From Minisyncoccota bacterium (GTDB lineage Bacteria; Patescibacteriota; Minisyncoccia; Phycocordibacterales; CAIJYI01): a stretch of 64,000 nt of DNA. The notes below the pieces were generated by a model. The model did not search any database, had not been told where the DNA came from, and saw only the letters and a list, made by a program, of their open reading frames with translations. The position numbers were made by a program, and so were the translations under genes. The stretch is taken from positions 1,933-65,932 of the forward strand of contig JALNYN010000005.1 in the NCBI GenBank assembly GCA_023229825.1. Reading direction: 5' to 3'. Each line of letters begins with the position of its first letter. Positions within the stretch are counted from its first letter, which is position 1. Shown piece after piece: positions 1 through 64,000 of this stretch.

Positions 1-47
1 AATGATATCGATTAAATATTAAAGTTTGAATACTCTATAAAAATATC

Positions 48-425
48 ATGGACAAGAAAAAAATGCTTATTGTCGAAGATGACGGATTGATCCTCGATAC
101 CTTGGCGCATCGGTTTCGGGAAGAAGGTTTTTACGTCACGGCGGTCTCTGACGGGGATATGGCCCAAAAGAATATTGCTGAAGACTGCCCTGATATTATT
201 CTATTGGATATTCTTATTCCCAAGGTTGACGGGATGAAAGTACTGACAGACCTGAGGGAGAATGAAAATGGCAAAAACGTTCCGGTCATCATTTTAACAA
301 ATCTCCCTGATTCTTCAAAAGTGGCGGAAGCCGTCTCTCATGGAGTATATGATTATCTCGTGAAAGCTGATTGGAAGTTGGACAACTTGGTAAAGAAGGT
401 AAAGGGCTATTTTCCGCAAGCGTAA
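48..425 (+). CDS. stand-alone response regulator receiver domain protein (CheY-like)
   Basis: N-terminal acidic pocket LIVEDDGL, phosphoacceptor Asp in ILLDILIP, conserved T (ILTN) and K (YLVKA); no output domain. Confidence 0.8.
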   Translation: MDKKKMLIVEDDGLILDTLAHRFREEGFYVTAVSDGDMAQKNIAEDCPDIILLDILIPKVDGMKVLTDLRENENGKNVPVIILTNLPDSSKVAEAVSHGVYDYLVKADWKLDNLVKKVKGYFPQA

Positions 426-585
426 GGTTTGATTAACTTTTTCTGAAGAGATATAAAAGCTTCCATGTCCGCTTCATCCTTTATTTACGGTGTATTAACT
501 GATACTCAATTTTACGCAAATATCTTTCATTTTACGGACTTGAACGAGTTTTCCAATTTTTGAGTTTTTATATAATGAAGGCACT

Positions 586-1878
586 ATGAACAATATTATC
601 AAGAATATAGATGAGATCGGCATAACTCCGCTCCGGCGTGATGCGCTGAAAATTCTGGAGGCCGGGTATGAGGCTATTTTGACGTCCAACGCACTTCATA
701 ATTTCATTTCAATACAGGAAAATAAGGCAATTTTCGGAAAAGAACCGGAATCGATCGATCTCGCAGCTTGTGACCGGATATTTGTGGCTGCGATCGGGAA
801 ATGCGCCGTTGACGCGGGGATCGCACTTGAGGAAATTCTTGGAGATAGAATTACCGATGGGGTTGTCGTTGATATTAAATCGGGCGATTTTAAAAAATTG
901 CGCTCTTTTGTCGGAACGCATCCCTATCCTTCAGAACAAAATGTTGCCGCCGCAAAAGAGATCGTCGCCATGATCTCGAATCTGACAGAAAAAGATCTGC
1001 TTATCATGATCATTTCCGGAGGCGGTTCTTCTTTGCTTTCTCTGCCTCATGATATTTCGACCGATGATCTTACCAAGATCACGCGAGAAATAATGGACAA
1101 GGGCGCTCCGATCCGAGAACTCAATATTGTCAGAAAACATCTTTCGGATATACAGGGCGGACAGCTGGCAAAGATCGCCTTTCCGGCAAAAGTCATCTCG
1201 CTCATTTTTTCCGATGTTCCGGGAAACGATCTTGCTGTCATTGCTTCCGGTCCGACGATCATGGATGACAGCATGAGAGATGAAGCAGAGGCGATCCTGA
1301 CAAAATATAACATTCGCAGCGCCGTGGGCATGCCGGCGCTTGAAACGATCGAAACGCCGAAAGAAGAAAAATATTTCACAAATGTCAAAAATATGCTGGT
1401 CGTAACGAATGAGGTGGCGCTTCAGGCGATGGAGAAAAAGGCGGCATCTCTCGGATATAACGCAAAGATCGAAAATGACCGTGTGGAAGGCATAGCACGC
1501 GAATTTGGCGAAGAATTGGCAAGGAAAACATTACCTCCGAAAACCTGTCTTCTGTACGGCGGAGAAACCACGGTCCGCGTCTCGGCACATCCGGGTATTG
1601 GCGGAAGAAATCAGGAGTTTGTTCTGGGGGGATTGCCGTATCTTAAGGAGGATATGGTATTGGTTGGAGCTTCAAGCGATGGAAAGGATTACAGCGATGC
1701 CGGAGGAGCCATTGGAGATAAAGAACTTTTTGAAAAGGGGAAAGCGATGGGTCTTGATACACAGGATTTTCTCGCCAACAATAATTCGTTCGAATATTTT
1801 AAACGAGTCGTAGGACACATTCATACCGGCGCCACCGGAGCGAATGTGGCGGATCTATACTTTATTGTAAAAGGGTAG
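586..1878 (+). CDS. glycerate kinase (GckA/TtuD type, MOFRL family)
   Basis: 430 aa; N-terminal LRRDALKILEAGYEA, Gly-rich ISGGGSSLLS and C-terminal MOFRL-like region typical of glycerate 2-kinase/hydroxypyruvate reductase-annotated family. Confidence 0.75.
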   Translation: MNNIIKNIDEIGITPLRRDALKILEAGYEAILTSNALHNFISIQENKAIFGKEPESIDLAACDRIFVAAIGKCAVDAGIALEEILGDRITDGVVVDIKSGDFKKLRSFVGTHPYPSEQNVAAAKEIVAMISNLTEKDLLIMIISGGGSSLLSLPHDISTDDLTKITREIMDKGAPIRELNIVRKHLSDIQGGQLAKIAFPAKVISLIFSDVPGNDLAVIASGPTIMDDSMRDEAEAILTKYNIRSAVGMPALETIETPKEEKYFTNVKNMLVVTNEVALQAMEKKAASLGYNAKIENDRVEGIAREFGEELARKTLPPKTCLLYGGETTVRVSAHPGIGGRNQEFVLGGLPYLKEDMVLVGASSDGKDYSDAGGAIGDKELFEKGKAMGLDTQDFLANNNSFEYFKRVVGHIHTGATGANVADLYFIVKG

Positions 1879-1984
1879 ACAACGGAGCAATTGAACAATA
1901 GAACGATAGAACACCTCAAATTCAACGACCGAGGTCTCCCTTGGCCGTTTTTTTGCACTTTTTTCTTTCATTGTTTACAATGGG

Positions 1985-2734
1985 ATGATGAAAAACAACT
2001 CTATACATTTGGTTTCGCTTAATATCGAACATGACAAGCATTACGATGCTGTTATCCCTTTTTTGAAAGAGCAAGATCCTGATGTGGTTTGTCTGCAGGA
2101 AGTTTTTGAAAAGGACGTTCCTCGATTTGAAAAGGAGCTTGGCATGCGCGGTTTTTTTTCGACTTTCTTTCTTTGGCCCGGTGAAGCTGGCGGCAATACC
2201 CTTATTCCGCTCGGCGTGGCGATCCTTACCAAATTACCCATTATCGGAACGCTATCACAGTACTACGCAAACGACCCCTCAAACTTGCATGAAAAGTCGA
2301 CGGGTATGGATGATAATGAGGCGAGAGCGCTTTTGTCGGTCGTTGTTGATGTCTCCGGCACGCGCTATACCATTGGTACTACGCATTTTACTTGGACGCC
2401 GAAAGGGAGCGTCGATGATCGACAGCGGCGCGATCTCAAAAACTTTTTTGAAAAAACAGATGCGTTCAAAGACGGCATCGTATTTTCCGGCGACTTCAAT
2501 GCGCCTCGCGGAAGAGAGATATTCGACGAGATCGCGAGACGGTTCAAAGACAACATTCCGCCCGATTACGCGACCTCTCTTGATCCGACGCTTCATCGCG
2601 CGCCTGAAGATGTGAAATATCTTATGGTCGACGGTCTTTTTTCCACCCCTGAATATTCGGTGAGCAACGTATCGCTCAGGTTCGGAGTAAGCGATCATGC
2701 CGCGATCGTTGCGGACATCAAAAAGAACAGATAA
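1985..2734 (+). CDS. endonuclease/exonuclease/phosphatase (EEP) family protein
   Basis: SLNIEH...CLQEV N-terminal EEP motifs, C-terminal SDHAAI catalytic His region. Confidence 0.7.
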   Translation: MMKNNSIHLVSLNIEHDKHYDAVIPFLKEQDPDVVCLQEVFEKDVPRFEKELGMRGFFSTFFLWPGEAGGNTLIPLGVAILTKLPIIGTLSQYYANDPSNLHEKSTGMDDNEARALLSVVVDVSGTRYTIGTTHFTWTPKGSVDDRQRRDLKNFFEKTDAFKDGIVFSGDFNAPRGREIFDEIARRFKDNIPPDYATSLDPTLHRAPEDVKYLMVDGLFSTPEYSVSNVSLRFGVSDHAAIVADIKKNR

Positions 2735-2787
2735 TTTCTACAAGCGGAAAATGGCGGTGAGAATAAAATTTTGATATAATTAACATC

Positions 2788-3705
2788 ATGATCTACGCCA
2801 CCCAAACTTTGGAAAGCGTGCTCGAGCAGTACGAAAAACAAAAAGAGATACTCGAACGTGCGGAAATTTTGGTGTCATTTGCGAATGGCGACCAAGGAAT
2901 CGTCGGGATCGATGGAAGAGCCTATCCCTTGCCGAGCCGCGAGGATATCCAAAACCGCGCAAATGGCAACAGGGAAGTGCTTGAAACAAAGGTCCTGCAA
3001 GGTTTTTCACGGCTCATCATGACGCCCTTCGGAATGTCACTCGATCAATTCCATGAAAAAGTATCCGGCGTTATTCTCAAACATTCGGAAGAGGCAAAAC
3101 TCTTTGCGACAAAAAAAGATCTGAACGATCCGAACGAAAAACTTATCCCGGTCGACCTCGATGCGAATCAGCCATTTTGGCGATGGGATAAATATAAAGA
3201 TGCCAATAAAAATGGGACATTGGTTTACGATCCGATCGAATTTTCTGAAAAGCACCAAGGTAAAACGAAACTGCAGATACTCGCCGATACGACGGGAGGC
3301 GGGAGTTCCGGCTGGCGAGTTTCTCTTGTGGAGGACATTCCCAACCTGCCATTTGAAAAAGCGGGTAAAACCATCGGAGGAAGAAGGCAGATCGAAGCAA
3401 ACAAGTCGCCGATCGATTACCTCGCTTCCTTTCAATCGGATCGCAATTATGTGAACGAGCACGGTATGACCCCGGAAGATTGGGCAATGTATTTTCTTTC
3501 ACATCTTGAAGAAACCGATCAGATCATTGACGACTATGAGGGTGCTGGAAATGTTTCTTGGAATCTCGGCGGCTATTTCCCCGAAAACTCCGGCGTTCCT
3601 ACCGCATGTTTTGTACGCAGCGTTCGTCAGGTGCGTGCCGGCTGGCTGGGAGCCAGATATTTCGGTCCGGTGTATTGCGCCAGGTCTCTTGTGAGGATCA
3701 TTTGA
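2788..3705 (+). CDS. hypothetical protein
   Basis: 305-aa ORF, no recognisable motifs; C-terminal 40 aa look non-native (possible frameshift or over-extension). Confidence 0.35.
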   Translation: MIYATQTLESVLEQYEKQKEILERAEILVSFANGDQGIVGIDGRAYPLPSREDIQNRANGNREVLETKVLQGFSRLIMTPFGMSLDQFHEKVSGVILKHSEEAKLFATKKDLNDPNEKLIPVDLDANQPFWRWDKYKDANKNGTLVYDPIEFSEKHQGKTKLQILADTTGGGSSGWRVSLVEDIPNLPFEKAGKTIGGRRQIEANKSPIDYLASFQSDRNYVNEHGMTPEDWAMYFLSHLEETDQIIDDYEGAGNVSWNLGGYFPENSGVPTACFVRSVRQVRAGWLGARYFGPVYCARSLVRII

Positions 3706-3764
3706 CCCGAGATAGTTTTTTCCACTTAAATTTTAGGGTTTGCGCAAATTTTGTTCTATAATAA

Positions 3765-6101
3765 GTGCATAGACTCTTTGTCTCATCTAAAAATGTAGAA
3801 ATTCGCATGTGGTTCTCAGTGAAAAAATCTCGAAAAATCATCTCGCTGACGTTTGCTCTTTTTTTGGCTTTTCTCGCCCTTGCTTTTTCCGCGGGCAATT
3901 TTTTTGGTCTGACCCCGATTATCGTAAATTTCACTCAAGCGAATACGGATACGGTTCCTCCGTTCATCAGCAATATGGCCGTCACTTCAGATAAGAATGG
4001 CGCCGCTTTGCTGTGGAACACGAATGAACCATCCGCGGCGGAATATTCTTGGGGGACCACTCAATCATATGAAGGGGGGACGGGTAGCGATCCCGTGTAT
4101 TCGACCAAACATCGCGTTGTTCTCAGTTCCATTGAACAAAACGTAACCTACCACTATAAAGTGGTCTCAACAGACACTGCAGAAAATTCTTCCGTGTTCA
4201 TCGGAACCTTCGTCATCGACAATGAAAGCGATACGGTCGCTCCTGCGAATCCTTCCGGATTCAAGGCGAGCGTATCAGGTGATTCCATAACGCTGACTTG
4301 GACGAACCCCCGCGACACGGATTTCGCTTCCGTGAAAGTCGTTCGCAGCATGACGAGCTACCCCAGCGTTCCTTCGACCGGTAACGTCATTTATGAAGGA
4401 AAAGCACAAAAGGTTATTGATACGACTCCCGCAATAGGGGTAAAATATTTCTACTCGATATTCGCGAAAGATCCTTGGGAGAACTATTCATCCGGATCTT
4501 TTACTTCCGCAAAGGTTGCAGCACCCGAGCCTCCGGTAGTAACTGCTCCGATCGCTCCTATCGACCCGCCGGTAAAGGCTGCTCCGCCGCCGACCGCTGT
4601 TCCGGTTAAAATTGCCACAACAACACCGACGACAACAACGAATGTTCCGACTGCCGCAAGCAGTACGGTCAGTGCGACGGCTTCGAGCACGCCCGTGTCG
4701 GCGACAACAGCGCCGGAAAAAGAAAAAACAACTCCTGCAGCTCCTTCCGTTTTTTCGCTTTCGCTTTCAGACTTTGAGTTCTACTCGAAGGGAGGTGCGG
4801 AGTCAAAATTAATACTTGAGGGCAATTCCATTTCCGCGGATTCCAATAAAAATATCAGAATATCAATTCCACTTAATAAGCTCCCGGTGGGTTTTCGTTC
4901 CGTCATATTAAAAGTCAACAACATCGAGAAAGGCAAGGACGAGTCTCAATATGTTTTTGCGGTAAACGGCGCACGTTCGGAGACGATAGTTGATCTCAAT
5001 GGAGAATCGGGATCGCACGCTTTTCAGATCGAAGTTTTAGGAAATGAAAAAAAAGTCCTTGCTGAAACACGCGGGGCATTCATTCTTGACGCAAAGCCGG
5101 CTCCGCTTCCTGTAGCAAATCTTCTCGCTCCGGCTCAAATCGTACAAGTCACGGAAACGATCGAAAAGGTCGCACCGAAGGCGCTCCCGATCGGTGTTGC
5201 CGTAAGCATGTCTCAGAGCGCCGTATTGGTGAGTAATATCGGTTCATTCTACGATGTTTATTTGATACTTCTGAAGTGCTTCGGCGCCATATTGGTATTC
5301 TTTGGAAAGAAAAAACCGAAATCGTGGGGCGTGGTGTATGATTCCGTCACGAAACGTCCGATCGATCCCGCATACGTGGTTATGGAGGATCTCAAGGGTG
5401 AAAAAAAGAAAAGCGCCATAACGGATATCAACGGGCGCTATGGTTTTCTCGCAGAGCCGGGCGCGTATTCCATTACCGCTAACAAGACTCACTACAAATT
5501 CCCGTCTCAGATATTGGCCAACAGAAAACGCGATGAGATGTACGACGACCTGTACTTCGGCGAGATATTCGATTCGACCGATAATGCCGTGATCCAATTC
5601 AATATTCCTCTTGATCCCGTAGAGTTCGACTGGAATGAGTTTATAAAAAATAAGGAACATCTTTTCACTCAGTATTCCAGGAAAGAAAAAATACGTTCAT
5701 TCGTATTCAATTTACTGTTTCTGATCGGTTTTTCGCTTTCGGTGGCATCAGTTATTTTTTCTCCGAGCATTTTTAATATTTCTATCTTCGCCTTCTATGT
5801 CATAAATATTACGTTCCAAATGCTTTGGAAACGCAAGCACAAAGTTACGGTTCTCTTAGGAAAGGACGGCAGACCGGTCTCATTCGCGATGATAAGCGCT
5901 GAATTGTCCGGATTATCCATTCCGATAGTTAAAAAAGTTACGACCGATATGCTCGGAAGATTTTATCTTCTTACGCAGCCCGGCGTTTACGATATAAAAG
6001 TTGAGGAAAAACAGGGAGACGAAACATATAAAGAAATTTATCGGATGCCCGAGGTCAAACTGGATAACGGCGTGTTAACGAACAATATCGTTGTTCGATA
6101 G
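3765..6101 (+). CDS. large membrane-anchored surface protein (FN3-like repeats, Pro/Thr-rich linker, CarboxypepD_reg-like domain)
   Basis: N-terminal hydrophobic anchor, two FN3/PAP-N-like segments (TWTNPRDTDFASVKVVRS), PT-rich low complexity 4500-4750, internal TM helices, ITDINGRYGF beta-sandwich motif. Confidence 0.5.
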   Translation: MHRLFVSSKNVEIRMWFSVKKSRKIISLTFALFLAFLALAFSAGNFFGLTPIIVNFTQANTDTVPPFISNMAVTSDKNGAALLWNTNEPSAAEYSWGTTQSYEGGTGSDPVYSTKHRVVLSSIEQNVTYHYKVVSTDTAENSSVFIGTFVIDNESDTVAPANPSGFKASVSGDSITLTWTNPRDTDFASVKVVRSMTSYPSVPSTGNVIYEGKAQKVIDTTPAIGVKYFYSIFAKDPWENYSSGSFTSAKVAAPEPPVVTAPIAPIDPPVKAAPPPTAVPVKIATTTPTTTTNVPTAASSTVSATASSTPVSATTAPEKEKTTPAAPSVFSLSLSDFEFYSKGGAESKLILEGNSISADSNKNIRISIPLNKLPVGFRSVILKVNNIEKGKDESQYVFAVNGARSETIVDLNGESGSHAFQIEVLGNEKKVLAETRGAFILDAKPAPLPVANLLAPAQIVQVTETIEKVAPKALPIGVAVSMSQSAVLVSNIGSFYDVYLILLKCFGAILVFFGKKKPKSWGVVYDSVTKRPIDPAYVVMEDLKGEKKKSAITDINGRYGFLAEPGAYSITANKTHYKFPSQILANRKRDEMYDDLYFGEIFDSTDNAVIQFNIPLDPVEFDWNEFIKNKEHLFTQYSRKEKIRSFVFNLLFLIGFSLSVASVIFSPSIFNISIFAFYVINITFQMLWKRKHKVTVLLGKDGRPVSFAMISAELSGLSIPIVKKVTTDMLGRFYLLTQPGVYDIKVEEKQGDETYKEIYRMPEVKLDNGVLTNNIVVR

Positions 6102-6169
6102 ATCAAAATAAAGCCGTCCAAAAGGGCGGTTTTTTGCTTACAAGCCAAAAATATGGTAAAAATAGAGAT

Positions 6170-7501
6170 ATGGAAAATCAAAAAGTTACGATGGATAAGA
6201 TCGAATCCCTCGCAAAACGGCGCGGTTTCATTTATCGCGGATCAGAGATCTACGGCGGACTTGCCGGGACATGGGACTACGGACCGCTCGGCGTCGCGCT
6301 CAAAAAGAATATCAAAGACCTGTGGTGGAAACGTTTCGTCGAAGATAGAAGCGATATGTACGGCGTGGACGCGGCAATACTGATGAGTTCAAAAGTATGG
6401 GAAGCGGCAGGACACGTGGCGACATTTACCGACCCGATGGTGGAATGTGAAAAATGCAAAAAAAGGTTTCGCGCGGATCATCTTTCTCCAGACGGGAAAA
6501 CGGATTTTTCTTGGGTATGTTCGGAATGCGGACATTCCAATGGGCTTTTTGAACCTCGCCAATTCAACATGATGTTCAAGACATCCATCGGGGCGGTGGA
6601 GGATTCTTCTTCGATCGCGTATCTTCGACCGGAAACGGCGCAGGGGATGTTTGTGAATTTCAAAAACGTCGTCGATTCTTTTCATCCTCGATTGCCGTTT
6701 GGCATGGGACAGATCGGCAAAGCGTTCCGCAACGAAATTACCCCGCGCGATTTCGTGTTCCGCACTCGCGAGTTCGAGCAGATGGAGATAGAGTATTTTG
6801 TTAAACCGTCCGAATGGGAAGAACATTTCGAACTCTGGCGGAAAGAAATGCATCAGTGGATGGAAGATATCGGATTGCGAAAAGAAAATATCCACGAACT
6901 TGAAGTTGCAGACGAAGATCTGGCTCACTATTCGAAGCGTACGATAGACTTTGAATTTGATTTTCCGTTCGGTAAAAAAGAATTGTACGGTCTGGCGTAT
7001 CGCACTGATTTTGATCTGACAAGCCACCAAAAAGAAAGCACCGTTTCGTTGGAATATATCGACGAAGCGGAAAAAACAAAATACATCCCGCACGTGGTCG
7101 AGCCGACCTTCGGACTGGATAGAACGATCCTTGCCGTACTCTGTACCTCATACCACGAAGAAGATGTGGAAGGAGAAACGCGCGCCGTTTTACGCCTCCC
7201 GAAACAACTCGCCCCGATCAAAGTTGCGATCTTGCCGCTTTCCAAAAAAGAAGAACTTTCCGCCGTGGCGCGTCCGATCTTCGATACGCTGAAAAAAGAT
7301 TTTGTTGTTTCGTACGACGAAACGCAATCCATCGGCAAGCGTTATCGCCGTCAGGATGAGATCGGTACGCCGTATTGCATCACCGTCGATTTTGAAACTC
7401 TGAACGACAAAGCCGTAACCGTCCGCGACCGCGATACGATGAAACAGGAGAGGATAGCGATCGAAAAACTGCCTGAGTATTTGAAAGAGAAATTCCAATA
7501 A
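6170..7501 (+). CDS. glyQS: glycine--tRNA ligase (dimeric class II GlyQS type)
   Basis: IYGGLAGTWDYGPLG, zinc-ribbon insertion CEKCKKRF...CSECGH, class II motifs, C-terminal anticodon-binding domain; likely start at MENQK. Confidence 0.9.
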   Translation: MENQKVTMDKIESLAKRRGFIYRGSEIYGGLAGTWDYGPLGVALKKNIKDLWWKRFVEDRSDMYGVDAAILMSSKVWEAAGHVATFTDPMVECEKCKKRFRADHLSPDGKTDFSWVCSECGHSNGLFEPRQFNMMFKTSIGAVEDSSSIAYLRPETAQGMFVNFKNVVDSFHPRLPFGMGQIGKAFRNEITPRDFVFRTREFEQMEIEYFVKPSEWEEHFELWRKEMHQWMEDIGLRKENIHELEVADEDLAHYSKRTIDFEFDFPFGKKELYGLAYRTDFDLTSHQKESTVSLEYIDEAEKTKYIPHVVEPTFGLDRTILAVLCTSYHEEDVEGETRAVLRLPKQLAPIKVAILPLSKKEELSAVARPIFDTLKKDFVVSYDETQSIGKRYRRQDEIGTPYCITVDFETLNDKAVTVRDRDTMKQERIAIEKLPEYLKEKFQ

Positions 7502-7507
7502 AAAGTA

Positions 7508-7546
7508 AACGACCACCGGACCTGAGTCCGGTGGTCGTTTACATTT
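7508..7546 (+). terminator. hairpin terminator downstream of glyQS
   Basis: aaacgaccaccgg/ccggtggtcgttt 13-bp stem followed by T-rich tract. Confidence 0.55.
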
Positions 7547-7615
7547 TACTTATAGCTCGCCTATCGCACCCGATCGATCTATACCTCTCACACTTTTGTT
7601 TCAAAAAACACACAA

Positions 7616-8102
7616 GGCAAATTCTAGCATATGCCGCCTAGCCGGATTAATTTGGTTGATAATCGCTCGGACCATAGACCATTTTTCATCCAGTTTTATC
7701 CAAAACAAAAACGAGTATCGCCGGACGGGGTTTGTAACCCCGTCCGAAACGTTTGGCGATCTTGATCGAGTCTGTGCTTCAAATTAACCATAAACGAAGC
7801 CTCCAAATGTTTCGGACAGGGGTATCCCGCTCGCAAGCGGGACCCCGCACGCTGCGGTGGCAACCCCAGTCCGGCGACGGGGCTGTGATCGGATCATATT
7901 TTCATTCGTATACAGATATTCATATATTATTTTTGCGATCAAAATTGCTGATTTCAACTTCGCAACATGACAATTCTCATGTATTTTTTTCATACACGCG
8001 AATTGTGTCAAAAAACGTCAAAAAAGGCTTGCGCTATCGAACTAAAACTACGATAGCACCAACCAAGTTAACGCGGCTATCACGCATATGCTAGAATTTG
8101 CC
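7616..8102. mobile_element. MITE-like non-coding element bounded by 19-bp perfect terminal inverted repeats (ggcaaattctagcatatgc)
   Basis: Left end ggcaaattctagcatatgc and right end gcatatgctagaatttgcc are exact reverse complements; interior has no credible ORF and carries a family-A structured repeat. Confidence 0.55.
7719..7882. repeat. family-A palindromic repeat, copy 1 (inside the TIR element)
   Basis: ccggacggggtttgtaaccccgtccgaaacgtttgg ... ccaaatgtttcggacagggg ... caaccccagtccggcgacgggg; nested hairpins; related copies at 19.2 kb and 31.8 kb. Confidence 0.55.
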
Positions 8103-8154
8103 TACAAAGTGAGAAATAGAAAATTATTTTACAATTAAAAATTTTTTATTTTTT

Positions 8155-8194
8155 TTACAAAAAATCGCCGCGGTCCGAAGACTGCGGCGATAAC
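8155..8194. terminator. bidirectional hairpin terminator (3' of PhoH2 gene)
   Basis: atcgccgcggtc-cgaag-actgcggcgat stem-loop flanked by T/A tracts on both sides. Confidence 0.55.
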
Positions 8195-8231
8195 TTTTTT
8201 CGATAGTGAATATCAATTTTTATGATATTGA

Positions 8232-9635
8232 TCACCAATTATTGGCGACGAATTCAGCAAGTTCGCTTCTTTCGCAGCCGACGAGCGTCACATGAGCGCA
8301 TCTCTGGCCGATCTTCGAGGATTCTACCGCATGGGTAAGTCCGCATGATTCGGCGGAAAGATACTGAGATGCAATTTGCCGGACATTTCCGAGAAAGACG
8401 AATTTCGTTCCCGGACCGGCGCGCGTGCCCAAGTCGAGCGCTTGTTTTGGCGTTAAATTTTCCGCTTCATCAACGACAACGAACTTTCTGTGGAATGTTC
8501 TGCCCTGCATCGGTCCAATGGAACGCATTTTGACGTAGCGCTTCATTAGATCCTGTGCCGTTTGTTTATGTGCAGCATCGATGCCTGATGTCAAAAAATC
8601 AAGGTTGTCGGTAAATGCCATAAGCCATGGAGCCATTTTCTGCTCTTCGTTGCCCGGAAAGGTCCCAGGGTCGATACCGATCGGCATGATCTCTTTGGTA
8701 ATAGTAATCTCGTTGTAGAGACGCCAGTCAATTACCTGCTCCAGTGCGGCAGCAAGAGTGAGGAGTGTTTTTCCCGACCCGGCTTTTCCGGCCCCGGAAA
8801 CGAAATGAATTTCAGGGTTCATGAGGGCATTCATAAAGAAGTTCTGCTCTTTATTGAGTGCATGAAGTCCCCAAACATTCTTATCTTTCGTATAATCATA
8901 AATAGTGCTGATGGTTGCGTAGCCTTCATAGTCGAGTTTGCGAACCATGAATTCTTGAATTCCTTCCTCTGTGATCAGGGTAAGAAATTGATTCGGAAAC
9001 CATGCGTTGGAAAGAGTGGTTTTTATATCCCAATACGTGAGTCCGTTCTCTTCTTTTTCGCTGAGCTTTTTGGTTTTTTTCCAAAAATTTTCCGGCAGAT
9101 CCGCCATTCCGCTGTAGAGAAAGTTGATATCGTCGATCGCTTTGGCTCTGGCGTACTCTTCCACTTTGACACCGCACATGAGCGCGGTGATCCGCGCGAT
9201 GCTATCTTGCGTTATGAAAATAACGTCAACGCTTTCCCCGAGTTTTTTTTGTAGTTCGCTCGCAAAATTTATGATGGGTGCATCGGGATTGAGCGGCATG
9301 AGCAGCAAGCTGGCATGACTTGATTCAAAAAATACGCGTCCGGTTTTTGAAGAAGGACCTTTTTTTCCGTAATAGGAAATAGCTTTGGATATCGGAAGTC
9401 CTTTTTCCAGATCGTCGGGACTGGCGCCGCGAAGAAGTTCGGAAAAATATTTGGTGGTGTGCCGAGCATTTTTTGCAAGTTCCGGTTTTCGGATATTGGT
9501 CTTATGATTATCCAGTTCGCGCATAACGGCGATAGGGACATAAATGTCATGCTCGTCGAAATTAAAAAGCGCGGCGGGATCATTCCCATAAATGCAGGTA
9601 TCCAGTACGAATACCGTTTCTTTTGTTCGCTTCAC
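8232..9635 (-). CDS. PhoH2-type protein (N-terminal PIN domain fused to PhoH-like ATPase)
   Basis: PIN-like VFVLDTCIY...D residues N-terminally; Walker A GAGKAGSGKT, Walker B VVVDEAEN; probable GTG start preceded by GGAGG (ORF track extends to 9689). Confidence 0.8.
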   Translation of the reverse strand: MKRTKETVFVLDTCIYGNDPAALFNFDEHDIYVPIAVMRELDNHKTNIRKPELAKNARHTTKYFSELLRGASPDDLEKGLPISKAISYYGKKGPSSKTGRVFFESSHASLLLMPLNPDAPIINFASELQKKLGESVDVIFITQDSIARITALMCGVKVEEYARAKAIDDINFLYSGMADLPENFWKKTKKLSEKEENGLTYWDIKTTLSNAWFPNQFLTLITEEGIQEFMVRKLDYEGYATISTIYDYTKDKNVWGLHALNKEQNFFMNALMNPEIHFVSGAGKAGSGKTLLTLAAALEQVIDWRLYNEITITKEIMPIGIDPGTFPGNEEQKMAPWLMAFTDNLDFLTSGIDAAHKQTAQDLMKRYVKMRSIGPMQGRTFHRKFVVVDEAENLTPKQALDLGTRAGPGTKFVFLGNVRQIASQYLSAESCGLTHAVESSKIGQRCAHVTLVGCERSELAEFVANNW

Positions 9636-9769
9636 GGGGCATCCTCCTTTTTGTGGTTTAGGGTGGTCAATAATTGATGAACTTTTCAAGGTTCAATATG
9701 ATGTCATCTACTATAAAACTACCGCATTAGCGAGTTAGCGTCAATGACGAATCTTGGCACATTTAACCG

Positions 9770-10711
9770 TTATTTTGCACGCATTTCTCTGACTCCGCGC
9801 AGCATTTCTTTGACCATTTTATCGAGATCGAATTGGTGTTTCCATTTCCAGTCTTTTCTGGCGCTTTTGTCGTCGATGCTTTTTGGCCAGGAATCCGCGA
9901 TACTTTGGCGGAAGTCGGGCAGGTATTTTATTTTGAGCGGTACGCCGGCTTTCCGTATCGCGTCCGCGAGCGTTGCCGGAGTGAAGCTCACCGCCGCGAG
10001 ATTATAGCTGGTTCTGATGGCGATCTTTTTCGGATCCGCGTCCATGATCTCGAGCGTTGCGCGGATGGCATCATCGATGTACATCATCGGAAGCGCAGTA
10101 TCTTTTTTCAAAAAACAAACGTACTCGCCGGTCTCGATCGCTTTCCAAAAAATGTCGACAGCGTAATCTGTCGTGCCGCCGCCCGGAAGGGTTTTCCAGC
10201 TGATAACGCCCGGATAGCGCACGCTCCTGACATCAACGCCGAATTTGTTGAAATAATATTGGCAGAGCAATTCTCCTGCGACTTTAGTTACTCCATACAT
10301 CGTACCGGGTTCAAGCACGGTTCGCTGAGGAGTGTTTTCTCTCGGTGTAGTTTTTCCGAACGCCGCGATCGAGCTTGGCCAGAAAACCTTGAGATCGTAT
10401 TCGCGCGCCAGATCAAGAATGTTTCTGAGTCCGTCCATATTCACTTTCCATGCGAGCTCAGGATTATTTTCACCGACGGCGGAGAGGAGGGAAACGAGAT
10501 GGTAGACCGTTCCGATGTTATGTTCGATGACGATATTTCGCAAGAGCTCTTTGTCGGTAATGTCTCCGATCACCGAAATGCCCTTGAAATTCGGGTCGAG
10601 CCTTTTGTCGAACGCTACGACGAGACTTTTTCCGGATCTTTTTTCAAGCGCTGCGATAAGTTCCGAGCCTATTTGTCCGAAAGCGCCTGTAACGAGAATA
10701 TTTTTTTTCAT
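9770..10711 (-). CDS. NAD-dependent epimerase/dehydratase family protein (L-threonine 3-dehydrogenase-like)
   Basis: Rossmann motif ILVTGAFGQIGSEL, catalytic YGVTK (YxxxK) motif. Confidence 0.75.
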   Translation of the reverse strand: MKKNILVTGAFGQIGSELIAALEKRSGKSLVVAFDKRLDPNFKGISVIGDITDKELLRNIVIEHNIGTVYHLVSLLSAVGENNPELAWKVNMDGLRNILDLAREYDLKVFWPSSIAAFGKTTPRENTPQRTVLEPGTMYGVTKVAGELLCQYYFNKFGVDVRSVRYPGVISWKTLPGGGTTDYAVDIFWKAIETGEYVCFLKKDTALPMMYIDDAIRATLEIMDADPKKIAIRTSYNLAAVSFTPATLADAIRKAGVPLKIKYLPDFRQSIADSWPKSIDDKSARKDWKWKHQFDLDKMVKEMLRGVREMRAK

Positions 10712-10731
10712 AATAAAAATATTGATTATTG

Positions 10732-11379
10732 CTATGCCGATTGCCGGTAGTTGAACTCTATTTTTGCGTCGCGAAGCCGTTCGAGGATCTTTTTTTGAGA
10801 GAACAGTTCTTCGGACCTAAAGAATATTATTTCTATTAAATGCCAGCCGAATACCCACCCGCCGATTATCAGACCTTCGGCCAGAAAAGAGAATTTCGCG
10901 TAGAGCTCATGAGTTTCCAAATATTGAGTGGCGAACGTGCCGGCAAAGAGAAACATAAGTCCGTATATTCCGCAGGTGATCGCATGATTCGCAGTTTTGC
11001 GAATTTTGTTGTTCTGCTTGCGTATTTCGTAATTAAAATAGTTCAAAAAACCTTGGATGCTTTTTTCTTCTTTTTCGGCATCTTTGAGATTTTCCGGAAT
11101 ATTGAACACGATGCATATATTGTATTTCGGAGAGATATCTTCGACGCTTGATTCTAGGAATTCGAAAAGTTCTTCGTCGAGATCTCGATTAGTGATCGGA
11201 GAGAAATCCCATTCATTATACAATTCGCGATAAAAATCGATCTCTACGTCGATATAACAGGTGTTCAGTTCCTTTGAATATCGATAGAGGTCTTTGCTGC
11301 GCTGTTTTTGAAATATGCGAAAAATAGTATTTATCATAAAGAGTATACGAAAGGATCGTATATGGTCATTATGCCACAT
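10732..11379 (-). CDS. hypothetical membrane protein
   Basis: 215 aa, two predicted C-terminal TM helices, no recognised motif. Confidence 0.4.
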   Translation of the reverse strand: MWHNDHIRSFRILFMINTIFRIFQKQRSKDLYRYSKELNTCYIDVEIDFYRELYNEWDFSPITNRDLDEELFEFLESSVEDISPKYNICIVFNIPENLKDAEKEEKSIQGFLNYFNYEIRKQNNKIRKTANHAITCGIYGLMFLFAGTFATQYLETHELYAKFSFLAEGLIIGGWVFGWHLIEIIFFRSEELFSQKKILERLRDAKIEFNYRQSA

Positions 11380-11410
11380 AAACGGTATTTGTTCAAAATT
11401 TTCATTTTTT

Positions 11411-11448
11411 GTCCCCTGATACTGATACTTTTCCCCGATACTTAAACT
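11411..11448. repeat. family-E repeat (cctgatactgatacttt motif)
   Basis: cccctgatactgatacttttccccgatactt; same motif at 49.18 kb and as an inverted pair at 53.96-54.04 kb. Confidence 0.45.
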
Positions 11449-12881
11449 TGGTGGCTTCTCGGGCGGCTTTCGTTCATTCCTTCGCCGGTGATGCGTACGA
11501 ACTCGGCTTTTTTCCAGAATTCTTTTATGTTGCGCGCTCCCGTATAGCTCATTCCCGATTGGAGACCGTCGAGCAGGCCCTGAAGGATTTTTCGCACTTC
11601 GCCTTTGAATGTGACGCGATAGCCGATGCCTTCGGGTGTTCGATCTTGGCGATCGGAATCTTTGTCGCCGCGCAAAACCATATCGATCGACGCGTCGCGC
11701 GATGCCAGTCCGCGATAGATCTTAAAGGCTTCGCCTCCTTCGATATAATATTCTCCCGGCGATTCTTTCGAACCGGAGAACAGATTGCCGATCATGACCG
11801 TTCCCGCGCCCGCTGCGATGGCTTTTGCCAGATCGCCGGAATTTTTTATGCCTCCATCCGCAATGATGGGGATCTTGAATTTATTCGCCGCTTTTGCGCA
11901 TTCAAGGACGGCGGTGAGCTGGGGAACTCCGGAACCGGCAACTATGCGGGTAGAGCAAGCTGCACCGGGACCGATGCCGATCTTTATCGCGTCAGCGCCC
12001 GCCCGTATGAGATCGATCGTTCCTTCCGCGGTGGCGACATTTCCGGCTACGATATCTATTGATGGAAATTTTTTCTTTAATTTTTTGACGAGATCAATGC
12101 AGGTATTATGATGTCCATGCGCAATATCAATGACGAGCGCATCCACGCCGGCGGCAACAAGAAGTTCTGCGCGTTCCATCCCGTCTTTTACTCCGATCGC
12201 TGCACCGACCAAGAGATGTCCGCGTTTATCTTTTGAAGCATGGGGACTTTCTTTTGTTTTCTTATAATCCGATGCTGTGATCAGCCCGGATAATTTCCCG
12301 TTCTTGTCGACGAGCGGCAGTTTTTCGATCTTATGCTTATCGAGGATCTCGAGCGCTTCAATGTTCCCGATATCGCGGTTCGCCGTGATCATTTTTTCTT
12401 TCGGGGTCATGAGCTTCATGACGGAAACGCTGAGATCGGTTTTAAAACGAATATCTCTCGCGGTAAGAATTCCGAGAATATCGCGTTCGGGGGAACACAC
12501 GATCACTCCGGTCACATGATTTTTCGCCATGAGGTCGAGTGCATCGCGCAAGGTCGCTTCTTTTCGGATGGTTATCGGATCATGAATGAAAAGGCTTTCC
12601 GCTCGTTTTACTCGGCGAACTTCATTAGCCTCCTCTTCCGCGCTTTGAAAACGGTGGATGATCCCCATGCCGCCTTCGCGAGCCATATGGATCGCCATTT
12701 CCGCGCCGGTCACGGTATCCATGTTTGCCGAAACGACCGGCACATTGAGTTTGATCCTTCGCGAGAACATGGTCGACAGATCTATCAGTTTGCGCGAAGG
12801 GATATCCGAATAATGCGGGACGAGAAGAACATCGTCGTACGAGAGAGCGAGGCGAAATGGTTCATTGGTTGTGTTTTTCAT
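11442..12881 (-). CDS. guaB: inosine-5'-monophosphate dehydrogenase with tandem CBS domains
   Basis: GGMGIIHR, catalytic Cys loop [14 protein letters not shown] pair; start taken at MKNTTNEPF (ORF track extends to 13007). Confidence 0.9.
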
Positions 12882-12988
12882 TCGTGAATTATAACGAATA
12901 TCCAGATTTGTGTCAAAAACTTCTTGGCTCGAGATGAATATGAAATAAAAAAATCCGACGAAATTTTCATTCGTCGGATACTCAGGTA

Positions 12989-13765
12989 TTACTTGCAGGC
13001 AGCGCACGGATATCTCTCGAGTTTATTATATCCGCCATCGTTGTTTTGCTTCCAAACATTGAATCGAAGAATTTTTCGATCCGGATGAGCCTTCATATTG
13101 AGGACGATGGAGGCGGAAACTCCCCAAACCAATTCATCGCCGTCCGGACCAAGCCATTTCATCGGGATCGGCTCCTTTGGCTCGTCTGCCTTGATAAGTT
13201 CGCTGACCAGGATCTGGATCGCCAGATCATGTCCGGTACTGATCCGATAAAGCGAATCGCGATTGTAACGCGGCGCTTCGAGGGCGGGAGGCGTATGCTG
13301 TTCCGGCAGCGGTTGTTCTTTCCCGTTAAGGGTTAAACGAAGGGGTTCCTTTTGTTTTAGCGGAACCTTTTTCAATTTTACCTCGCTACCTGCCGTCGGA
13401 CGTTCCGTATTGTATTGAACCGCATTTTCTCTTCGGATCTTAACGGTTGAGGCAAAACGATAGCGCGGTTTGTCGTCGCCCCATTCTTTGGAGTAGACAT
13501 AAAAATTCAATCCAAAGTCGGTTACCGGAAGATCCAAGGCTCCGGCTGACATTTCGTCCGTTAAAGATTCGATCATCTTCCAGCTTGTTTCGACAAGACC
13601 GTGAGAATCTTTCTCAAACTTTTTCGGAAGTCCAACGGCTTCCGTCGGATCTATTCTTGTGTGTCCAACGTTCATTTCGTAAATTTTTTCCGCCGATCTC
13701 GGATCGAGCGGCTGAAGATACCATTTTCGCCGTTTGAAACGGACGCGAGCGATTAATGCAGACAT
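12989..13765 (-). CDS. hypothetical protein
   Basis: 258-aa ORF, no recognised motifs. Confidence 0.4.
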   Translation of the reverse strand: MSALIARVRFKRRKWYLQPLDPRSAEKIYEMNVGHTRIDPTEAVGLPKKFEKDSHGLVETSWKMIESLTDEMSAGALDLPVTDFGLNFYVYSKEWGDDKPRYRFASTVKIRRENAVQYNTERPTAGSEVKLKKVPLKQKEPLRLTLNGKEQPLPEQHTPPALEAPRYNRDSLYRISTGHDLAIQILVSELIKADEPKEPIPMKWLGPDGDELVWGVSASIVLNMKAHPDRKILRFNVWKQNNDGGYNKLERYPCAACK

Positions 13766-13936
13766 CGATAATACCTCACGATTCGAGTGTTAAAAAGCAT
13801 TGTTTCTAATAAAAATTATATCATGTATGTTTAAAAATAGCAAGGCAGAGCCGGTTGACATAGGATGTTTTCGATGTAGTATCAATTTAGATTGCGTACT
13901 TTGAAAAATCGCCTCGTCGGGTGAAGGAGTTTGTTC

Positions 13937-14311
13937 ATGAACGAAATACAAAACGAACCGCAAAAGCAGGAAACAAAAACAGAACCGATTTGGGTCATTA
14001 AAGGATATTGCAAATCCTGCAAAAAATGCGTCTATGCCTGTCCGGCCGGAGTACTTTCGATGGCCGAGGTCAAAGAAGCGATACCTGGCTGTATGATCTC
14101 AGTCGATCGGCCCGATCTATGCATCGGATGCCGGCATTGCGAATACGCTTGTCCAGACCGCGCCATTTCGGTGGCGGAAAAAAATGAATTTCCTTTTGCG
14201 AAGAAAATAACGCCGGAAGCGAAAGAGCGCCAGACAAAAATACTGGCGAACGATTGCCAATCACTATCAACAGGAGAAAAAGATGAGAAAGCTGAAAGCG
14301 AACGGCAATGA
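13937..14311 (+). CDS. 2-oxoacid:ferredoxin oxidoreductase delta subunit (2x[4Fe-4S] ferredoxin)
   Basis: Two CxxCxxCxxxCP motifs (CKSCKKCVYACP, CIGCRHCEYACP); ATG preceded by GGAG; first gene of the D-A-B/G cluster. Confidence 0.75.
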   Translation: MNEIQNEPQKQETKTEPIWVIKGYCKSCKKCVYACPAGVLSMAEVKEAIPGCMISVDRPDLCIGCRHCEYACPDRAISVAEKNEFPFAKKITPEAKERQTKILANDCQSLSTGEKDEKAESERQ

Positions 14312-15419
14312 ACTTATCGCACTCGCGGCGGAAGATGCCGGATGTACGTTTTTTGCCGGTTACCCCATCACTCCTTCGTCGGAGGTGATGAGCATACTGT
14401 CGAAAAGATTTCCGCTCATTGAACGGAAATTCATTCAAATGGAAGACGAGATCGGCTCTATCTGTGCCGCGATCGGAGCATCGTTAACCGGAAAGAGATC
14501 CATGACGAACACGTCGGGACCCGGAATGTCGCTCAAAGCGGAACAGATCGGTCAGGCGCACATGGCGGAAATTCCGCTCGTTATCGTGAATGTCATGAGA
14601 GGAGGACCGGCAACGGGGCTTCCCACGCGAACTTCGCAAGGCGACGTGCTTCAATCGAGAGCGCCGACGCATGGAGATGTGAAGACGATCGTTCTCGCTC
14701 CGTCCACGACGTCCGAATGCTATACGGAAACCGTCCGAGCTTTCAATTTGGCTGAACGGTTCATGCAGCCGGTGATCTTATTATCGGATGAAACGCTCGC
14801 GCATACGTCGAGAGATGTTTTGATCCCCGATCTTTCGGAAATACAAAAAACGCTCGTGACGCGAAGAGTGAACTATCTCAGTGATTATCAGCCCTGCGAT
14901 GTCAAAGATGACGAACCGGCGATACTCAATCCGTTTTTCACGGGAAAGCCGTACCACATTACCGGACTTTTTCATGACAAAACCGATTTTCCGACGGAAA
15001 AGCCCGATCTGTGCCAGCAATTGATCGACCGCCAGTTCAGAAAGGTCGACAATCATCTGCGCGATATCGAAAAAGTTGAAAAATATCGGTATGACGATGC
15101 GGATTACCTTATTGTTTGTTACGGATCGGTATATTTGTCCGCGCGCGATGCGGCGGATACGCTTCGGAAAGAAGGTCTTCACGTCGGAATATTTTGTCCG
15201 AAAACATTATGGCCGAGTCCGGTGAAACGGCTCGAAGATGCATCAAAGAAGTTCGATGCTTCAAATATCCTGGTGGTGGAAATGAACAAAGGCCAATATC
15301 TGCGGGAAGTGGAACGCGCGATGGGAAAACGTCTGCCGTTCCTTTCCAAAGTGAACGGCCGATTATTCGAACCGCCGGAAATTATGAACAAGATTCGGGA
15401 GATGCATCATGGCGTATAA
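14283..15419 (+). CDS. 2-oxoacid:ferredoxin oxidoreductase alpha subunit
   Basis: POR/KOR alpha fold (AGYPITPSSEV..., GPATGLPTRTSQGD), 4-bp overlaps with flanking subunit genes. Confidence 0.85.
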   Translation: MRKLKANGNELIALAAEDAGCTFFAGYPITPSSEVMSILSKRFPLIERKFIQMEDEIGSICAAIGASLTGKRSMTNTSGPGMSLKAEQIGQAHMAEIPLVIVNVMRGGPATGLPTRTSQGDVLQSRAPTHGDVKTIVLAPSTTSECYTETVRAFNLAERFMQPVILLSDETLAHTSRDVLIPDLSEIQKTLVTRRVNYLSDYQPCDVKDDEPAILNPFFTGKPYHITGLFHDKTDFPTEKPDLCQQLIDRQFRKVDNHLRDIEKVEKYRYDDADYLIVCYGSVYLSARDAADTLRKEGLHVGIFCPKTLWPSPVKRLEDASKKFDASNILVVEMNKGQYLREVERAMGKRLPFLSKVNGRLFEPPEIMNKIREMHHGV

Positions 15420-16848
15420 TTACGATTCAAAATTAAGAAAGGAACGTCTGCCGACTCAATGGTGTCCGGGCTGCGGAAACGGAATAGTCTTGAATGCTAT
15501 TATCCGCGCTATGGACACCATGGGATGGAAAAAAGAAGATGTTTGCCTGGTCTCAGGTATCGGATGTTCCGGACGCATGAGTTCGTATATGGATTGTTTT
15601 ACTTTTCATTCGACGCACGGCCGTCCGGTCGCCTATGCCACCGGCATAAAATTCGCGGAACCGGAAAAACCCGTTATTGTGGTTTCCGGGGACGGCGATG
15701 GTCTCGCGATCGGCTTGAGCCATTTCCTGCACGGATGCCGAAGAAATATCGATCTGAAATATATTATCATCAATAACTTCATCTACGGTCTGACCAATTC
15801 TCAAGCGAGCCCAACGACTCCTCTCGGGATGTGGGCGGTCACTCAGCCGTTCGGAAACATCGAAAATACTTTTGATGCCTGCGATCTTGCCATTGCCGCG
15901 AAAGCAACCTTCGTCGCGCGAAGCACCACGCTCGATCTTCTCAGGTTGGAAAAAGTTCTTACTGCCGCCTTTCAACATAAAGGGTTCAGTTTTGTGGAGA
16001 TCCTTTCAGGGTGTCCGGTAAACTTCGGACGAAAGAACGACATGGGTGCTCCGAAAGAGATGGATGATTGGATAGGTTCGATCGGTGTGCCGAGCGCTCG
16101 GTGGCAAACGCTTTCCGAAGAAGAAAAAGAAGGGAAGTTCCCGGTCGGCATACTGAAACAAACCGCCGGCGCAAAAGAATATTGCGAAAAATATTCGGAA
16201 CATGTAAAAAAGATCCGAGAAGAAGATCATGGTACGGGAATTTTCTGTGAGACCATCGCGCCGGAAGATCAAGAGAACGAGGAGTGCGATTCCGTCAAAC
16301 GGCAATTTCGTTTTACCGGCGTCGGCGGACAAGGAATAATCTCCGCAGGAGAAATTCTTTGCGAAGCCATGATCAGATCGGGACTTCACTCTGCGACCAG
16401 TCTCGCGATGAATTCTCAAGTTCGAGGAGGTCCGACATCTCGCGATGTATTGTGCGATAAAAAGGAGATCAATTATCCGTACGCCATAAACGGCGAGATC
16501 GAATTCATGCTTTCCGTCGCCGACAGTTCCTATCAGATATACAAAAAAGGAGTCACGCCGGGCGGCATTATCGTGATAGATCCGAACCTTGTTCATGCAT
16601 CAAGCGATGATCGAAAAACGTGGAAAATTCTCGAAATACCGATCGTTGAGATCGCAAAAAAAGAGATCGGAAATATTGCGGCGCAATCGTCTATCGCTCT
16701 CGGCATTGCCGTTTCGATAACGAAATGCGTCAAGGAAGAAATTCTGTTGCAATCCATCACGGAAATGGTTCCGAAAAAATCGATACCAGCGAACATAAAA
16801 GCGTTCAAGCTCGGTATTGAATATGCGGAGAGAGTACTGAAAGAATAA
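15409..16848 (+). CDS. 2-oxoacid:ferredoxin oxidoreductase beta subunit fused to gamma subunit
   Basis: TPP-binding GDGDGLAIG...NN..YGLT in N-half; C-half FTGVGGQGIISAGEIL is the gamma-subunit signature. Confidence 0.8.
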   Translation: MAYNYDSKLRKERLPTQWCPGCGNGIVLNAIIRAMDTMGWKKEDVCLVSGIGCSGRMSSYMDCFTFHSTHGRPVAYATGIKFAEPEKPVIVVSGDGDGLAIGLSHFLHGCRRNIDLKYIIINNFIYGLTNSQASPTTPLGMWAVTQPFGNIENTFDACDLAIAAKATFVARSTTLDLLRLEKVLTAAFQHKGFSFVEILSGCPVNFGRKNDMGAPKEMDDWIGSIGVPSARWQTLSEEEKEGKFPVGILKQTAGAKEYCEKYSEHVKKIREEDHGTGIFCETIAPEDQENEECDSVKRQFRFTGVGGQGIISAGEILCEAMIRSGLHSATSLAMNSQVRGGPTSRDVLCDKKEINYPYAINGEIEFMLSVADSSYQIYKKGVTPGGIIVIDPNLVHASSDDRKTWKILEIPIVEIAKKEIGNIAAQSSIALGIAVSITKCVKEEILLQSITEMVPKKSIPANIKAFKLGIEYAERVLKE

Positions 16849-16862
16849 ATATTCTTTCACAA

Positions 16863-16895
16863 CAGCGGTGGCGGAAAGCCGCCGCTTTTTTTGAA
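16863..16895 (+). terminator. rho-independent terminator after the oxidoreductase operon
   Basis: agcggtggcggaaagccgccgct stem-loop + ttttttt. Confidence 0.75.
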
Positions 16896-16916
16896 CAAAA
16901 ATAATAATGCTTCCCA

Positions 16917-16954
16917 CGCCCTGCTGTAAATTCTAGCATATGCTAGAATTTACA
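16917..16954. repeat. 38-bp perfect palindrome ctgctgtaaattctagcatatgctagaatttacagcag
   Basis: Exact reverse-complement symmetry; the two halves equal the TIRs of the 7616-8102 element joined head-to-head. Confidence 0.6.
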
Positions 16955-16993
16955 GCAGGCATTTTTTTTATTTTATGTGCTATAATATCGGCT

Positions 16994-17365
16994 ATGGCGA
17001 AAATAAAACCACCTACACCACGCGAAAAACGCAAGGCCTACATTCAAGCTCGTTTGGCGTACTGGAATCAATTTTATGGTTTTTCTTGGAACCGCGTGAC
17101 GATCAAAAATATGCGATCACGTCTCGGAAGCTGTTCGTCGCTCCGCAATCTTAATTTCGCGTCGAAATTATTTTCCTATCCGCCGGAGGTGATCGATTAT
17201 GTGGTTGTTCATGAATTGTGCCATTTGAAAGAAATGAATCACTCCAAAAGATTTTATGATCTCATTGCGCAAACCATTCCCGACTGGAAAGAAAGAAAAG
17301 CGTCTCTGAAAAAACGAGACCTGAGAAAAAGTTTTTCCTTGTTTTTTAGCCGATTTAGACTATAA
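16994..17365 (+). CDS. YgjP-like metallopeptidase (DUF45/M48-like, HExxH)
   Basis: VVHELCHLKEMNHSKRFYDLI zinc-binding HExxH context; ORF-track start 16940 lies inside the palindrome, MAKIK start preferred. Confidence 0.6.
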   Translation: MAKIKPPTPREKRKAYIQARLAYWNQFYGFSWNRVTIKNMRSRLGSCSSLRNLNFASKLFSYPPEVIDYVVVHELCHLKEMNHSKRFYDLIAQTIPDWKERKASLKKRDLRKSFSLFFSRFRL

Positions 17366-17387
17366 TTCGGCAATACAAATAAATTCT

Positions 17388-18803
17388 ATGAATATACGAA
17401 AAACCAAGATCGTGGCGACGATCGGCCCGGCTTCATGCTCCGAGCGAGAGCTTACCGGAATGATCAACGCAGGAATGAATGTGGCGCGCCTGAATTTTTC
17501 TCACGGTTCGCACGAGGAGCACTCCGAGGTGATACGGACCATTCGCGACACATCGGAAAAATTGCATATTCCCGTTGCGATCCTTCAGGATCTGTCCGGA
17601 CCGAAGATACGGATCGGAAGTTTTGAAACTGAAACGGTTCATCTCAAAAAAGATGCGGAATTTACGCTGACCACCGAAGCGTTTGTCGGCAGCGAAGAAC
17701 GCGTTTACGTAAATTATAAAAATCTTCCCAAGGAAGTTTCCGAAGGTTCTCACATCATGCTCGATGACGGCAAGATAAAATTAAGGGTGCAATCAGTGAA
17801 GGGCGAAGATATTAAATGCATAGTGGTAAATGGCGGAACGATACGCGGCTCTCGCGGGGTGAATGTTCCGGGAACGAAACTTTCCATCGGCTGTCTGGGA
17901 AAAAAAGACAAAGACGATCTTTTGCTCGGTATCAGAGAGAAAGTCGATTTTGTCGCGCTGTCTTTCGTACAGTCGGCGGAAGATATCCGTCATCTTCGAA
18001 AAATACTGGATGAACATAATTCACGCATTGCCATTATCGCAAAGATCGAAACTGAGGAAGCGGTAAAAAATATTGATGAGATCATTGAAGTATCCGATGG
18101 CATCATGATCGCGAGAGGCGATCTCGCGGTTGAGATACCTGCGGAGGAGGTTCCTCTTGCACAGAAATTGATCATAAAGAAATCCATCATGGCGGGGAAG
18201 CCGGTTATCACCGCGACACAGATGCTCGATTCCATGATCCATTCGCCGGTACCGACGCGCGCGGAAGTGAGCGATGTTTCAAATGCGATCTTGGACGGAA
18301 CGGATGCGATCATGCTTTCAGGAGAAACGGCAACGGGAGATCATCCTGTCCTCACCATAGAAACTATGTCCCGTATTGCTCACCGGACGGAGGAAAGCGA
18401 GCTTTTTCAAGAAGAGGTTAAAAAATTCGTACGCATAACGAAGGGTGTAGCGGATTCTGTCAGTTTGTCTGTTGCCGTGACAGCCGCGAATATCGATGCG
18501 AAAGCGATCATTGCGCTTTCGGAAACCGGGTTCACTCCGCGAATGATCTCGCGCTATAAACCGAGACACCCGATCTTCGTTTTTACGCCGCACATCGAAA
18601 CGAGAAATCGGGCATTGCTCAGCTTTGGATGTTTTCCGGAACTCGGTCCGCATTTCACCGAGCTCTCCGAAGCGGCGGAACATGCGAAAAAATTTTTGAT
18701 ACATCGTAAAAATTTTAAAAAGGGAGATAAGTTCGTTCTCTGTGCCGGAATTCCTTTCGGAAAAAAAGGCAGTACGAATCTGATGCTGGCGCAAAGCATA
18801 TAA
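17388..18803 (+). CDS. pyk: pyruvate kinase
   Basis: KIVATIGPAS, NFSHG, MVARGDLAVEIP, C-terminal allosteric domain. Confidence 0.9.
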   Translation: MNIRKTKIVATIGPASCSERELTGMINAGMNVARLNFSHGSHEEHSEVIRTIRDTSEKLHIPVAILQDLSGPKIRIGSFETETVHLKKDAEFTLTTEAFVGSEERVYVNYKNLPKEVSEGSHIMLDDGKIKLRVQSVKGEDIKCIVVNGGTIRGSRGVNVPGTKLSIGCLGKKDKDDLLLGIREKVDFVALSFVQSAEDIRHLRKILDEHNSRIAIIAKIETEEAVKNIDEIIEVSDGIMIARGDLAVEIPAEEVPLAQKLIIKKSIMAGKPVITATQMLDSMIHSPVPTRAEVSDVSNAILDGTDAIMLSGETATGDHPVLTIETMSRIAHRTEESELFQEEVKKFVRITKGVADSVSLSVAVTAANIDAKAIIALSETGFTPRMISRYKPRHPIFVFTPHIETRNRALLSFGCFPELGPHFTELSEAAEHAKKFLIHRKNFKKGDKFVLCAGIPFGKKGSTNLMLAQSI

Positions 18804-18912
18804 AATTAAAAAAGGAAAAATGAAAAAGTAAAAACGACAATTAAAAATTAAAAAGTCCACCATCAACTGTCGTTACTTTTTAATTTTTCATTTTTACTTT
18901 TTAATTTGAAAC

Positions 18913-19143
18913 ATGTACATAAAGATCAAAGTCACACCTCATGCAAAAAAAGAAACCTTCGTGAAAATTTCCGAGGATCATTTTGAGGCATCGGTAAAGG
19001 AAAAAGCGGAGCGGAATATGGCAAATAACCGCGTTCGCGAATTGGTCGCGGAGCATTTTGGCATCCTCACCGGAAAAGCGAAACTTATTTCGGGACATCA
19101 TTCGCCGTCAAAAATTTTTTCTGTGGAAATTGATGAGGCGTAA
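18913..19143 (+). CDS. DUF167/YggU family protein
   Basis: 76 aa; KIKVTPHAKK...NRVRELVAEHFGI...LISGHHSPSK matches UPF0235 pattern. Confidence 0.6.
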   Translation: MYIKIKVTPHAKKETFVKISEDHFEASVKEKAERNMANNRVRELVAEHFGILTGKAKLISGHHSPSKIFSVEIDEA

Positions 19144-19217
19144 TTCAGCGATGTTTGTTATAATTATATAATTCACCTTACTCAGATTTTTAAAAATTGA
19201 CATAATTCGTTGTCGTC

Positions 19218-19325
19218 CGTTGCCCGACGGGGTTTGTAACCCCGTTGGAACGTTTGGAAATAACGATGAATGTGGTTTATTACAAACGTTTCGAACGGGG
19301 TCAGAGACCCGCGTCCGGCGGCTAT
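19218..19325. repeat. family-A palindromic repeat, copy 2 (intergenic)
   Basis: cccgacggggtttgtaaccccgttggaacgtttgg ... caaacgtttcgaacggggtcagagacccgcgtccggcgg. Confidence 0.55.
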
Positions 19326-19367
19326 AAAATTTCGTGAGTAAAGTGAATTATATAAAATATATTCATT

Positions 19368-20051
19368 ATGGTAAAAATAATTAAAACATTGCGCATCACG
19401 GCATGGATCTTGATCGCGCTCACGGCGCTGACCTTGCTTTCCGGATTTTTGTCGGTGAAACCATCGGCGCTTCCGTGGCTTCCAAAAGTGGATTCGTATT
19501 ATCTGCATGTCGTCGTATTGCCGCTTCTTTTTGTACCCATTATCTATCTTCATTCGCTCATGGGAATTTTGCTGTTCTTCTCTCGGAATCCGAAGTACGA
19601 TAAGGTACCGCTGAAATCCGCGGCGGCCGGTTTGTGGACGGCGCTTTTTATTCTTTTCGGTTTCTTATACTTTGTTCCAGCTGCCGTTCCGGAAGCGGTA
19701 AACTCGCCCGCTGCATCCGCACAAACCACTCTTGCCGCCGCAGAGATCGCCCGTCACAGTACCGCAAGCGATTGCTGGATAATTATCGGAGGTAAAGTCT
19801 ATGATGTCTCGGGGTACGCGACAGAGCATCCGGGTGGAGCGCAGAATATCGAATCGTTTTGCGGCAAAGATGGGACAGAGGCATTTGCTACGAAAGGGGA
19901 AAAAGGACAGCCTCACTCAGACAGTGCGCAGCAATTCCTGTCATCGATGTATCTCGGCGATATGGGATCGAACATCTCAAAAAGCGTTCTCGAAAAAGCT
20001 CGGTCTGTTCAGTTTCCGGTACAAAGTGAGGATGAGGGAGATGATGATTAA
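19368..20051 (+). CDS. membrane protein with C-terminal cytochrome b5-like heme-binding domain
   Basis: Three N-terminal TM helices; DCWIIIGGKVYDVSGYATEHPGG contains the classic HPGG heme-ligand motif. Confidence 0.65.
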   Translation: MVKIIKTLRITAWILIALTALTLLSGFLSVKPSALPWLPKVDSYYLHVVVLPLLFVPIIYLHSLMGILLFFSRNPKYDKVPLKSAAAGLWTALFILFGFLYFVPAAVPEAVNSPAASAQTTLAAAEIARHSTASDCWIIIGGKVYDVSGYATEHPGGAQNIESFCGKDGTEAFATKGEKGQPHSDSAQQFLSSMYLGDMGSNISKSVLEKARSVQFPVQSEDEGDDD

Positions 20052-20061
20052 ATAGAAAAAG

Positions 20062-20092
20062 AAAAGGCGCCGAAAGTTCGGCGCCTTTTTAG
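20062..20092. terminator. bidirectional terminator between convergent genes
   Basis: aaaaggcgccgaaagttcggcgcctttt. Confidence 0.75.
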
Positions 20093-20102
20093 TGAACGAT
20101 GA

Positions 20103-20594
20103 TCACTTATTATAACTTCTGTAATTCCAGATCGCCCATCCTATCGCGAGGAAGCTGAGAGCTGTGATCGCGGCAATGCTATGCAGGTCTGAAAGAGAGT
20201 CTATTCCAGCCACGAGCTGACCGATCGTTTTAAGATGGTTAACGATGACCACGAGACCGATCACGAGAGCGATGAGCGGAAGACCGATCGAGCGTAGAAC
20301 CTTGTTGCCGGTCCGGCGCGGCGCGCGCTCATGCCATTCGTCGTCAGTGTCAGCATATTTATATATGAAAAAGAAAATGACGAATATCGCAGCCGTTAAA
20401 CCCCAAACCCACGCTTGTGGATAGCTGCTTGCATAGGTTATCTGTGAAAGCGGGAAATAAGAGAGGAGGGCAACGAGCGTCGCGCAGATATACGGACCGG
20501 ACCTTGGATCGGCCCAAAATGCTTTTAATACACTAACGATGCCGATGGCTATTTCACTTGGTGTTTCAAATAACTTTTTTAAAACTTTGTTCAT
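20103..20594 (-). CDS. hypothetical integral membrane protein
   Basis: 163 aa, 4-5 predicted TM helices. Confidence 0.45.
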   Translation of the reverse strand: MNKVLKKLFETPSEIAIGIVSVLKAFWADPRSGPYICATLVALLSYFPLSQITYASSYPQAWVWGLTAAIFVIFFFIYKYADTDDEWHERAPRRTGNKVLRSIGLPLIALVIGLVVIVNHLKTIGQLVAGIDSLSDLHSIAAITALSFLAIGWAIWNYRSYNK

Positions 20595-20808
20595 TGGGAG
20601 AACCTCCTTAATGAGCGTTAAACAAGACCTATTTTCTTCATACCATAAAAATAGAATCGACGCAATGTGCCCTTGACTTTCTCTATGTTTTAACGCATAT
20701 TGTTACTAGTTTTCGGTATTGACGAAAGGATTCAATAATACTGCGAGAACCTTGACATACCCGTTTTTACAGCGGGAAAATTTATATGGAAAGAGAACAG
20801 GAGGAAAC

Positions 20809-21873
20809 ATGAAGAAAGAATCATGCTTTATCATTCGGCGCGAAGTTCTTTTTGATTGGGTGGAAACGCTCATGAAAGAAGAAAAAATTCTGGCACCTGT
20901 AGAAACAGACGACGGAAAATTCGCGTTTGAATTTCTGAACAAAGCGGAAGAAATTCGTCTCAATTATGATACGACCAATCTGCCGCCGACACAAAAGATC
21001 TTTATGCCGCAAGACGAAAAGGTCATCACTTGGAAAAAAGTGGACGGAAAAACGGTTTTTGGACCGGGCGACGGTCCGACACCGATGGTAGTCTTCGGCA
21101 TGCATCCGTACGATATCCACGCGATCAAAGTGTGGGATGACGTAATGGGTGAAAAACGAAACGCCTTGGCAGACCCTCAGTATCTTGCTCAAAGAGAAGT
21201 TACTGCGGTTATCGGTCTTGACGTTATCGTGCCTCCGCCAAATTCATTCTGCGAAAGTCTTGGTACGCACATTGCGACCGAGAACTACGACATTATGTTG
21301 ACGGACTTGTTCGACGGACGTTATTTCGTTGAAGTGGCGACACATCGCGGAATGTCATTATTCCTGTCGGTTTCAGATTTTGATGACGCCACCCCGAATG
21401 ATCACAAGCTTCGTCGATTGGTTCGCGAAGAGATCGCGACTCGTTATCCGGAAACTCTGCCGGTTCCCATAGGGGAACTGCACGAGTTTCTCGAAAAACG
21501 CATTCACCATCCTTATTTTGATGTCACCGGCGAACTTTGCGTGGCGTGCGCGAAATGCACATTTGTGTGCCCGACGTGTACCTGCTGCAACATAAAAGAA
21601 GAACCGGCATTGGACGGACAAAGCGGCTGTCGAGTGCGCGAATGCGATTCTTGCCAATTGCCGGGATTTACCAAAATGGCCGGCGGCGTGATCGCTCGGA
21701 AATCTCCGGGCGCGAGAGTGCGTCATCGCATTCTTGATAAATTCGATTATCATCACGGCTGTGCTGCATCGTGTGTCGGTTGCGGAAGATGCGTTCGCGC
21801 TTGTCCTGCAGATATTGCCGATCCGATAAAAGCGCTTAACCTATTGAGAGACGAGGAGGTTCCTCATGAGTAA
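20809..21873 (+). CDS. hydB: [NiFe]-hydrogenase (group 3b/sulfhydrogenase-type) beta subunit, iron-sulfur protein
   Basis: CVACAKCTFVCPTCTCC and CVGCGRCVRACP cluster motifs; AsrA/HydB-like; start at MKKES preceded by GGAGG (ORF track starts 20719). Confidence 0.75.
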   Translation: MKKESCFIIRREVLFDWVETLMKEEKILAPVETDDGKFAFEFLNKAEEIRLNYDTTNLPPTQKIFMPQDEKVITWKKVDGKTVFGPGDGPTPMVVFGMHPYDIHAIKVWDDVMGEKRNALADPQYLAQREVTAVIGLDVIVPPPNSFCESLGTHIATENYDIMLTDLFDGRYFVEVATHRGMSLFLSVSDFDDATPNDHKLRRLVREEIATRYPETLPVPIGELHEFLEKRIHHPYFDVTGELCVACAKCTFVCPTCTCCNIKEEPALDGQSGCRVRECDSCQLPGFTKMAGGVIARKSPGARVRHRILDKFDYHHGCAASCVGCGRCVRACPADIADPIKALNLLRDEEVPHE

Positions 21874-22741
21874 TTGTGAAAATCAATATCTCTATGTTCC
21901 GAGAACTGCACGGATCCTCGAAATTGAGGAACTGACAGATAAGGAAAAGAGATTCTTGCTGAAATTTGATAACGGTACAGAAATCGGTCCCGGAGAGTTC
22001 GTGGCCGTATATGCGCCGGGTATCGGTGAAGCGCCGATATCGCTCTGTTCATCTCCTTTTGACAAAGAAACATTTGAGATCGCTGTGCGAAGGATCGACC
22101 CTCCGGAAGGAAGGCACGATGAAGCATACGTCCAAACGCTGATGAACGTCACGACCTATATTCACACGAAAAAGGTCGGCGACACTCTGGATATCCGCGG
22201 TCCGTTCGGACGCGAATTTCCGGTTCATGAATTGAAAGGAAAAAACATTGCCGTCATCGTCGGCGGTATCGGTCTCTTTCCGGGGGTAAGACCTCTGCGA
22301 GAGATCGCTAAAACGAGGGAAGATTTCAAAAAGGTATTCGTGCTCTTCGGAACACGCTCACCTGCTGAAAGATACTTCCCACGGCTGCTTGATGAATGGA
22401 CCGAATCCAAGATCTTTGATGTTCGCGAAGCCTATGAAAGGCTGGCGAACGGAGAAAAAGGCGGTTTCGTTACGGGCGTTCTTGATGCGATCGAAGGTTG
22501 CAAACCGGAAGATACGGCGGTCTATATCGTCGGCCCTTCCGTCATGTTCAAGCCCGTTATGGCGACTCTGGAAAAATATAATCTTTTCGATGAAAATGTT
22601 TATTTTTCGCTGGAACGTCAGATGCGTTGCTGCGTCGGACGCTGCGGACATTGTCGTATCAATGACGTGCTCACTTGCGTCGACGGACCCGTATTTTCGC
22701 TGAAAGAGATCAAAGACAGACGTCTTTGGGAGGCATTATAA
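21866..22741 (+). CDS. hydG: hydrogenase gamma subunit (FNR-like FAD/NAD(P)-binding, C-terminal 2Fe-2S)
   Basis: Ferredoxin-reductase-type FAD/NAD fold (GGIGLFP), C-terminal CCVGRCGHCRINDVLTC cluster motif; overlaps hydB by 8 nt. Confidence 0.8.
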   Translation: MSNCENQYLYVPRTARILEIEELTDKEKRFLLKFDNGTEIGPGEFVAVYAPGIGEAPISLCSSPFDKETFEIAVRRIDPPEGRHDEAYVQTLMNVTTYIHTKKVGDTLDIRGPFGREFPVHELKGKNIAVIVGGIGLFPGVRPLREIAKTREDFKKVFVLFGTRSPAERYFPRLLDEWTESKIFDVREAYERLANGEKGGFVTGVLDAIEGCKPEDTAVYIVGPSVMFKPVMATLEKYNLFDENVYFSLERQMRCCVGRCGHCRINDVLTCVDGPVFSLKEIKDRRLWEAL

Positions 22742-23541
22742 TGAGTAAGTTGGAAGAATATACCCTTCGCGCGAAGCGCGGAGATAAGCCGACGCTCGTC
22801 TATGCCGAGCTCGGAAGCTGTGACGGATGTTCGATGGTCATCGTCAACTTGGACGGAACGTTGCTTGACTTGAATAATGTTTTCGATATCAAGCAAATGC
22901 GTATCGCCATCAGAGGCGTTTACGACGGTCCGATCGATGTACTGATGGTTGAAGGCGCGGTAACGTGTGAGGAAGAAGCGGAAGAACTCCGTGAATTTCG
23001 CGCTCGTGCCGATTATGTTATCGCTGTTGGGGCGTGTGCCGAGCTGGGAGGAATTCCGGGGATGGCGCCTCCATTTGCGGTGAAGCGGGCTCAAGAAGGA
23101 AAATTCGGAGCTCACGTACAGGGACAACGGCCCATAGCGCCGCGTCCGGTCGCTGAGATCATTAAAGTCGATGCCGTTATCCACGGCTGTCCGATCACCA
23201 CGGCAGATGCTGTGCGGGCGATCAGAATTATCCTCGCAGGCGGAAGACCGGATTATACCGATCGTCCTGTTTGTGCGGAATGCGTGTTGCAGGATAACGG
23301 TTGTCTGTTGTTCGAAGGTCGTGCATGTCTTGGTGCGGTAACGCGCGCCGGATGTAATGCCTATTGTCCGTCGAACGGAGGTTTCTGCTGGGCTTGCCGC
23401 GGATTGCTTCCCGACGCTCCTCTCAATGCTTTGTATAATGTGGCGAAGGTCCATGATATACCGCAAGCGGAGGTCGACAGAAAATTACGAATGGCTAATC
23501 AACGCCATTTCACTCTGATTGAAGAAAAGGAGAAGAAATAA
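22741..23541 (+). CDS. hydD: [NiFe]-hydrogenase small (delta) subunit
   Basis: NuoB-like GSCDGCSM proximal-cluster motif; TAATG overlap with hydG stop; start MSKLEE (ORF track starts 22675). Confidence 0.85.
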   Translation: MSKLEEYTLRAKRGDKPTLVYAELGSCDGCSMVIVNLDGTLLDLNNVFDIKQMRIAIRGVYDGPIDVLMVEGAVTCEEEAEELREFRARADYVIAVGACAELGGIPGMAPPFAVKRAQEGKFGAHVQGQRPIAPRPVAEIIKVDAVIHGCPITTADAVRAIRIILAGGRPDYTDRPVCAECVLQDNGCLLFEGRACLGAVTRAGCNAYCPSNGGFCWACRGLLPDAPLNALYNVAKVHDIPQAEVDRKLRMANQRHFTLIEEKEKK

Positions 23542-25448
23542 TGTTTAACAACATTCTAAAACATCCGCTTCTTCATGCCGGCAACCACGAAATTGGAGCC
23601 AGTGTTGGAGGAAGCGGCGGAACAAATTCCAGAGCCATTGCGAGAAAAAATATCCCGATGGTCGAAGGAAAGATGTCATTTGAAGTCATTCAAAGAGTGG
23701 ACGGAAAATTCGACGTCAATTTGATCGTTGAAGAACCGCTGCGCCACTTTGAAGCGATCTGCGAAGGCAAGTCATGGGAAGAAGTTCCTATTATTGTATC
23801 GCGGATCTGCGGAGTTTGTCCTTTCCCATATGCCCTTGCTGCTTCAAAAGGAGCTGAACGCGCATTCGGGATCAAGGTATCCGACCAGACGCATCGTCTG
23901 CGTGAGATCGCACTCTACGGAAATATGTTCAACAGTCACGTGCTTCACGCGCTTGACCTCGTATTGCCAAGATTGCTTCACGTAAACAGCATTATTGAAT
24001 TTGCTGTGGCGACACCGGAAAACACCGCACTCGCGGCAAAATTGCTCGGACTTCATACTCTTGGCAACGACTTGGCTCGATTGGTCGGCGGACGGGAAGT
24101 CCACTCGATCACGATCACTCCCGGGTACATGACCGCAATTCCAAAAACGGAAGAATTGAAAGCCGTTCGCGACAGATTGGCAAATGCTCACGAAACATAT
24201 GATGTTCTCGTAAAAGTGTTTGCCGATGTTTCTGCGGGCTCAAATCCAAAACTGCCGATTCGTGAACGCGAGTTCATCGCATTGCGCGGCGATACAAAAT
24301 ATCCGTTTTACGGCAGTCTCATCGGTTCATCTAAACGCGGAACGATGACGCCGGAAGAGTTCGAACAATACAAACACGAATACGTGGTTGATAATTCGAA
24401 CTCAAAGCAAGTGCATACCGATGAGAGCGATTCTTACATGGTGGGTGCGCTGGCACGACTCAATATCAACAGCGATCTGATCTGTGAAGAAGCTAAAAAA
24501 GACATGGAAACCCTCGGGCTTTCATTGCCGAATTACGATCCATACATGAACACCGCCGCTCAATTGGTGGAAGGCCGTCAAGTTCTCATCGACGCGGTAA
24601 AAGCGATCGATGAATTATTGGCGATCGGATTGAAAAAAGAAAAACGTCCTCGCATCGTTCCTCGTGAAGGATATGGGGCGGGTTATCTCGAAGCTCCGCG
24701 CGGCATGATCTGGCATGAATATCGTTATGATAAAAATGGCTTGGTTACTTGGGCGAACTGCATCATTCCGACAGGGATGAATACCGGCAGTATGCAGGAA
24801 GACTTGGAACATTTTTCCGAACATCTTCTCGGCGAAGCTCATGCAAGCGATGAAGAGATCGGATATGATCTCGACTTATTGCTTGCTCATTATGACCCAT
24901 GCAATTCTTGCGCGGTGCACGTCGTGCGTTTAGGTTCCAAAAATGAACCAAAAATAACACTTGCACGGGATGCAAAAGTTGCGGTCGTTTCTATCGGCAA
25001 TACGCTTGCCGGAGATGACGCGGTCGGTAATGTTGTGGTGGAGGAAATAAAACATCATGGTGTAGAGGGAAACGTCGATTACATTCATGGCGGAGTCAGC
25101 GGCCTCACGATCTTGGAAGATCTGGCGGCAGAAAAGTACGACGCGATATATTTTATTGATGCCGTTGACGGACTTTCTCGAGTCGGGGAAGTGATAAAAT
25201 TAACCGGAGAAGAACTGCTTGAAAAAGCGCAAGAGTCAGAACCGGCTTTATCTCTTCACCAAGGCGACTTCACTCATGCTTTCAGGTTGGCAAGAGCCGT
25301 TAAGCTCGAGGTGCCTGAAAAAGTTTTGTTCTTTGGCATACAGGTCGGACAAACCGAAGTCGGTATGGGTCTGACGGCAGAGATAGATACTCATGAAATT
25401 GCTCACGCAATAATCCATGAGATCGAGGATGATCTATATAGCAAATAA
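23541..25448 (+). CDS. hydA: [NiFe]-hydrogenase large (alpha) subunit fused to C-terminal HycI/HybD-type maturation endopeptidase domain
   Basis: L1 motif RICGVCPF, L2 motif DPCNSCAVH near residue 460, then a ~170-aa domain with GNTLAGDDAVG and HQGDF (protease signatures). Confidence 0.85.
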   Translation: MFNNILKHPLLHAGNHEIGASVGGSGGTNSRAIARKNIPMVEGKMSFEVIQRVDGKFDVNLIVEEPLRHFEAICEGKSWEEVPIIVSRICGVCPFPYALAASKGAERAFGIKVSDQTHRLREIALYGNMFNSHVLHALDLVLPRLLHVNSIIEFAVATPENTALAAKLLGLHTLGNDLARLVGGREVHSITITPGYMTAIPKTEELKAVRDRLANAHETYDVLVKVFADVSAGSNPKLPIREREFIALRGDTKYPFYGSLIGSSKRGTMTPEEFEQYKHEYVVDNSNSKQVHTDESDSYMVGALARLNINSDLICEEAKKDMETLGLSLPNYDPYMNTAAQLVEGRQVLIDAVKAIDELLAIGLKKEKRPRIVPREGYGAGYLEAPRGMIWHEYRYDKNGLVTWANCIIPTGMNTGSMQEDLEHFSEHLLGEAHASDEEIGYDLDLLLAHYDPCNSCAVHVVRLGSKNEPKITLARDAKVAVVSIGNTLAGDDAVGNVVVEEIKHHGVEGNVDYIHGGVSGLTILEDLAAEKYDAIYFIDAVDGLSRVGEVIKLTGEELLEKAQESEPALSLHQGDFTHAFRLARAVKLEVPEKVLFFGIQVGQTEVGMGLTAEIDTHEIAHAIIHEIEDDLYSK

Positions 25449-25481
25449 TCTTATAGGTCAATGGTACATTAAGTGATCAAC

Positions 25482-25510
25482 ACGGCGCCCTCGGGCGCCG
25501 TTTTTTTTAT
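25482..25510 (+). terminator. rho-independent terminator after hydA
   Basis: ggcgccctcgggcgcc + tttttttt. Confidence 0.8.
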
Positions 25511-25532
25511 AGTAAAGCAAGCGGAAATTACT

Positions 25533-25663
25533 CGTCGTCGTTCCTCCTCCCCCTCTTCAGAGGGGAGGACTGAGGTGGGGTGGTCTTTCAAACAGCTCTC
25601 GATATCACACCCCCTCTCGATCTCCCCCTCTGAAGAGGTGGAGAGGAACGAACGACAATGACG
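25533..25663. repeat. 130-bp imperfect palindromic element (single copy in window)
   Basis: cgtcgtcgttcctcctccccctcttcagaggggagg ... ctccccctctgaagaggtggagaggaacgaacgac arms. Confidence 0.5.
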
Positions 25664-25750
25664 CGATTGACATTATGTAAAGACTGTGATATTCTCTAAA
25701 CAGAAGTTAATTAGCGCTTCATTTAAAAATATTCAGCGCCGGGGGTGCGT

Positions 25751-25961
25751 TATGAAAACAGAAGAGAAAGCAGAAAGACGAACAAAAGAAGAACGACGAA
25801 AATATCACCGAAGAGCGGGAGATGGCAAGGCATTATTAGCGGGTTGTGCAGCTTCTTTCCTTTTAGTAGGGGTTGCTGTTGCAACGATCGGTCCTACTGC
25901 CGCCACGATCGTAGGGATTGGTGCCGGCCTGGTATGGCTCTGGACTATAGTTCGTAAATGA
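25751..25961 (+). CDS. small membrane protein (hypothetical)
   Basis: Basic N-terminus, C-terminal Gly-rich TM helix; own terminator-like hairpin at 25971-26010. Confidence 0.3.
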
Positions 25962-26055
25962 AGAAAAAGCGGTTCGCCATCACGGTGAACCGCTTGCTTT
26001 TTTGCCAAAAAAATTCCATCATTAGAAAAGATAGTTATTTTCCGCGAGGTGCAAT

Positions 26056-26307
26056 ATGCTACGAGTAATATTTCTCTTTGCTTTCGCGGCGGCATTTTTT
26101 CATTTTTTTTGCGCGATAGGAAGAAGATTCAGAAAATTTATTTTTTCGCATTTTCCGGATGCTGAACATACGCAGTTTACGGGATGGATATGGTTTGCGT
26201 ACTATATAAAACTATATTTAGTCATCGGTTTGTTGGGGGCCGTTACTCTCGTTCTTGCGTGGTGCGTTTTGTATGCCCAATATAATTTTAATTGGTTTGA
26301 ATGGTAA
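26056..26307 (+). CDS. small membrane protein (hypothetical)
   Basis: 83 aa with two TM helices; terminator-like hairpin 26310-26339. Confidence 0.3.
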   Translation: MLRVIFLFAFAAAFFHFFCAIGRRFRKFIFSHFPDAEHTQFTGWIWFAYYIKLYLVIGLLGAVTLVLAWCVLYAQYNFNWFEW

Positions 26308-26350
26308 TTGGCTCACCTTCGCAGGCGAGCCTTTTTTTGTTGACACCCAT

Positions 26351-26400
26351 CGTCATCCCCCCACCGTCATTCCGGACCGCGATCCGGAATCCACGTCCGT
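26351..26400. repeat. family-B REP unit (singlet), copy 1
   Basis: gtcattccggaccgcgatccggaatccacgtc. Confidence 0.55.
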
Positions 26401-26405
26401 CGGCG

Positions 26406-27116
26406 TTAACTAAGAAGTGTCAGAAACTCCGACAGCTCTTTTCCTTTTAATTGCCTCGACGCTCGCGGATTGAGCGCGCCGAGCGTTATGTTCATGATAC
26501 GAATTCGTTTGATATCTTTGACAGTATATCCGAGCGCTGCGCACATTCGGCGGAGCTGATGTTTTTTTCCTTCCGTAATGACAATATTTATTTTGCAATT
26601 TCCCGCTTCTTTTGCGCGTGCGGGTTTGGTTCGGTATCCTTCAATATCCACACCGCGTTCCATGTCTTTTATAAATCGCGCGGTTACCGGTTTGTCTACG
26701 GTTACCATATATTCCTTTTCGTGTTTTCTCTCCGGAGATAAAAGTTTTTCGGTGATCCTGCCATCATTGGTGAGAATAATGAGTCCGTGCGAATCTTTAT
26801 CCAGCCGGCCGATAGGGAACACTTCGCCGCGAATTTTTCCTCGGATCGCATCCTCGATGCTTTCCTCGTCATTCTGCGGACTATGCGTGATCATTCCGCG
26901 CGGTTTATAATATGCATAATACAAATACTCTTTTTTGTCGGCGCCCCTTACTGTCACGGTATCTCCTTCGTTCACCAGATCGCCCAATTTTGCCAAGCGG
27001 CCGTTTATCGTCACCTTTTTATCTTCAATGAGTATATCGGCACCGCGCCGTGTAGTCTCACCGCGAGCGGCGAGATATTTATTTATGCGGACCGGATATT
27101 CGTTTTCTTGAGTCAT
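26406..27116 (-). CDS. rRNA pseudouridine synthase (RsuA/RluB family, S4 domain)
   Basis: N-terminal S4 (RINKYLAARG), catalytic GRLDKDSHGLIILTNDG. Confidence 0.85.
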   Translation of the reverse strand: MTQENEYPVRINKYLAARGETTRRGADILIEDKKVTINGRLAKLGDLVNEGDTVTVRGADKKEYLYYAYYKPRGMITHSPQNDEESIEDAIRGKIRGEVFPIGRLDKDSHGLIILTNDGRITEKLLSPERKHEKEYMVTVDKPVTARFIKDMERGVDIEGYRTKPARAKEAGNCKINIVITEGKKHQLRRMCAALGYTVKDIKRIRIMNITLGALNPRASRQLKGKELSEFLTLLS

Positions 27117-27185
27117 AGTGTTGACAACAATAGCTTGTTTATGGTATTATGTCAAGTGGATTTTAAGTAACTGCTCAAACCCTCT

Positions 27186-27270
27186 CGTCATCCCGGGCAA
27201 CGACCCGGGATCCACGGCGTAAACGGAACGACCAACGTGGATCCTGAATCCCTGTTCAGGATGACGACGA
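27186..27270. repeat. family-B REPIN-like element, copy 2
   Basis: gtcatcccgggcaacgacccgggatccacg ... cgtggatcctgaatccctgttcaggatgac. Confidence 0.55.
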
Positions 27271-27354
27271 ATGAATTTTAAAGCTTTTTTGTTTAAAAAA
27301 TAAGGGGTGTGAGCAATTACGATTTTAATTGTCAGAATTCCGAAGGAGGAATAC

Positions 27355-27987
27355 ATGAAAAAGTTTATTGGTAAGCTCGGCGTGTTTCTCGCCGATCGGT
27401 TTACCGGACGAAACGCTTGTACTTTTGAAGTGCGAGATAAAATAATGACGCGGGCGAATATGGTGACTCTGCTCGGTATTGTTTTGACGACGATCTATCT
27501 TGGTCAGTATACGCTGGGAATACTATTATTTCTTATTCCGGTTATATATCCATTGACCCCCGTGACTGACGGCGTTGATGGATTTCTTGCGGATTATTAC
27601 AATGAACACAGCAAGTGGGGAAAAATAGTGGATCCGTTTCGCGACAGATATTTCACATTCGTCGCGCTCGGAAATATCTTTATGATCGGAGGCAAGATCA
27701 TATTACTGCCTCTGCTTATGACCCTCGGTTTTGAATTGCTTATTTGGGTCGGCGGTTTGATCTTGTACGCCGTCGGTGATGTGCCGAATGTCCACTGCAT
27801 CGGAAAAGTTCGCGCAGCGGTACATTGGGCGGTCGGATACATAGTCATCATTCAATATTATTGGATCGGTACTTTTTACATTCCCATCCTGTGGCTTATG
27901 TGGATTATGGCAATCGCGAGTATTGCGGCATATGTATTTTATGTCTATCGCTATGCGATGAAAAATATAGAACATATTTCTGCGTAG
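27355..27987 (+). CDS. CDP-alcohol phosphatidyltransferase family membrane protein
   Basis: DGVDGFLAD...GKIVDPFRD approximates the D-G-x2-A-R...G-x3-D-x3-D signature; multiple TM helices. Confidence 0.55.
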   Translation: MKKFIGKLGVFLADRFTGRNACTFEVRDKIMTRANMVTLLGIVLTTIYLGQYTLGILLFLIPVIYPLTPVTDGVDGFLADYYNEHSKWGKIVDPFRDRYFTFVALGNIFMIGGKIILLPLLMTLGFELLIWVGGLILYAVGDVPNVHCIGKVRAAVHWAVGYIVIIQYYWIGTFYIPILWLMWIMAIASIAAYVFYVYRYAMKNIEHISA

Positions 27988-28049
27988 AAGAAGAGGGGGC
28001 ATTAATGCTCCCTCGTTTTTTTACCCGAAATGTGGTATAATCGAAAAAC

Positions 28050-28766
28050 ATGAAGATAAAAACGAATCTCCATTTTCATACGGCGGATGATCCTTCTGAT
28101 CCCGTTTCTTATTCCACCAAAGAGGGGATCGACAAAGCGGTGTCTCTCGGATTCGGCGCTCTGGCGATAACCTGCCATCAGAAATATGCTTGGACGGAAG
28201 AATATTCCGAATATGCGGAAAGCAAAGGATTGCTTTTTATTCCCGGGATCGAAATATACATCGGAGAAACAAGGTCGCATTCAAAGTCTCATGTCCTCAT
28301 CCTGAACGCCACCAAAGGCGCAGAAAATATCCGTACGTTTCGCGAACTCGACGCATACAAAAAAGAACATCCCGAATCATTCATCATGGCTCCGCATCCG
28401 TATTTTTACGGAAATATTTCTCTCAAAGAATGGCTCGAAAAATACATTCATCTTTTTGATGCGGTGGAGCAATCGTGGTTTTATTCGCGCTGGTTTAACC
28501 GAAACAAAAAAGGGAAGTCGGTCGCAGAAAAACATAAACTGCCGTTCGTTTCCACTTCCGACACGCATTTTTTCGATTTTTTGGATACCAATTATTGTAC
28601 GGTAGAGGCGGAAAGCGCGTCTGTCGAAGCGATCTTTTCCGCCCTTCGCGAAGGAAAATTCGAGAACACGACATCGCGGCGAAATTTTTGGCGCGACATG
28701 GTATGGAAACAAGCAATGTTTTCCTTAAAGACGTATCTGCGCAGAAACAAGAAACGCGGTCAATAA
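28050..28766 (+). CDS. PHP-domain metal-dependent phosphoesterase
   Basis: NLHFHTADD His motif at N-terminus, further His/Asp positions typical of PHP fold. Confidence 0.7.
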   Translation: MKIKTNLHFHTADDPSDPVSYSTKEGIDKAVSLGFGALAITCHQKYAWTEEYSEYAESKGLLFIPGIEIYIGETRSHSKSHVLILNATKGAENIRTFRELDAYKKEHPESFIMAPHPYFYGNISLKEWLEKYIHLFDAVEQSWFYSRWFNRNKKGKSVAEKHKLPFVSTSDTHFFDFLDTNYCTVEAESASVEAIFSALREGKFENTTSRRNFWRDMVWKQAMFSLKTYLRRNKKRGQ

Positions 28767-28855
28767 AAGCTCCTTCTTTGGGTACTTGCATAAATTCATT
28801 AAGTGTGGTATAATGAAAGTTACATTAAGTTTCAAAATCTTTAGTATATAGGTAC

Positions 28856-30103
28856 ATGTCGGAATTTTTGATCATCGTTACGAATATTTTGCTTTTTATC
28901 ACCTTATACGCTCAGGTGCTTTTGCTGTTTACCTTCTTTGAAAAGAAGAACGTGTTTGCGAATACCGGCGGAGGCGATGACGCGCCGCTCCAAAGATATC
29001 CCATCGTGACCATTGTCGTGCCGGTGTGGAATGAAGAAAAAACGCTCGGCGGAACCATCGAGTCGCTGCTCGCGCTCGACTATCCGAAAGACAAACTCGA
29101 CATCATCATCGTTGATGACGGAAGTACGGATCACACGCGCGAGGTGGCAAACACTTTTAAATCACATCCTGAGGTCAGAGTATATTCTAAAACGAACGGG
29201 GGAAAGCATACGGCGGTCAACCTCGGCATATCAAAAGCAAAAGGAGAATTTCTCGGCTGTCTCGATGCCGATTCCTTCGTCGACAAAGACGCGCTTACTC
29301 GCATTGTTCGCTGTTTTGAAGATCCGAAGGTCATGGCGGTCACGCCGGCGATCAAAGTTCATACTCCTGAAAATATGCTTCAAAAAATGCAGAGCGTGGA
29401 GTACGATATGGGAATTTTTCTCCGCAAGGTGTACGGTTCAATGAACGCGATCCATGTCGCCCCCGGACCTTTTTCCATTTTTCGCAAGGAAGTTTTTGAC
29501 AAACTGGGAGGTTATATAAAAGCTCATAATACCGAGGACATGGAATTTGCCATGCGAATGCACAAAAATCATTTCCCGATCGCAAATGTCTATGATTCGT
29601 ACGTGTATACCGTCACCCCGAAAACCGTCAAAGGTTTATATAAACAACGTCTGCGCTGGGTCTATGGTTTCCTCGAGAACGCATCAGATTATCGAAGCAT
29701 GATATTCAATCGAAAATACGGAAATCTGGGAATGTTCACTCTGCCCGCCGCCGTAATATCTATTTTTGCCGCGCTCTTCTTTACCGGTCTTGCCATCTCT
29801 CGTCTGCTTACCAGCGTGTGGAGGAAGATGGTGGAAATACAGGCGGTCGGAATACCCCTTCACTTCGAGTGGCCGCACTTTGATTGGTTCTTCGTAAACA
29901 CCAGCGAGACCGCCGTCGTCGTATATGCGCTTTCTCTCTCGACCATATTTGTCATTCTCGTCGGAAAGAAATTGTCGGAAGGAAACATGCGACCGAACAT
30001 GAACATGGTTTATTTTTTCTTCTTTTATGGTATTATTGCCCCAGCCTGGCTGTTTAAAGCCGTATATAATGTAGCGTTGAACAAAAAAACAACTTGGAGA
30101 TAA
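28856..30103 (+). CDS. processive family-2 glycosyltransferase (membrane-embedded polysaccharide synthase type)
   Basis: VVPVWNEE, IIVDDGSTD, LDADS, QRLRW (QxxRW) motifs plus N- and C-terminal TM helices. Confidence 0.8.
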   Translation: MSEFLIIVTNILLFITLYAQVLLLFTFFEKKNVFANTGGGDDAPLQRYPIVTIVVPVWNEEKTLGGTIESLLALDYPKDKLDIIIVDDGSTDHTREVANTFKSHPEVRVYSKTNGGKHTAVNLGISKAKGEFLGCLDADSFVDKDALTRIVRCFEDPKVMAVTPAIKVHTPENMLQKMQSVEYDMGIFLRKVYGSMNAIHVAPGPFSIFRKEVFDKLGGYIKAHNTEDMEFAMRMHKNHFPIANVYDSYVYTVTPKTVKGLYKQRLRWVYGFLENASDYRSMIFNRKYGNLGMFTLPAAVISIFAALFFTGLAISRLLTSVWRKMVEIQAVGIPLHFEWPHFDWFFVNTSETAVVVYALSLSTIFVILVGKKLSEGNMRPNMNMVYFFFFYGIIAPAWLFKAVYNVALNKKTTWR

Positions 30104-30107
30104 CGAG

Positions 30108-30185
30108 CTTTCAGCTGTTAGGTTTTAGGTGTTAGCTTATCGGCCGGCGGAAAGCTAAAACCTAAAACCTAAAAGCTAAAAACTA
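30108..30185. repeat. palindromic hairpin (26-bp arms) downstream of GT2 gene
   Basis: agctgttaggttttaggtgttagctt ... aagctaaaacctaaaacctaaaagct. Confidence 0.5.
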
Positions 30186-30190
30186 AATTT

Positions 30191-30886
30191 ATGCACACCG
30201 CAGATTGGAAAAAATATTTATATGTATTGCTGATCACCGTCGCGATCTTTCTGACGGCTTTTTTTGTGAGCAATACGCTCAGTAATAAAAAGATCGAAGA
30301 TATCCAAACGGCGCAGAACCGCGTCTCCATCGACATCCTTTCTTCTGAAACGCAGTTCGATCTTTTATCCGAATCTTCATGCGAGACCGTCGGAGATACT
30401 TCTTTGTCAAAAGACCTTGATTCTTTGGGGGCGAAACTTTCCTATGCGGAAGTGAATTTAAATGACACCAATACGGAGGACGTCTTGTGGCTCAAAAAAA
30501 ATTACACGCTGCTTGAGATCAAAGATTATATTCTCATGAGAAGGCTTTCCTCAAGCTGCGAGGAGAAACCCGTGTTTATTCTCTATTTCTATTCCAACGC
30601 TAAAGGAGCTTGTCCGGATTGCCAGAAAGAAGGAGCCGTCCTGACCGAACTCCGAAAAAAATATCCCGGACTTCGCGTGTACTCCTTTGATTATGATCTC
30701 GATCTTGCCGCTTTGAAGACGCTGGTATCGCTTTACGACATTCAGCCCAATTTGCCGGCGCTCGTAATTCATAAACAGGTGGGTTATGGATTCAAGACTA
30801 TCGAGGAAGTGGAAACTATGATGCCGGAACTGGCGACCCTGACCGGAACTACGACCGTGGCAACATCAACTCCGGAGAAGAAATAA
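30191..30886 (+). CDS. membrane-anchored thioredoxin-like protein (CPDC motif)
   Basis: N-terminal TM anchor; GACPDCQKEG CxxC motif. Confidence 0.45.
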   Translation: MHTADWKKYLYVLLITVAIFLTAFFVSNTLSNKKIEDIQTAQNRVSIDILSSETQFDLLSESSCETVGDTSLSKDLDSLGAKLSYAEVNLNDTNTEDVLWLKKNYTLLEIKDYILMRRLSSSCEEKPVFILYFYSNAKGACPDCQKEGAVLTELRKKYPGLRVYSFDYDLDLAALKTLVSLYDIQPNLPALVIHKQVGYGFKTIEEVETMMPELATLTGTTTVATSTPEKK

Positions 30887-31495
30887 AGATACCAATATAC
30901 GAATGAATACGAATATAACGCCGCCAAAAAACATCACCAAAAAATAGACATTTACACAGTAAATTGTTACAGTTAATTTCGGATAAAGGTACCTAGGGAG
31001 GAAATGATGGCTGGAAATAAAAAAGACCATATCGTGAATGCGGTATTGTTTGCGTGCACTATCGGACTCTGTATTATTTTGTATTTTGCTCCGCAAGAAG
31101 ATGAATTTTTGCAATTTATCGCCAAGTCCGGCTTCGGGATCGCGGTCTCACTTTTGCTGATAAACGTTATTACCGATCGCCTTTGATCAGGAAATCAATC
31201 TCCGCCGGTTCGTTCGACGGAGATTTTTTGTGACGGACGATGTCGAAATTGACATTATGGCAACAATTTGTTATTGTCAACTTCGGACAAAGTTGTTGTT
31301 CCAAAAATCGAGGAGAAGAAATGTTAATCCTAAAACGTCTTGCCGGTCTGCTGATTATTATTTCCGTTATTGTTGCAATGGTCGCCACGGTAGATATCGA
31401 TGATAGTTTATATAAAATTTCTCTGGTGGTTAATTTTGGGTTAACTAGTTATATCGGCTGGGCTTTATTATTGGGATGGATAAAATAATATGCAT

Positions 31496-31530
31496 TAACG
31501 CTGTCGGCATAGTCCGACAGCGTTTTTTTT
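31496..31530 (+). terminator. rho-independent terminator
   Basis: aacgctgtcggcatagtccgacagcgtt + tttttttt. Confidence 0.8.
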
Positions 31531-31562
31531 GTATCATTGTACGAAAATGATATACTATACTG

Positions 31563-33212
31563 GTGGAAAATCTTGAGCAAAAACGACGAGTTTTGAAACG
31601 ACTGCGCGAATGGAGAGATGCGGAGGCTAAACGCATGGGCCTTGATTTTTTTCGCGTGCTTTCCAACGATGCGGTAAATGGCATCGCGGAAACTTTGCCG
31701 ACGACGAAAGAAGCGCTTTTGGAAGTGAAAGGGATCGCCGAGAAAAAATGGCAGACGTACGGGAGGGATATTCTTGCCATTGTGGCGGAAGAAACGACGC
31801 AAGGACTTTTTGCGACGGATGCCGTCGCCGGACGGGGGTTGTACCCCCGTTCGAAACGTTTGGATGAAAGCACGGAAGAAACAATAACCAAAACATCCGA
31901 ACAGGGGTACAACCCCAGTCCGGCGGACGGAAATTATGACGAAACTGAAAACGATGGCTCCCGCGATGGCTATCGACAATCCGGCGAAAAGGTCTTTACT
32001 GTTGCCGACTACTTGGAAATTCTTAATACCGGACTCCGGCAGTTTGAAGCGAAAGTCATTGGCGAGATCACCAGTTTGGATATTCGCGACAAATATATTT
32101 TTTTCAGCATCAAAGATAAAAAGGACAACGCGATGATGTCGTGTTTCATGTGGGGCTCGTCGTATAAAATGAGCGGAATTTTACTGGAAGAAGGAATGGA
32201 AGTGGCGGTGCATGGTTTTCCCGAAATGTACAAGCCGAGCGGACGCATGACGTTCCGCGCCGACAGCGTGGAATTGGTAGGCGAAGGCGCGCTTAAAAAA
32301 GCATACGATGAACTGAAAAAGAAACTTGAAAAGGAAGGGCTGTTTTTGGAGAGCAGAAAAAAACCGATCCCCGAATATCCTCAAAATATCGGGCTGATAA
32401 CATCAGAAACCGGCGCGGTCATTCACGACTTTTTGAATAACATCGGAAAATTCGGTTTCAAAATATCATTCCGCGATTCGCGCGTGGAAGGCGCGCTGGC
32501 GGTGAAAGAATTGGTGAGTGCTGTGAAATATTTTAAAAAACAAAAATCTATTGATGTATTAGTTTTGATCCGCGGAGGCGGTTCGCTCGAATCCTTGCAG
32601 GCGTTCAACAATGAAGCGCTGGTGCGCGAAATTGCCGATTGCCCGTTTCCCGTGCTGGTCGGCATCGGACACGACAAAGATGTGCCGCTCGTTTCGCTTG
32701 TTGCAGACAGAGCCGGCTCAACACCGACGGCCGTCGCCAAACTGCTTAATTCGACGTGGGAGCAAGCGCTGGCGAAGGTACGGCTTCACGAACAAAAAAT
32801 TTTGAATCGTTTTTCAGAAGCATTATATGAGAAAAAAGATAATTTGCGCGATCGTTCGGAACACATCGAAAAAAAATTCCGCATGATCTTTGAGAGATTT
32901 CGAAACGCGGAAGAAAAAATAAAAAGAAATTTCGTCGCTATCGGAAGCGCCATGGCGCGTGCAAAAGAACGGCTCGATCACTCGCAGAAAACATTAAAAG
33001 AAAAATTAACTGATGACATTCGGCGCTCTAAAGAAAAGATCATATACATCGAAAAAATGCTTGTCGCGAATAACCCCATGCGCCAGCTGAAACTCGGATA
33101 TTCGCTCGCTCTTTCAAAAGGCAAGGTGGTAAGAAAGATAGAAGATGTTGCGAGCGGCGATGAAGTTGATATCAGGGTAGAAAATGGGACGATTAAAACA
33201 AAAGTGGAATAA
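31563..33212 (+). CDS. xseA: exodeoxyribonuclease VII large subunit with N-terminal HRDC-like domain and repeat-derived linker
   Basis: FTVADYLEILNTGL... OB-fold N-terminus and catalytic core (IRGGGS, GIGHDKD); residues 1-70 HRDC-like; residues ~75-140 encoded by family-A repeat; GTG start. Confidence 0.8.
   Translation: MENLEQKRRVLKRLREWRDAEAKRMGLDFFRVLSNDAVNGIAETLPTTKEALLEVKGIAEKKWQTYGRDILAIVAEETTQGLFATDAVAGRGLYPRSKRLDESTEETITKTSEQGYNPSPADGNYDETENDGSRDGYRQSGEKVFTVADYLEILNTGLRQFEAKVIGEITSLDIRDKYIFFSIKDKKDNAMMSCFMWGSSYKMSGILLEEGMEVAVHGFPEMYKPSGRMTFRADSVELVGEGALKKAYDELKKKLEKEGLFLESRKKPIPEYPQNIGLITSETGAVIHDFLNNIGKFGFKISFRDSRVEGALAVKELVSAVKYFKKQKSIDVLVLIRGGGSLESLQAFNNEALVREIADCPFPVLVGIGHDKDVPLVSLVADRAGSTPTAVAKLLNSTWEQALAKVRLHEQKILNRFSEALYEKKDNLRDRSEHIEKKFRMIFERFRNAEEKIKRNFVAIGSAMARAKERLDHSQKTLKEKLTDDIRRSKEKIIYIEKMLVANNPMRQLKLGYSLALSKGKVVRKIEDVASGDEVDIRVENGTIKTKVE
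31824..31932. repeat. family-A palindromic repeat, copy 3 (inside xseA reading frame)
   Basis: cgccggacgggggttgtacccccgttcgaaacgtttgg ... ccgaacaggggtacaaccccagtccggcggacgg. Confidence 0.55.
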
Positions 33213-33224
33213 AACAATCCTTCG

Positions 33225-33330
33225 TCGTCATTCCGGCCCACGAGCCGGAATCCACGTCCGTCGAAAACGTGGATCCCGGGTCCATCCTTCGCAAAGGCTT
33301 CGGCATGGCGCAGCGTTGCCCGGGATGACG
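33225..33330. repeat. family-B REPIN-like element, copy 3 (long subtype with 35-bp insertion)
   Basis: cgtcattccggcccacgagccggaatccacgtc ... ggatcccgggtccatccttcgcaaaggcttcggcatggcgcagcgttgcccgggatgac. Confidence 0.55.
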
Positions 33331-33358
33331 GACAGGGTGTTAGCTAAATAGTAAATAT

Positions 33359-33574
33359 ATGGAAAAGAAAACAAATGGAGTAAATTTGAACGAAACTTTG
33401 AAAAAATTGGAAGCCATTTCTTCTTGGTTTGATTCTCAGCGCGAGGTCGATGTGGAGGAAGGACTGAAGAAAGTAAAAGAGGGTGCCGAACTGATCAAAG
33501 CGAGCAAGGCGCGTCTTGCAGAGATCGAGAATGAGTTTGAAGAAGTGAAGAAGGGGATGGCGGACGATGATTAA
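33359..33574 (+). CDS. xseB: exodeoxyribonuclease VII small subunit
   Basis: 71-aa helical protein LEAISSWFDSQ...EEGLKK...GAELIKASKARLAEIE pattern; adjacent to xseA. Confidence 0.75.
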   Translation: MEKKTNGVNLNETLKKLEAISSWFDSQREVDVEEGLKKVKEGAELIKASKARLAEIENEFEEVKKGMADDD

Positions 33575-33726
33575 AGATTACTGATTAAAGATTTCAGAAA
33601 TATCTCCTGACGTTCTGCCATAAGTAGAAAAACCCGAGGGTGGGAGTTTATCCACGCCTTTGTTTCGTGTGGCGTAGAATTTTTTGATATACTTCAAGCA
33701 TATTCATTAATTTTTAATCGTTTTTT

Positions 33727-36700
33727 ATGTATCAAAAATTCCAAGCTAAGCCTATTCACCACAAGGTCTTTTTTCTCGTGATTGCGGCTACCGTTCTTTT
33801 AAGCTCTGTTTTTGCCGGAATTTTGTATGCACAAAAAACGCTCGCCTCCTTAAATCCCGCTCCGTCGAATTTTATTCCAAACGATCCCTTCCAAATAAAA
33901 GGAGAAACCTCCGGCATCGACAAACATTTTGCCATCACCGATAGTGAATACCTGAACATCACCCTTGATAGTACCGAAAACATCGACCTCAAACTCGTTT
34001 CGCGTCCGAAAGTGATTACCATGATGTTCGAGGCGACCACAACAGCCCAAACAACTCAAATCACTATCTCCAATTTGGCAAAAGACACCACGTACTACAA
34101 ATACGAAGACGATTATCACAATCTCACACAATTCACTACCGACTCGAACGGAAGCTACACCTTCTCCCAAGATATTTCCACCCGCCACTTTGTATTCATC
34201 CAAACCAGAAAAAGCACCAAATTCATCGCTGACAACGCCACAGGAGGAGATTGTACCACGATCGGAACATGGGAAAGCACAACCAAAACCTGTACCCTAA
34301 CGCAAGACCTGACGGAAACCATACAGATCGACAGCGACGGCATCACACTCGACGGGAACGGACATAGCATATTGATCACTCCTGAGTATTCATCTGGCGG
34401 GGTGTATCTCTATGACAAAACGGGGGTTACCGTAAAGAACGTTACCATAAACGGATCACATAGCGGGGTTAGTATTAGCGGGGGAAGCAACAACCGCGTC
34501 GAAAATAGTACTTTTGTGGGTAACACCGGCGGTATTGGTATCAGATACGGCAACAACAATATCATTTCGAACAATACCCTCATTGGCACCGGTATTACTG
34601 TTACTTTTAGCAAAGACAATATTATTGAGTACAATACCGCTAATGATAATGATTATAACGGAATTTCTACTACGCTTTCTTCCGGAACCATTATCAGAAA
34701 CAATACTCTAAATAACAATAGGGTCAGCGGAATATATATTTATGATTCGCAGTTCAATGATCAGATCATTGATAATACTGCCCAAGAAAATGGATACCAA
34801 GATATCGTGCCATTCGGAGCAGAATCACACATACTTAAGTGCTATGATACGATAAGAGGAAATATCGGTTCGGGAGGCTATCCGATCGGATATTTCAGCA
34901 CTTCAACCACTTTAACTTCCGGCACATTCTCAGAACTCATCCTCTGCAACGCTGATCACTCCACTATACGCAACGTAAGAGTGCAAGGCTCTGCAGATAA
35001 GAAAAACGGTATTTTTTTGATAGCTCTCACGAATGATTCAAAATTCGAAAACATCAGCGTTACCAACTCGAACGGATTGCATATTTTGTTTTCCGACCGG
35101 AACGAGGTCGCCGGAGGAATGATGGATTCGAATCGGTACGGTATTACTCTGACGAATGCACATGATAACAGGATCCATGAAAACACGATCTCAAACAGCG
35201 AGACGAGCGCTCTTCGCTTTTTTGTGAAACAATCTTCCGACAATACCATTTACAACAATAATTTTATTAACAACATTTCTCTTTCTTTGGGGGATGGAAC
35301 TTCCAATATTTTTGATCTCCCAAAACCAATTGGGGGAAATTACTGGGACAGTTATCATACTACTGCACAAGGTTGCAACGATACAGATAACGATGGTTTC
35401 TGTGATGCGCCGTATGTTTTTGGAAATGGCGTGCAGGATAACATTCCGTGGACAACACAGGACGGATGGAAAAATGTTTCCGAAAAAACTTTGCAATACG
35501 GTTCCGTTTGGGAGGACGATCTCATTCAAGACCGAAGGGGAGGAGCGAACAAAACCAATTTCTTATTCAAAGTCGTGTATACCGACACGACCGCTTCAAC
35601 GCCGCACATCAGGCTTGTATTCTCCGGTCCGCAGGGAGAGATCAAACTCGGCATGGCTCCGGATACTTCCACCACAACCCCTCTCGAATATCACGACGGC
35701 AATCTCGCCAACGGCGAAGCATTTTCCCGAACCTTAACCTTCCCGAAAGGAACGTATCATTACCATTTCGAAACGGAAGACGGAACGGTAAAGCTGGAAA
35801 ACTCGGAGTATATATTTATGACCGGGTACAGCAATGTGGCGTTTATTCCCGGGTTGGAAGCTTCACGGCTCTTCAGACCCATTGTGGGAGGAGGCGCGCA
35901 GTTATGGCTTCCTGGCGCCAGTGCGCACGCAACAAAACTTTACCTCTCAAGCACAACAGGTGAAAGTTTGGATCCGTCTATTTATGTTTCAGGTGTGGTA
36001 AAAACGGCATATGGGGTAAGTATATATCAGAGTTTTCTTGATAAAATAGAGGAAATGAAAACCTCCGGCGACATAGAGCGCTTTGAAACTTTCCCTTATG
36101 ATTGGCGCAAGTATCAGCCGAACGCCGCCACTCAATTAGTGTCAACGGGACCGAACGGAGAATTTTACTCAATGATCGATCGGATCAAAGAAATGGCCGA
36201 TTCTTCACCAACGGGGAAGGTTGCTATAATCACTCATTCAAACGGCGGGCTTGTGGCAAAAGAATTGGCGGATGCGTTAAAACAACAAGGCAAAGCCAAT
36301 GATATTGAAAAGATTATCATGGTTGCCGCTCCGGAACTTGGAACTCCAAAAGCCATACTCGAAATGCTCCATGGAGCTGAACCATTCCTATTAGGCATAC
36401 CAAACAAAGAGACGACCCGCGAACTCGCCGAAAACATGAAAAGCGCATACTCGCTCTTACCGTCCCGTGAATATTTCAACCGACTTGGTACGCCTCTCCG
36501 CCCGCTTGTTGAATTCAGTACGACAACACAGGCAACTTTATCTTTCAGAAACATTTATGGAAATGATATATCGGATTACGATAATTTGCGCAAATTCTTG
36601 CGCGGTGAAAATGGAATAAGAAAAGAACCAGATCCGAGCGTAGTGAATGAGCCGAACGTACTTAAAGAGAATTTTCTTTCAGATGCGGAAGAACTTCACT

Positions 36701-37920
36701 TGAGACAGGATAATTGGACACCGCCGATCGGGGTGGAGGTCGTTCAAATAATCGGCTGGGGATTGGATACTCCGCATGGCGTGCTGTACACAAAAGCGCG
36801 CAAGCAAAAGACGGTATGCAATGCCGATCTTTCAGTTTGTACTAAAACAGACGTCATTGATCCGCAGCCGCTTAAGACTACTATAGAGGGTGATGGTACG
36901 GTGCAGTATGTTTCTGCTGAGGCGATGGGAGGGGAGAAATACTGGGTGGATATGACCCAACATAATGCATGGTGGCAGTATAATATAAACCGCGACCACA
37001 AAAATATTCTTGAAATCGGTTCACTTCAAACACTACTCGCTACTCTAATAAAGAACCAATCAACAAGTACTTTTCCTGAATATATAACAAATGTAAAACC
37101 GATTCCGCCAACAGTCGACAAACGCCTCCGCATCAGTGCACACTCTCCCGTTTCGCTCCATCTCTACGATTCATTCGGAAAACATACGGGAATTATCCCG
37201 AACCCTGATCTGCAATCTGATTTTGATTTTGTCGAGGAACAAATTCTCAACAGCTACTATTGGCGAATTGGAGAAGGACAGTATACCGGAGTAGGAGCTG
37301 AAGCGACCACGACTATCGTATTGAAAGGAAAAGAAACTGGAACATTCACTCTTGAAATTCAAGAAGTTGTCGGCGGAGAAAACGCTGAAAAAACATTTTT
37401 CCAAAATATCCCCACCACGGCAAGTACCACCGCGACCGTGCAGGTTGGAGAAAATGTGATATCACTGCTCGCTGTTGACCTCGATGGCAACGGAACGATA
37501 GATGCTGAATTTTCGGCAAATGACAATGGAATGATAAGCGATCCCCTCGCATATCTTTCACTTATGAAGAAAACCGTTTCTTCTTTCTCCCTCAAAAAAC
37601 AAACCGAAAAACAGATTTTAACAGACCTTTCTCTGATCGAAAAAACTCTGGAGAACTTTATCAAACTGGACGACAAAACGAAGAAAATTTATGAAAAGCT
37701 CGATTCTAAAATTCGAAACGAAAAATTGAGAGAAAAGTGGAAAGAGTGGAGGGACAAGCATCTTATTCAAAGGAATACGCTTGAAGATAAAATATTGTTC
37801 AATCTGGTAGAGAATGCGGAGAAAAATGTTATTCGACTGAGAAAACAGAAAGAAATATCCATAGACCAAGCGGATATATTATTTACTATGCTTGAGGAGT
37901 TAAAAAGTTTAATTAAATGA
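33727..37920 (+). CDS. giant secreted/anchored protein: right-handed beta-helix (NosD/pectate-lyase-like) + alpha/beta-hydrolase (lipase/PGAP1-like) + Ca-binding-like DxDGNGxID module + coiled-coil tail
   Basis: Signal/anchor VFFLVIAATVLLSS; long series of NxTxxGN beta-helix repeats, GGNYWDSYHT...CNDTDNDGFCD; IITHSNGGLVA nucleophile-elbow-like motif; VDLDGNGTIDAEF; Lys/Glu-rich C-terminus. Confidence 0.7.
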   Translation: MYQKFQAKPIHHKVFFLVIAATVLLSSVFAGILYAQKTLASLNPAPSNFIPNDPFQIKGETSGIDKHFAITDSEYLNITLDSTENIDLKLVSRPKVITMMFEATTTAQTTQITISNLAKDTTYYKYEDDYHNLTQFTTDSNGSYTFSQDISTRHFVFIQTRKSTKFIADNATGGDCTTIGTWESTTKTCTLTQDLTETIQIDSDGITLDGNGHSILITPEYSSGGVYLYDKTGVTVKNVTINGSHSGVSISGGSNNRVENSTFVGNTGGIGIRYGNNNIISNNTLIGTGITVTFSKDNIIEYNTANDNDYNGISTTLSSGTIIRNNTLNNNRVSGIYIYDSQFNDQIIDNTAQENGYQDIVPFGAESHILKCYDTIRGNIGSGGYPIGYFSTSTTLTSGTFSELILCNADHSTIRNVRVQGSADKKNGIFLIALTNDSKFENISVTNSNGLHILFSDRNEVAGGMMDSNRYGITLTNAHDNRIHENTISNSETSALRFFVKQSSDNTIYNNNFINNISLSLGDGTSNIFDLPKPIGGNYWDSYHTTAQGCNDTDNDGFCDAPYVFGNGVQDNIPWTTQDGWKNVSEKTLQYGSVWEDDLIQDRRGGANKTNFLFKVVYTDTTASTPHIRLVFSGPQGEIKLGMAPDTSTTTPLEYHDGNLANGEAFSRTLTFPKGTYHYHFETEDGTVKLENSEYIFMTGYSNVAFIPGLEASRLFRPIVGGGAQLWLPGASAHATKLYLSSTTGESLDPSIYVSGVVKTAYGVSIYQSFLDKIEEMKTSGDIERFETFPYDWRKYQPNAATQLVSTGPNGEFYSMIDRIKEMADSSPTGKVAIITHSNGGLVAKELADALKQQGKANDIEKIIMVAAPELGTPKAILEMLHGAEPFLLGIPNKETTRELAENMKSAYSLLPSREYFNRLGTPLRPLVEFSTTTQATLSFRNIYGNDISDYDNLRKFLRGENGIRKEPDPSVVNEPNVLKENFLSDAEELHLRQDNWTPPIGVEVVQIIGWGLDTPHGVLYTKARKQKTVCNADLSVCTKTDVIDPQPLKTTIEGDGTVQYVSAEAMGGEKYWVDMTQHNAWWQYNINRDHKNILEIGSLQTLLATLIKNQSTSTFPEYITNVKPIPPTVDKRLRISAHSPVSLHLYDSFGKHTGIIPNPDLQSDFDFVEEQILNSYYWRIGEGQYTGVGAEATTTIVLKGKETGTFTLEIQEVVGGENAEKTFFQNIPTTASTTATVQVGENVISLLAVDLDGNGTIDAEFSANDNGMISDPLAYLSLMKKTVSSFSLKKQTEKQILTDLSLIEKTLENFIKLDDKTKKIYEKLDSKIRNEKLREKWKEWRDKHLIQRNTLEDKILFNLVENAEKNVIRLRKQKEISIDQADILFTMLEELKSLIK

Positions 37921-38384
37921 ACATGAAACAAAATAATAAACTATATAAATACATTACTTTCGTCATATCTTTATTTTTCGTAGTCATTTTATGTGGGTTG
38001 CTGTTTTATTCTTATACCAAGTCCTCCTGTTCTTATTATTTGAAGGGGACATATCAAATAGATTCAAATTGTTATGATATTCGTGAGTATTATAATCACT
38101 TTAACCAAATTGTAGTTGCATTATTAATGAGTTTTTCTTCCCTATTTCTGATTTCAATTTTCCTCCTCTTCGTCCGCCGCGAAGCATTCATCGCATGGTC
38201 AAAATTCGCAGCCGTGGCGTTTCCCATCATGCTGGGCACCCTGTTGTATACTTTCACTCACGAAAGCGACGGTGCGGCATGGATGAGCGGTCCGTCCAAT
38301 GCTCAAATAGCGATGACGATTTTACCGTTTCTGTTTACTGTCATTTCGTTAGCGATTATAGCCGTCAAACAAACGGAAAAATAA
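37917..38384 (+). CDS. small 4-TM membrane protein, paralog 1 of a triplicated family
   Basis: Shares WxKFAxxxxPI...AIIAVK C-terminal pattern with 39741..40166 and 40377..40820. Confidence 0.5.
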   Translation: MNMKQNNKLYKYITFVISLFFVVILCGLLFYSYTKSSCSYYLKGTYQIDSNCYDIREYYNHFNQIVVALLMSFSSLFLISIFLLFVRREAFIAWSKFAAVAFPIMLGTLLYTFTHESDGAAWMSGPSNAQIAMTILPFLFTVISLAIIAVKQTEK

Positions 38385-38392
38385 AGAAATTA

Positions 38393-38546
38393 CTTAACCA
38401 ATGCAACCGACGTCAACATTACAAAAAATATCCCACCGAAAATTTCAGACAAACGGCACCCGGTTTTTTCCGCGCGACACTTTCATATGCAAAAAGAAAC
38501 GTTACAACACGCGTTTATCAAAACAATGGTGCCTGTCCCCATTTTC
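38393..38546. repeat. ~160-bp direct repeat unit H, copy 1 (ends in family-C REP-like hairpin)
   Basis: ttaaccaatgcaaccgac...ttccgcgcgacactttcatatgcaaaaagaaacgttacaacacgcgtttatcaaaacaatggtgcctgtccccatttt; near-identical at 40160-40333, degenerate at 40814-40979. Confidence 0.6.
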
Positions 38547-39674
38547 CACAACTGGATCCCGCCGAAAAGCGTGCGCGTGGTGCAGATCGCCGGATGGGGA
38601 ATACCTGATACCATTCGCGGACTCGAATACAAAGGGAATTTTCACGAACGATGTACCAGCGCGGGGATGAACAGTTTTTGTCACGACGAAGGAACGTTTG
38701 ATTATGCTCCTCTCTTTACGTTCGACGGCGATGGAACAGTGGTTTTTCCGAGTCAGATCGGAATGGCAACGGCGACGGAGATGTATTTTGTGGATTTAAA
38801 TGGGTATAATAATTCGCTCGGTAACTCAACAATAAATTTTCGAAAGGATAGAACGCATGCTTCGGTACTAGAAGTGGGTGATCTGAGAGATTTATTGAAA
38901 AGCATAATTTCAGAAGAAATAAATCCAGCGAATGGTTTGAATTACATTAAAACCAGCATTACTCAGTTAAACACGGGAAGCCTTAAAAAACTCATCCGCC
39001 TTTCCCTTCGTTCCCCCGTAAAAATCGACGTCTTTGACCAGCAAGGAAGCCATATCGGAATTTCCTCAAGCTCAACGCCAAGTTATACACTCTACGATAC
39101 TCAAATGCCGAACTCATATTATTTAGAAATGGGAGAGGGAAAGTATCTCGGTTTTTCGCTTGATTCGACGAAGACGATAAAACTTCAAGGTATAGGAACG
39201 GGAACTTTCACTTTATCATTCGATCAATATCAAGGAGATACCAAGGAAGCGTCTCAAACTTTTACTGATATTCCGGTAAGTACAACGACCAAAGCGACGC
39301 TTTTGATGAGTACTATAAATGATGCTAAGGAACTTTCTCTTGATAATGATGGAAATGGAACAATTGACACGATTGTCTTCACTGACGAAAACAAAGAGAC
39401 GATAACCTTTCAAACTCTGAAAAATGAAATTCTAAAACTTGATTCAAAAGTACGACCTTCTTTGGTCAATCAAGTTTCAACTGCGGAGAAACAATTTGCC
39501 AAAAAGAATTATACCACAACAAAAGCGCTGTTTATTGTTCTTAAAAAAGAAATCAACCTCCTTTCGCAAAAAAAGATAGGGAATAAATGGCAGATTGAGA
39601 AAATTCAGGCATTAAAAATCTTGGCAGTAATTGACGTACTTATCGCTCAAATGGATGAGTTTGTTCATCGCTGA
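38487..39674 (+). CDS. paralog of the C-terminal ~400 aa of the giant protein (lacks signal peptide, beta-helix and hydrolase parts)
   Basis: HNWIPPKSVRVVQIAGWG / LSLRSPVKIDVFDQQGSH / GTGTFTLSFDQ / LDNDGNGTIDTIVF align with residues ~1000-1397 of 33727..37920. Confidence 0.5.
   Translation: MQKETLQHAFIKTMVPVPIFHNWIPPKSVRVVQIAGWGIPDTIRGLEYKGNFHERCTSAGMNSFCHDEGTFDYAPLFTFDGDGTVVFPSQIGMATATEMYFVDLNGYNNSLGNSTINFRKDRTHASVLEVGDLRDLLKSIISEEINPANGLNYIKTSITQLNTGSLKKLIRLSLRSPVKIDVFDQQGSHIGISSSSTPSYTLYDTQMPNSYYLEMGEGKYLGFSLDSTKTIKLQGIGTGTFTLSFDQYQGDTKEASQTFTDIPVSTTTKATLLMSTINDAKELSLDNDGNGTIDTIVFTDENKETITFQTLKNEILKLDSKVRPSLVNQVSTAEKQFAKKNYTTTKALFIVLKKEINLLSQKKIGNKWQIEKIQALKILAVIDVLIAQMDEFVHR
38525..38545 (+). 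repeat. family-C REP-like hairpin (aatggtgcctgtccccatt)
   Basis: AATGG...CCATT stem with tgcctg loop; coincides with codons MVPVPIF of downstream ORF and with the start of homology to the giant protein. Confidence 0.5.
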
Positions 39675-39740
39675 GAAAATGAGCCAAAGAGATGGAAAAA
39701 ATAAAGGAGAAGATGAAAAAATCAATAACTAACTATTTTT

Positions 39741-40166
39741 ATGCAATACAAAAAACAAGTTTTAGGATTATTTATAACAACTACGACAATTTTTGCGCTC
39801 ATAGTTGCTTTAGGTGAATTATTTGACTCCCAATGCAACTCGGCAGTCGGTTTTTTTGATGATCTATGTCATAATTCGAGCAATATCCAATTATTCACAC
39901 AACCTATTGCGTTGCTCTCTCTCTCTCTTATTATTATCCTTCCCCCCCTCTACTTCTTCCGCGGAGAAATCTATCTCGCATGGCGCAAATTCACTCTCTG
40001 GTATCTTCCAATTGTTGCCATTCTCCTCATTATTGCTCGCCCCTCTGGCGGCGGTATGAGCTTTGGTTTTGACCGCGAATCTCTCTCTTTTCATTTTTCC
40101 GCATATTTCGTTATCGTTTCGCTGGTTATCATTGCAGTAAAATCATGGAAATTAAGAGGGAAGTAA
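39741..40166 (+). CDS. small 4-TM membrane protein, paralog 2
   Basis: WRKFTLWYLPIVAILLIIARP...VIIAVKSWKLRGK. Confidence 0.5.
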   Translation: MQYKKQVLGLFITTTTIFALIVALGELFDSQCNSAVGFFDDLCHNSSNIQLFTQPIALLSLSLIIILPPLYFFRGEIYLAWRKFTLWYLPIVAILLIIARPSGGGMSFGFDRESLSFHFSAYFVIVSLVIIAVKSWKLRGK

Positions 40167-40333
40167 AACGTGAGAAAATTTTAACCAATGCAACCGACAG
40201 TAACATTACAAAAAACATCCAACAGAAAATTTCAGACAAACGGCGTCCGATTTTTTCCGCGCGACACTTTTATATGCAAAAAGAAACGTTACAACACGCG
40301 TTTATCAAAACAATGGTGCCTGTCCCCATTTTC
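40160..40333. repeat. direct repeat unit H, copy 2
   Basis: Starts within the last codons of paralog 2 and runs through a second copy of the MQKETLQHAFIKTMVPVPIF start and REP-C hairpin. Confidence 0.6.
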
Positions 40334-40372
40334 GCTTTGTTTGAAAGATTAAAAGAGATAATTATGAAATAA
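40274..40372 (+). pseudogene. truncated remnant of a 38487-type gene (first 20 codons identical, then stop)
   Basis: MQKETLQHAFIKTMVPVPIF identical to N-terminus of 38487..39674, followed by 12 unrelated codons and a stop. Confidence 0.45.
40312..40330 (+). repeat. family-C REP-like hairpin
   Basis: aatggtgcctgtccccatt. Confidence 0.5.
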
Positions 40373-40376
40373 ACTT

Positions 40377-40820
40377 ATGAATTATAGAAAAAAAATATTA
40401 TTATTTTATTTTACTTTATGTTTTTTCCTGTTAATAAGTATTATTCCATTTGCACCTCATTGGTTTGGATTTTGTGATAGTTTTGTAGACTACGAATGCA
40501 AAGATAAATTCAACAAATATAAGTTGTTTAGTGCGATTATTTCATTTGCATCTTCAATTATTATATTCGGTGCACTTTTAGTTCGTCTTCGAATTAAATC
40601 AAAAGAAGCGTTTCTGGTGTGGCAAAAATTTGCAATTATTTGGATTCCGATTTCTATACTCCTCATTGCAAGAGCTCCCGCTCAACGCGACTGTTTTTTC
40701 GGTGGACCTTTTTGCTCCGGGTTTGACCGAGAAGGAATGATTTGGTTTACGGCAGGCATCTTTTTTATTGTGTCCATTGCCATTATCGCAGTAAAAACAT
40801 GGAAATTGAAAGGGAAGTAA
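40377..40820 (+). CDS. small 4-TM membrane protein, paralog 3
   Basis: WQKFAIIWIPISILLIARAP...IIAVKTWKLKGK. Confidence 0.5.
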   Translation: MNYRKKILLFYFTLCFFLLISIIPFAPHWFGFCDSFVDYECKDKFNKYKLFSAIISFASSIIIFGALLVRLRIKSKEAFLVWQKFAIIWIPISILLIARAPAQRDCFFGGPFCSGFDREGMIWFTAGIFFIVSIAIIAVKTWKLKGK

Positions 40821-40979
40821 ACCGTGAGAAAATTTTAACCAATGGAACCACCAACCGGATTACAAAAAATATCCCACCGAAAATTTCAGATAAACAGCTG
40901 CCAAGTTTTTCCGCGCAGCCCCTTCACCATAAGCAAAAAAACACCTCAACACATATTTTGAAAAGAATGGGTGCCTGGA
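40814..40979. repeat. direct repeat unit H, copy 3 (degenerate; ends in degenerate family-C motif agaatgggtgcctgga)
   Basis: gggaagtaaaccgtgagaaaattttaaccaatggaacc... aligns with copies 1 and 2. Confidence 0.5.
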
Positions 40980-41060
40980 TTTATTCAACCTTGAACTGCA
41001 ACAGTCGTCGTTGATGGTCGATAGCGCGCCGAACTTAACGAACACAGAAGAAAAGTTCGA

Positions 41061-41096
41061 AAAAACTCGCCGGCTTGCGGCGAGTTTTGTTTTCTT
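41061..41096. terminator. bidirectional terminator
   Basis: aaaactcgccggcttgcggcgagtttt. Confidence 0.75.
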
Positions 41097-41283
41097 ACAT
41101 AGGATAGGAGATCCATCTCGCATATTCGTAGAGTTCGTAGGCTATGATAACGCCCAGTAAAGCATACAGCCAGCCGACCCATTTCCAATTTTTTGAGCTA
41201 AAGTCTATCACTGCGCGAACCGCAAGCAGCAGAGCTTTAAAAATTTCTCCCGATTCTGATAAAAAATTTAATATTTTTTTCAA
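41095..41283 (-). CDS. small membrane protein (hypothetical)
   Basis: 62 aa, TTG start 7 nt after GAGGAGG, C-terminal TM helix. Confidence 0.35.
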   Translation of the reverse strand: MKKILNFLSESGEIFKALLLAVRAVIDFSSKNWKWVGWLYALLGVIIAYELYEYARWISYPM

Positions 41284-41455
41284 GATTAGTCCTCCTCATG
41301 TATTTTTTTCGATAAAATATCGGTAAAATCTACTTAAAACATTATACCCTATGTGTTTTTTTGTCAATACAAAGAGCATAAAACTCTAACGGGGTCAAAT
41401 TGCCCCAAAAGATGATTTATGGTATATTGCGTCTACAACTAATAAATATACGCAT

Positions 41456-42538
41456 ATGTCAAAAGACTACTACAACATCTTAGGCGTCCCCAAAGGCGCA
41501 TCAAAAGACGATATAAAAAAAGCGTTCCGTAAACTGGCGCATCAATATCATCCTGATAAACAAGGCGGAAATGAGGCTAAATTTAAGGAGATCAACGAAG
41601 CGTATCAGGTTCTCTCCGATGATACCAAACGGGCGACGTACGACACCTACGGCAGTAATTTCAACGGTGACATGGGAGGCGCGGGTGGTTTTGGTGGATT
41701 TGATTTTTCGGGTTTTCAGCAAGCGGCGGGCGGAGCGCAAGGTTTCGGCGGGGTGGAATTCGATCTCGGCGATATCTTCGGAGATTTCTTCGGCGGCGGA
41801 CAGCGGGGCAGAATAAAACGAGGACGCGATATTTCAATGGATCTCGAGATCTCATTTTCCGAGTCGGTATTTGGTACGGAAAGAAAGGTGCTGATCACTA
41901 AAACGATCGTGTGTGATGAGTGCCGCGGGACAGGAGGAAAACCCGGAACAAAAATGAAGAAATGCGAAACATGCAACGGTCAGGGAAAAGTGCATGACGC
42001 AAAGAAAACAATGTTCGGTACGTTCAGCACGGTTCGCGAGTGCAGCGTATGTGCCGGCAAAGGAGAAGTTCCAACCGAGAAATGCGCGAAGTGTCGCGGA
42101 GCAGGAGCTCTCAAAGGACAAGAAGAGATCAAGATCGTTATCCCTCCGGGAATTTCAAACGGTGAAGTTATCCGCATGAGCACGAAAGGCGAAGCTATGC
42201 CTGGCGGCGTTGCGGGTGATCTGTATGTTAAAATTCATTGCCACCCTCACGCGTTCTTGAGAAGGGAAGGCGTCAATCTCGTAATGGATCTGGATATTAA
42301 ACTCACCGATGCGCTTCTCGGTGCCGAGTATCCGATCGAAACGCTGGACGGAAAGATCTCGGTAAAGATCCCGGAGGGAGTTGCTCACGGTGAGATACTG
42401 CGCGTGCGCGGAAAAGGCGTGCCTGTGGATAAAACGCGCCGAGGTGATTTTCTGATCAAACTCAATATCAAGCTGCCGAAAAAGCTGTCCAAAAAAGCCG
42501 AAAAGCTTTTTACGGAATTGAAAAACGAGGGAATTTAA
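41456..42538 (+). CDS. dnaJ: molecular chaperone DnaJ
   Basis: J-domain with HPD (YHPDKQ), G/F-rich region, four CxxCxGxG zinc-finger repeats, C-terminal domain. Confidence 0.9.
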
Positions 42539-42645
42539 ATTTAAGGTACGCCTTCCGGTATAACGGAGGGCGTATTTTATTGAAGAAAAAAGAATTTATA
42601 TGATATAATGAAAGACTAATAGGCGTCTGTGTAATTTAAAAAAAT

Positions 42646-43356
42646 ATGCAACCGACTTTAAACAAGGAGCGTTTTATATTGCCGTATTGGACATGTGAGA
42701 TCGGACAGCGCATTTCGATGCTCATAACCGGGCCAGTGTGTCGCGTATTTTTTCGGACGCGAGTCATGGGATATGAAAACATAAAAGATCTCAAGCCAGG
42801 GGTGGTATTTGCGCTAAATCATACGAGCGAATGGGATCCGATCGTTTTTGCGAATGGTTTCAACATATTTTCAAAAATGATACCGCTCTACACAACATCA
42901 AGAGAGAAAAACTTTTACAAAACAAGCGCCTTGAGATCAATATTTTACGGGGGAAATCTTTTCCGGTTCATGGGAGCTTTTCCAGTTGTTGTCGGCGTGA
43001 AAAATTATGAACGATCTCTCGCGTTCCATATTAAAATGCTAAAAAATGGGAAAAACGTTCTTATTTTTCCTGAAGGTCATTGCACAAAAGACGGAAAATT
43101 GCAGCCGGCGAAGGGTGGTGTCGTGGCGCTCGCGAGGGCGGCGAACGTACCCGTCATTCCGGTCGGGGTCACTGGTCTTTTTAACATTACGCCGAAAGAA
43201 TTTTTTTTGAGGAAGCGCCGAGTTGGTCTTTATTTCGGAAAACCGATATATCCGAATGAACTTTTTCTTGAGAACGGACGAGTGGGATATTCTGCGTATC
43301 CTCAAATCGCGAATGAAATAATAATGTCAAAGATCGCGGAACTTATCGATCTATAA
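42646..43356 (+). CDS. plsC: 1-acyl-sn-glycerol-3-phosphate acyltransferase
   Basis: NHTSEWD (HxxxxD) and FPEGHCTKDG motifs. Confidence 0.75.
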   Translation: MQPTLNKERFILPYWTCEIGQRISMLITGPVCRVFFRTRVMGYENIKDLKPGVVFALNHTSEWDPIVFANGFNIFSKMIPLYTTSREKNFYKTSALRSIFYGGNLFRFMGAFPVVVGVKNYERSLAFHIKMLKNGKNVLIFPEGHCTKDGKLQPAKGGVVALARAANVPVIPVGVTGLFNITPKEFFLRKRRVGLYFGKPIYPNELFLENGRVGYSAYPQIANEIIMSKIAELIDL

Positions 43357-43372
43357 TAAATTTTCGTGTTAT

Positions 43373-44446
43373 ATGTCTTCGCACGTTAAAATAATGCCGG
43401 AGGATGGAATGGACAGCGAACATCGTTTTGCTTTTTTGGTGCACCCGCGCGGATTTAACGACATCTATCTCACGTTTCCTTTCACCCGTTTTTTGCCCAA
43501 GTGGCTGGTCAGAAAAGTTTTTTTGCTTATCGGACCCATGGTGGTCGGGAAGGTATACGGACTTAAAACTTCCGACGGAAAAACTGCCAAAGGCGAGATC
43601 ATCACCGTTCCAATGACAGCGCGAGACATGCTCGAGAACCGAGAATTGGCCGCGCGCGAAGTGGAGGGCTGTATTCGCCTTGCTGAAAAGCGCGGCGCAA
43701 GAATGGTTGGTTTGGGCTCGCTTACTTCTGTGGTGGTCGGCGGAGGCGTCGACGTTGTCGGAAAATTTAAAACAAAGATCACGAATGGAAATGCGTTAAC
43801 GGTTTTTATGGCGTATCAGGGCATTCGAGCTGTCTGTGAAAAAAAAGGCATTGATATGAAAACGGCGCAATTTGCGATCGTCGGCGCATCTGGATCAACG
43901 GGAAGCGGAATATCTAAGATGCTCATTCGTGATGGCGGAGCGCGAAGCGAATTGATCATGATCGGACGAACACCATCGCATCTTGAAAGCCTTTCTAATG
44001 AAATGCAAGAATTTTTCCCCGATGCAAAAGTAAAAATAACGAATGATATGACGGAAACGATCCATGCCGATGTTGTGATCGTTGCAACGAGCGCCGAAGG
44101 GGCGATCCTTAAAGCTGAAAATCTCAAAAAAAATGCGGTCGTATATGATGTGACGCAGCCGCAAAATGTCACGCGGTCCATTATGGACGGCCGTCCCGAT
44201 CTCTTAGTTGTGGATGGCGCGATAACGAAACTTCCGGAAGGTGTCGGATATACGGTAAACATGGGTCTTGTAAAAGGAGAGTCATTCTCTTGTATGGCGG
44301 AAACCATGCTTCTGGGGCTTGAAAAATACCCTGAAGATTTTTGTATCGGGCGCGTTACGATGGAGAAGATCGACACGATCTCAATCTTGGCTGAAAGTTA
44401 CGGCTTTAAACCCGCGCCTCTTAGAAGCTGGGGAAAAATTATTTAG
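43373..44446 (+). CDS. homolog of long-chain acyl-ACP reductase (AAR family; Rossmann NAD(P)-binding)
   Basis: GLGSLTSVV, NGNALTVFMAYQGI, AIVGASGSTGSGI, CMAETMLLGLE...TMEKIDTISILAESYGFKP parallel the cyanobacterial AAR sequence blocks recalled from memory. Confidence 0.55.
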   Translation: MSSHVKIMPEDGMDSEHRFAFLVHPRGFNDIYLTFPFTRFLPKWLVRKVFLLIGPMVVGKVYGLKTSDGKTAKGEIITVPMTARDMLENRELAAREVEGCIRLAEKRGARMVGLGSLTSVVVGGGVDVVGKFKTKITNGNALTVFMAYQGIRAVCEKKGIDMKTAQFAIVGASGSTGSGISKMLIRDGGARSELIMIGRTPSHLESLSNEMQEFFPDAKVKITNDMTETIHADVVIVATSAEGAILKAENLKKNAVVYDVTQPQNVTRSIMDGRPDLLVVDGAITKLPEGVGYTVNMGLVKGESFSCMAETMLLGLEKYPEDFCIGRVTMEKIDTISILAESYGFKPAPLRSWGKII

Positions 44447-44463
44447 CGATGAAAAATCAACTA

Positions 44464-46097
44464 TGAATTCTTTCTCTTTTTTTTACGGCATGGGGACTGA
44501 AAATATTCTTCTTCTTTCTGCTGGAACTATCAATCTTGCTTTTGCGGTCCTTTTGTTTTTTACGGATCAGCGCAATAAAAAAAATATTCTTTTTTCGCTC
44601 ATCGCAGTCTCAATTTCAATGTGGGCGTTTTCAATGGCGGGTTTCTATCTTTCTTCCAATGCCACTTTGGTAAATATTCTTTCTGTGTGTCTTTATGTTT
44701 CAGCAGCGTGTTTTCCGTTTTTTTTCTATTTTTTTGTCAGCTCGTTAGGAGGAAGTGAACAACCTCTGCCGCTTCGTAATAAAATGACCGCCGTTGCGGC
44801 GTTTATATTATCGGTGATCATTGTAAATATTCCTGATTTTGTTATCACCGTTCCGGATAACTCATCAGTAAAAACATTTCTTTTTGGACCCGGATATATA
44901 TTATACGAGTTGTATCAAGTAACATATTTATCTGTCTGTTTTCATCTTCTTTTTGAAAAATACAAAAAAGCCACGGAACCGCTTTTGAAAAAGCAGCTGC
45001 TATTTCTTTTTCTGGGATTATTTTCAGGTTCTTTTATTTGCGTACTGACGAATTTGGTGTTCCCTGCAATCGGGTGGTGGGATTGGTTTTGGTTCGGTCC
45101 CGTTGCGACTATCATCATGGTCGTCTTTGTCGGCTATTCCACGGTCAAGCATAATCTGTTCAATACAAAATCGGTCGTCGTGGTTGCGGTCACGTTTGTT
45201 CTTTGGGTTGCGATGGCAATGAGGCTTTTCCTCTCTGTGAGAATGGAAGATTATGTCATCAATGGATCCCTCTTCGTTCTCGTTGTCGGCAGCGGACTTA
45301 TTCTCATTCGCGCCATATATCAGGAGATCGACCAGCTTGAAAAGATCGAAAGCATCGCAAAAGATCTCGAGATCGCCAACGAACATCTTCGCGTGCTTGA
45401 TAAACAAAAATCAGAATTTGTCTCTATCGCTTCGCATCAGCTTCGCACTCCTCTGACCGCTATCACGGGCTATACTTCCATGGTCATTGAAGGGTCCAAT
45501 GGTCCGGTTTCCGAGAAAGTGACGGACGTTCTCAGCAAGGTGCTCGAGTCCAGTCGCCGTCTCGCCGTCATTATCGATGATTTCCTCACGATCAGCCATA
45601 TCGAACAGGGAAAAATGACCTACAAATTTGAAACGGTCGAAATGAAGCAAATGACGCAAAATATCGTTGAAGAATTCGCCGAGCGGGCAAAGCTGAAAAA
45701 TTTATCGCTCACATTCACCTCGGACGGATACGACACCTATAATGTCACCGCCGATTCGGGGAAGATCCGACAAATACTTTCCAATCTCATCGATAATTCC
45801 ATAAAATATACGCCCGCAGGCTCGGTCGAAGTGCATCTTTCCAAAGACTTCGGACTTCGAAAAACGCGCATCATGATCAAAGACACCGGCATAGGACTGT
45901 CGAGAGAATCGATCGCGGCGCTGTTTCAGAAATTCAGCCGCGCCAAAGAAGTGCAGAAAGTGTATACCGACGGCAGTGGTATCGGGCTCTATATCGGACA
46001 AGAGCTTATAAAGGCGCATCACGGCCGCATCTGGGTTGAATCGGAAGGGGAAGGAAAAGGTTCTTCATTCTTTATTGAACTATTAAGCGAAGACTAA
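44464..46097 (+). CDS. sensor histidine kinase with multi-TM N-terminal sensor region
   Basis: 7-8 TM helices, then HisKA (SIASHQLRTPLTAI) and HATPase_c (N box NLIDNSIKYT, G boxes DTGIGL, GSGIGL); start at MNSFSFF (ORF track starts 44319 in overlap with upstream gene). Confidence 0.8.
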
Positions 46098-46212
46098 ATA
46101 CTAATATACGAATAGTACCAATATACGAATGGATACGAATGCGGACGGTTCCGGCGTTCGTCGTCGTATTCGTTGCCATTCGTATATTGGTACCCATTCG
46201 TATATTAGTATT
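46097..46212. repeat. family-D palindromic element (tacgaat-rich arms)
   Basis: aaatactaatatacgaatagtaccaatatacgaatggatacgaatgcggacg ... cgtcgtattcgttgccattcgtatattggtacccattcgtatattagtattt. Confidence 0.55.
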
Positions 46213-46241
46213 TTTGTGAACGTTATGTTAAATTTATAGTT

Positions 46242-47639
46242 ATGACATCTCAAGAAATAGAAAAAAAGATCGACGATCTTCTTACCCGAGGGGTGGGGCA
46301 ATTTGTGGATCCGAACGGGGCTTTTCGCAAAAAACTTCAGGCAAAAGCCGAAGGAAAGTATCCCAAAGATATTGTCATCAAATTCGGAGTGGACCCGACG
46401 CGGCCCGACATTCATTTGGGGCATGCGGTCATTTTGCGAAAGCTGCGCGGTTTTCAGGAGCTTGGCTGCAAAGTGATATTCCTGATCGGCGATTACACGG
46501 CTTCGATCGGCGATCCGACCGGAAAAAGCAAAGTGCGCCCTGAGGTAGAACAGAAAGAGATCGAAGAAAACATGAAAACCTATCTCGAACAGGTGGGGAA
46601 GATCCTCCGCACCGATGCCGCGGTTTTTTCGTGGATCAGGAACTCCGACTGGTTCTATGGGGTCGCGGATATTTTTTCCCCGAAGGAGATCACTATCACT
46701 CAGGATGGCACTTCGCTCACTTTCCCGAAAAATTCATTTCTTGCCAAAGCGGCCATCTTCGACCAGAGCCGCATGCAGAGAACGCACTTAAAAAAAGAGT
46801 CCATCGAAAGTCTTACTTTTCGAGGACTGCTTTGGACCTTGCGCCACATCACGCACGGCCGCCTCATTCAGCGCGATATGTTCCAGGAGAGGATCAAGAA
46901 CGGGGAAGAACTGTACATGCATGAAATGCTGTATCCGGTCATTCAGGGAATTGATTCTTTCATTCTTTCGCAGATCTATGGAAGCTGCGATCTGGAAGTC
47001 GGCGGAACGGATCAAACGTTCAACATGCTTATGGGACGCGATGTCATGAAAGTAAACCATGCTGAAGAGCAGTCCGTGTTATCTTTCGAACTTCTCGTCG
47101 GTACTGACGGAAAAGAAAAAATGAGCAAAAGTTTGGATAATTTTATCGCGATCACCGATGTTCCGTTTGATATGTACGGAAAGGTCATGTCTGTTCCGGA
47201 CAGCGCGCTTATCACTTATTTCGCTCTCTGTACGTACACGCCGCTCGATATGATCGAGGATATTTTTGATAAGATCAAAAAAGGGGGAAATCCTCGAGAT
47301 GCCAAAATGCGTCTCGCGAAGGAGATCGTTTCGATCTACCACGGGGAAGCGAAGGCAGTCCATGCGGAAGAAGAATACATAAAAACATTCCAGAAAGGAG
47401 GCGTTCCCGAAGGCATTCCGGAGATCGATATTTCGCACGGAGAATCGGAAGCCTTTGAAATTTTGAAGAAGTGTTTCGGCGAAGAAAAAAGCAATACGGA
47501 GATTCGCCGTCTTTTCGACGAGGGCGCAATAACCATCGGCAATGAAAAGATCACCGATCCGAAAGCAAAGATCACCCCAAAAAACGGCCAAGTCATAAAA
47601 GCCGGAAAAAAAACATGGTTTAAGGTAAAAATGGGGTAA
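46242..47639 (+). CDS. tyrS: tyrosine--tRNA ligase
   Basis: HIGH-type DIHLGH, TyrRS-specific IGDYTASIGDPTGKS, KMSKS, C-terminal S4-like domain; long insertion between HIGH and KMSKS. Confidence 0.8.
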   Translation: MTSQEIEKKIDDLLTRGVGQFVDPNGAFRKKLQAKAEGKYPKDIVIKFGVDPTRPDIHLGHAVILRKLRGFQELGCKVIFLIGDYTASIGDPTGKSKVRPEVEQKEIEENMKTYLEQVGKILRTDAAVFSWIRNSDWFYGVADIFSPKEITITQDGTSLTFPKNSFLAKAAIFDQSRMQRTHLKKESIESLTFRGLLWTLRHITHGRLIQRDMFQERIKNGEELYMHEMLYPVIQGIDSFILSQIYGSCDLEVGGTDQTFNMLMGRDVMKVNHAEEQSVLSFELLVGTDGKEKMSKSLDNFIAITDVPFDMYGKVMSVPDSALITYFALCTYTPLDMIEDIFDKIKKGGNPRDAKMRLAKEIVSIYHGEAKAVHAEEEYIKTFQKGGVPEGIPEIDISHGESEAFEILKKCFGEEKSNTEIRRLFDEGAITIGNEKITDPKAKITPKNGQVIKAGKKTWFKVKMG

Positions 47640-47680
47640 GATGTTGCAATTTCTCGAAATTCGTGTATGATAAAGGAACT

Positions 47681-47992
47681 ATGAAATTCGCAATTATCGA
47701 AACAGGAGGAAAACAATACCGAATTGAGCAGGGGCAGACGTTCCATGTGGAGAAGCTCGCTGTCGAAAACGAAGGAGAAAAAGTCTTGTTTGACAAGGTA
47801 CTTTTACTCTCGGACGAGGGAAAAGTCACCATTGGAACTCCGTATATCGAAGGAACGGTCATCGAATGCGCCTACGAGGGCAACGGACGAAACGCCAAGG
47901 TTACCACGATCAAATACAAGCAAAAAAGCAACTATTTTAAGAAAAGGGGACATCGCCAGACATTCTCTAAGGTTACCGTTTCAAAGATCTAA
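47681..47992 (+). CDS. rplU: 50S ribosomal protein L21
   Basis: MKFAIIETGGKQYRIEQGQ... canonical L21 N-terminus (ORF track starts 47663). Confidence 0.85.
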   Translation: MKFAIIETGGKQYRIEQGQTFHVEKLAVENEGEKVLFDKVLLLSDEGKVTIGTPYIEGTVIECAYEGNGRNAKVTTIKYKQKSNYFKKRGHRQTFSKVTVSKI

Positions 47993-48000
47993 ACAACCTA

Positions 48001-48028
48001 ACAAGCTCTGAAAGGGGCTTGTTTTGCA
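48001..48028 (+). terminator. weak hairpin terminator after rplU
   Basis: acaagctctgaaaggggcttgtttt. Confidence 0.45.
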
Positions 48029-48078
48029 ATATAAAACACAGCTTGTCAAGACATCTCAAAAATGATATAATTAACAAC

Positions 48079-48439
48079 AGGTTCCCGTATCGGATAGTTG
48101 CCCCGAGTTTGTCGAGGGGAGGAAAGTCCGAACACACACTGCCGTCACAAGCGACAGTAGCATGGTAGCGGGTAACGCCCGTCCGGAGCGATCCGCGAGA
48201 TGCGAGCAGAGACGGTTTGTTTTGAAAGAAACAAACTATCCTTCGCAAGAAGGATAAGTTCTCTTGGTAACAAGAGAGGTGAAACGGCTAAACTCTTACC
48301 GGTGTGCAAGGCCGTGTCCCGATTTATCGGGAAGTGCCGCTTGAGGGTTGTGGTAACATAACTCCCAGATAAATAACTATCGTCCTGCGTAGCCTCGGCA
48401 AAGCAGGATACAGAATTCGGCTTACAGATACGAGAACCT
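48079..48439 (+). ncRNA. rnpB: RNase P RNA (bacterial type A)
   Basis: P4 core GAGGAAAGTCCG, GGTGAAACGGctaaactcTTACC, ACAGAAttCGGCTTA; P1 pairing aggttcccgtatc / gatacgagaacct. Confidence 0.7.
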
Positions 48440-48445
48440 AATAAA

Positions 48446-48478
48446 AACACTTGGCGGTCTAACCGCCAAGTGTTTTTA
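48446..48478 (+). terminator. rho-independent terminator after rnpB
   Basis: acacttggcggtctaaccgccaagtgt + tttt. Confidence 0.75.
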
Positions 48479-48556
48479 GAAACGCCACGTTTTGACAAAA
48501 ATAATTAATTATGTTAAGTTACGAAGCGGTTTGGTCCAGAATAGGAGATATATATC

Positions 48557-48817
48557 ATGAAGTTTCAACCGAAAGATTTTAATCAGGTTACTGAAGCGCC
48601 GATAGGGCTCGGTATGCGCAAAATTGAAAATGAAGAATTTGCTGCGTATGTATTGAACCGGCACATCAAAGCGGATCAGGAATTTGATATCCCTTTCTCA
48701 TACAAGAATGATCATAGTAATATGGCCCCGGAATTTCTTAATGATCACGGCGAGCGGAAATATACCCTCACAAGAAAATCGCTTGCGTTACTATGGGCGA
48801 AGTATGGCAAAGAGTAA
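48557..48817 (+). CDS. hypothetical small protein
   Basis: 86 aa, AGGAGA RBS upstream, no motifs. Confidence 0.3.
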   Translation: MKFQPKDFNQVTEAPIGLGMRKIENEEFAAYVLNRHIKADQEFDIPFSYKNDHSNMAPEFLNDHGERKYTLTRKSLALLWAKYGKE

Positions 48818-49027
48818 AATATACCCGTCGCGGATGCAAAGCAAAAATGCCTGTCATGAGAACCGGCGGAACGACTTTTTTTGGCGGTTGGTCAGGTGAA
48901 TGGAGAAAGGACAAGTCCGTCAAATAATATCAAATCACTTGGGTTTACTCCAAGTGATTTTTTTTGCATGTCGTCCGTATACCTATACTCATCTCCAATT
49001 AACCTGTTCTTTTTTCTAACGCACCTA

Positions 49028-49102
49028 TCGTCATTCCGGACTTGATCCGGAATCCACGTCCGGCGGTATGGCGTGGATCCCGGGTCCCGGCCCGGGATGA
49101 CG
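49028..49102. repeat. family-B REPIN-like element, copy 4
   Basis: gtcattccggacttgatccggaatccacgtc ... cgtggatcccgggtcccggcccgggatgac. Confidence 0.6.
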
Positions 49103-49182
49103 AATGAAATTGTTTAGTTAGAAATGGAAATTACGCGTCCTATTGTTCCATTCTCGCGCGTAATTGCCCGTCGCCGTTCGTT

Positions 49183-49222
49183 CCCTGATACTGATACTTT
49201 CTCCTGATACTTTAACGCTGTG
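49183..49222. repeat. family-E repeat
   Basis: tccctgatactgatactttctcctgatactttaa. Confidence 0.45.
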
Positions 49223-49251
49223 GATTACTCTCACTTTGCTGTAGACGCTCC

Positions 49252-49590
49252 ATGAGGTATACTGTGTACATGGATAGTATATTAAAATCCGACGTATTTT
49301 TTTTCGTAACGACGATTTGCGTTTTCATCGTTACTTCACTGCTGGTGATGATACTCATCGAAGCATGGCGAGTGTTTAAGAATGTTCGAAAAATTTCCGA
49401 CCGCATTACCGATGGCGCAATGGATCTTTCAAAAGATCTCGCCGCTTTCAGAACAATGCTTCACGAGCATCAGTTCGGCTTTAAACCGATCATCGACGTT
49501 ATGAAAAAGACAGCCGCGTCTTTCTCAAAAAGCAAACCGAAAAGGGCGAGAAAAAAGAAAGCTCCTAAAGAAGAAAGCGAATTCATCTGA
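49252..49590 (+). CDS. hypothetical membrane protein
   Basis: One TM helix, Lys-rich tail. Confidence 0.35.
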   Translation: MRYTVYMDSILKSDVFFFVTTICVFIVTSLLVMILIEAWRVFKNVRKISDRITDGAMDLSKDLAAFRTMLHEHQFGFKPIIDVMKKTAASFSKSKPKRARKKKAPKEESEFI

Positions 49591-49650
49591 CCGAGACTTT
49601 TCGAAAATTATTCCCAAATTAATTATTAACAGTTAATCATAGATAATCAT

Positions 49651-50052
49651 ATGGCAACGAAGAAGAAAGAAGAGCCGAAAGGCATTGCGCTTCCGTTGGT
49701 GGCGGGCGTGTTAGCGGGAATTGCAGGATCATACTTTTTGTATGGACAGGGTAAACCTTCTCCGGCAAACAAGAAAAAACTTAAGGGCTGGATCGTAAAA
49801 GCAAAGGGCGAAGTGTTGGAAAAAATTGAAAAATTAAAAGCGGTTGACGAGGAAACCTATCAGAAGGTCATCGATACGGTCGCCGAGAAGTATGCGAAGG
49901 TCAAAGACATCGACCCGAACGAAGTACAAGAGCTCGTAAAGGATATGAAAAAACATTGGAAGAGCTTGGTGAAAGAAATGCAACCGAAAGCAAAAGCGAA
50001 GAAAAAAGCCGCTCCAAAAAAGGTCGCAACACCGACTATCACCGCAGCTTAA
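49651..50052 (+). CDS. hypothetical membrane-anchored protein (Lys-rich)
   Basis: N-terminal TM, helical Lys/Glu-rich body; terminator 50048-50092. Confidence 0.4.
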   Translation: MATKKKEEPKGIALPLVAGVLAGIAGSYFLYGQGKPSPANKKKLKGWIVKAKGEVLEKIEKLKAVDEETYQKVIDTVAEKYAKVKDIDPNEVQELVKDMKKHWKSLVKEMQPKAKAKKKAAPKKVATPTITAA

Positions 50053-50092
50053 TCAAAAAAACCGCTTCATTGTTAAATTGAAGCGGTTTTTT
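50048..50092 (+). terminator. rho-independent terminator
   Basis: aaaccgcttcattgttaaattgaagcggttt + tttt. Confidence 0.8.
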
Positions 50093-50150
50093 CTATTCTC
50101 AATTCTCAATTCTCTATTTTCTATTTTCTATTTTCGTGTTTCGTCTTTTC
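50093..50150. repeat. heptamer microsatellite (TTCTATT / TTCTCAA units)
   Basis: ctattctcaattctcaattctctattttctattttctattttcg; related tracts at 53624-53665 (reverse orientation) and 53841-53875. Confidence 0.6.
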
Positions 50151-50165
50151 TGTTATACTTTCTGT

Positions 50166-51203
50166 ATGTCTGAAACAGCTTTATATCGAAAATATCGTCC
50201 GCACGATTTCAAGGGAGTGCTTGGCCAGGATCACGTTGTCCGCGTACTGGAGGGCGCTATTAAAAGCGGAAATATCGCTCATGCCTATCTTTTCTGCGGA
50301 ACTCGCGGAACAGGTAAAACCTCCGTGGCGAGAATATTTGCGAATGCGATCGGTACGAGTTCGAGCGACCTCTATGAGATAGACGCTGCCAGCAATCGCG
50401 GGATCGATGATATCCGCGAACTCCGCGAAGCGGTTAAAACCTTTCCATTCGAGGGAAAATACAAAGTGTATATCATCGACGAAGTGCACATGCTGACCAA
50501 AGAAGCCGGCAATGCGCTTTTGAAAACTCTGGAAGAGCCGCCTGCTCACGTCATTTTCATTCTCGCCACGACGGATGCGCATAAGGTGCTTGATACGGTT
50601 CTCTCGCGCTGTCAGGTTTTCACGTTCAAAAAACCGCCTATAGAAACATTAAAAAATCTCGTCTTGGAGATTTCAAAAAAAGAAGAGAGGGTTGTGGATC
50701 ACGCTTCGGCAGAGCTCATCGCGCTTCTTGGCGACGGTTCGTTCCGCGACACACTCGTAACTTTGCAAAAAGTTTTGTATTCATCGGATGCCAAGAAAAT
50801 TTCAGCGGAAGAGGTTGAAAGGATCACCGGCGTTCCCAAGAGCGCGATCGTCAACGAATTTATTTCCGCCATTAACGATCAAAATGCTTCCGGCGCTTTT
50901 TCTGCGATCCGCCGGATCACTGACGAAAATATCGATATCGCGGTTTTTCTGAAATTGGTCCTTACCAAACTCCGCGCGGTCATGCTGCTTCGGCTCGCTC
51001 CCGATATGCGCACTGCTCTCTCAGACGATTTTACGGTCGAAGATTTCAAATTTTTGTCGGAACTGCCGATAAACAAAGAATTGAAACTGTCTCTCGCTCT
51101 TACTGTTTTTCTCGAAGCATCGGACGATATTGCGAAAGCTTTCATTCCGCAGCTGCCGGTCGAACTTGCTGTCGCAAAACTTTTTCAAGCAAAAGAACAT
51201 TAG
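50166..51203 (+). CDS. dnaX: DNA polymerase III subunit gamma/tau (short form)
   Basis: YRPHDF, GTRGTGKTS Walker A, IIDEVHML Walker B, SRC motif region. Confidence 0.85.
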   Translation: MSETALYRKYRPHDFKGVLGQDHVVRVLEGAIKSGNIAHAYLFCGTRGTGKTSVARIFANAIGTSSSDLYEIDAASNRGIDDIRELREAVKTFPFEGKYKVYIIDEVHMLTKEAGNALLKTLEEPPAHVIFILATTDAHKVLDTVLSRCQVFTFKKPPIETLKNLVLEISKKEERVVDHASAELIALLGDGSFRDTLVTLQKVLYSSDAKKISAEEVERITGVPKSAIVNEFISAINDQNASGAFSAIRRITDENIDIAVFLKLVLTKLRAVMLLRLAPDMRTALSDDFTVEDFKFLSELPINKELKLSLALTVFLEASDDIAKAFIPQLPVELAVAKLFQAKEH

Positions 51204-51221
51204 ATATTTTTTTTCGCCCGT

Positions 51222-51298
51222 CGTCATCCCGGGCAGCGACCCGGGATCCACGGAGAGCGATGACACGACGTGGATTCCGGGTCGCGGCCCGGAATGAC
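51222..51298. repeat. family-B REPIN-like element, copy 5
   Basis: gtcatcccgggcagcgacccgggatccacg ... cgtggattccgggtcgcggcccggaatgac. Confidence 0.6.
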
Positions 51299-51350
51299 GC
51301 GGAATGGAGGCGATACCCTTGAAAGAACTCTATTAAATAAAAAAAATATT

Positions 51351-52007
51351 ATGAATCCACAATATACCGTTCTCAAGCGTTTTTATTTCGTTCGACACGG
51401 GCAGACCGTACATAATGTGAATAATGAATATCAAGACGGAAAAGACCCTTTGACGGAAAAAGGGATGGAGCAGGCGTCGCTTGTCGCCGAAAGATTCGTG
51501 TCGATACCCGCGGATCGCATTATCGCCAGCGATTACCAGCGTACTCAGCAAACCGCGCATGCGATCTCAGAAAAGACCGGCCTCGAGATCACTTCGTCGG
51601 AACTCTTTCGGGAATTACGAAGGCCAACAGATCTGGTCGGAAAAAAAAGATTTATTCCGGAATCAAAGCTGATAATGGACGAAATGATCGAACACGAACC
51701 GATCCCCGATTGGCATCATCTCGACGAAGAGAATTTATTTGAAGCGGTGGCTCGTGCGAGAAAAGCGCTTGATTATTTATGTTCGGTCAAAGAAGAAACG
51801 GTTATCGTGGTAACGCACGAATTGTTTATCAAGATCATGCTGTCCGCCATGGCGGTTGAAGATGATGCGAAAGCCGTCGAATTCTATCGGACCATGCGTT
51901 ATTTTATGGTGGGAGATAACACGGGCATCACGATCGCGGAATATGGAAATTTCATAAACGATATCCGTTTTCGATTGCGCATTTGGAACGATCACGCGCA
52001 TCTATAA
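51351..52007 (+). CDS. histidine phosphatase family protein (phosphoglycerate mutase-like)
   Basis: FVRHGQT catalytic RHG motif; ORF-track N-terminal extension (from 51270) is read through the REPIN copy and is not credited. Confidence 0.75.
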   Translation: MNPQYTVLKRFYFVRHGQTVHNVNNEYQDGKDPLTEKGMEQASLVAERFVSIPADRIIASDYQRTQQTAHAISEKTGLEITSSELFRELRRPTDLVGKKRFIPESKLIMDEMIEHEPIPDWHHLDEENLFEAVARARKALDYLCSVKEETVIVVTHELFIKIMLSAMAVEDDAKAVEFYRTMRYFMVGDNTGITIAEYGNFINDIRFRLRIWNDHAHL

Positions 52008-52044
52008 AAGTTCATAAACTTTATAAACTTGATAAACTTAATCT

Positions 52045-52443
52045 ATGGATGAACCAACAAACATTGTAATTCCTCAAAAAGTACCGGAAAAGCCGGTCAA
52101 AAAATTACCGGAGGGCAGCGGTTCTTTACCTACGAAAGCCAACCAGGACACTCTTGATAAGGTGTTCGACATGATGAAAAATCCGAAGCATTACAACATC
52201 AAAGTAAAGTCCGAAGATGATAACAAGAAATTGAGCTTTGTTACCGGCCTGAAGCTTATTGAAGGCACATTTCTTACTGAAACGGCGGTAATGACCATGA
52301 GAGTATCGGGAGTGAATATTTCTTTAAACGTCGGAGGTGCTCTTGCCGACACGTGGAGTATCGAAGGCGTAAAAACATACGTTGAGAAAGGGTATGATAC
52401 GGCTTACGATTTTGCCGATTGGCTGTGGAAGAACAAGAAATAA
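52045..52443 (+). CDS. hypothetical protein
   Basis: 132 aa, no motifs. Confidence 0.4.
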   Translation: MDEPTNIVIPQKVPEKPVKKLPEGSGSLPTKANQDTLDKVFDMMKNPKHYNIKVKSEDDNKKLSFVTGLKLIEGTFLTETAVMTMRVSGVNISLNVGGALADTWSIEGVKTYVEKGYDTAYDFADWLWKNKK

Positions 52444-52487
52444 AACGGTTGGACGCGTCCAAATAATGCCGTAATCGTTGTTTTACT

Positions 52488-52547
52488 GTCATCCCGGGCC
52501 GAGACCCGGGATCCACGTCGGTAGTTCGTCCGATGCGGATGATGACG
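52488..52547. repeat. family-B REP unit with partial partner, copy 6
   Basis: gtcatcccgggccgagacccgggatccacgtc ... ggatgatgac. Confidence 0.5.
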
Positions 52548-52556
52548 GTTACCAAT

Positions 52557-52607
52557 CGTTCGTATTCGTTGCCATTAGTATATTGGTACCCATTCGTATA
52601 TTAGTAT
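52557..52607. repeat. family-D half element
   Basis: cgttcgtattcgttgccattagtatattggtacccattcgtatattagtat. Confidence 0.5.
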
Positions 52608-53621
52608 CTAGAGCGAGGAATGTTTTTTATCGACTTTTCCTGACTCGAGTATCTTTTCGGTCATGCCGATCGATTGCGATGCGAACGTTCCAAGCGAAGC
52701 ATATTTTCTCATATCTTCTTCGGAGTGAGCGTCAGGTCCGCCGCTCGCTATGCCATCGTAAATTTTAAGAAGTTTTCGCAGTTCGATCTTGTCAGCTTCG
52801 ATCTCGGACTCGTTCTTTTGACCGATCTGCCAAAGTCCGTAAACGGTTTCCATTCCGTCGATCCTCTTTTCTTTCAGCAGCTTTTCGATAAAGAAATAAT
52901 CCATTTTTTTCTTCACGGTGAAATAGTGCGCGATAACGGCGACCCCGCCGGCATCTCGAATAAGTTTTGCCGATTCGTCGAGATCCGGCGCGTATGTGAC
53001 TTCTTCATAGCCTTTCAGGTAGGCATCCGGCGAAAGAAAAAGGGAATAGGGAATTTGGTGTTCTCCTGCGCCCATCATTTTTTCATATTTTTCTCGAACT
53101 TCACTATCGGTTTCCGCTTCCTTTTTCATTTTTTCGATCAAGAGCTTGGTAACATTTTCGTTCTCGGGATGTAATTTCAGCGCTTCGACGATATGAGGCC
53201 TGCCGATAGCTTCGCCTCCGGACGCGATAAGACATTCGCTCTCCGAAATACTGAACCCGAGGAGCTTGAGATTAAAAACTATTTTTTCCATTCTCTCCAC
53301 CCGCGCAGCCTGCGCTTTTGTACAGTGCTCCATGAGTGCCGGGTTTTTCGGGTCGACAAATAGTCCGATGACATGCAGACCGCCTTTACCGAGACCCGAG
53401 ATCTCTTTCGGGGGCGCTGCGCTGATCTCGATCCCGGAGATCCATTTTGTGCGAGAAGATTTTACCGTGGTGAGATAGGAGATCGCATCGTCATTAAGGA
53501 TCGCATCATGGTCGGTAAAAGCGACAACAGAAACGTTGAGCGATTCCGCCAGCAAAAACATCTGCTTGTGAGATAGCTTGCCATCGGAAAGGGTCGTGTG
53601 AGTATGAAGTGATTCGAACAT
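52608..53621 (-). CDS. PHP-domain phosphoesterase
   Basis: N-terminal LHTHTTLSDG and AFTDHD His/Asp motifs. Confidence 0.7.
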   Translation of the reverse strand: MFESLHTHTTLSDGKLSHKQMFLLAESLNVSVVAFTDHDAILNDDAISYLTTVKSSRTKWISGIEISAAPPKEISGLGKGGLHVIGLFVDPKNPALMEHCTKAQAARVERMEKIVFNLKLLGFSISESECLIASGGEAIGRPHIVEALKLHPENENVTKLLIEKMKKEAETDSEVREKYEKMMGAGEHQIPYSLFLSPDAYLKGYEEVTYAPDLDESAKLIRDAGGVAVIAHYFTVKKKMDYFFIEKLLKEKRIDGMETVYGLWQIGQKNESEIEADKIELRKLLKIYDGIASGGPDAHSEEDMRKYASLGTFASQSIGMTEKILESGKVDKKHSSL

Positions 53622-53623
53622 AA

Positions 53624-53665
53624 TAATAGAAAATAGAAAATAGAAAATTGAAAATAGATTAAAGA
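53624..53665. repeat. heptamer microsatellite (aaatagaaaat units)
   Basis: aataatagaaaatagaaaatagaaaattgaaaatagatt. Confidence 0.55.
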
Positions 53666-53687
53666 TTATTTATTTTTAACTTTTATT

Positions 53688-53762
53688 CGTCATTCCCTTG
53701 AAAAAGGGAATCCAGAATTCATATCAATAAACTCTGGATTCCCGCCTTCGCGGGAATGACGG
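53688..53762. repeat. family-B-related palindromic element, copy 7 (divergent arms)
   Basis: cgtcattcccttgaaaaagggaatccag ... ctggattcccgccttcgcgggaatgacg. Confidence 0.5.
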
Positions 53763-53840
53763 GCAAAGAAGTTGTTTTTGTTTTTAATGTCTTAGAAGGA
53801 TATTTTTTATTTAGCGGATTTTTTTTATTTAATCAATTTT

Positions 53841-53875
53841 CTATTCTCAATTATCTATTCTCTTCGTCTTCGCTA
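53841..53875. repeat. heptamer microsatellite
   Basis: ctattctcaattatctattctcttcgtcttcgc. Confidence 0.45.
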
Positions 53876-53876
53876 G

Positions 53877-53948
53877 TCCCCCCGGCAAGAATCGAACTTG
53901 CATTTTAAGTTCCGGAAACTTATGTCCTATCCATTGAACGACGGAGGG
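53877..53948 (-). tRNA. tRNA-Arg (anticodon CCG)
   Basis: Minus-strand cloverleaf: acceptor CCCTCCG/CGGGGGG, D-arm GTTC..GGAC, anticodon stem TAAGT/ACTTA with loop TTCCGGA, T-arm GCAAG-TTCGATT-CTTGC, discriminator A; no encoded CCA. Confidence 0.75.
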
Positions 53949-53954
53949 ATTTTA

Positions 53955-54040
53955 GAGTATCAGGGGGCAGTATCAGTATCAGGAAATGACGCCATCCGTC
54001 GCCCCTGATACCGATACCCATCCCTGATACTTATACATGG
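53955..54040. repeat. family-E inverted repeat pair
   Basis: agagtatcagggggcagtatcagtatcagg ... cccctgataccgatacccatccctgatactta. Confidence 0.5.
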
Positions 54041-54238
54041 TATCCTTTACAATACCGAAAGTAAATAGCGTAAAATGCGGTTATCACACATTTGTTTGAC
54101 TTTAATCCGCGGTTTCGTCTATAATGTTTTGTATAGTGTTTTCGGCGATAAAGAGGGTAGTTTCTACGGCGTTGTGCTCGTGAATAAGCCATCTTGCCCT
54201 ACACGTTAAAAGGTCGAGAATTAAATAAAATATTTAAA

Positions 54239-54586
54239 ATGGCGTACGATAACAACGGAGGCGGCTTCACACCACGACCCATGTTCCAGGGTAACTGGTC
54301 ATGCTCGGGTTGCGGAGGCGCAATACATGAACTTCCTTTCCAGCCGGATCAGGAGAGACTCGGACAGCTTCTCTGCCGCGATTGCCACAGAGCAAAGCGA
54401 GGAGATAGGGACACCCGAGGAGGAGGAAATCGCGACAATAGAGGTCCTCGCACCATGCACCAGGGCAATTGGTCCTGCTCAGGATGCGGAACCGCTATCA
54501 ACGAACTTCCTTTCGAACCGGATGAGTCCAGACTCGGGCAGCTTCTCTGCCGAGATTGCCACAGGGCAAAAAGAGGGAATATGTAA
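54239..54586 (+). CDS. tandem zinc-ribbon protein with Arg/Gly-rich linker (hypothetical nucleic-acid-binding protein)
   Basis: Two copies of QGNWSCSGCGxAIxELPFxPDxxRLGQLLCRDCHRAKRG (CxxC...CxxC) separated by GDRDTRGGGNRDNRG; encoded by a ~100-bp internal direct repeat (~80% identical). Confidence 0.5.
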   Translation: MAYDNNGGGFTPRPMFQGNWSCSGCGGAIHELPFQPDQERLGQLLCRDCHRAKRGDRDTRGGGNRDNRGPRTMHQGNWSCSGCGTAINELPFEPDESRLGQLLCRDCHRAKRGNM

Positions 54587-54732
54587 AACAAAGAAAAACG
54601 ATCCCGCAAGGGGTCGTTTTTTTGTATTGACATTTGACAGATTAAATGCTTATAATGCACTTGGAATGCAAACTAAGGAACGATCTATTTCCGAAATATG
54701 CATCGTTTTTACCTTGAAGGAGGTATTGAAAA

Positions 54733-55374
54733 ATGACCGAAGAAACAAAAGTTGAAGCCGTCAAATCTTCAGAACAACCAGCCACACCGGAAAAAGAAGC
54801 GGTAAGCTCAGCACCGCCAAAAACCGCGCCCAAAACCAATCAGGCGAAGAAAAAAAGAGCATGGCCGGTCCTCTCAATATTGGGATTAATTTTTGCGTTT
54901 CTGATCTTCGGGGCTTTGATGCTCGTTATACATCCCGAGATCGAAGATGCCATCATGAGCAAAAAATTGACCGAGGAGAATTTTAGCGCCGCGCTCGTTA
55001 AGCAAGCGCCCGGATTGGCAGATGAATATCCTGTTTCCGTAGTGGTTAAATATAAAACCGCTCTGGGAGTATTGGAATCACGGGAACCCATCGTGTTCGA
55101 ATATGGTGTGGCCGCAGATGGAACCAAATGCGTTCAATATTATTATTCCACAGATGTAAAGAATGCTCCGACGAAACAGGCTTGCGTCGCTCCAAAAAAA
55201 GTGCACGAGCCCGGTTGGACAGAAAAAACATGGAATACCGTTGCTTCATGGGAAGGTTGGCAACAGGCCAACGACGCTTGGAATAAAGCAGAACATCAGG
55301 CTTCCGACCTCTGGTCAAAAACGGCGAATTATGCCGCCGACCTTTGGTCTAAAGTACTTGATCTCGTTCACTAA
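54733..55374 (+). CDS. hypothetical membrane-anchored protein
   Basis: Pro/Lys-rich N-terminus, single TM, Trp-rich C-terminal repeats (WNKAEHQASDLWSKTANYAADLWSK). Confidence 0.45.
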   Translation: MTEETKVEAVKSSEQPATPEKEAVSSAPPKTAPKTNQAKKKRAWPVLSILGLIFAFLIFGALMLVIHPEIEDAIMSKKLTEENFSAALVKQAPGLADEYPVSVVVKYKTALGVLESREPIVFEYGVAADGTKCVQYYYSTDVKNAPTKQACVAPKKVHEPGWTEKTWNTVASWEGWQQANDAWNKAEHQASDLWSKTANYAADLWSKVLDLVH

Positions 55375-55395
55375 TAAGTCAGATCGATATCCTCA

Positions 55396-55428
55396 TGCCC
55401 CGCCCAAAAGCGGGGTATTTTTTTTCTG
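55396..55428 (+). terminator. rho-independent terminator
   Basis: ccccgcccaaaagcgggg + tattttttttt. Confidence 0.75.
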
Positions 55429-55454
55429 TAAAACACGCATTCACAAAAAAACTC

Positions 55455-55567
55455 GTCGTCATTCCGGACAGCGATCCGGAATCCACGTCAGTGGAACTAT
55501 TAACGTGGATCCCGGATCCATCCTTCGCCAAAGGCTACGGCATGGCGCAGCGCGGTCCGGGATGACG
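55455..55567. repeat. family-B REPIN-like element, copy 8 (long subtype)
   Basis: cgtcattccggacagcgatccggaatccacgtc ... cgtggatcccggatccatccttcgccaaaggctacggcatggcgcagcgcggtccgggatgacg. Confidence 0.6.
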
Positions 55568-55674
55568 AAATAAAGCCTTAGTACGGCGGTCGTTTTTTCG
55601 AGTTGACAAAATATAAAAAATAGTGCAAAACTATACATAGTACCTTGACACTATTGAAATAACAGGAGATAGAA

Positions 55675-58146
55675 ATGACAGAAACAGGATTGAGAAAAAA
55701 ACGGCTCAAAATTAAGATACAGGGCACCGTACAAGGCGTCGGATTCCGACCTTTTGTGTTGCGGCTTGCTGAGAAACTGGGTGTTTTAGGCTGGGTTATT
55801 AACGGCGTTCGAGGCGTTGAGATCGCTGCAGAGGCGGATGTGATAGACCTTCTTGAATTTGCCCGGTGCGTTGTAGATCATGCTCCCGAAGTGGCGGCGA
55901 TCGATTTCGTGGAATATTCGTATCTCGACGATACGGAAAAATATGAAAAATTCGAAATTCGCGAAAGCGACAATTTTGGAGAAAAAACAGCCTTGGTGCT
56001 TCCCGACTTGGCAACATGTCCGGAGTGCCAAAGCGAAATATTCGACAGAAAAAATCGGCGCTTTCGGTATCCGTTCACGAACTGCACCAACTGCGGTCCG
56101 CGACATTCAATTATCGAACGGGTCCCGTATGATCGCCCGAATACATCGATGAAAGTTTTTCCGATGTGTCCGGAATGCGAGAAAGAATACAACGATCCTG
56201 CGAATCGCAGGTTCTATGCACAGCCGAACGCATGCCCAGTTTGCGGTCCGCATTTGGTACTGCTGGATCAAAATGGAAAAGATCTCGCAACTCGAGATAG
56301 TGCGCTTCGTATGGCAGAAGAATATATTGATTACGGAAAAGTCGTCGCCTTAAAAGGGCTTGGCGGTTTTCAATTGATAGTCGATGCCATTAATCCGATC
56401 GCGATCAAAAAGTTGCGCGAGAGAAAGGGACGGCCAGGACAAAAACCGTTTGCGGTTATGTATCCGAACATTGAACTGGTAAAAGCGCATTGCGAAGTTT
56501 CGATGGAAGAAGAAAAACTTCTTTTGTCCCGACAATCGCCGATCGTGCTTTTAAAGAGGAAGGACCGTCCTTCCGAAGTTGAGAAAGTTCCACATAAAGA
56601 TATCGCTCCCGATAGCAACGTTCTCGGCGTGATGCTTCCATACACTCCGCTTCATCATCTATTGATGGCGGATCTCGGTTTTCCGATCGTTGCCACGAGC
56701 GGCAACTTGTCGGACGAGCCTATCATTACGGATGAGGATGAGGCGGTCGTATTGCTTGGACATATTGCGGACGCTTTTCTCGTTCATAATCGCGGTATCG
56801 TTCGTCACGTTGACGATTCGATCGCGAGAGTGATAAACGGGAAGACTGTCATCTTGAGAAGGGCGCGGGGATACGCTCCGATGCCTATAAAAGTCGAAAG
56901 TCGAAAGTCCCTGCTTCGCCAAGGCTATGCAGGGCAAGCACCAGTCGAAAGTACGCCGACGATCGTGGCTTTTGGTCCAGATCTGAAAAATGTGGGGGCG
57001 GTTCTCACCGATGGCAAAGTCTATTTGACACAGCACATCGGCGATATGGGAACCACAGCTTCCGGGGACGCACTTTTGAGATCGATCAACGACACGCTCG
57101 CTTTTCGGGAGAAAAAACCGGAGGCGGTTGTCTGCGATCTGCATCCCGATTACGCATCGACAAGAATGGCGGAAGCGTTTGCCGAGGAACATCACATTCC
57201 TCTCTATCGCGTCCAGCATCACAAAGCGCATATTTTATCCGCAATGACTGAAAATGACATTGTAGGAAAAACAGCGCTCGGTGTGGCTTGGGACGGTACG
57301 GGATACGGCGAAGACGGCACGATCTGGGGCGGAGAATTTTTCCGCGTCAGCGAAACCGGCCTCACGCGCTACGCGCATTTGCGCACTTTCGGTTTGATCG
57401 GCGGCGACAAAGCCGCACGTGAGCCGAGATACTCCGCAGCCGCGATCCTTTATGAGATCTACGGAAAAGAAATTTTCGATTCCGACAGATTCGCATCGGT
57501 GAAAGCGCTGATTGGCGTTGAAAGGAAACTCTTTCCTCAAATGCTGAAAAACAAAATGAACGTCGTTATGACATCCAGTGCCGGAAGATTGTTCGATGCC
57601 GTCGCTTCGATCCTAGATATTTGCCACTCGTCCGATTATGAAGGGCATGCGGCGATACTTTTGGAACAGGCGATCGGCGATGAAACGACCAATGAAAATT
57701 ATGAGATATCCGTCGTAAAAGATGGGGATGAATATATATTTAATTGGGAACCGATGATCCGCGACATCGTATATGAATACGAGTTGGGAATTCGTCCGGG
57801 CGTTATTGCGAAAAAAATTCACAATACGCTCGCGAGGGTGATCGCTCGAATTTTTCTCGTTTCAGGAGAAGGACGGCTTGTTCTTTCCGGCGGATGTTTT
57901 CAAAATAAATATCTGTTGGAAACAACGATAAAAAAACTTGAGGGATATTCGGACGACGGCAGAATATTCACTCAAGGCAAGGTGCCGATGAATGACGGAG
58001 GCATTGCTCTCGGTCAGATCACGGCGGTGTTAGATTCCGTCCGTCATTCCGGACTTGATCCGGAATCCACGTCGGAAACGTTAAATATAGATTCCGGGTC
58101 CATCCTCCGCCAAGGCTACGGCATGGCGCGGCGTTGCCCGGAATGA
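55675..58146 (+). CDS. hypF: [NiFe]-hydrogenase maturation carbamoyltransferase HypF
   Basis: Acylphosphatase domain (IQGTVQGVGFRPFV), two CxxC-x18-CxxC zinc fingers, YrdC and Kae1-like domains; last ~35 codons lie in a family-B repeat. Confidence 0.9.
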   Translation: MTETGLRKKRLKIKIQGTVQGVGFRPFVLRLAEKLGVLGWVINGVRGVEIAAEADVIDLLEFARCVVDHAPEVAAIDFVEYSYLDDTEKYEKFEIRESDNFGEKTALVLPDLATCPECQSEIFDRKNRRFRYPFTNCTNCGPRHSIIERVPYDRPNTSMKVFPMCPECEKEYNDPANRRFYAQPNACPVCGPHLVLLDQNGKDLATRDSALRMAEEYIDYGKVVALKGLGGFQLIVDAINPIAIKKLRERKGRPGQKPFAVMYPNIELVKAHCEVSMEEEKLLLSRQSPIVLLKRKDRPSEVEKVPHKDIAPDSNVLGVMLPYTPLHHLLMADLGFPIVATSGNLSDEPIITDEDEAVVLLGHIADAFLVHNRGIVRHVDDSIARVINGKTVILRRARGYAPMPIKVESRKSLLRQGYAGQAPVESTPTIVAFGPDLKNVGAVLTDGKVYLTQHIGDMGTTASGDALLRSINDTLAFREKKPEAVVCDLHPDYASTRMAEAFAEEHHIPLYRVQHHKAHILSAMTENDIVGKTALGVAWDGTGYGEDGTIWGGEFFRVSETGLTRYAHLRTFGLIGGDKAAREPRYSAAAILYEIYGKEIFDSDRFASVKALIGVERKLFPQMLKNKMNVVMTSSAGRLFDAVASILDICHSSDYEGHAAILLEQAIGDETTNENYEISVVKDGDEYIFNWEPMIRDIVYEYELGIRPGVIAKKIHNTLARVIARIFLVSGEGRLVLSGGCFQNKYLLETTIKKLEGYSDDGRIFTQGKVPMNDGGIALGQITAVLDSVRHSGLDPESTSETLNIDSGSILRQGYGMARRCPE

Positions 58147-58147
58147 C
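58043..58147. repeat. family-B REPIN-like element, copy 9 (long subtype) overlapping hypF 3' end
   Basis: cgtcattccggacttgatccggaatccacgtc ... attccgggtccatcctccgccaaggctacggcatggcgcggcgttgcccggaatgac. Confidence 0.6.
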
Positions 58148-58167
58148 AAAGTAAAGGAGGTGATGAT

Positions 58168-58395
58168 ATGTGTTTATCTATACCGGGAAAAATCGTTGCT
58201 ATTGAAGGCAATGAACCTTTCCGCACAGCCAAAGTGAATTTTGGAGGGGCGATAAAAGGCGACATTTCGCTTTTGTTTTGCCCCGGTGCGAAAGTCGACG
58301 ATTATTGCCTGACTCATGCGGGCAATGCGCTTGAAATAATCGATGAAGCGCTTGCGCTTGAAACGATCACATTGCTGCAAAGCGTCAGGAGATAA
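58168..58395 (+). CDS. hypC: hydrogenase maturation factor HypC
   Basis: N-terminal MCLSIPGK (essential Cys2). Confidence 0.85.
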   Translation: MCLSIPGKIVAIEGNEPFRTAKVNFGGAIKGDISLLFCPGAKVDDYCLTHAGNALEIIDEALALETITLLQSVRR

Positions 58396-58397
58396 CG

Positions 58398-59552
58398 ATG
58401 AAATATATTGACGAATTTCGCGACAAGGAAGTTGCGAAGGGGGTGATCGCCGAGATCAAAAGAACGGTCGAGGAGATCAAACAAAACCCTGAAATAAAAT
58501 TGCCGATTCGCATAATGGAAATTTGCGGAGGGCAAACCCATTCGATCTTACAGTACGGTATCCATTCGGCGCTTCCCGAGGAGGTGGAATTTGTCCACGG
58601 TCCGGGATGTCCCGTTTGCGTTACTCCCATTGAAACCATCAACCTTGCTCTGGAACTCGCGAAACAGCCGAACGTGATCTTCACGTCCTTCGGCGACATG
58701 CTGCGCGTTCCCGGCTCGGATGAAAATATGTTTGAAGCAAAAGCGAAAGGAGCCGACATTCGGTGGGTGCGGTATTCTCCAACTGAAGCGGTCGAGATCG
58801 CGAAACAAAATCCCGACAAAGAAGTCATATTTTTTGCCATCGGATTTGAAACCACAACGGCCCCGATCACCGCAGCGCTCCATAGAGCAGAAACGGACGG
58901 AGTGAAAAACTTCTCGATCCTTCCCGCCATGGTTCGCGTTCCTCCCGCGCTCGAAGTAATTTTGAGCGATCCGGAATGCGTTGTTGACGGCATTCTCGCC
59001 GCCGGCCACGTGTGTACGGTTATGGGCACGGAAGAATACGAACCGCTCGTCCAAAAATACGGCGTTCCGATCGTGGTTACCGGTTTTCAGCCGGTAGACA
59101 TTTTGAACGGCACGCTTATGGTCTTGAAACAGTTGAGAGACGGTCGAAGTGAAATTGAAAATGCTTACGGATGGGTGGCTCGCGCTTCGGGCAATACCGT
59201 GGCAAAAACACTCATTGATAAGTATTTCAAGATAATCGATCGAAAATGGCGCGGTATCGGAACAATACCAAATAGCGGTTTCGGACTTCGCGATGAATAT
59301 CTTCATTACGATGCCGAACTGAAATGGAAAAATATAGATGCCCGAAAAGAACCCGAACCCAATGCATATTGCGGTCTCGTTCTGATGGGGAAAATTAAAC
59401 CAACAGAGTGTCCTTTTTTCAGAAAGGAATGTTCGCAAGAGCATCCTATCGGGGCGCTTATGGTTTCCTCGGAGGGCGCATGCGCGGCATACTTTTTGTA
59501 TCAGCAGGACATTAGCCCTTCGACAAGCTCAGGGCAAGGAGAAACTAAATGA
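58398..59552 (+). CDS. hypD: hydrogenase maturation factor HypD
   Basis: GPGCPVC, CGG...C, C-terminal CxxC-rich Fe-S motifs. Confidence 0.9.
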   Translation: MKYIDEFRDKEVAKGVIAEIKRTVEEIKQNPEIKLPIRIMEICGGQTHSILQYGIHSALPEEVEFVHGPGCPVCVTPIETINLALELAKQPNVIFTSFGDMLRVPGSDENMFEAKAKGADIRWVRYSPTEAVEIAKQNPDKEVIFFAIGFETTTAPITAALHRAETDGVKNFSILPAMVRVPPALEVILSDPECVVDGILAAGHVCTVMGTEEYEPLVQKYGVPIVVTGFQPVDILNGTLMVLKQLRDGRSEIENAYGWVARASGNTVAKTLIDKYFKIIDRKWRGIGTIPNSGFGLRDEYLHYDAELKWKNIDARKEPEPNAYCGLVLMGKIKPTECPFFRKECSQEHPIGALMVSSEGACAAYFLYQQDISPSTSSGQGETK

Positions 59553-60592
59553 CTTATAGTTTAGAATGCCCTGTGACGGGGTACAAAGAGACGGATGTCG
59601 TCACCATGGCCCACGGATCGGGCGGAGAGAGCATGCAAAAGCTCATCAGTGAAATGTTCGCAAAGGCGTTTCCCGATCTGCAAGCGGAAGATGATGCGGC
59701 AACTTTTGACGTATCGGGACCGGGGCAGTTCGCGACTAGTATCGATTCCTTCGTGGTTGACCCTATTTTCTTCAAGGGCGGAAATATAGCTTCGCTTTCC
59801 GTTCATGGAACGGTCAATGACTTGGCAATGAAGGGGGCAATGCCGCTTTATCTTAACGTCGCGTTCATTCTTGAGGAAGGACTCCCGTTAAGGCGGTTAA
59901 AATTGCTTGTTTTATTACTCGCAAGGGCAGCAAAAAAAGCTGGCATAAAGATCGTTACGGGCGATACGAAGGTCGTACCGAAAGGAAAAGGCGACGGCAT
60001 ATATATAATTACCTCCGGCATCGGCGTAGTCTTCTGCGAGAAAAGTTTGACTCCCGGACCGAAAAAAGTTTCGGTCGGAGACAAAATTATCGTTTCAGGA
60101 GACATCGGCCGACATGGCATGTCGATCATGTCTGCAAGAGAAGGATTTGATCCGCTTCGTTCGGATTCCGCTCCATTGAATGAAATGGTCAAGAGTTTGT
60201 ACGATCGGGATATCAATCCGAAATGTATGCGCGATGCAACACGAGGCGGAGTTGCCGCCGTGCTAAACGAGATAGCGAGAGTGAAAAAAGTTCACATCCG
60301 CATCGATGAGGAGAAAGTTCCCGTCGATGAGGAAATAAAAGGACTTGCAGAAATTCTCGGTTACGATCTGCTGCACGTGGCCAACGAAGGAAGATTTGTT
60401 CTTTTTGTAAAACCGGAAGATGCCGAAAAAACGGTAAAAATTCTCCAAACTTTTAAAGGTGGAGAACAAGCCGCCATCATCGGCGAAGTAGTGAAGGAAC
60501 ACAAAACCGGTTCGGTAACCGCAGAAACCCTTCTCGGCACCGAAAAACCCATACTAATGCCCGCTGGAGAGATCCTCCCGCGCATTTGTTAG
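59549..60592 (+). CDS. hypE: hydrogenase maturation factor HypE
   Basis: AIR-synthase-like fold, C-terminal PRIC motif; 4-bp overlap with hypD. Confidence 0.9.
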   Translation: MTYSLECPVTGYKETDVVTMAHGSGGESMQKLISEMFAKAFPDLQAEDDAATFDVSGPGQFATSIDSFVVDPIFFKGGNIASLSVHGTVNDLAMKGAMPLYLNVAFILEEGLPLRRLKLLVLLLARAAKKAGIKIVTGDTKVVPKGKGDGIYIITSGIGVVFCEKSLTPGPKKVSVGDKIIVSGDIGRHGMSIMSAREGFDPLRSDSAPLNEMVKSLYDRDINPKCMRDATRGGVAAVLNEIARVKKVHIRIDEEKVPVDEEIKGLAEILGYDLLHVANEGRFVLFVKPEDAEKTVKILQTFKGGEQAAIIGEVVKEHKTGSVTAETLLGTEKPILMPAGEILPRIC

Positions 60593-60623
60593 TAAAGAGT
60601 TGATCTTTTAGTGCAAAGAACCC

Positions 60624-60656
60624 AAAGGCGGTCAAATTGACCGCCTTTTTTTGTTT
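60624..60656 (+). terminator. rho-independent terminator after hypE
   Basis: aaaggcggtcaaattgaccgccttt + tttttt. Confidence 0.8.
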
Positions 60657-60700
60657 TTTCAAGGATTTGTGCTATGATAGCCAGTGTAAATCGAGATATT

Positions 60701-60770
60701 GGGGTGTAGTGTAATGGTAACACGCCTGCCTTTGAAGCAGGAGACTCTTGGTTCGAGCCCAAGCGCCCCA
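60701..60770 (+). tRNA. tRNA-Gln (anticodon TTG)
   Basis: Acceptor GGGGTGT/GCGCCCC (two G-U pairs), anticodon stem CCTGC/GCAGG with loop CTTTGAA, T-arm CTTGG-TTCGAGC-CCAAG; CCA not encoded. Confidence 0.7.
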
Positions 60771-60847
60771 GCACGCAAAAAATTACCTCGCAAAGGAGTA
60801 TCTTTTGCAGGTGATTTTTGTGTAAATTATTAGCATACGGATTTTAA

Positions 60848-60869
60848 AAAGAATGAGTGCCTGACTACC
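60848..60869 (+). repeat. family-C REP-like hairpin (degenerate)
   Basis: aaagaatgagtgcctgactacc between tRNA-Gln and ATPase gene. Confidence 0.45.
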
Positions 60870-60903
60870 GTTCGTAAGAGAATTATAACTGTCTCGAATT
60901 TAT

Positions 60904-62625
60904 ATGATTAAGAAGATTACCTTAGAAAATTTTCGATGTTTTCAGAAACATACATTATGCTTCCGGGACTTAACGGTTATTGTTGGTAAAAACAATGCAG
61001 GAAAATCCACTATTGTTGAAGCGTTGCGTTTAATTTCTTTAGTAACAAATAGGTACAGAAAACTTCCATATAAAATGCCTCCCGATTGGACTGATTTACC
61101 TAAAAAGTGTTTAGGAGTGAGTCCTTCTATAAAAGGACTGGATATTGGTTTAAATGGGTTATTTTTTCAAAACAACGATGGACCAGCAAAAATAACTGTT
61201 TTTTTTGATAATAACGCAAAAATCGATTTAATGATTGGAGAAAAAGCTGAGTTGTTCGCGTTAATATTTGACAGTCAGGGTAAGATTATTTTAAATAAAT
61301 CACAGGCGTTAATAAATGAGATGTCAGAAATAAACATTCTTCCTCAAATTGGTCCATTAAAAGACAAGGAGGATTTGCTTACTGAAGAATATGTGAAATA
61401 TAATATTTTTTCAAATCTCGCGTCCTTACATTTTCGAAACCAACTGATTCATCTCGGACAGTACTTTAATAAATTTAAAGAACTTTCAGAAAGTAGTTGG
61501 GAAGGTTTAAAAATAATTAGGTTTGAAAAAGGAAGTCAGTTAAATGATGAACCACCTTTTTTGCTCGTAGAAGATAGCAACTTTATTGGAGAGATTGCAA
61601 CAATGGGGCACGGCTTACAAATGTGGCTACAAACGATGTGGTTTCTCGCGAGATGTGATAAAAATTCAATCGTAATATTAGATGAGCCAGATGTTTATCT
61701 TCATGCAGATATGCAAAGAAATCTTATTAACTTCTTTAGGTGTAAATTTAAACAGGCGATAATAGCAACACATTCGATTGAAATCATTTCGGATGTTGAA
61801 CCGCTTAATATTTTGGTGGTAAAAAGAGAAAATAACGAGTCTGTGTTTCTAGATGGTGTTCCCGGGGTACAACAAATTATTGAGAGTTTGGGGAGCGTGC
61901 ATAATTTAGAATTAATCCGCTATTGGTCGGCAAAAAAATTCATATTTTTAGAAGGAAAAAAAGATGATCTTAAAATACTAGAAATCCTTCAAAAATTGTT
62001 CACCCTCAGTCCCCTGAATCTTTCTTCGATACCAGTAGGGTACACAGATGGGTGGTCTGGGTGGGAAAGAGTAATTGGACTGAACATAGGTCTTAAGAAT
62101 ACTGGAGTAGAAACATATTGTGTATTTGACTCTGACTATCATTTACCCGACGAAATCGAAAACAGATTGTTGAGTGCAGGGAAAAATAACATAAAAATTC
62201 ATATTTGGGATAAAAAAGAAATAGAGAATTATCTCATAATTCCCGCCGCCGTACTAAGGTATATTAAAAAACAGGCACATATAGGAAACCCAACACTACA
62301 ACTTATCAACAGTAAGGTATTAGGAATAGCCGAAGAGATAAAAAATGATATTGTGGATAATATTTCTGATGAAATAAAGAAAAGCGATCGCGGATTAAGC
62401 GTATCTACATGTAATAAAAAAGCAAGAGAAATGGTAAATACAAAATGGCAGCATCCTGATGATATTTTAACTATTATTCCAGGAAAACAAGTATTATCTT
62501 CTCTTAGCGATTGGTCTAAGCAGGAATTCAATGTATCTTTCAGTAAATTTCAAATTGCTAGTGAGCTTATTGAGTCTGAAATTAATAACGAGATAATTCG
62601 TGTTTTGAAATTTCTTCAAACTTGA
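60904..62625 (+). CDS. OLD-family-like protein: N-terminal ABC-type ATPase fused to C-terminal Toprim-like nuclease domain
   Basis: ITLENFRCF + Walker A GKNNAGKST, Q-loop, signature-like GHGLQ, Walker B ILDEPDVYLH, H-loop ATHS; C-terminal FIFLEGKKDD (Glu) and CVFDSDYH (DxD) spaced as in Toprim. Confidence 0.65.
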   Translation: MIKKITLENFRCFQKHTLCFRDLTVIVGKNNAGKSTIVEALRLISLVTNRYRKLPYKMPPDWTDLPKKCLGVSPSIKGLDIGLNGLFFQNNDGPAKITVFFDNNAKIDLMIGEKAELFALIFDSQGKIILNKSQALINEMSEINILPQIGPLKDKEDLLTEEYVKYNIFSNLASLHFRNQLIHLGQYFNKFKELSESSWEGLKIIRFEKGSQLNDEPPFLLVEDSNFIGEIATMGHGLQMWLQTMWFLARCDKNSIVILDEPDVYLHADMQRNLINFFRCKFKQAIIATHSIEIISDVEPLNILVVKRENNESVFLDGVPGVQQIIESLGSVHNLELIRYWSAKKFIFLEGKKDDLKILEILQKLFTLSPLNLSSIPVGYTDGWSGWERVIGLNIGLKNTGVETYCVFDSDYHLPDEIENRLLSAGKNNIKIHIWDKKEIENYLIIPAAVLRYIKKQAHIGNPTLQLINSKVLGIAEEIKNDIVDNISDEIKKSDRGLSVSTCNKKAREMVNTKWQHPDDILTIIPGKQVLSSLSDWSKQEFNVSFSKFQIASELIESEINNEIIRVLKFLQT

Positions 62626-62637
62626 GGAAATTTTAGT

Positions 62638-62661
62638 CAGAATGGGTGCCTGACCCCGATT
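62638..62661 (+). repeat. family-C REP-like hairpin
   Basis: cagaatgggtgcctgaccccgatt. Confidence 0.5.
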
Positions 62662-62710
62662 CTACTTATTCAAAATTCATGTACTAATGATTTAATCGGA
62701 TTGAAAAAAA

Positions 62711-63217
62711 ATGGATTGGGAAACCTTTATTATTGCTATACTTGGATCTGGTGCTGTTACCGCGCTTGTTAATGTATGGATGAATCACCGAACTCAAATT
62801 CGCGCAATAAAAGAGTCGGGGCTATATTCAAAACGAGCCGAAGTATTAGATGAAATAATGAAAAGAATGGAGGAACTCCATCGAATTATGGGGGAACTCG
62901 TTTCTTTTTTTCAAGATGACGGGTCGGCTGATGCTGAAAAAGCCCGACGTAAAAAAACAGCCGAGGCGTTTAATTGTTTTTTGGAGTATCTCAAGAGAAA
63001 TAGGCACTATTTACCACGGAAATTATCCGAGGAAATACAACACCTCTGCGATGAATATAAAGAGTTATTTATGAGTTTTTCTTTTGAAGCAAGGCCAGAA
63101 GAGGGGAGGTCAGACCTTAAAAAATGGAAATCGCTTATTGATAGGTACGATATGGATTTTACAGATCAACAGGAATGTATAGCCGACGAGTTTAGAAAAA
63201 TAATCGGTGTTAAATAA
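62711..63217 (+). CDS. hypothetical protein with N-terminal TM helix and helical cytoplasmic domain (partner of the ATPase-nuclease gene)
   Basis: FIIAILGSGAVTALVNVW hydrophobic helix, then charged helical region; no recognisable motif. Confidence 0.4.
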   Translation: MDWETFIIAILGSGAVTALVNVWMNHRTQIRAIKESGLYSKRAEVLDEIMKRMEELHRIMGELVSFFQDDGSADAEKARRKKTAEAFNCFLEYLKRNRHYLPRKLSEEIQHLCDEYKELFMSFSFEARPEEGRSDLKKWKSLIDRYDMDFTDQQECIADEFRKIIGVK

Positions 63218-63228
63218 TAGGTAATGGT

Positions 63229-63247
63229 AATGGGGTCAGGCACTATT
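63229..63247 (-). repeat. family-C REP-like hairpin, inverted orientation, immediately upstream of RAYT
   Basis: aatggggtcaggcactatt = reverse complement of aatagtgcctgaccccatt. Confidence 0.55.
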
Positions 63248-63261
63248 GTTTTTAAAAAAGT

Positions 63262-63957
63262 ATGATACAATATTCTCCTATGCCAAGAAATGAAAGAGTT
63301 GATGTCGGGGGTGAAGTCTATCACGTCATAAACAGAGGAAATGGCAGGCAGACTATTTTCCAAAATGAAGAAGACTATCTTCTTTTTGAATCACTGCTTG
63401 AACACGCAAAGGAATTTATTGTGGATATGAGAATCATCGCTTATACGATTATGCCGAATCATTGGCATCTTGTTTTGTATCCAAAAAAGGACGGTGATCT
63501 TTCTCTCTTTATGCACTGGCTTACGACAAGCCACACCCGAAAACATCATGTCATGAAAGAAAATATCGGTGGCGGGCATCTCTATCAAGGAAGATACAAA
63601 TCATTTCTTGTGGATACGGACAGTTATTTTCTCTCTGTTTTTAAATACGTAGAAAGAAATCCGATGAGGGCAAAGTTGACGGAAAATTGTGAAGATTGGC
63701 GATGGGGAAGTTCGTGGAGAAGATCGAACGGTTCGGAAAAAGAGAAAAAATTGCTTTCCTCGCCGCTCGTTGATTTTCCGGAAAAATACAGCGTATGGAT
63801 AAACAAACCGGAAAAAGAAGATGATGTTGTAAAGATCAGAAATTCGATAAATAAAGGAGTACCGTATGGTCGCGATATTTGGAGTATGGATATGGTTGAA
63901 AAATATGAATTGTCTTCATCGCTGAATAAGCCGGGGAGACCGAAGAAAAAACATTAG
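63262..63957 (+). CDS. REP-associated tyrosine transposase (RAYT; IS200/IS605-like Y1 HuH transposase family)
   Basis: HuH motif IMPNHWHLVL and catalytic Tyr context YQGRYKSFLVDTDSYFLSVFKYVERNPMRA; flanked by inverted REP-C hairpins. Confidence 0.8.
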   Translation: MIQYSPMPRNERVDVGGEVYHVINRGNGRQTIFQNEEDYLLFESLLEHAKEFIVDMRIIAYTIMPNHWHLVLYPKKDGDLSLFMHWLTTSHTRKHHVMKENIGGGHLYQGRYKSFLVDTDSYFLSVFKYVERNPMRAKLTENCEDWRWGSSWRRSNGSEKEKKLLSSPLVDFPEKYSVWINKPEKEDDVVKIRNSINKGVPYGRDIWSMDMVEKYELSSSLNKPGRPKKKH

Positions 63958-63972
63958 AACATGAAAATTACA

Positions 63973-63995
63973 AAAGAATGGTGCCTGACCCCATT
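63973..63995 (+). repeat. family-C REP-like hairpin, direct orientation, immediately downstream of RAYT
   Basis: aaagaatggtgcctgaccccatt. Confidence 0.55.
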
Positions 63996-64000
63996 AACCA

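What the first reader, a model, noticed from the sequence alone, without database searches (positions are those of the whole stretch)
33727..40990. Giant beta-helix plus lipase-like secreted protein followed by partial paralog copies and triplicated 4-TM partner genes
The 1397-aa protein combines a long NosD/pectate-lyase-type parallel beta-helix, an alpha/beta-hydrolase segment with an HSNGG nucleophile elbow, a DxDGNGTID calcium-loop-like module and a coiled-coil tail. The architecture suggests an envelope-degrading or host-interaction enzyme. Downstream, its C-terminal 400-aa module is duplicated without a signal peptide (38487..39674). Three paralogous small membrane proteins are interleaved with it. 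For a putatively symbiotic small-genome organism this looks like a diversifying surface or attack locus. The function of the small TM proteins, whether immunity, chaperone or anchoring, is unknown.
Basis: partly seen in the sequence, partly recalled or inferred. Interest (0 to 1): 0.7.

Follow-up and report, generated by a model that had tools for sequence, protein, structure and literature searches.

The report
Surface lipase with swappable membrane-partner cassettes
A tiny symbiotic bacterium (Candidatus Paceibacterota) encodes a giant surface protein ending in a phospholipase-type enzyme, always paired with a small four-helix membrane protein of an undescribed family. Behind this pair sit displaced spare copies, arranged like the toxin-immunity cassette arrays of other bacteria. 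This makes the locus a candidate tool for attacking or harvesting the membranes of other cells.

Summary
Gene A (33727-37920, 1397 aa) has an N-terminal anchor, a NosD-type beta-helix, an Ig-like linker, an LCAT/LPLA2-type hydrolase with a conserved Ser838-Asp1056-His1091 triad, a beta-sandwich and a three-helix tail. Its stop overlaps T1, a four-helix membrane protein.

B (38487-39674) is not a duplicated module. It is a 5'-truncated, divergent allele that starts inside the hydrolase fold, with Asp and His but no Ser. It is 33% identical to A but 77% identical to the C-terminus of a full-length gene elsewhere. T2 follows B. A 12-codon stub of a third allele type then precedes T3. Each stub abuts the right end of a conserved ~170-nt non-coding element that ends in a REP-like sequence.

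In 73 of 75 evaluable species genomes, a small polytopic membrane gene directly follows the lipase gene (median gap 3 nt). Orphan cassettes recur in many genomes. Co-occurring relatives carry each other's cassette types.

Best reading (about 0.5): this is a polymorphic effector-immunity-like locus. The surface phospholipase acts on foreign membranes and the T proteins protect the producer. The main rival is that T is a docking or lipid-acceptor subunit. The T family has at least 1395 cluster representatives and no Pfam model. I found no description of the system.

The parts
33727..37920 (+). Gene A, 1397 aa. Modular surface protein: N-terminal hydrophobic anchor or signal (aa 10-36), conserved N-domain (37-214), NosD-type parallel beta-helix (215-570), Ig-like linker (585-700), LCAT/LPLA2-type alpha/beta hydrolase (701-1110), beta-sandwich (1130-1265), three-helix tail (1273-1397).
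   Evidence: 100% identical to NCBI 'NosD domain-containing protein', Candidatus Paceibacterota
35827..37056 (+). LCAT-like hydrolase domain of A. Nucleophile elbow HSNGG (nt 36235-36249, Ser838), GDGTV (36889-36903, Asp1056), His1091 (within 36988-37005).
   Evidence: Pfam PF02450 at 54.3 bits. S, D and H are nearly invariant in a 52-sequence alignment. Foldseek hits: LPLA2 4e-13, Tle4 1.5e-10, LCAT 3.5e-9.
37114..37917 (+). Beta-sandwich, ending in the conserved DLDGNGTID loop (nt 37477-37503), plus the helical tail of A. This is alpha-type C-terminus.
   Evidence: AF2 model; conserved D561/G566/D569; 72% tail identity to L092/P0002 and 53% to the L001 orphan
37917..38384 (+). T1, 155 aa. 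Four-helix membrane protein, predicted N-in/C-in, and the cognate partner of A. Its start overlaps A's stop (ATGA).
38385..38546 (+). Element E copy 1. Conserved non-coding T-downstream element ending in the REP-like AATGGTGCCTGTCCCCATT (38525-38543). It supplies the ATG of ORF B.
38487..39674 (+). ORF B, 395 aa. Orphan, 5'-truncated beta-type C-terminus. Homology to lipase genes runs from 38550 (equivalent to A residue 996) to 39671. It has GDGTV Asp and His, the sandwich and the tail, but no Ser nucleophile and no signal.
   Evidence: 77% identical to P0005 res 1026-1397, 70% to P0006; dN/dS 0.08-0.15
39741..40166 (+). T2, 141 aa. Beta-type four-helix membrane partner, 57-59% identical to the T genes that follow P0005.
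40167..40333 (+). Element E copy 2 (REP-like 19-mer at 40312-40330).
40334..40372 (+). Stub holding the last 12 codons plus stop of a gamma-type tail ('ALFERLKEIIMK*'), fused to the right end of E copy 2.
   Evidence: About 85% nt identity to the 3' end of the L001 main gene P0004
40377..40820 (+). T3, 147 aa. Gamma-type four-helix membrane partner, 69% identical to the T gene that follows the main lipase gene of L001.
40821..40987 (+). Element E copy 3, decayed (62-78% identity to the other copies).
41062..41088 (+). The only strong intrinsic-terminator-like hairpin of the region (11-bp stem plus T run). It probably marks the end of the A-T1-B-T2-T3 transcription unit.
63229..63995 (+). RAYT-like Y1 (HUH) transposase gene (63262-63957). 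It is flanked in inverted orientation by the same REP-like sequence that ends element E (63229-63244 on the minus strand, 63980-63995 on the plus strand), with a further copy at 62645-62660.
   Evidence: PF01797; NF047646, 58 bits

Best explanation
The locus works like a polymorphic effector-immunity system adapted to a single-membrane, epibiotic Patescibacterium.

Gene A is exported and held at the cell surface by its N-terminal hydrophobic segment. A beta-helix stalk presents an LCAT/LPLA2-type phospholipase or acyltransferase (Ser838-Asp1056-His1091) to the membrane of another cell, either a host or a competing epibiont, where it cleaves or trans-acylates phospholipids.

T1 is translationally coupled to A. 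It is a four-helix membrane protein with two acidic outward loops, one of which is a hypervariable, disulfide-framed loop. It sits in the producer's own membrane and specifically neutralises the cognate enzyme.

The downstream units are displaced ('orphan') cassettes left by earlier exchanges of the 3' part of the gene together with its T gene. These units are B+T2 and the 12-codon stub+T3. Their intact T genes are kept because they protect against lipase variants made by co-occurring relatives.

Shown:
- domain architecture, fold and triad
- near-universal lipase-T gene pairing
- recurrent orphan arrays
- linkage of C-terminus type with T type
- allele swapping at one locus
- matching of cassette types between contigs from the same sample

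Inferred:
- lipase activity and its target
- the protective role of T
- the mechanism of exchange. This is recombination whose right-hand junction always lies at the REP-like end of element E.
For: Enzyme:
- Pfam LCAT match.
- Nearly invariant S/D/H.
- AF2 pLDDT 90.5.
- Foldseek hits LPLA2 at 4e-13, the antibacterial T6SS phospholipase Tle4 at 1.5e-10 and LCAT at 3.5e-9.

Modular 'polymorphic' scaffold:
- The same N-terminal beta-helix region (42-58% identity) is fused to NlpC/P60, a C39-like peptidase or unknown C-termini in other Paceibacterota proteins.
- P0012 shares the first ~600 aa with A, 66-84% identical over the first ~250, and nothing after that. P0006 is 92-96% identical over residues 600-700 but only 14-24% in the helix.

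Pairing:
- Of 75 evaluable species-representative loci, 58 have a T-family gene directly downstream and 15 have another 92-141-aa gene with 3-4 membrane helices. The median gap is 3 nt and 63 of 73 gaps are <=10 nt.
- Two look-ups that started from T genes also landed behind LCAT-type genes.

Orphan arrays:
- Truncated C-terminus plus intact T occurs in L001, L010, L013, L030, L035 and L093. L090 carries several C-terminal stubs and T genes. L023 and L061 carry downstream beta-sandwich fragments without a detected T gene.
- T-only arrays occur in L055 (4 copies) and L064 (3 copies).

Type linkage:
- Beta: B/T2 resemble P0005, P0006 and L005 with their T genes. Tails are 58-77% identical and T genes 48-59%.
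- Alpha: A/T1 resemble P0002 with its T gene (72% and 62%).
- Gamma: the stub and T3 resemble P0004 with its T gene (T 69%).

Population signals:
- L090 and L092 come from one sample and share the upstream flank (86% nt over ~1 kb), yet they carry different C-termini and T genes.
- The window contig, L001, L005 and L091 all come from ENA sample ERZ27249449.

T proteins:
- T genes evolve faster than the C-termini (dN/dS 0.3-0.7 against ~0.1).
- Variability is concentrated in outward loop 1, which has two Cys in 138 of 160 family members. The inward loop and C-terminus are conserved and positively charged.

Precedent: toxins that act at membranes typically have membrane-bound or lipoprotein immunity proteins, including ones with a 4-TM core (PMC12419801).
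Against: - No experiment shows lipase activity, toxicity or protection.
- Known phospholipase immunity proteins (Tli) are soluble or lipoprotein, not 4-TM.
- The pair is near-universal and sits in a core-genome neighbourhood (dnaK/dnaJ, ribosomal genes). That also fits a housekeeping function.
- Across 60 loci, T similarity tracks the hydrolase core (r 0.62) no less than the tail (r 0.47). Co-variation is therefore explained by linkage and phylogeny, and there is no domain-specific co-evolution signal.
- The 'polymorphic' C-terminus is always the same fold within this family.
- A and B share no exact word longer than 14 nt, so B is not a ready donor for RecA-type switching in this genome.
- The T model matches no solved fold.
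Confidence: 0.5

Rival explanations
1. Lipid-harvesting machine. The LCAT-like enzyme strips acyl chains or lysolipids from host membranes for a bacterium that cannot make lipids. T is a functional subunit, either a membrane dock for the helical tail, an activator, or an acceptor or insertion site for lipid. The truncated copies and extra T genes are by-products of recombination at a fast-evolving host-interaction locus.
For: - LCAT and LPLA2 are trans-acylases, and they are the best fold matches.
- The pair is present in 73 of 75 evaluable species loci, with near-obligatory translational coupling.
- The locus sits among core genes.
- An acyltransferase (PF01553) lies two genes downstream in the window and in L003.
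- The literature reports that lipid uptake mechanisms are unidentified in Patescibacteria and that lysolipids are enriched in CPR cells (PMC11665869, citing PMC7242380).
- The inward-facing loop and TM4 of T are conserved family-wide, as expected for a mechanistic subunit.
Against: - It does not explain why intact T genes are retained behind C-terminal stubs of only 12-110 codons, nor T-only arrays of 3-4 genes.
- It does not explain why co-occurring relatives carry each other's T types.
- T genes show high dN/dS and a hypervariable outward loop.
- Some partners are so divergent that the family profile misses them.
Confidence: 0.28
2. Surface variation by silent cassettes. A is chiefly an adhesin or surface antigen. 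B and the stubs are silent donor cassettes used to replace the 3' end of A, to evade host defences or phages. T co-varies because it anchors the tail.
For: - Mosaic identity profiles show frequent recombination, including a hypervariable beta-helix between conserved blocks.
- Allelic replacement occurs at one locus (L090 against L092).
- B shows purifying-selection-like dN/dS and an intact 395-codon frame.
- A conserved element E flanks every cassette.
Against: - A and B are only 33% identical and share no exact word longer than 14 nt.
- Most orphan fragments are too short (12-110 codons) to serve as useful donors.
- The catalytic triad is strictly conserved, which argues that the enzyme function is what selection maintains.
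Confidence: 0.12
3. Plain decay. A tandem duplication of a lipase-T operon was followed by deletions. B is a pseudogene and T2 and T3 are redundant paralogs without specific function.
For: - B lacks the nucleophile and any export signal.
- Element copy 3 is decayed (62%).
- No promoter or terminator signal above background lies inside the array.
Against: - B, T2 and T3 are each closer to genes in other genomes than to A and T1. They are therefore not products of a local duplication.
- The same layout recurs independently in many lineages, always with the T genes intact.
- B's branch shows no excess of non-synonymous change.
Confidence: 0.1

Closest known systems
Polymorphic toxin systems with orphan toxin-immunity cassettes (CdiA-CT/CdiI, Rhs; Zhang et al. 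2012 framework, recalled and as summarised in PMC12419801 and PMC8636562)
   Same: - Large exported protein with a beta-helical or fibrous stalk and a variable C-terminal enzymatic region.
- Small cognate gene immediately downstream.
- Arrays of 5'-truncated C-terminal fragments, each followed by an intact small gene.
- Strain-to-strain cassette replacement.
   Different: - The organism is a single-membrane CPR bacterium, and no T5SS, T6SS or T7SS genes or domains were seen at the locus.
- The variable region keeps one fold (LCAT-like lipase plus sandwich plus tail).
- No conserved pre-toxin demarcation motif was found, and breakpoints vary.
- The partner belongs to a new 4-TM family.
- Orphans are joined at the end of a REP-containing non-coding element.
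- The pair is almost universal in the clade rather than sporadic.
T6SS phospholipase effector-immunity pair Tle4-Tli4 (PDB 4r1d)
   Same: Alpha/beta-hydrolase phospholipase fold with a cap domain (Foldseek E 1.5e-10). The effector acts on membranes and is encoded next to a cognate protective gene.
   Different: Tle4 is delivered by a T6SS into the periplasm of Gram-negative targets. Tli4 is a soluble periplasmic protein rather than a four-helix membrane protein. Sequence identity is about 14%.
LCAT / lysosomal phospholipase A2 family (PF02450; PDB 4x92, 4xx1)
   Same: The Pfam match is above the gathering score. The Ser-Asp-His triad motifs (xSxGG, GDGTV, H) are present. These are the best fold matches (TM-score 0.65 on the target).
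   Different: These are eukaryotic soluble enzymes of ~400 aa. Here the domain is embedded in a 1397-aa surface protein with a beta-helix, a sandwich and a helical tail. About 15% identity. Activity is untested.
Firmicute secreted lipases with a C-terminal beta-sandwich (BlEst2, PDB 6wpx; EstA3, PMC10816834)
   Same: The hydrolase is followed by a beta-sandwich packed against it (Foldseek E 7e-8 over ~650 aligned columns). In those enzymes the C-terminal domain modulates activity. It is deposited as inhibitory in the BlEst2 propeptide form, and in EstA3 it is needed for long-chain substrates.
   Different: They have no beta-helix stalk, no helical tail, and no reported 4-TM partner gene or orphan arrays.
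REP/RAYT systems (REPINs; PMC3116915, PMC5581495)
   Same: A single-copy Y1 transposase-like gene (63262-63957) is flanked by inverted copies of a short palindromic sequence. That sequence also occurs elsewhere, often as inverted doublets.
   Different: Here a REP forms the 3' end of a longer conserved element E, which marks every cassette junction of the lipase locus. The 19-mer is shared by contigs of very different G+C content. The score to NCBIfam RAYT is below the cut-off (58 against 80 bits).

Membership tests
LCAT/LPLA2-like alpha/beta hydrolases (Pfam PF02450) | Profile match above the curated gathering score | tested here: met
   54.3 bits against a cut-off of 21, residues 765-1075. 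Precomputed PF02450 hits appear on dozens of homologues.
LCAT/LPLA2-like alpha/beta hydrolases (Pfam PF02450) | Ser-Asp-His catalytic triad with a nucleophile elbow | tested here: met
   HSNGG (S838), GDGTV (D1056) and H1091 are nearly invariant in a 52-sequence alignment. Triad geometry in the model was not inspected.
LCAT/LPLA2-like alpha/beta hydrolases (Pfam PF02450) | Fold with a cap or lid inserted in the hydrolase core | tested here: met
   Foldseek top hits are LPLA2 4x92 (E 3.9e-13, TMt 0.65) and LCAT, using a model with pLDDT 90.5.
LCAT/LPLA2-like alpha/beta hydrolases (Pfam PF02450) | Phospholipase A or acyltransferase activity | not testable with these tools
   Needs an enzyme assay.
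Polymorphic toxin-immunity systems | Shared N-terminal export and stalk region with alternative C-terminal effector regions among relatives | tested here: met
   The same beta-helix N-region is fused to LCAT, NlpC/P60, a C39-like peptidase or unknown C-termini. Identity profiles are mosaic.
Polymorphic toxin-immunity systems | Small cognate gene immediately downstream of the effector gene | tested here: met
   73 of 75 evaluable loci, median gap 3 nt. The gene's presence is shown. Its immunity function is not.
Polymorphic toxin-immunity systems | Downstream orphan cassettes: a 5'-truncated C-terminal fragment plus an intact small gene | tested here: met
   Seen in the window (B+T2, stub+T3) and in L001, L010, L013, L030, L035 and L093. 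L090 carries several stubs and T genes.
Polymorphic toxin-immunity systems | Conserved demarcation motif or pre-toxin domain at the boundary of the variable region (e.g. VENN, PT-HINT) | tested here: not met
   Orphan start points vary: A-equivalent residue 996, ~1168, ~1320 and the last 12 codons. Other truncated homologues start 3-64 residues before the GWG strand. No conserved motif was found at a boundary.
Polymorphic toxin-immunity systems | Effector toxicity and specific neutralisation by the cognate partner | not testable with these tools
   Needs co-expression experiments.
T6SS Tle/Tli lipase effector-immunity pairs | Linkage to T6SS genes (VgrG, PAAR, Hcp) and a periplasmic Tli-type immunity protein | tested here: not met
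   No T6SS-type genes appear among the called genes of the fetched loci. The partner is a four-helix membrane protein. Only the fold resembles Tle4.
NosD (nitrous-oxide reductase maturation protein) | Full-length match to the NosD family model | tested here: not met
   TIGR04247 scores 61.5 bits against a cut-off of 300. Only the generic parallel beta-helix repeats match (PF05048, PF13229, TIGR03804). The NCBI name 'NosD domain-containing protein' describes the repeat, not the function.
REP/RAYT | Y1 HUH transposase-like gene flanked by inverted REP copies | tested here: met
   PF01797 on the gene. Inverted copies lie at 63229-63244 (minus strand) and 63980-63995 (plus strand). NF047646 scores 58 bits, below the cut-off of 80.
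REP/RAYT | Many dispersed REP copies within the same genome | tested here: inconclusive
   Only 6 copies were found in the 64-kb window, at the RAYT locus and the T locus, counting the decayed copy in E3. None occur in the next 10 kb. The 19-mer is present in at least 119 metagenome contigs.
T family (undescribed 4-TM partner) | Any match to a curated family (Pfam, NCBIfam, PADLOC) or a solved fold | tested here: not met
   No Pfam, NCBIfam or PADLOC hit passes a threshold. The best Foldseek PDB hit has E 4.7. The family has 1395 cluster representatives at E<=1e-3.

The most novel reading that the evidence does not exclude
The LCAT-like surface enzyme and its four-helix membrane partner are the missing lipid-acquisition apparatus of Patescibacteria. 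The enzyme trans-acylates or releases lysolipids from host membranes. T receives or inserts them, or gates the enzyme. The cassette arrays record an arms race over host membranes.

A second, independent novel element is that cassette replacement may be catalysed or targeted by the REP/RAYT system. Every orphan junction lies exactly at the REP-like end of a non-coding element that is more conserved than the neighbouring genes.
Probability: 0.2. Interest if true: 0.9.

Novelty: new variant of a known kind. Interest (0 to 1): 0.7.

Why it matters
Patescibacteria cannot make lipids. A 2024 review states that no lipid uptake or breakdown mechanism has been identified in them (PMC11665869). How they damage or tap host cells is also largely unknown.

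This locus defines a concrete, widespread and testable two-gene module. It consists of a surface LCAT-type phospholipase and a new family of four-helix membrane partners with at least 1395 sequence clusters. At least 414 relatives of the lipase gene were found in species-representative genomes.

The population-level cassette exchange resembles that of toxin-immunity systems. If the immunity reading is right, contact-dependent polymorphic effector systems extend to the CPR, and competition among epibionts or with hosts becomes visible in metagenomes. If the lipid-harvest reading is right, a long-standing question about CPR physiology becomes testable.

The locus also shows a REP-containing element sitting at every cassette junction.

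Tried and rejected
1. Repeat element E as a structured RNA: rejected. MFE z-scores are +1.35 (plus strand) and -0.80 (minus strand). The RNAalifold consensus is -0.29 kcal/mol. Rfam gives only RNase P and two tRNAs in the window.
2. E as coding sequence: rejected. Variable columns by codon phase are 22/23/22. Orphans are fused to E in different frames.
3. REP 19-mer as a T-locus-specific signal: rejected. Of 80 metagenome loci carrying it, 1 lies behind a T gene and 7 lie next to RAYT homologues.
4. Domain-specific co-evolution of T with the tail (mirror-tree over 60 loci): no support. Correlations are core 0.62, sandwich 0.54 and tail 0.47.
5. T fold search against PDB: no meaningful hit.
6. 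Pfam, NCBIfam and PADLOC on T1-T3 and B: nothing passes a threshold.
7. PDB sequence search with A: no hit.
8. B as a donor for homologous recombination with A: unlikely. The longest shared word is 14 nt.
9. A nuclease payload orphan in L090: rejected. The SNase gene is a separate membrane-anchored protein, and only an Ig-linker stub is fused to E.
10. L036 as part of the window's contig because of equal length: rejected by blastn.
11. Calls that yielded nothing:
   - The search for related loci with the large alignments
   - context look-ups for P0136 and P0012
   - afdb50, which was unavailable
12. No SignalP or TMHMM was available. Topology rests on Kyte-Doolittle hydropathy and the positive-inside rule.

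Full report
**Observation**

- Gene A (33727-37920, 1397 aa) is 100% identical to an NCBI protein annotated 'NosD domain-containing protein' from a Candidatus Paceibacterota MAG. The window therefore comes from a CPR/Patescibacteria genome.
- Pfam gives NosD/Beta_helix over about residues 215-570 and LCAT (PF02450) over residues 765-1075, at 54 bits against a cut-off of 21. Weaker DUF7379 and PGAP1 hits surround the HSNGG motif.
- The full NosD model is not met (61 bits against 300). 'NosD' here means only the parallel beta-helix repeat.
- A has one N-terminal hydrophobic segment (residues 10-36). B has none. T1-T3 each have four.

**Structure of the C-terminal half**

An AlphaFold2 model of residues 691-1397 was built on 52 homologues and has pLDDT 90.5 and pTM 0.89. 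It shows three parts:
- an alpha/beta hydrolase with a cap (model residues 1-420)
- a beta-sandwich (440-575) that ends in the conserved DLDGNGTID loop
- three long helices (583-706)

Foldseek against PDB gives lysosomal phospholipase A2 (E 3.9e-13, TM 0.65 on the target) as the best hit. Next come the T6SS antibacterial phospholipase Tle4 from the Tle4-Tli4 complex (1.5e-10), LCAT (3.5e-9) and Bacillus lipase BlEst2 in propeptide form (7e-8). Ser838 (HSNGG), Asp1056 (GDGTV) and His1091 are nearly invariant across the family. The sandwich is a domain also found next to Firmicute lipases, where it modulates activity (PMC10816834 and the 6wpx deposition title).

**What B really is**

B aligns to A residues 996-1267 at only 33% identity. 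It begins after the cap helix, inside the hydrolase fold. It keeps the Asp and His motifs, the sandwich and the tail, but lacks the Ser nucleophile and the first two thirds of the fold.

A tblastn search shows B is 77% identical to residues 1026-1397 of the full-length protein P0005, 70% to P0006 and 60% to the L005 gene. B is therefore a 5'-truncated copy of a different allele type, which I call beta. It is not a duplicate of A's own C-terminus, which I call alpha.

Its 395-codon frame is intact. Its dN/dS against full-length genes (0.08-0.15) equals that among full-length genes, and its branch shows no excess of non-synonymous change. Either the truncation is recent or the fragment is still constrained.

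**The repeat element and the third cassette**

A 153-175-nt direct repeat follows each T gene: 38385-38546, 40167-40333 and 40821-40987. I call it element E.
- E supplies the ATG and the first 20 codons of ORF B. This is why those 20 codons recur after T2.
- E is non-coding. Variable columns are spread 22/23/22 over codon phases, and orphans in other genomes are fused to E in another frame.
- E has no RNA-structure signal.
- Directly after E copy 2 lie the last 12 codons of a third allele type (gamma). They are ~85% identical at nucleotide level to the 3' end of the main gene of locus L001. T3 follows, and it is 69% identical to L001's main T gene.

The array therefore reads: A(alpha)-T1-E | B(beta, truncated)-T2-E | stub(gamma)-T3-E-terminator. 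The only strong terminator is at 41062-41088. The array region has lower G+C (0.395-0.40) than most of the window.

**Comparative genomics**

A scan of species-representative genomes found 414 relatives of the lipase region, and 80 loci were analysed.
- 75 loci had enough downstream sequence to evaluate.
- 58 have a T-family gene directly after the lipase gene.
- 15 have another 92-141-aa gene with 3-4 hydrophobic helices in the same position.
- Only 2 lack one, and one of those is a frameshifted gene.
- The median gap is 3 nt, and 63 of 73 gaps are <=10 nt.

Starting from T genes instead, two independent look-ups again landed directly behind LCAT-type genes.

The beta-helix is not universal. 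Some partners, such as L006, are only signal peptide, LCAT domain, sandwich and tail. The conserved core is therefore the lipase plus T.

Orphan units of a truncated C-terminus followed by an intact T recur in L001, L010, L013, L030, L035 and L093. L090 carries several C-terminal stubs and T genes. L023 and L061 carry downstream beta-sandwich fragments without a detected T gene. L055 and L064 have 4 and 3 T genes in a row. L001 has the same five-part layout as the window, but with the types permuted: its main gene is gamma and its first orphan is alpha-like.

**Variability**

Identity profiles along A are mosaic.
- P0004 and P0012 share ~80% identity with A over the first 250 aa, then drop to 30-40% or to nothing.
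- P0006 is 92-96% identical over residues 600-700 but only 14-24% in the beta-helix.

L090 and L092 come from the same sample and share the upstream flank and gene start (86% nt over ~1 kb). Yet they carry beta and alpha C-termini with the matching T types. The window contig, L001, L005 and L091 all come from one ENA sample. Co-occurring relatives therefore carry each other's cassette types, as main copies or as orphans. Related proteins reuse the N-terminal scaffold with NlpC/P60, C39-like or unknown C-termini.

**The T family**

A profile search found 1395 cluster representatives at E<=1e-3 and 542 at E<=1e-10. No Pfam, NCBIfam or PADLOC match passes a threshold.
- The AF2 model (pLDDT 77) is a four-helix bundle with a small hairpin in loop 1. 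It has no PDB fold match.
- In 160 members, charge distribution predicts an N-in/C-in topology.
- Outward loop 1 is the most variable region in sequence and length, yet it is framed by two Cys in 138 of 160 members.
- The inward loop (E..F..W.KF), TM4 and the basic C-terminus are conserved.
- T genes evolve faster than the adjoining C-termini (dN/dS 0.3-0.7).

**Interpretation**

The anatomy matches what is known for polymorphic effector-immunity loci:
- a stalked exported protein
- a variable enzymatic C-terminal region
- a tightly coupled small partner gene
- displaced 5'-truncated C-terminal fragments that always keep the partner gene intact
- exchange between strains

I therefore favour a surface phospholipase used on foreign membranes, with T proteins as cognate and orphan protectors (confidence about 0.5).

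The evidence is genomic only, and several points count against a simple filing:
- No pre-toxin demarcation motif exists.
- The C-terminal fold is constant.
- The partner is unlike known Tli proteins.
- The pair is nearly universal and sits among core genes.
- Global co-variation of T with the tail is no stronger than with the core.

The main rival (0.28) is that T is a working subunit of a lipid-harvesting enzyme. That would address the open question of lipid acquisition in Patescibacteria (PMC11665869; PMC7242380). Silent-cassette surface variation (0.12) and plain decay (0.1) are less likely, for the reasons given under the rival explanations.

**The REP link**

Element E ends in AATGGTGCCTGNCCCCATT. 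The same sequence flanks, in inverted orientation, a RAYT-like Y1 transposase gene at 63262-63957. It also occurs in at least 119 metagenome contigs of widely different G+C, often as inverted doublets. Only 1 of the 80 retrieved loci is at a T gene, and 7 are at RAYT homologues. So it is a generic REP-type sequence.

Two things remain unexplained.
- E is more conserved between copies and genomes (mean 78% nt) than the T genes it follows (63%).
- Orphan fragments with a complete upstream E copy begin exactly at its REP end. This holds in the window (both junctions), in L001 (one junction), in L090 (one) and in L128. In three further cases, one in L001 and two in L090, the stub follows a truncated E copy instead.
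- Other lineages carry other REP-like palindromes behind their T genes.

RAYT-assisted breakage, or use of E as a homology arm, is possible but untested.

**Novelty**

Literature searches found general statements that Patescibacteria encode phospholipases. I found no description of this LCAT-type protein, of its 4-TM partner family or of the orphan arrays. I rate it a new variant of a known kind, with interest 0.7.

Noticed in passing
window 63262-63957, with 62645-62660, 63229-63244 and 63980-63995: RAYT-like Y1 (HUH) transposase gene flanked by inverted copies of a REP-like sequence (AATGGTGCCTGACCCCATT). The identical 19-mer is found in at least 119 metagenome contigs of very different G+C, often as inverted doublets. 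That is unusually broad for a REP family.
   Followed up: partly
window 60904-63217: Low-GC island (37-38%) encoding a 573-aa OLD/GajA/AriA/PtuA-like ABC ATPase (PADLOC AriA 2.8e-25, GajA 1e-20) and a 168-aa partner with a weak PtuB hit. REP copies bracket the 168-aa partner gene. It is a candidate anti-phage defence module next to the RAYT gene.
   Followed up: partly
window 55675-60592: HypF, HypC, HypD and HypE hydrogenase-maturation genes (Pfam labels from the gene table of L007, which is the same contig). This implies a [NiFe]-hydrogenase in this Paceibacterota genome.
   Followed up: no
window 38385-38546, 40167-40333, 40821-40987; L001, L090, L091, L128: The non-coding element E behind T genes is more conserved (mean 78% nt) than the T genes themselves (63%), although synonymous sites of neighbouring genes are saturated. 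It shows neither a coding nor an RNA-structure signal.
   Followed up: yes
window 37917-38384: The NCBI record annotates T1 as only an 85-aa protein (P0155, WCT49_00605). The family alignment supports the 155-aa form, which starts at the ATG overlapping A's stop.
   Followed up: partly
window 40988-41455: Unusually long (636 nt) intergenic stretch between T3 and dnaJ. It holds the decayed E copy, a strong bidirectional-looking terminator hairpin (41062-41088) and a 62-aa hydrophobic minus-strand ORF (41095-41283).
   Followed up: no
L064 9554-11080; L006 576-1330; L093 3808-3900; L095 3150-3215: Other lineages carry different REP-like palindromes directly behind their T genes. L064 has repeated GTACCAAGGTTAAACCTTGGTA, like the repeats flanking the Y1 transposase of L006. 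L093 has a tandem 28-mer. L095 has a perfect 21-bp inverted doublet.
   Followed up: partly
L005 1-2623; L016; L027; L030: Several lipase genes are split by frameshifts or stops, and many contigs end inside these loci. This fits either assembly trouble or real decay at a variable, repeat-bearing locus.
   Followed up: no
window 48082-48440, 53877-53948, 60700-60771: RNase P RNA (class A, 123 bits) and two tRNA genes. One tRNA sits at the border of the low-GC island.
   Followed up: no
window 42646-43356; L003 11581-12282: A PlsC-type acyltransferase gene (PF01553) lies two genes downstream of the lipase-T locus in both syntenic genomes. It could re-acylate lysolipids, but it may simply be a neighbour.
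   Followed up: no

What the first reader, a model, noticed from the sequence alone, without database searches (positions are those of the whole stretch)
38393..40979. REP-like hairpins sit exactly at homology junctions of a triplicated gene cassette
Three small 4-TM protein genes are each followed by a ~160-bp conserved segment (copies 1 and 2 about 90% identical, copy 3 degenerate). Each segment ends in the family-C hairpin. In copy 1 the hairpin is read as codons MVPVPIF of ORF 38487..39674, and homology to the giant protein begins immediately after it. In copy 2 the same start is followed by a stop, leaving a 33-codon remnant. The pattern suggests REP/RAYT-mediated or hairpin-stimulated recombination shaping this locus.
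Basis: seen in the sequence. Interest (0 to 1): 0.6.

Follow-up and report, generated by a model that had tools for sequence, protein, structure and literature searches.

The report
Transposase-linked repeats mark gene-truncation breakpoints
In an uncultured Paceibacterota (CPR) bacterium, a 50-base repeat that also flanks a nearby transposase-like gene lies exactly where two lipase-like genes were cut short; related genomes show the same repeat end at other truncation points, so it looks like a recurrent breakpoint, which is a known kind of repeat behaviour seen here in a little-studied lineage.

Summary
Three small 4-TM genes are each followed by a ~153-nt segment (copies 1 and 2 are 93% identical, copy 3 is 62%). 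Each segment ends in the GTGCCTG(T/A)CCCCATT motif. Homology of ORF 38487 to the giant protein starts right after that motif.

The window encodes a Y1 (IS200-like, RAYT-type) transposase at 63262-63957, flanked by inverted copies of the same motif. That layout is conserved in three more Paceibacterota loci.

Several details of the reading change:
- The repeat is a ~50-nt unit with only a weak hairpin (-1.8 to -3.6 kcal/mol).
- The "triplication" is old. The TM proteins are only 26-28% identical.
- ORF 38487 is a 5'-truncated remnant of a second lipase-like gene. Its counterpart in the closest relative is a 1066-aa ORF.
- The "33-codon remnant" is segment sequence plus the last 12 codons of a third lipase-like paralog.

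Six independent junctions, two here and four in related metagenome contigs, place the repeat's outer end within about 0-3 nt of a 5'-truncated ORF. Each has a different truncation point.

My best reading is rearrangement anchored at the repeat terminus. The enzymatic step is inferred, not shown. The 5' ~105 nt of the segment are unusually conserved, and I could not explain that.

The parts
33727..37920 (+). Giant protein A (1397 aa): NosD/beta-helix region plus an LCAT-type alpha/beta-hydrolase domain (nucleophile elbow THSNGG) and a C-terminal region. This is the first, intact unit of the array.
   Evidence: Pfam NosD 1.3e-32, Beta_helix 8.6e-30, LCAT 1.8e-14 at aa 765-1075. The THSNGG motif is read.
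37917..38384 (+). TM1, a small membrane protein (155 aa).
   Evidence: ORF list. 28% and 26% identical to TM2 and TM3. No family match. An exact copy is present in two other samples.
38385..38547 (+). Segment 1: the TM1 3' region with a small GC hairpin plus T6 (38451-38469), followed by a ~50-nt REP unit (38496-38547; motif 38525-38543).
   Evidence: The unit HMM matches only the last ~50 nt.
38547..39674 (+). 5'-truncated remnant of lipase-like paralog B. It is called as ORF 38487 or 38526 to 39674, with the start codons supplied by segment 1. It lacks the nucleophile elbow.
   Evidence: 33% identical to giant aa 996-1267. 58.5% identical to the C-terminal part of the 1066-aa ORF in L011, and 63% to L012. 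No closer full-length copy in 5.8 billion proteins.
39741..40166 (+). TM2 (141 aa).
40167..40333 (+). Segment 2: 93% identical to segment 1, and the last 62 nt are identical. REP unit 40283-40333.
40334..40372 (+). Last 12 codons plus the stop (ALFERLKEIIMK*) of a third lipase-like paralog, abutting the REP end.
   Evidence: Translation. DNA homology to L051 starts at 40338, and L051 keeps the longer ORF ending ...FERLKEVIIK*. Compare the giant A end ...LEELKSLIK*.
40377..40820 (+). TM3 (147 aa). It is 69% identical to the TM gene in L051.
40821..40987 (+). Segment 3, degenerate: a 2-nt deletion, and a REP unit that keeps only the left arm and loop (40947-40977).
   Evidence: 87% identical to L040b, which has an intact unit.
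41062..41088 (+). Strong intrinsic-terminator-like hairpin that closes the array, upstream of dnaJ.
   Evidence: 11-bp stem followed by a T run.
63262..63957 (+). RAYT-type Y1 (HUH) transposase gene. It carries the motifs NHWHLVL and KYVERNP.
   Evidence: Pfam Y1_Tnp 52.9 bits (cutoff 23). NCBIfam REP_Tyr_transpos 58 bits, below its cutoff of 80. More than 5000 relatives in metagenomes; those with a source name are mostly Paceibacterota/Parcubacteria-group MAGs.
63226..63278 (-). Inverted REP unit upstream of the RAYT gene. Its inner motif reads as a TGnTAcAAT-like -10 element facing the gene.
   Evidence: The same arrangement is seen in L050, L057 and L058.
63949..63998 (+). Direct REP unit downstream of the RAYT gene. 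Its inner motif holds the gene's stop codon.
60820..60873 (+). REP unit between tRNA-Gln and the AriA/OLD-like ATPase gene.
62628..62663 (+). REP unit between the ATPase gene and the 168-aa ORF.

Best explanation
The 'family-C hairpin' is the outer end of a ~50-nt repeat unit, consensus ATATTA(G/T/C)A(A/C)CAC..AAAA(C/G)AATGGTGCCTG(A/T)CCCCATT(T)CC. This unit is a solo copy of the two terminal inverted repeats that flank a RAYT-type Y1 transposase gene in this Paceibacterota genome, so the whole forms a REPtron-like system.

The locus at 33.7-41.1 kb is an old tandem array of three paralogous units, each a surface lipase-like gene followed by a small TM gene. Each unit ends in a conserved 3' segment. 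That segment is the TM gene's 3' region with a weak hairpin-T6 terminator, followed by one repeat unit.

Units 2 and 3 lost the 5' part of their lipase genes. About two thirds of the gene is gone in unit 2, and all but 12 codons in unit 3. In both cases the upstream breakpoint lies at the repeat's outer terminus. Related genomes show the same terminus joined to other truncation points. The terminus is therefore a preferred site of DNA breakage and joining.

The most likely mechanisms (inferred) are one of two:
- The RAYT nicks single-stranded DNA just 3' of the motif and joins it to a downstream site.
- A repeat unit inserts into the lipase gene, and recombination with the unit at the end of the upstream segment then deletes the DNA between them.

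ORF 38487 is the leftover. It lacks the catalytic serine and borrows its start codon from the segment.
For: Shown:
- The repeat family is real and transposase-linked. Seven units occur in the window against ~0 expected. A scan of JGI metagenomes for the exact pattern returned 16 related contigs; together with the window and its extension they give 36 listed occurrences, some of them duplicate loci.
- The RAYT gene is flanked by inverted units here and in L050 (70% identity), L057 (82%) and L058 (60%). In L058 both flanks carry the variant GTGGCTG.
- In the unit-by-unit census, the units outside the segments lie between plausible genes; three overlap only short unsupported ORFs.
- In all 28 homologous loci found in other CPR species (genome-contig scan) the homolog is one long lipase-type protein followed by TM genes, with no segment and no repeat. 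L011 has a 1066-aa ORF plus a TM gene. The window ORF is therefore a truncation.
- Six junctions put the repeat end within ~0-3 nt of a truncated ORF: giant-equivalent aa 996 and the last 12 codons (window), ORFtr aa ~330 and giant aa 1151 (L040), giant aa 1166 (L051), and a signal-peptide protein without an evident ATG start or charged N-terminal region (L053).
- The same 3' end is a hot spot elsewhere. Tandem partial reiterations have a fixed 3' end and a variable 5' end in L045/L049, L047, L046 and L044/L050/L001.
- The junction is present in independent assemblies from two other samples.

From the literature: TnpA(REP) cleaves ssDNA 5' or 3' of REPs and performs strand transfer (PMC8266576). 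REPs have been reported at duplication join-points (Shyamala 1990, as cited in PMC7661048).
Against: - No direct evidence that the RAYT cuts here.
- The hairpin is weak and lacks GT[AG]G.
- No common motif is visible at the variable ends of the junctions.
- Truncated lipase fragments also occur without repeats: L053 has a TM-gene start fused to giant aa 1225, and L056 comes from another lineage.
- The repeat-bearing genomes are related, so lineage effects are confounded with the presence of the repeat.
- No structural variation was seen among three samples of this strain.
- The explanation does not account for the conservation of the segment's 5' part. It is 89-91% identical between segment 1, segment 2 and L040a, while the flanking proteins are ~50% identical.
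Confidence: 0.55

Rival explanations
1. Ordinary decay limited by selection. Redundant lipase paralogs are eroded by random deletions in a compact genome. The segment and repeat are kept because they serve the upstream TM gene, for example as a terminator or mRNA-stabilising 3' end. Erosion therefore stops at their edge, and the repeat plays no mechanistic part.
For: - The segment contains a hairpin plus an invariant T6 at the place where relatives without the repeat have a terminator.
- Truncated fragments occur without repeats.
- The genes are tightly packed.
Against: - All six independent junctions lie within ~0-3 nt of the unit's natural end. Random deletion endpoints would be expected to leave spacers of varied length.
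- The same end is reiterated in tandem at unrelated sites.
- Segment 3 shows that the unit itself can be damaged.
Confidence: 0.2
2. Modules of 'lipase fragment + TM gene + segment' are copied or exchanged as units. This could happen by one-ended HUH (rolling-circle-like) copying that ends at the repeat terminus. It could also happen by homologous exchange that uses the conserved segments as portable homology, in the way orphan toxin/immunity modules or cassette arrays are exchanged.
For: - The right end is constant and the left end is variable.
- The segments are far more conserved than the genes they flank, both within and between genomes.
- In L040 a TM2-like gene carries a segment-3-type end.
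- Foreign low-GC genes in the window are also bounded by units.
Against: - No near-identical source copy of ORF 38487 was found anywhere, including in the same assembly. The next best hit is 61% identical.
- L011 and L012 show that a full-length ancestor existed in place.
- No circular or empty-site evidence was found.
- The segment was never found away from a TM gene.
Confidence: 0.12
3. The segment is itself a gene, either a small protein (frame MQPT...KQWCLSPF) or a small RNA. The junctions would then be incidental.
For: - The ATG is invariant in 7 copies.
- Apart from a 2-nt deletion in degenerate segment 3, the internal indels among copies are multiples of 3 nt.
- The downstream ORF is in frame with a segment or repeat ATG at all 6 junctions.
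Against: - There is no codon periodicity: 0.29, 0.24 and 0.25 differences at codon positions 1, 2 and 3.
- The fold is no better than shuffled sequence (z from -0.8 to +1.1), and no helices are supported by covariation on either strand.
- No Rfam match.
- No protein with this N-terminus in the 5.8-billion-protein search.
- The in-frame count has a chance probability of about 0.04 by my own estimate.
Confidence: 0.08
4. Assembly artefact: repeats caused a chimeric join in the metagenome contig.
For: Logan contigs break at the segments.
Against: - L005 and L006 (two other samples) run from inside the repeat through the ORF and TM2 into segment 2 at 100% identity. L009 and L010 cover giant-TM1-segment 1.
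- The longest identical stretch (~62 nt) is shorter than the assembler's k of 141, inferred from the contig name.
- Analogous junctions exist in unrelated JGI assemblies.
Confidence: 0.03

Closest known systems
REPtron / REP-RAYT systems (TnpA(REP) with REP/BIME/REPIN repeats; Nunvar 2010 PMC2817692; Quentin 2018 PMC6006769; Corneloup 2021 PMC8266576)
   Same: A Y1 HUH transposase-like gene is flanked by inverted copies of a short repeat. That repeat is also dispersed in intergenic DNA, and it co-varies with the gene between genomes (GTGCCTG versus GTGGCTG). Inverted doublets (L039) and tandem clusters (L045, L047) exist.
   Different: - The unit is ~50 nt and its palindrome is weak, with no 5' GT[AG]G.
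- The protein is ~225-231 aa and scores below the NCBIfam equivalog cutoff.
- The inner part of the unit looks like the gene's own -10 promoter element on the left, and holds the stop-codon region on the right, so the units resemble terminal inverted repeats.
- The host is a CPR bacterium. I found no paper on REP/RAYT in CPR in the held library.
REP sequences as join-points of chromosomal duplications and rearrangements (Shyamala, Schneider & Ames 1990, EMBO J; seen only as a citation in PMC7661048)
   Same: A short palindromic repeat lies at the novel junction of a rearrangement between tandem genes.
   Different: Here the junctions are deletions or truncations with one fixed end (the repeat terminus) and one variable, non-repeat end. 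They are not REP x REP exchanges. Six natural events are inferred from comparison, and none was observed experimentally.
IS200/IS605 insertion sequences and their non-autonomous derivatives
   Same: A Y1 transposase fold, subterminal hairpins, and an element terminus a few nt beyond the hairpin. Cleavage next to hairpins on ssDNA is the established chemistry.
   Different: The flanking hairpins are inverted here, not in the same orientation. No tnpB was seen in the parts of the window for which Pfam calls were available. The gene is not known to be multi-copy.
Orphan toxin/immunity module arrays of polymorphic toxin loci (CDI, Rhs), and integron cassette arrays
   Same: A large secreted or surface protein gene is followed by small membrane-protein genes, 5'-truncated C-terminal fragments with their own small genes, and conserved elements between modules.
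   Different: - No toxin or immunity function is shown.
- Truncation points are scattered rather than at a fixed demarcation motif.
- No integrase was seen in the annotated parts of the window, and no attC-like core sites were noticed in the segment (no formal scan was run).
- This is a resemblance only.

Membership tests
REP/RAYT (REPtron) | A gene encoding a Y1 HUH transposase of the RAYT type (HUH motif plus catalytic Tyr). | tested here: met
   Pfam Y1_Tnp E=5e-14, 52.9 bits against a cutoff of 23. The best NCBIfam model is REP_Tyr_transpos at 58 bits, which is below its equivalog cutoff of 80. HWH and Y-x-x-x-NP are visible in the sequence. phmmer against the PDB found no solved relative.
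REP/RAYT (REPtron) | The gene is flanked by at least two cognate repeats in inverted orientation. | tested here: met
   Units at 63226-63278(-) and 63949-63998(+). The same arrangement is present in L050, L057 and L058.
REP/RAYT (REPtron) | The same repeat is dispersed, mostly intergenic and overrepresented in the genome. | tested here: inconclusive
   Seven units occur in 64 kb, but they sit at only two loci. Sixteen related contigs carry 1-3 units each, essentially intergenic. The whole genome was not available, so copy number per genome is unknown.
REP/RAYT (REPtron) | The repeat is a stable imperfect palindrome with a conserved 5' GT[AG]G guide tetranucleotide. | tested here: not met
   5-bp stem and 9-nt loop, -1.8 to -3.6 kcal/mol. 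No GT[AG]G at the foot. Quentin 2018 describes subclasses whose flanking repeats also lack GTAG and fold weakly, so this is an atypical member rather than an exclusion.
REP/RAYT (REPtron) | Repeat and transposase co-evolve, with one repeat family per gene. | tested here: met
   L058 (60% identity) has GTGGCTG on both flanks. L057 (82%) has GTGCCTG with an altered right arm.
REP/RAYT (REPtron) | A single RAYT copy per genome. | not testable with these tools
   Only a 78-kb contig is held. L057 has a second Y1_Tnp ORF (153 aa) next to the gene.
REP/RAYT (REPtron) | The protein cleaves and rejoins single-stranded repeat DNA. | not testable with these tools
   This is biochemistry. It is known for the E. 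coli, Stenotrophomonas and Marinomonas enzymes (PMC8266576).
IS200/IS605 insertion sequence | Left- and right-end hairpins in the same orientation, multi-copy, often with tnpB. | tested here: not met
   The flanks are inverted. No tnpB appears among the Pfam-annotated genes of window ~28-53 kb and ~58-64 kb. The rest of the window was not scanned.
Integron cassette array | An IntI integrase plus attC sites with inverted core sites (RYYYAAC ... GTTRRRY) at cassette ends. | tested here: not met
   The segment ends in CCCCATTTTC, and I noticed no pairing between its two ends. No formal core-site scan was run. No integrase appears in the annotated neighbourhood.
Structured non-coding RNA or small protein gene (for the 153-nt segment) | Conserved secondary structure with covariation, or codon periodicity. 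| tested here: not met

The most novel reading that the evidence does not exclude
The conserved 153-nt segment with its repeat terminus is a dedicated module for shuffling. A RAYT-type enzyme, or recombination at the segments, captures, truncates and exchanges modules of 'lipase fragment + small membrane protein' in a hypervariable surface-protein locus of CPR bacteria. The segment would also supply a start codon to whatever lands downstream. The downstream ORF is in frame at all six junctions examined, and the segments are about 90% conserved across genomes whose flanking proteins are about 50% identical. This would be an integron-like or orphan-module-like diversification system built on a domesticated HUH transposase.
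Probability: 0.1. Interest if true: 0.8.

Novelty: new member of a known kind. Interest (0 to 1): 0.45.

Why it matters
REP/RAYT systems have been characterised mainly in Proteobacteria. Here a large, unnamed family of about 225-aa Y1 transposase-like genes shows the same gene-plus-cognate-repeat organisation. The family has more than 5000 protein clusters and is annotated only as "transposase"; the named members are mostly Paceibacterota/Parcubacteria-group MAGs.

The locus also gives a natural series of junctions in which the repeat terminus is the fixed breakpoint. That offers a concrete substrate and a predicted cleavage position for testing what these domesticated transposases do. It also helps explain how hypervariable surface-protein and membrane-protein arrays are remodelled in very small genomes.

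On the practical side, ORF 38487 and the 33-codon ORF should be annotated as remnants rather than genes.

Tried and rejected
- **Segment in other collections.** An exact-pattern scan for the segment found nothing in GTDB species genomes or in JGI metagenomes. The segment was later found only through the repeat pattern.
- **Segment as a tandem of degenerate repeat units.** The unit HMM matches only the last ~50 nt.
- **Small-protein gene in the segment.** There is no codon periodicity.
- **Structured RNA, including an omega-RNA-like scaffold ending at a transposon right end.** Fold z-scores are near 0, no helices are supported by covariation, and there is no Rfam hit.
- **Promoter or RBS support for ORF 38487.** There is no sigma-70-like site in segment 1 and no SD-like motif before ATG 38401, 38487 or 38526. 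However, only 10 of 29 checked genes in the window have one, so this is uninformative.
- **Recent partial duplication as the source of the truncated ORF.** Rejected. The ORF is 33% identical to giant A and 59-63% identical to homologs in other genomes (full-length in L011; cut by the contig end in L012), and there is no closer copy anywhere.
- **Strain-level variation.** Logan contigs from two other samples are 100% identical apart from one SNP, and they simply break at the repeats.
- **Solved structure for the RAYT.** phmmer found none.
- **Synteny with L042 (dnaJ 76% aa).** The array is not upstream of dnaJ there, and I did not follow this further.
Full report
**Observation**

The region contains, in order on the + strand:
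- a 1397-aa ORF (33727-37920);
- TM1 (37917-38384);
- ORF 38487-39674;
- TM2 (39741-40166);
- TM3 (40377-40820).

The repeat finder reports one 153-nt direct-repeat family at 38394-38546, 40181-40333 (93%) and 40835-40987 (62%) (aligned). Each copy begins just after a TM stop codon and ends in AATGGTGCCTGTCCCCATT. The third copy is degenerate.

The 19-mer is not a chance match. With up to 3 mismatches it gives 4 matches against 0.01 expected, and the extra two lie at 63229(-) and 63977(+). BLASTP of the giant protein against ORF 38487 gives 33% identity over 284 aa (E=8e-35). The alignment starts at ORF residue 22 and giant residue 996, immediately after the codons MVPVPIF. The description is correct.

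**What the hairpin is**

ORF 63262-63957 lies between the two extra motif copies, which are in inverted orientation.
- It matches Pfam Y1_Tnp (52.9 bits, cutoff 23).
- Its best NCBIfam model is REP_Tyr_transpos (58 bits, below the equivalog cutoff of 80).
- It carries HWH and Y..NP motifs.

A looser scan and an HMM find seven units in the window: three in the cassette and four around this gene.

Scanning JGI metagenomes for the exact pattern returned 16 contigs. Aligning all copies shows that the conserved unit is about 50 nt: an inner motif ATTA(G/T/C)A(A/C)CAC, a spacer, then AAAA(C/G)AATGGTGCCTG(A/T)CCCCATT(T)CC.

The palindrome is weak, at -1.8 to -3.6 kcal/mol with a 5-bp stem, and it lacks the GT[AG]G of classical REPs.

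The arrangement of the gene between inverted units recurs at RAYT homologs of 70% (L050), 82% (L057) and 60% identity (L058). In L058 both flanks carry GTGGCTG instead of GTGCCTG, so the repeat and the gene co-vary.

The family is very large: more than 5000 protein clusters, labelled only "transposase"; the named members are mostly Paceibacterota/Parcubacteria-group MAGs. This matches the REPtron concept, including the atypical, weakly folding repeats described for some TnpA(Y1) subclasses (PMC6006769). I found no paper on REP/RAYT in CPR in the held library.

**What the cassette is**

The giant protein has a NosD/beta-helix region and an LCAT-type hydrolase domain (aa 765-1075) with the nucleophile elbow THSNGG.

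A search of one genome per species found 28 homologous loci, all from MAGs and most labelled as Patescibacteria/CPR lineages.
- In every one, the region homologous to ORF 38487 is the C-terminal part of a long lipase-type protein that includes the upstream hydrolase half.
- It is usually followed by one to three small TM genes.
- The closest, L011 (58.5% identity), has a 1066-aa ORF plus a TM gene.
- None of these loci has the segment or the repeat.

ORF 38487 is therefore a 5'-truncated remnant of a second paralog. It lacks the catalytic serine. The three TM proteins are only 26-28% identical, so the array is old.

The short ORF after segment 2 ends ALFERLKEIIMK*. DNA homology to L051 begins at 40338, and in L051 this sequence is the end of a longer lipase-type ORF (...FERLKEVIIK*) that precedes a TM3 ortholog of 69% identity. 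The array is thus:
- lipase A - TM1 - segment 1;
- truncated lipase B - TM2 - segment 2;
- 12-codon tail of lipase C - TM3 - segment 3;
- terminator (41062-41088) - dnaJ.

**Recurrence of the junction**

Three of the JGI contigs carry segment homologs next to TM genes. Together with the window they give six junctions. In each, the outer end of the repeat unit is followed within about 0-3 nt by a 5'-truncated ORF, and the truncation point differs each time.

| Junction | What follows the repeat end |
|---|---|
| Window segment 1 | lipase B from giant-equivalent aa 996 |
| Window segment 2 | last 12 codons of lipase C |
| L040a | lipase B from about ORF residue 330 |
| L040b | a lipase fragment from giant aa 1151 |
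| L051 | a lipase A-like fragment from giant aa 1166 |
| L053 | a signal-peptide protein with no evident ATG start or charged N-terminal region |

Outside the segments, units lie between plausible genes; three overlap only short unsupported ORFs.

The same 3' end is also reiterated locally at unrelated sites, with a fixed 3' boundary and a variable 5' boundary:
- units with a 49-nt and a 39-nt period in L045/L049 and L047;
- TGACCCCATTAAC repeated three times after the RAYT gene in L044/L050;
- similar reiterations in L001 and L046.

The end of the unit behaves as a breakpoint in general.

There are controls that cut the other way:
- L053 has a lipase fragment (from aa 1225) fused to the start of a TM gene with no repeat.
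- L056, from another lineage, has a truncated homolog next to AT-rich DNA.
- L055 has a full-length homolog with an in-frame TAG and an ordinary terminator after its TM gene.

**The segment itself**

Only its last ~50 nt are the repeat unit. The first ~105 nt were found only downstream of TM genes.
- They contain a small GC hairpin with a variable loop plus an invariant T run. Relatives without the repeat have a terminator at about that position.
- They show no codon periodicity: 0.29, 0.24 and 0.25 differences at positions 1, 2 and 3.
- They do not fold better than shuffled sequence, and no helix is supported by covariation on either strand.
- They have no Rfam match.

Even so, the conservation is striking. 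The 5' parts of segment 1, segment 2 and L040a are 89-91% identical, and their last ~62 nt are identical (sequences). The adjacent TM and lipase sequences of L040 are only about 50% identical to the window's at the protein level. I could not explain this. Constraint, recent spread, or use of the segments as homology for exchange all remain possible.

At all six junctions the downstream ORF is in frame with an ATG in the segment or the repeat. By my estimate the chance probability is about 0.04, so this is suggestive only.

**Mechanism**

Shown:
- The repeat is linked to the transposase.
- The ORFs are truncations.
- The repeat terminus is a recurrent, tight junction.

Inferred: how the junction forms. 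TnpA(REP) enzymes cut ssDNA 5' or 3' of their repeats and carry out strand transfer (PMC8266576). REPs have been reported at duplication join-points (Shyamala 1990, cited in PMC7661048).

The unit's hairpin side is the outer terminus of the RAYT gene's inverted repeats. A transposase-type cut there is therefore plausible, followed by joining to a downstream site. Insertion of a unit into the lipase gene followed by unit-by-unit recombination is an alternative. I put about 0.55 on terminus-anchored rearrangement of either kind.

The rivals are:
- passive erosion that stops at a functional 3' element (0.2);
- module copying or exchange (0.12);
- the segment being a gene (0.08);
- an assembly artefact (0.03).

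The artefact reading is contradicted by 100% identical contigs from two other samples that cross the junction.

**Verdict**

This is a REPtron-like system in a CPR bacterium, a new member of a known kind. It comes with an unusually clear natural series of terminus-anchored truncations and with an unexplained conserved companion segment.

Noticed in passing
window 60820-63217: A low-GC island (33-36% against ~45%) lies next to tRNA-Gln (60700-60772). It holds an AriA/OLD/GajA-like AAA ATPase (60904-62625; PADLOC AriA 2.8e-25) and a 168-aa ORF, and each gene is bounded by REP units. Homologs of both genes are absent from the related JGI contigs, including the L044/L050 REPtron, and no similar genes appear in the L057/L058 gene tables. 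It looks like defence-type foreign DNA inserted at the REPtron.
   Followed up: partly
window 63226-63278; L050 3515-3565; L058 9946-10003: Read on the other strand, the inner motif of the repeat unit (ATTATACCAC) is GTGGTATAAT, an extended -10 promoter element facing the RAYT start codon. The inner motif of the right-hand unit (ATTAGAACAC) contains the RAYT stop codon. Dispersed units therefore look like solo copies of the gene's two terminal inverted repeats, and they could fire outward transcription.
   Followed up: partly
L050 3160-3560: An Rhs/YD-repeat protein fragment (...LYIHTDHLGGANVITDKNGVVVETLDYYPYGE...) is sandwiched between two inverted repeat units just upstream of the RAYT homolog. 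This is a second case of a gene fragment bounded by these repeats.
   Followed up: no
L045 113-191, L049 1575-1653, L047 1733-1823, L044 233-294 / L050 4265-4310, L001 5720-5760, L046 111-150: Tandem partial reiterations of the repeat unit or of its right arm, such as TGACCCCATTAAC repeated three times. They always keep a fixed 3' end and have a variable 5' end.
   Followed up: partly
window 38401-38546, 40188-40333; L040, L051, L053 segments: All seven segment copies keep an ATG at the same position. Apart from a 2-nt deletion in segment 3, the internal indels between copies are multiples of 3 nt. At all six junctions the downstream ORF is in frame with a segment or repeat ATG. Despite this there is no codon periodicity.
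   Followed up: yes
L053 1440-1500 (minus strand as read): A lipase fragment (from giant aa ~1225) begins with the first codons of a TM gene (MNY...), only ~11 nt after the previous TM stop. There is no segment or repeat, so this is a repeat-free junction in the same kind of array.
   Followed up: partly
L040 120-160, 555-595, 945-985, 2910-2945: Tandem TM genes that lack the segment are separated by a different conserved ~35-nt spacer, GCACATTCAAG(C/T)G(A/G)GTGTGG...AAATT, which contains a short CACA/GTGTG inverted repeat.
   Followed up: no
L055 1080-1090: A full-length lipase homolog from another organism in the same sample has an in-frame TAG where relatives have CAG (..VDSP*LGTPQ..). This is either a nonsense mutation or a sequencing error.
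   Followed up: no
window ~58.2-60.6 kb (L001 1-2331): hypC/hypD/hypE-like hydrogenase maturation genes (HupF_HypC, HypD, AIRS) lie immediately upstream of the tRNA-Gln and REPtron region in this small-genome CPR bacterium.
   Followed up: no
L057 9521-9982: A second, shorter Y1_Tnp ORF (153 aa) lies directly upstream of the RAYT homolog of 82% identity, with extra repeat units further upstream (about 9208-9330).
   Followed up: no

Follow-up and report, generated by a model that had tools for sequence, protein, structure and literature searches.

The closest described relatives of the locus studied here are the TIRtrons, in which one RAYT-like Y1 HUH gene, termed TIRYT (TIR-associated tyrosine transposase), lies inside long terminal inverted repeats (TIRs), as set out by Di Nocera, De Gregorio and Rocco in 2013 (PMC3733652). 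As in the present case, their taxonomic spread is wide and patchy, and their repeats are moderately abundant and dispersed as monomers, dimers and clusters; according to that paper, it is in some TIRtrons only that the TIRs form part of a repeat family scattered through the same genome. Quentin et al. 2018 (PMC6006769) equated TIRYT with TnpA-Y1 subclass 2.1 and with the Group 1 RAYTs of Bertels (PMC5581495). The motif GGGGWSAS has been described for the TIRs of TIRYT genes (PMC3733652; PMC6006769), while the published hallmarks of the subclass 2.1 protein are the HUH motif NH[VYF]H, the Y motif YIELNP or Y[IV]HLNP, an SS in the proximal tail and a C-terminal HTH (PMC6006769). More distant are the REPtrons, which comprise E. 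coli TnpA-REP (groups 2 and 3) with its REP/BIME/REPIN repeats, and the IS200/IS605 elements with TnpA-IS200. Biochemical work on the TnpA-REP enzymes of groups 2 and 3 has demonstrated that they bind their repeat on single-stranded DNA, cut and rejoin it, cleavage taking place at a CT dinucleotide (PMC8266576).

The window, by which we mean the whole 64-kb stretch of DNA analysed, stems from an uncultured Candidatus Paceibacterota genome of which, together with the extension of the contig, 74 kb are readable. It ends inside an AT-rich accessory segment of ~3.8 kb (window 60773 to ~64613 in extended coordinates), located between tRNA-Gln and a DUF2238 gene, with a GC content of 0.364 compared to 0.466-0.469 on either side. 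The gene order following tRNA-Gln is ABC-ATPase/Toprim (OLD-family), small membrane protein and Y1 HUH transposase (Table 1). In naming the tRNA and these three genes, the first-pass annotation is borne out by ARAGORN, Pfam, PADLOC and NCBIfam, the hydrophobic stretch of the small protein being read from the translation. It also rightly suspected that the island is cut by the window end: in the contig past 64 kb the low-GC block stops ~610 bp further on, after one additional low-GC gene (a 152-aa ORF edged by identical 12-nt CTGACCCCATTA repeats) and two half-copies of the repeat described below. Gene GC inside the block varies from 0.33 to 0.41. Two other samples yielded contigs of 100% identity, both of which start within the tRNA.

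Table 1. Coordinates of the tRNA, genes and repeat copies in the window and its extension
Feature	Coordinates	Strand	Evidence or remark
Further core copy AATGGTGCCTGTCCCCATT, at end of ~165-bp repeat	38525..38543	+	Downstream of small membrane-protein gene, second low-GC patch
Second copy of ~165-bp repeat with core	40312..40330	+	Motif scan
tRNA-Gln (anticodon TTG)	60700..60772	+	ARAGORN; Rfam tRNA 69.6 bits; GC profile
Terminator-like hairpin past tRNA, GCAAAGGAGTATCTTTTGC	60790..60808	+	Consensus scan; consensus match only
Decayed solo copy of transposase right-end repeat, core 60852-60872 AATGAGTGCCTGACTACCGTT	60826..60872	+	4 edits from 19-nt consensus
OLD-family ABC-ATPase + Toprim nuclease gene, 573 aa, GC 0.33	60904..62625	+	Pfam AAA_15 5e-26, AAA_21 8e-18
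Solo copy AATGG[G]TGCCTGACCCC[G]ATT, consensus plus two single-base insertions	62641..62661	+	16 nt past ATPase stop codon
Small-protein gene, 168 aa, N-terminal hydrophobic stretch	62711..63217	+	Stretch read from translation, no predictor used
Left terminal inverted repeat, core 63229-63247, 1 mismatch	63228..63252	-	11 nt past upstream gene's stop codon
RAYT/TIRYT-type Y1 HUH tyrosine transposase	63262..63957	+	Pfam Y1_Tnp 5e-14; NCBIfam REP_Tyr_transpos 58 bits
Right terminal inverted repeat, core 63977-63995, exact consensus	63972..63996	+	Motif scan
Half-copies TGACCCCATT past window end	Window-equivalent 64005-64014 and 64603-64612		Contig extension

Translation of the transposase probably begins at M7 (63280), which yields a protein of 225 aa. 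The protein matches Y1_Tnp (PF01797) over residues 20-133 with 52.9 bits against a gathering cut-off of 23. Its score for REP_Tyr_transpos (NF047646), in contrast, stays under the cut-off of 80, which distinguishes it from the REPtron enzymes, although E. coli TnpA-REP (4er8, 1.4e-7) is the best solved relative of the family profile. Alignment reveals the motifs NHWH (HUH), YVERNP (Y---NP) and WGSS, and among the homologues N60-H61-x-H63 and Y123 are nearly invariant. With TIRYT the protein shares Y---NP, an HUH motif of the form NH-aromatic-H and the conserved SS of the tail. NHWH and YVERNP are, however, class 2 signatures and close variants thereof which differ from the published subclass 2.1 consensus; a tentative assignment to this subclass is based on these motifs and on the repeat type. 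In a further departure, Pfam detects no C-terminal HTH of the Bac_DnaA_C, HTH_23 or HTH_28-like kind in the transposase, whereas Firmicutes- and Prevotella-type homologues with the same TIR core do possess an HTH tail. Its host is a member of the Patescibacteria (CPR), and the best of 5015 homologues, among the matches listed, measure 222-243 aa, those with named taxa belonging to the Paceibacterota/Parcubacteria-group. With IS200/IS605 the locus has in common the Y1 HUH catalytic fold, short palindromes at the ends and a chemistry presumed to operate on single-stranded DNA. It differs by Y---NP instead of Y---Q, by 225 aa compared to about 150, by the lack of tnpB, by a weaker PDB profile match (9.5e-5), by the presence of one transposase copy in the 74 kb and by inverted repeats at its ends, where IS200/IS605 elements have distinct left and right hairpins.

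These ends, two inverted arms of 25 nt (63228-63252 and 63972-63996) which are 92% complementary and 719 nt apart, enclose the transposase gene. The same bracketing by inverted copies recurs in six further Patescibacteria contexts (five Paceibacterota, one Saccharibacteria), namely in L210 (transposase 82% identical; repeat of 36 nt, 92%), L211 (63% identical; 49 nt with a variant core), L213 (59 nt), L216 (51 nt), Taylorbacteria L067/L023 and Saccharibacteria L098. The bracketing supports the view that repeat and adjacent tyrosine transposase are cognate. On the opposite strand, the conserved core of this repeat, AATGGTGCCTG(A/T)CCCCATT, is read as GGGGTCAG, which fits GGGGWSAS; the reverse complement of the core, AATGGGGTCAGGCACCATT, contains GGGGTCAG, and the copies at 38-40 kb contain GGGGACAG. 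In GTDB genomes from many phyla, this 19-mer turns up in more than 116 stretches, compared to ~17 estimated by chance, often beside homologous transposases; RAYT homologues adjoin it in 8 of those GTDB loci. Where an 8-nt motif has been reported for TIRtrons, the core recognised here comprises 19 nt. It is nearly the same in CPR bacteria as in Firmicutes, Actinobacteria, Proteobacteria and Acidobacteria, whereas the transposase proteins sharing this near-identical core have diverged to ~30% identity.

The repeat had been taken for a REP-like hairpin in the first-pass annotation, a description which does not hold. The stem comprises 5 bp and, in four of the five core copies, reaches -2 kcal/mol or less stability (0 to -2) with z near 0; solely the copy at 62.6 kb folds better (DNA fold -4.8 kcal/mol, z -2.0). 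The label "hairpin" is therefore weakly justified in this genome, and because the hairpin is thermodynamically weak, recognition of the repeat as a stem-loop is uncertain. Across taxa the flanks do carry a signal of structure: of 137 distinct instances, 61-62% have Watson-Crick pairs at positions +/-1 and +/-2, of several pair types, versus 33-37% in shuffles. Neither a GTAG foot beside any copy nor an Rfam match nor a T tract at the stems is found. Like REPtrons, the locus features a domesticated single-copy Y1 transposase with inverted cognate repeats flanking it and solo copies in intergenic positions. It deviates from them by the missing GT[AG]G foot, the weak 5-bp stem with a conserved 9-nt loop, and a low copy number (6-9 in 74 kb, clustered). 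A canonical REP, lacking both GTAG foot and stable stem here, was thus rejected in favour of the published TIR/TIRtron class (PMC3733652). Judged by sequence, the repeat is a terminal inverted repeat of a TIRtron with a RAYT-like TIRYT transposase (Bertels Group 1; TnpA-Y1 subclass 2.1-like).

One copy of AATGGTGCCTGACCCCATT is present per gene gap: two are good, one carries two 1-nt insertions and one is decayed. Copies had previously been placed at 60848, 62638, 63229 (inverted) and 63973, and all of them are located, their quality ranging from exact to decayed. Counting the half-copies beyond the window, complete or partial copies occupy five consecutive gaps. For the 19-mer, exact or with one mismatch, 0.01 occurrences per window are expected. 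The copy at 60852-60872 (+), in contrast, shows two substitutions and two indels versus the consensus, and its core alone is at chance level (~1.2 such matches per shuffle of 74 kb); in its favour, it matches the copy at 62.6 kb with 84% over 25 nt, and its 5' flank aligns with the right-end repeat of the transposase. Within the 74 kb the motif forms a dispersed family of six copies at <=4 edits, plus the half-copies, and four of the six matches fall inside 3.2 kb, for which a post hoc binomial test gives P of about 5e-5. Rather than occurring at ordinary intergenic frequency, it is confined to two low-GC patches; copy number and low-GC link alike refer to 74 kb of genome and two clusters. In the second patch two ~165-bp repeats contain the core, while a third, truncated one ends near 40985, and each of the three follows one of a set of paralogous genes. 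The good copies at 38525 and 40312 lie outside the coordinates given in the first-pass annotation.

The placement of the copies invites the reading that they are 3'-end RNA elements, mRNA stabilisers or terminators, which the host retains for expression and whose spread was not driven by the neighbouring transposase. The same-orientation copies all lie shortly past stop codons of co-oriented genes, the outer stem covaries across taxa, and REPs have known roles in termination and in the stability of mRNA (PMC3733652). Yet, the stems are weak and without a T tract, Rfam yields no match, copies are confined to the surroundings of the transposase and one further low-GC patch, and in all lineages checked the transposase lies within an inverted pair. 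We regard this explanation as improbable.

By its composition shift, the stop of synteny at hypE, the patchy ATPase family and a motif restricted within the 74 kb, the segment beside tRNA-Gln looks accessory, and to this extent the earlier proposal of an integration hotspot at a tRNA with cargo genes stands. A classical tRNA-targeted island would imply that an integrase inserted the 3.8 kb block into the 3' end of tRNA-Gln, the repeats being incidental passengers. In agreement with this, GC falls from precisely the 3' end of the tRNA onwards, and similarity to each of the five relatives available (65-75% HypE identity) ends, as determined by tblastx, at the end of hypE just upstream; in L200, the nearest relative by HypE (75% identical), tRNA-Gln likewise precedes a defence-type gene, DndB. 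In addition, tRNA-Gln is found upstream of the transposase in three of seven Patescibacteria contexts, including a Taylorbacteria contig and L210, which hints at site-specificity or an old linkage for which the TIRtron model offers no explanation. However, no tyrosine or serine recombinase gene is present from the tRNA to the return of normal GC, nor in the following 10 kb, and no called gene from the tRNA to 13 kb downstream has a recombinase Pfam match. The direct repeat of the tRNA 3' end proposed to mark the far boundary is missing, as the last 21 nt of the tRNA find no second match (<=3 mismatches) in 13 kb; no other direct repeat of >=14 nt bounds the block, and the motif is absent from viral contigs. 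Since both integrase and tRNA 3'-end repeat are lacking, the classical tRNA-integration mechanism is without positive evidence, and we consider such an island unlikely.

The ATPase consists of an N-terminal ABC ATPase (AAA_15, AAA_21) fused to Toprim, as in the OLD family (P2 Old, Gabija GajA, PARIS AriA/AriB), with which it also shares its single-gene character, accessory context and patchy distribution. The PADLOC profiles AriA, AriAB, GajA and Old match it at 1e-19 to 1e-25 with none standing out, the AriAB profile aligning with residues 252-500; PtuA, OLD 6p74, GajA and AriA are its PDB profile matches, while the Pfam OLD-like_TOPRIM match is weak (E=0.024). Walker A (G28-x-NNAGK34) and Walker B (I258-LDEPD263) are invariant in the homologue alignment, as are E350 and D409-x-D411 of Toprim in 25 homologues. 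The single-gene family is scattered in Bacteroidota, Paenibacillus, WS5 and Ignavibacteriales at 43-59% identity; the homologues in L205-L209 have no conserved neighbour and those in L208 and L209 stand alone. Unlike the named OLD-family systems, the gene has no adjacent Gabija, PARIS or retron partner (GajB helicase, separate AriB, retron RT with ncRNA), its neighbours being the tRNA and the 168-aa protein. We regard it as an ordinary stand-alone gene of putative defence type. The 168-aa protein matches no family in Pfam, NCBIfam or PADLOC, belongs to a small family (152 cluster representatives at E<=1e-3) and is not found beside ATPase homologues.

The arrangement of these genes might alternatively reflect a cassette array in which the repeats are recombination sites and ATPase, membrane protein and 152-aa ORF were captured singly by the tyrosine transposase, integron-like though with an HUH enzyme. 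Each gene of the block is followed by a copy 11-37 nt past its stop codon, in one orientation except for the left bracket. Likewise consistent are the identical CTGACCCCATTA repeats bounding the 152-aa ORF, the unrelated functions and unlike GC of the genes, and the Taylorbacteria contig, where tRNA-Gln and TIRtron are adjacent with zero genes between. On the other hand, the motif is absent at five loci with three distinct ATPase homologues, no circular or excised form is seen, tandem duplication suffices for the three repeats at 38-41 kb, and the evidence comes from a single array. We judge such an array quite unlikely. The bolder claim that the copies are recombination sites rather than debris, a Group-1-type transposase capturing and stacking unrelated genes at a 19-nt site beside tRNA-Gln, appears to us very unlikely. 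If it were true, streamlined CPR genomes would possess an integron-like cassette platform run by an HUH enzyme, the stacked genes would encode a nuclease of the OLD family, a membrane protein and a predicted secreted protein, and the half-copies, which start at the loop CT, would be joints from cleavage and strand transfer.

In our opinion, a TIRtron likely organises the AT-rich segment by seeding copies nearby, while the neighbouring genes are unrelated and gathered there independently. The organising element would be the single-copy RAYT-like Y1 HUH gene with its inverted terminal repeats of ~25-45 nt. By analogy to TnpA-REP of groups 2 and 3, the transposase would bind the repeat on single-stranded DNA and cut and rejoin it via its HUH/Tyr site; repeated cutting and rejoining would, over time, seed solo and half copies in the vicinity, with a copy in each of five neighbouring gaps as the outcome, all of them, except for the left bracket, in one orientation, which is also the strand with positive GC skew. 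From the relatives of this Group 1/TIRYT-type transposase we infer that it spread the repeat. ATPase-Toprim, small membrane protein and 152-aa ORF would be unrelated accessory genes gathered at a repeat-rich, recombination-permissive spot and not brought there by the repeat. Speaking against carriage by the repeat, the motif is absent both at the loci of the ATPase homologues and in IMG/VR viral contigs.

The repeat cluster beside tRNA-Gln is real, yet mostly ordinary, and fits a known kind of domesticated tyrosine transposase; the idea of a tRNA island itself contributes little. What the locus does provide is the placement of a Group-1/TIRYT-type transposase-and-repeat system in Patescibacteria, an earlier description of which we did not find in the literature searched. 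The motif offers a cheap annotation marker for repeat-rich accessory patches in small genomes, and the 19-nt core a concrete, testable DNA substrate for Group 1 RAYTs.

The repeat which recurs downstream of tRNA-Gln(ttg), with the core AAAAGAATGGTGCCTGACCCCATTAACC, belongs to the Y1 HUH transposase encoded there: its two best copies are inverted and flank the transposase gene with 92% complementarity over 25 nt, and the same bracketing is seen at every homologous transposase examined in Patescibacteria (see the table, where L-numbers denote other retrieved loci or contigs). The core of the homologue in L211, a locus from another Paceibacteria genome, is a compensated stem variant, AATCG...CGGATT. 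At this locus (8024-9923) the transposase gene comes immediately behind an AbiEii-family gene with its 206-aa partner, which are a toxin-antitoxin or abortive-infection pair. In the Prevotella-type loci L066 (1705-1723) and L032 (4168-4186) and in L102 (6593-6611) the core overlaps the 3' end of the transposase gene itself, where it encodes Asn-Gly-Ala-stop (AAT GGT GCC TGA); the transposases of these three loci are longer homologues with an HTH tail.

Features of the tRNA-Gln-adjacent block, of the 38-41 kb region and of related loci (positions refer to the window unless a locus is named; arms, terminal inverted repeats)
Feature	Position	Strand	GC	Details
1397-aa protein	33727-37920
Three paralogous small membrane-protein genes	37917-40985		0.36-0.42 (region)	155, 141 and 147 aa
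ORF	38487-39674			start inside first ~165-bp repeat
Repeat core	38525 and 40312			0 edits, T at variable position
hypF-hypC-hypD-hypE operon	58398-60592, upstream into L001 2414-7331		0.483 (hypE)	complete
tRNA-Gln(ttg)	60700-60772	+		ARAGORN, Rfam; 2.5 kb upstream of transposase
Repeat core	60852-60872			4 edits
ATPase-Toprim ORF, 573 aa	60904-62625	+	0.332	Pfam AAA_15 5e-26, AAA_21 8e-18
Repeat core	62641-62661	+		two 1-nt insertions
Small membrane protein ORF, 168 aa	62711-63217	+	0.385	N-terminal hydrophobic stretch, from translation
Repeat core	63229-63247	-		1 mismatch
Transposase ORF	63262-63957	+	0.391	Pfam Y1_Tnp 5e-14
Repeat core AATGGTGCCTGACCCCATT, 19-mer	63977-63995	+		exact
Half-copy TGACCCCATT	L001 10744-10753			directly past window end
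152-aa ORF	past window end, between the half-copies		0.410	putative N-terminal signal peptide read from sequence
Second half-copy	L001 11342-11351			after 152-aa ORF and terminator-like stem (by eye)
DUF2238 gene	after second half-copy		0.465
Transposase homologue, L210				82% identical; 36-nt arms, 92% complementary
Transposase homologue, L211				63% identical; 49-nt arms; variant core AATCGTGACTGTCCCGGATT
Transposase homologue, L213				59-nt arms
Transposase homologue, L216				51-nt arms
Transposase homologues, Taylorbacteria contig (L067/L023) and Saccharibacteria contig (L098)				bracketed by inverted repeats
tRNA-Gln, Taylorbacteria	L067 7238-7311			0.5 kb upstream of transposase, no gene between
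tRNA-Gln, L210	L210 3338-3412			6.6 kb upstream of transposase; anticodon CTG

The first-pass annotation had described three genes with four copies of the repeat, one in every gap, and this arrangement is confirmed, the copies being of unequal quality. An edit-distance scan of the window and a 10 kb extension, allowing up to 4 edits, yields exactly six matches, four of which fall within 3.2 kb of the 74 kb (P ~5e-5, calculated post hoc). An exact or one-mismatch 19-mer is expected about 0.01 times per window and a 4-edit match about 1.2 times per shuffle, so that the marginal copy at 60.85 kb is not significant when taken alone; it gains credibility from its 5' flank, of which 25 nt match the 62.6 kb copy at 84%, and which can also be aligned with the flank of the right-end repeat. 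With the exception of the left bracket, the nearby solo and half copies all share one orientation, namely that of the strand whose cumulative GC skew is positive. According to an unlikely rival reading the copies would be RNA elements at gene 3' ends selected by the host. Of the five core copies folded, four reach only 0 to -2 kcal/mol with z near 0, and the 62.6 kb copy alone folds better (-4.8 kcal/mol); at E<=1 Rfam contains no family for the motif.

Three paralogous membrane-protein genes at 38-41 kb share 37-45% identity at the protein and 60-64% at the DNA level. Each is followed by a non-coding repeat of ~165 bp, which shows far higher conservation (78-91%) and has the repeat core at its end. 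The ORF starting within the first of these repeats resembles, by eye and in one short compared motif (...VVQI.GWG...), a paralogue, truncated at the 5' end, of the C-terminal portion of the preceding 1397-aa protein; in view of this likeness and of its repeat-internal start, a rearrangement junction may coincide with the repeat copy.

The transposase protein led us to L001 (ENA contig ERZ27249449:k141_1286909; 78,344 bp; window position = L001 position + 53261), which includes the window and continues beyond it. The extension adds a further low-GC ORF and two half-copies (about 0.12 expected by chance) before the DUF2238 gene is reached, and a full or partial copy thus occupies five consecutive gaps. 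From the 3' end of the tRNA to the last half-copy the block spans 3.84 kb with a GC content of 0.364, versus 0.466-0.469 on both sides. The block looks accessory, judging from the GC shift setting in at the tRNA 3' end, from synteny which stops at hypE and from the patchy distribution of the ATPase family. A metagenome scan with HypE and a search for HypE homologues, with three contexts looked up, returned five relatives (HypE 65-75% identical) in all of which similarity to the contig ends with hypE; the nearest relatives, at 62-75% identity, have only the hyp operon in common with it, the collections containing no close one. In the nearest of them (75% identical; L200 6825-8985) hypE is followed at a distance of 5.3 kb by a tRNA-Gln(ttg), behind which come a 228-aa ORF and a DndB-family gene. 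The hydrogenase maturation operon is complete in this Paceibacterota genome, and among the relatives a NiFe hydrogenase large subunit is encoded near it (L203).

Of the first interpretation, the accessory nature of the segment thus stands, the repeat being that of the transposase; the REP label does not stand, and integration at the tRNA, as in an integrase-type island, is unproven. Within 13 kb the 3' end of the tRNA does not recur to mark a far boundary, the block is bounded by no direct repeats beyond the half-copies, and no recombinase gene is present in or near it. A tRNA-Gln lies upstream of the transposase on the same strand in three of seven Patescibacteria contexts, a linkage which is suggestive only; in L211, L213 and L216 none occurs within 8-10 kb. 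Two contigs from other samples, L002 and L003, are 100% identical across the block and begin at the same base inside tRNA-Gln. Most simply, this common start is an assembly-graph break, i.e. a de Bruijn graph branch at the conserved tRNA, and is therefore not counted as evidence of polymorphism.

The large single-gene family of the ATPase has members, 43-59% identical, in Bacteroidota, Paenibacillus, WS5 and Ignavibacteriales. The ATPase itself matches many PADLOC ATPase-nuclease profiles (AriA 3e-25, GajA 1e-20, Old 4e-19 and others), the fused AriAB profile aligning with residues 252-500 (5e-24). Walker A and B as well as E350 and D409-x-D411, the Glu and DxD signature of Toprim, are unchanged when the protein is aligned with 24 homologues; the direct match to Pfam OLD-like_TOPRIM is weak (E=0.024). 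Neither Pfam, NCBIfam nor PADLOC provides a family for the 168-aa membrane protein, and no family was found for the 152-aa ORF. A two-gene system of ATPase and membrane protein is rejected for now because a homologue of the latter is missing from all five loci that contain the three distinct ATPase homologues; the homologue loci share no conserved neighbour gene. The motif occurs at none of them, which argues against a joint arrival of ATPase and repeat. The closest homologue of the ATPase (59-60% identical) stems from the same metagenome (L205, ENA ERZ27249449 k141_140232; also L206 and L207), in a block which encodes an HTH regulator, a TIR-domain protein and a large serine recombinase and which looks like a mobile defence element.

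Di Nocera et al. (PMC3733652) describe RAYT-like genes (TIRYTs) whose flanks carry long terminal inverted repeats in place of GTAG REPs, the units being termed TIRtrons; GGGGWSAS is common to many of these repeats, which form moderately abundant families of monomers, dimers and clusters. Our element resembles them in its inverted-repeat bracket and in GGGGWSAS, which the core fits as its reverse complement contains GGGGTCAG (in variant copies GGGGACAG). Most TIRYTs are assigned to TnpA-Y1 subclass 2.1, equivalent to Bertels Group 1, with a median length of 238 aa, NHVH or NH[YF]H as the HUH motif, YIELNP or Y[IV]HLNP as the Y motif, an SS conserved in the tail and an HTH-like C-terminus (Quentin et al., PMC6006769). 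Group 1 is the most widely distributed RAYT group, has flanking 16-mers at ~12 per replicon and is the one among the RAYTs that behaves most like an IS (Bertels et al., PMC5581495). The present transposase, which probably starts at the ATG at 63280 since homologues align from residue 7, carries NHWH, YVERNP and WGSS, and no HTH tail is detected by Pfam; on account of the latter we file the element as a TIRtron and as "subclass-2.1-like", membership not being proven. Among solved structures, E. coli TnpA-REP (4er8, 1.4e-7) is a better match to the family profile than the ISDra2 transposase (9.5e-5), the single sequence retrieving nothing relevant. A canonical REP/REPtron is ruled out by the missing GTAG foot, the weak stem and a score of 58 bits against the NCBIfam REP-associated tyrosine transposase model (cut-off 80), and IS200/IS605 by the Y---NP motif, the lack of tnpB and ends which are inverted, not asymmetric. 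Judged from its sequence, the element is a TIRtron-type repeat with its transposase in a CPR host.

An enzyme with intact Y1 HUH motifs, its cognate inverted repeats and solo and half copies nearby are all present. TnpA-REP proteins of groups 2 and 3 bind single-stranded REP stem-loops, cleave at CT (or CA) and transfer strands (PMC8266576); by analogy, the transposase would act likewise on its own repeat and seed local copies. Behind a full copy there are often between one and five half-copies of the form (C)TG[AT]CCCCATT (L001, L023, L067, L026, L034, L071, L110). Here, in Taylorbacteria, in Lachnospiraceae and at other loci they start at the loop CT (GCC|TGA), which would fit cleavage by such an enzyme and suggests a common break-and-join point, as read from the repeats and not from a mapped cut. 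The copies in consecutive gaps leave a small chance of a cassette-type mechanism, as in an integron-like array.

Scanning one genome per GTDB species with AATRGTGCCTGWCCCCATT revealed at least 116 stretches with the motif versus ~17 expected by chance, as estimated from the size of the collection; IMG/VR viral contigs yielded none, and a full-text literature search for the motif strings produced only unrelated primer matches and no paper with the motif sequence. Among the matches listed are a Lachnospiraceae MAG with dozens of often tandem copies, Collinsella and other Coriobacteriia, Thermoanaerobaculia, several Patescibacteria lineages, a MAG labelled Nitrososphaeria, and Steroidobacteraceae and other Proteobacteria, often with inverted doublets. 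In L048, L083 (the archaeal-labelled MAG), L027 and L079 the 19-mer lies inside clusters of related GGGGTCAGAC repeats; its presence in this MAG could be due to binning contamination or to real cross-domain spread. Transposase homologues, some only 26-36% identical, adjoin the motif in 8 of the listed 8-kb loci. Just outside the AATGG/CCATT stem the bases are complementary in 61-62% of 137 distinct instances, compared to 33-37% in shuffles, counts which are inflated by relatedness of the instances; the enrichment extends over several pair types, which argues for some selection on the stem-loop. Of some interest are the occupation of one gap after another by repeat copies, the CPR as host group of a TIRtron-type system, and a 19-nt core which, much longer than the published 8-nt motif, is kept across phyla.
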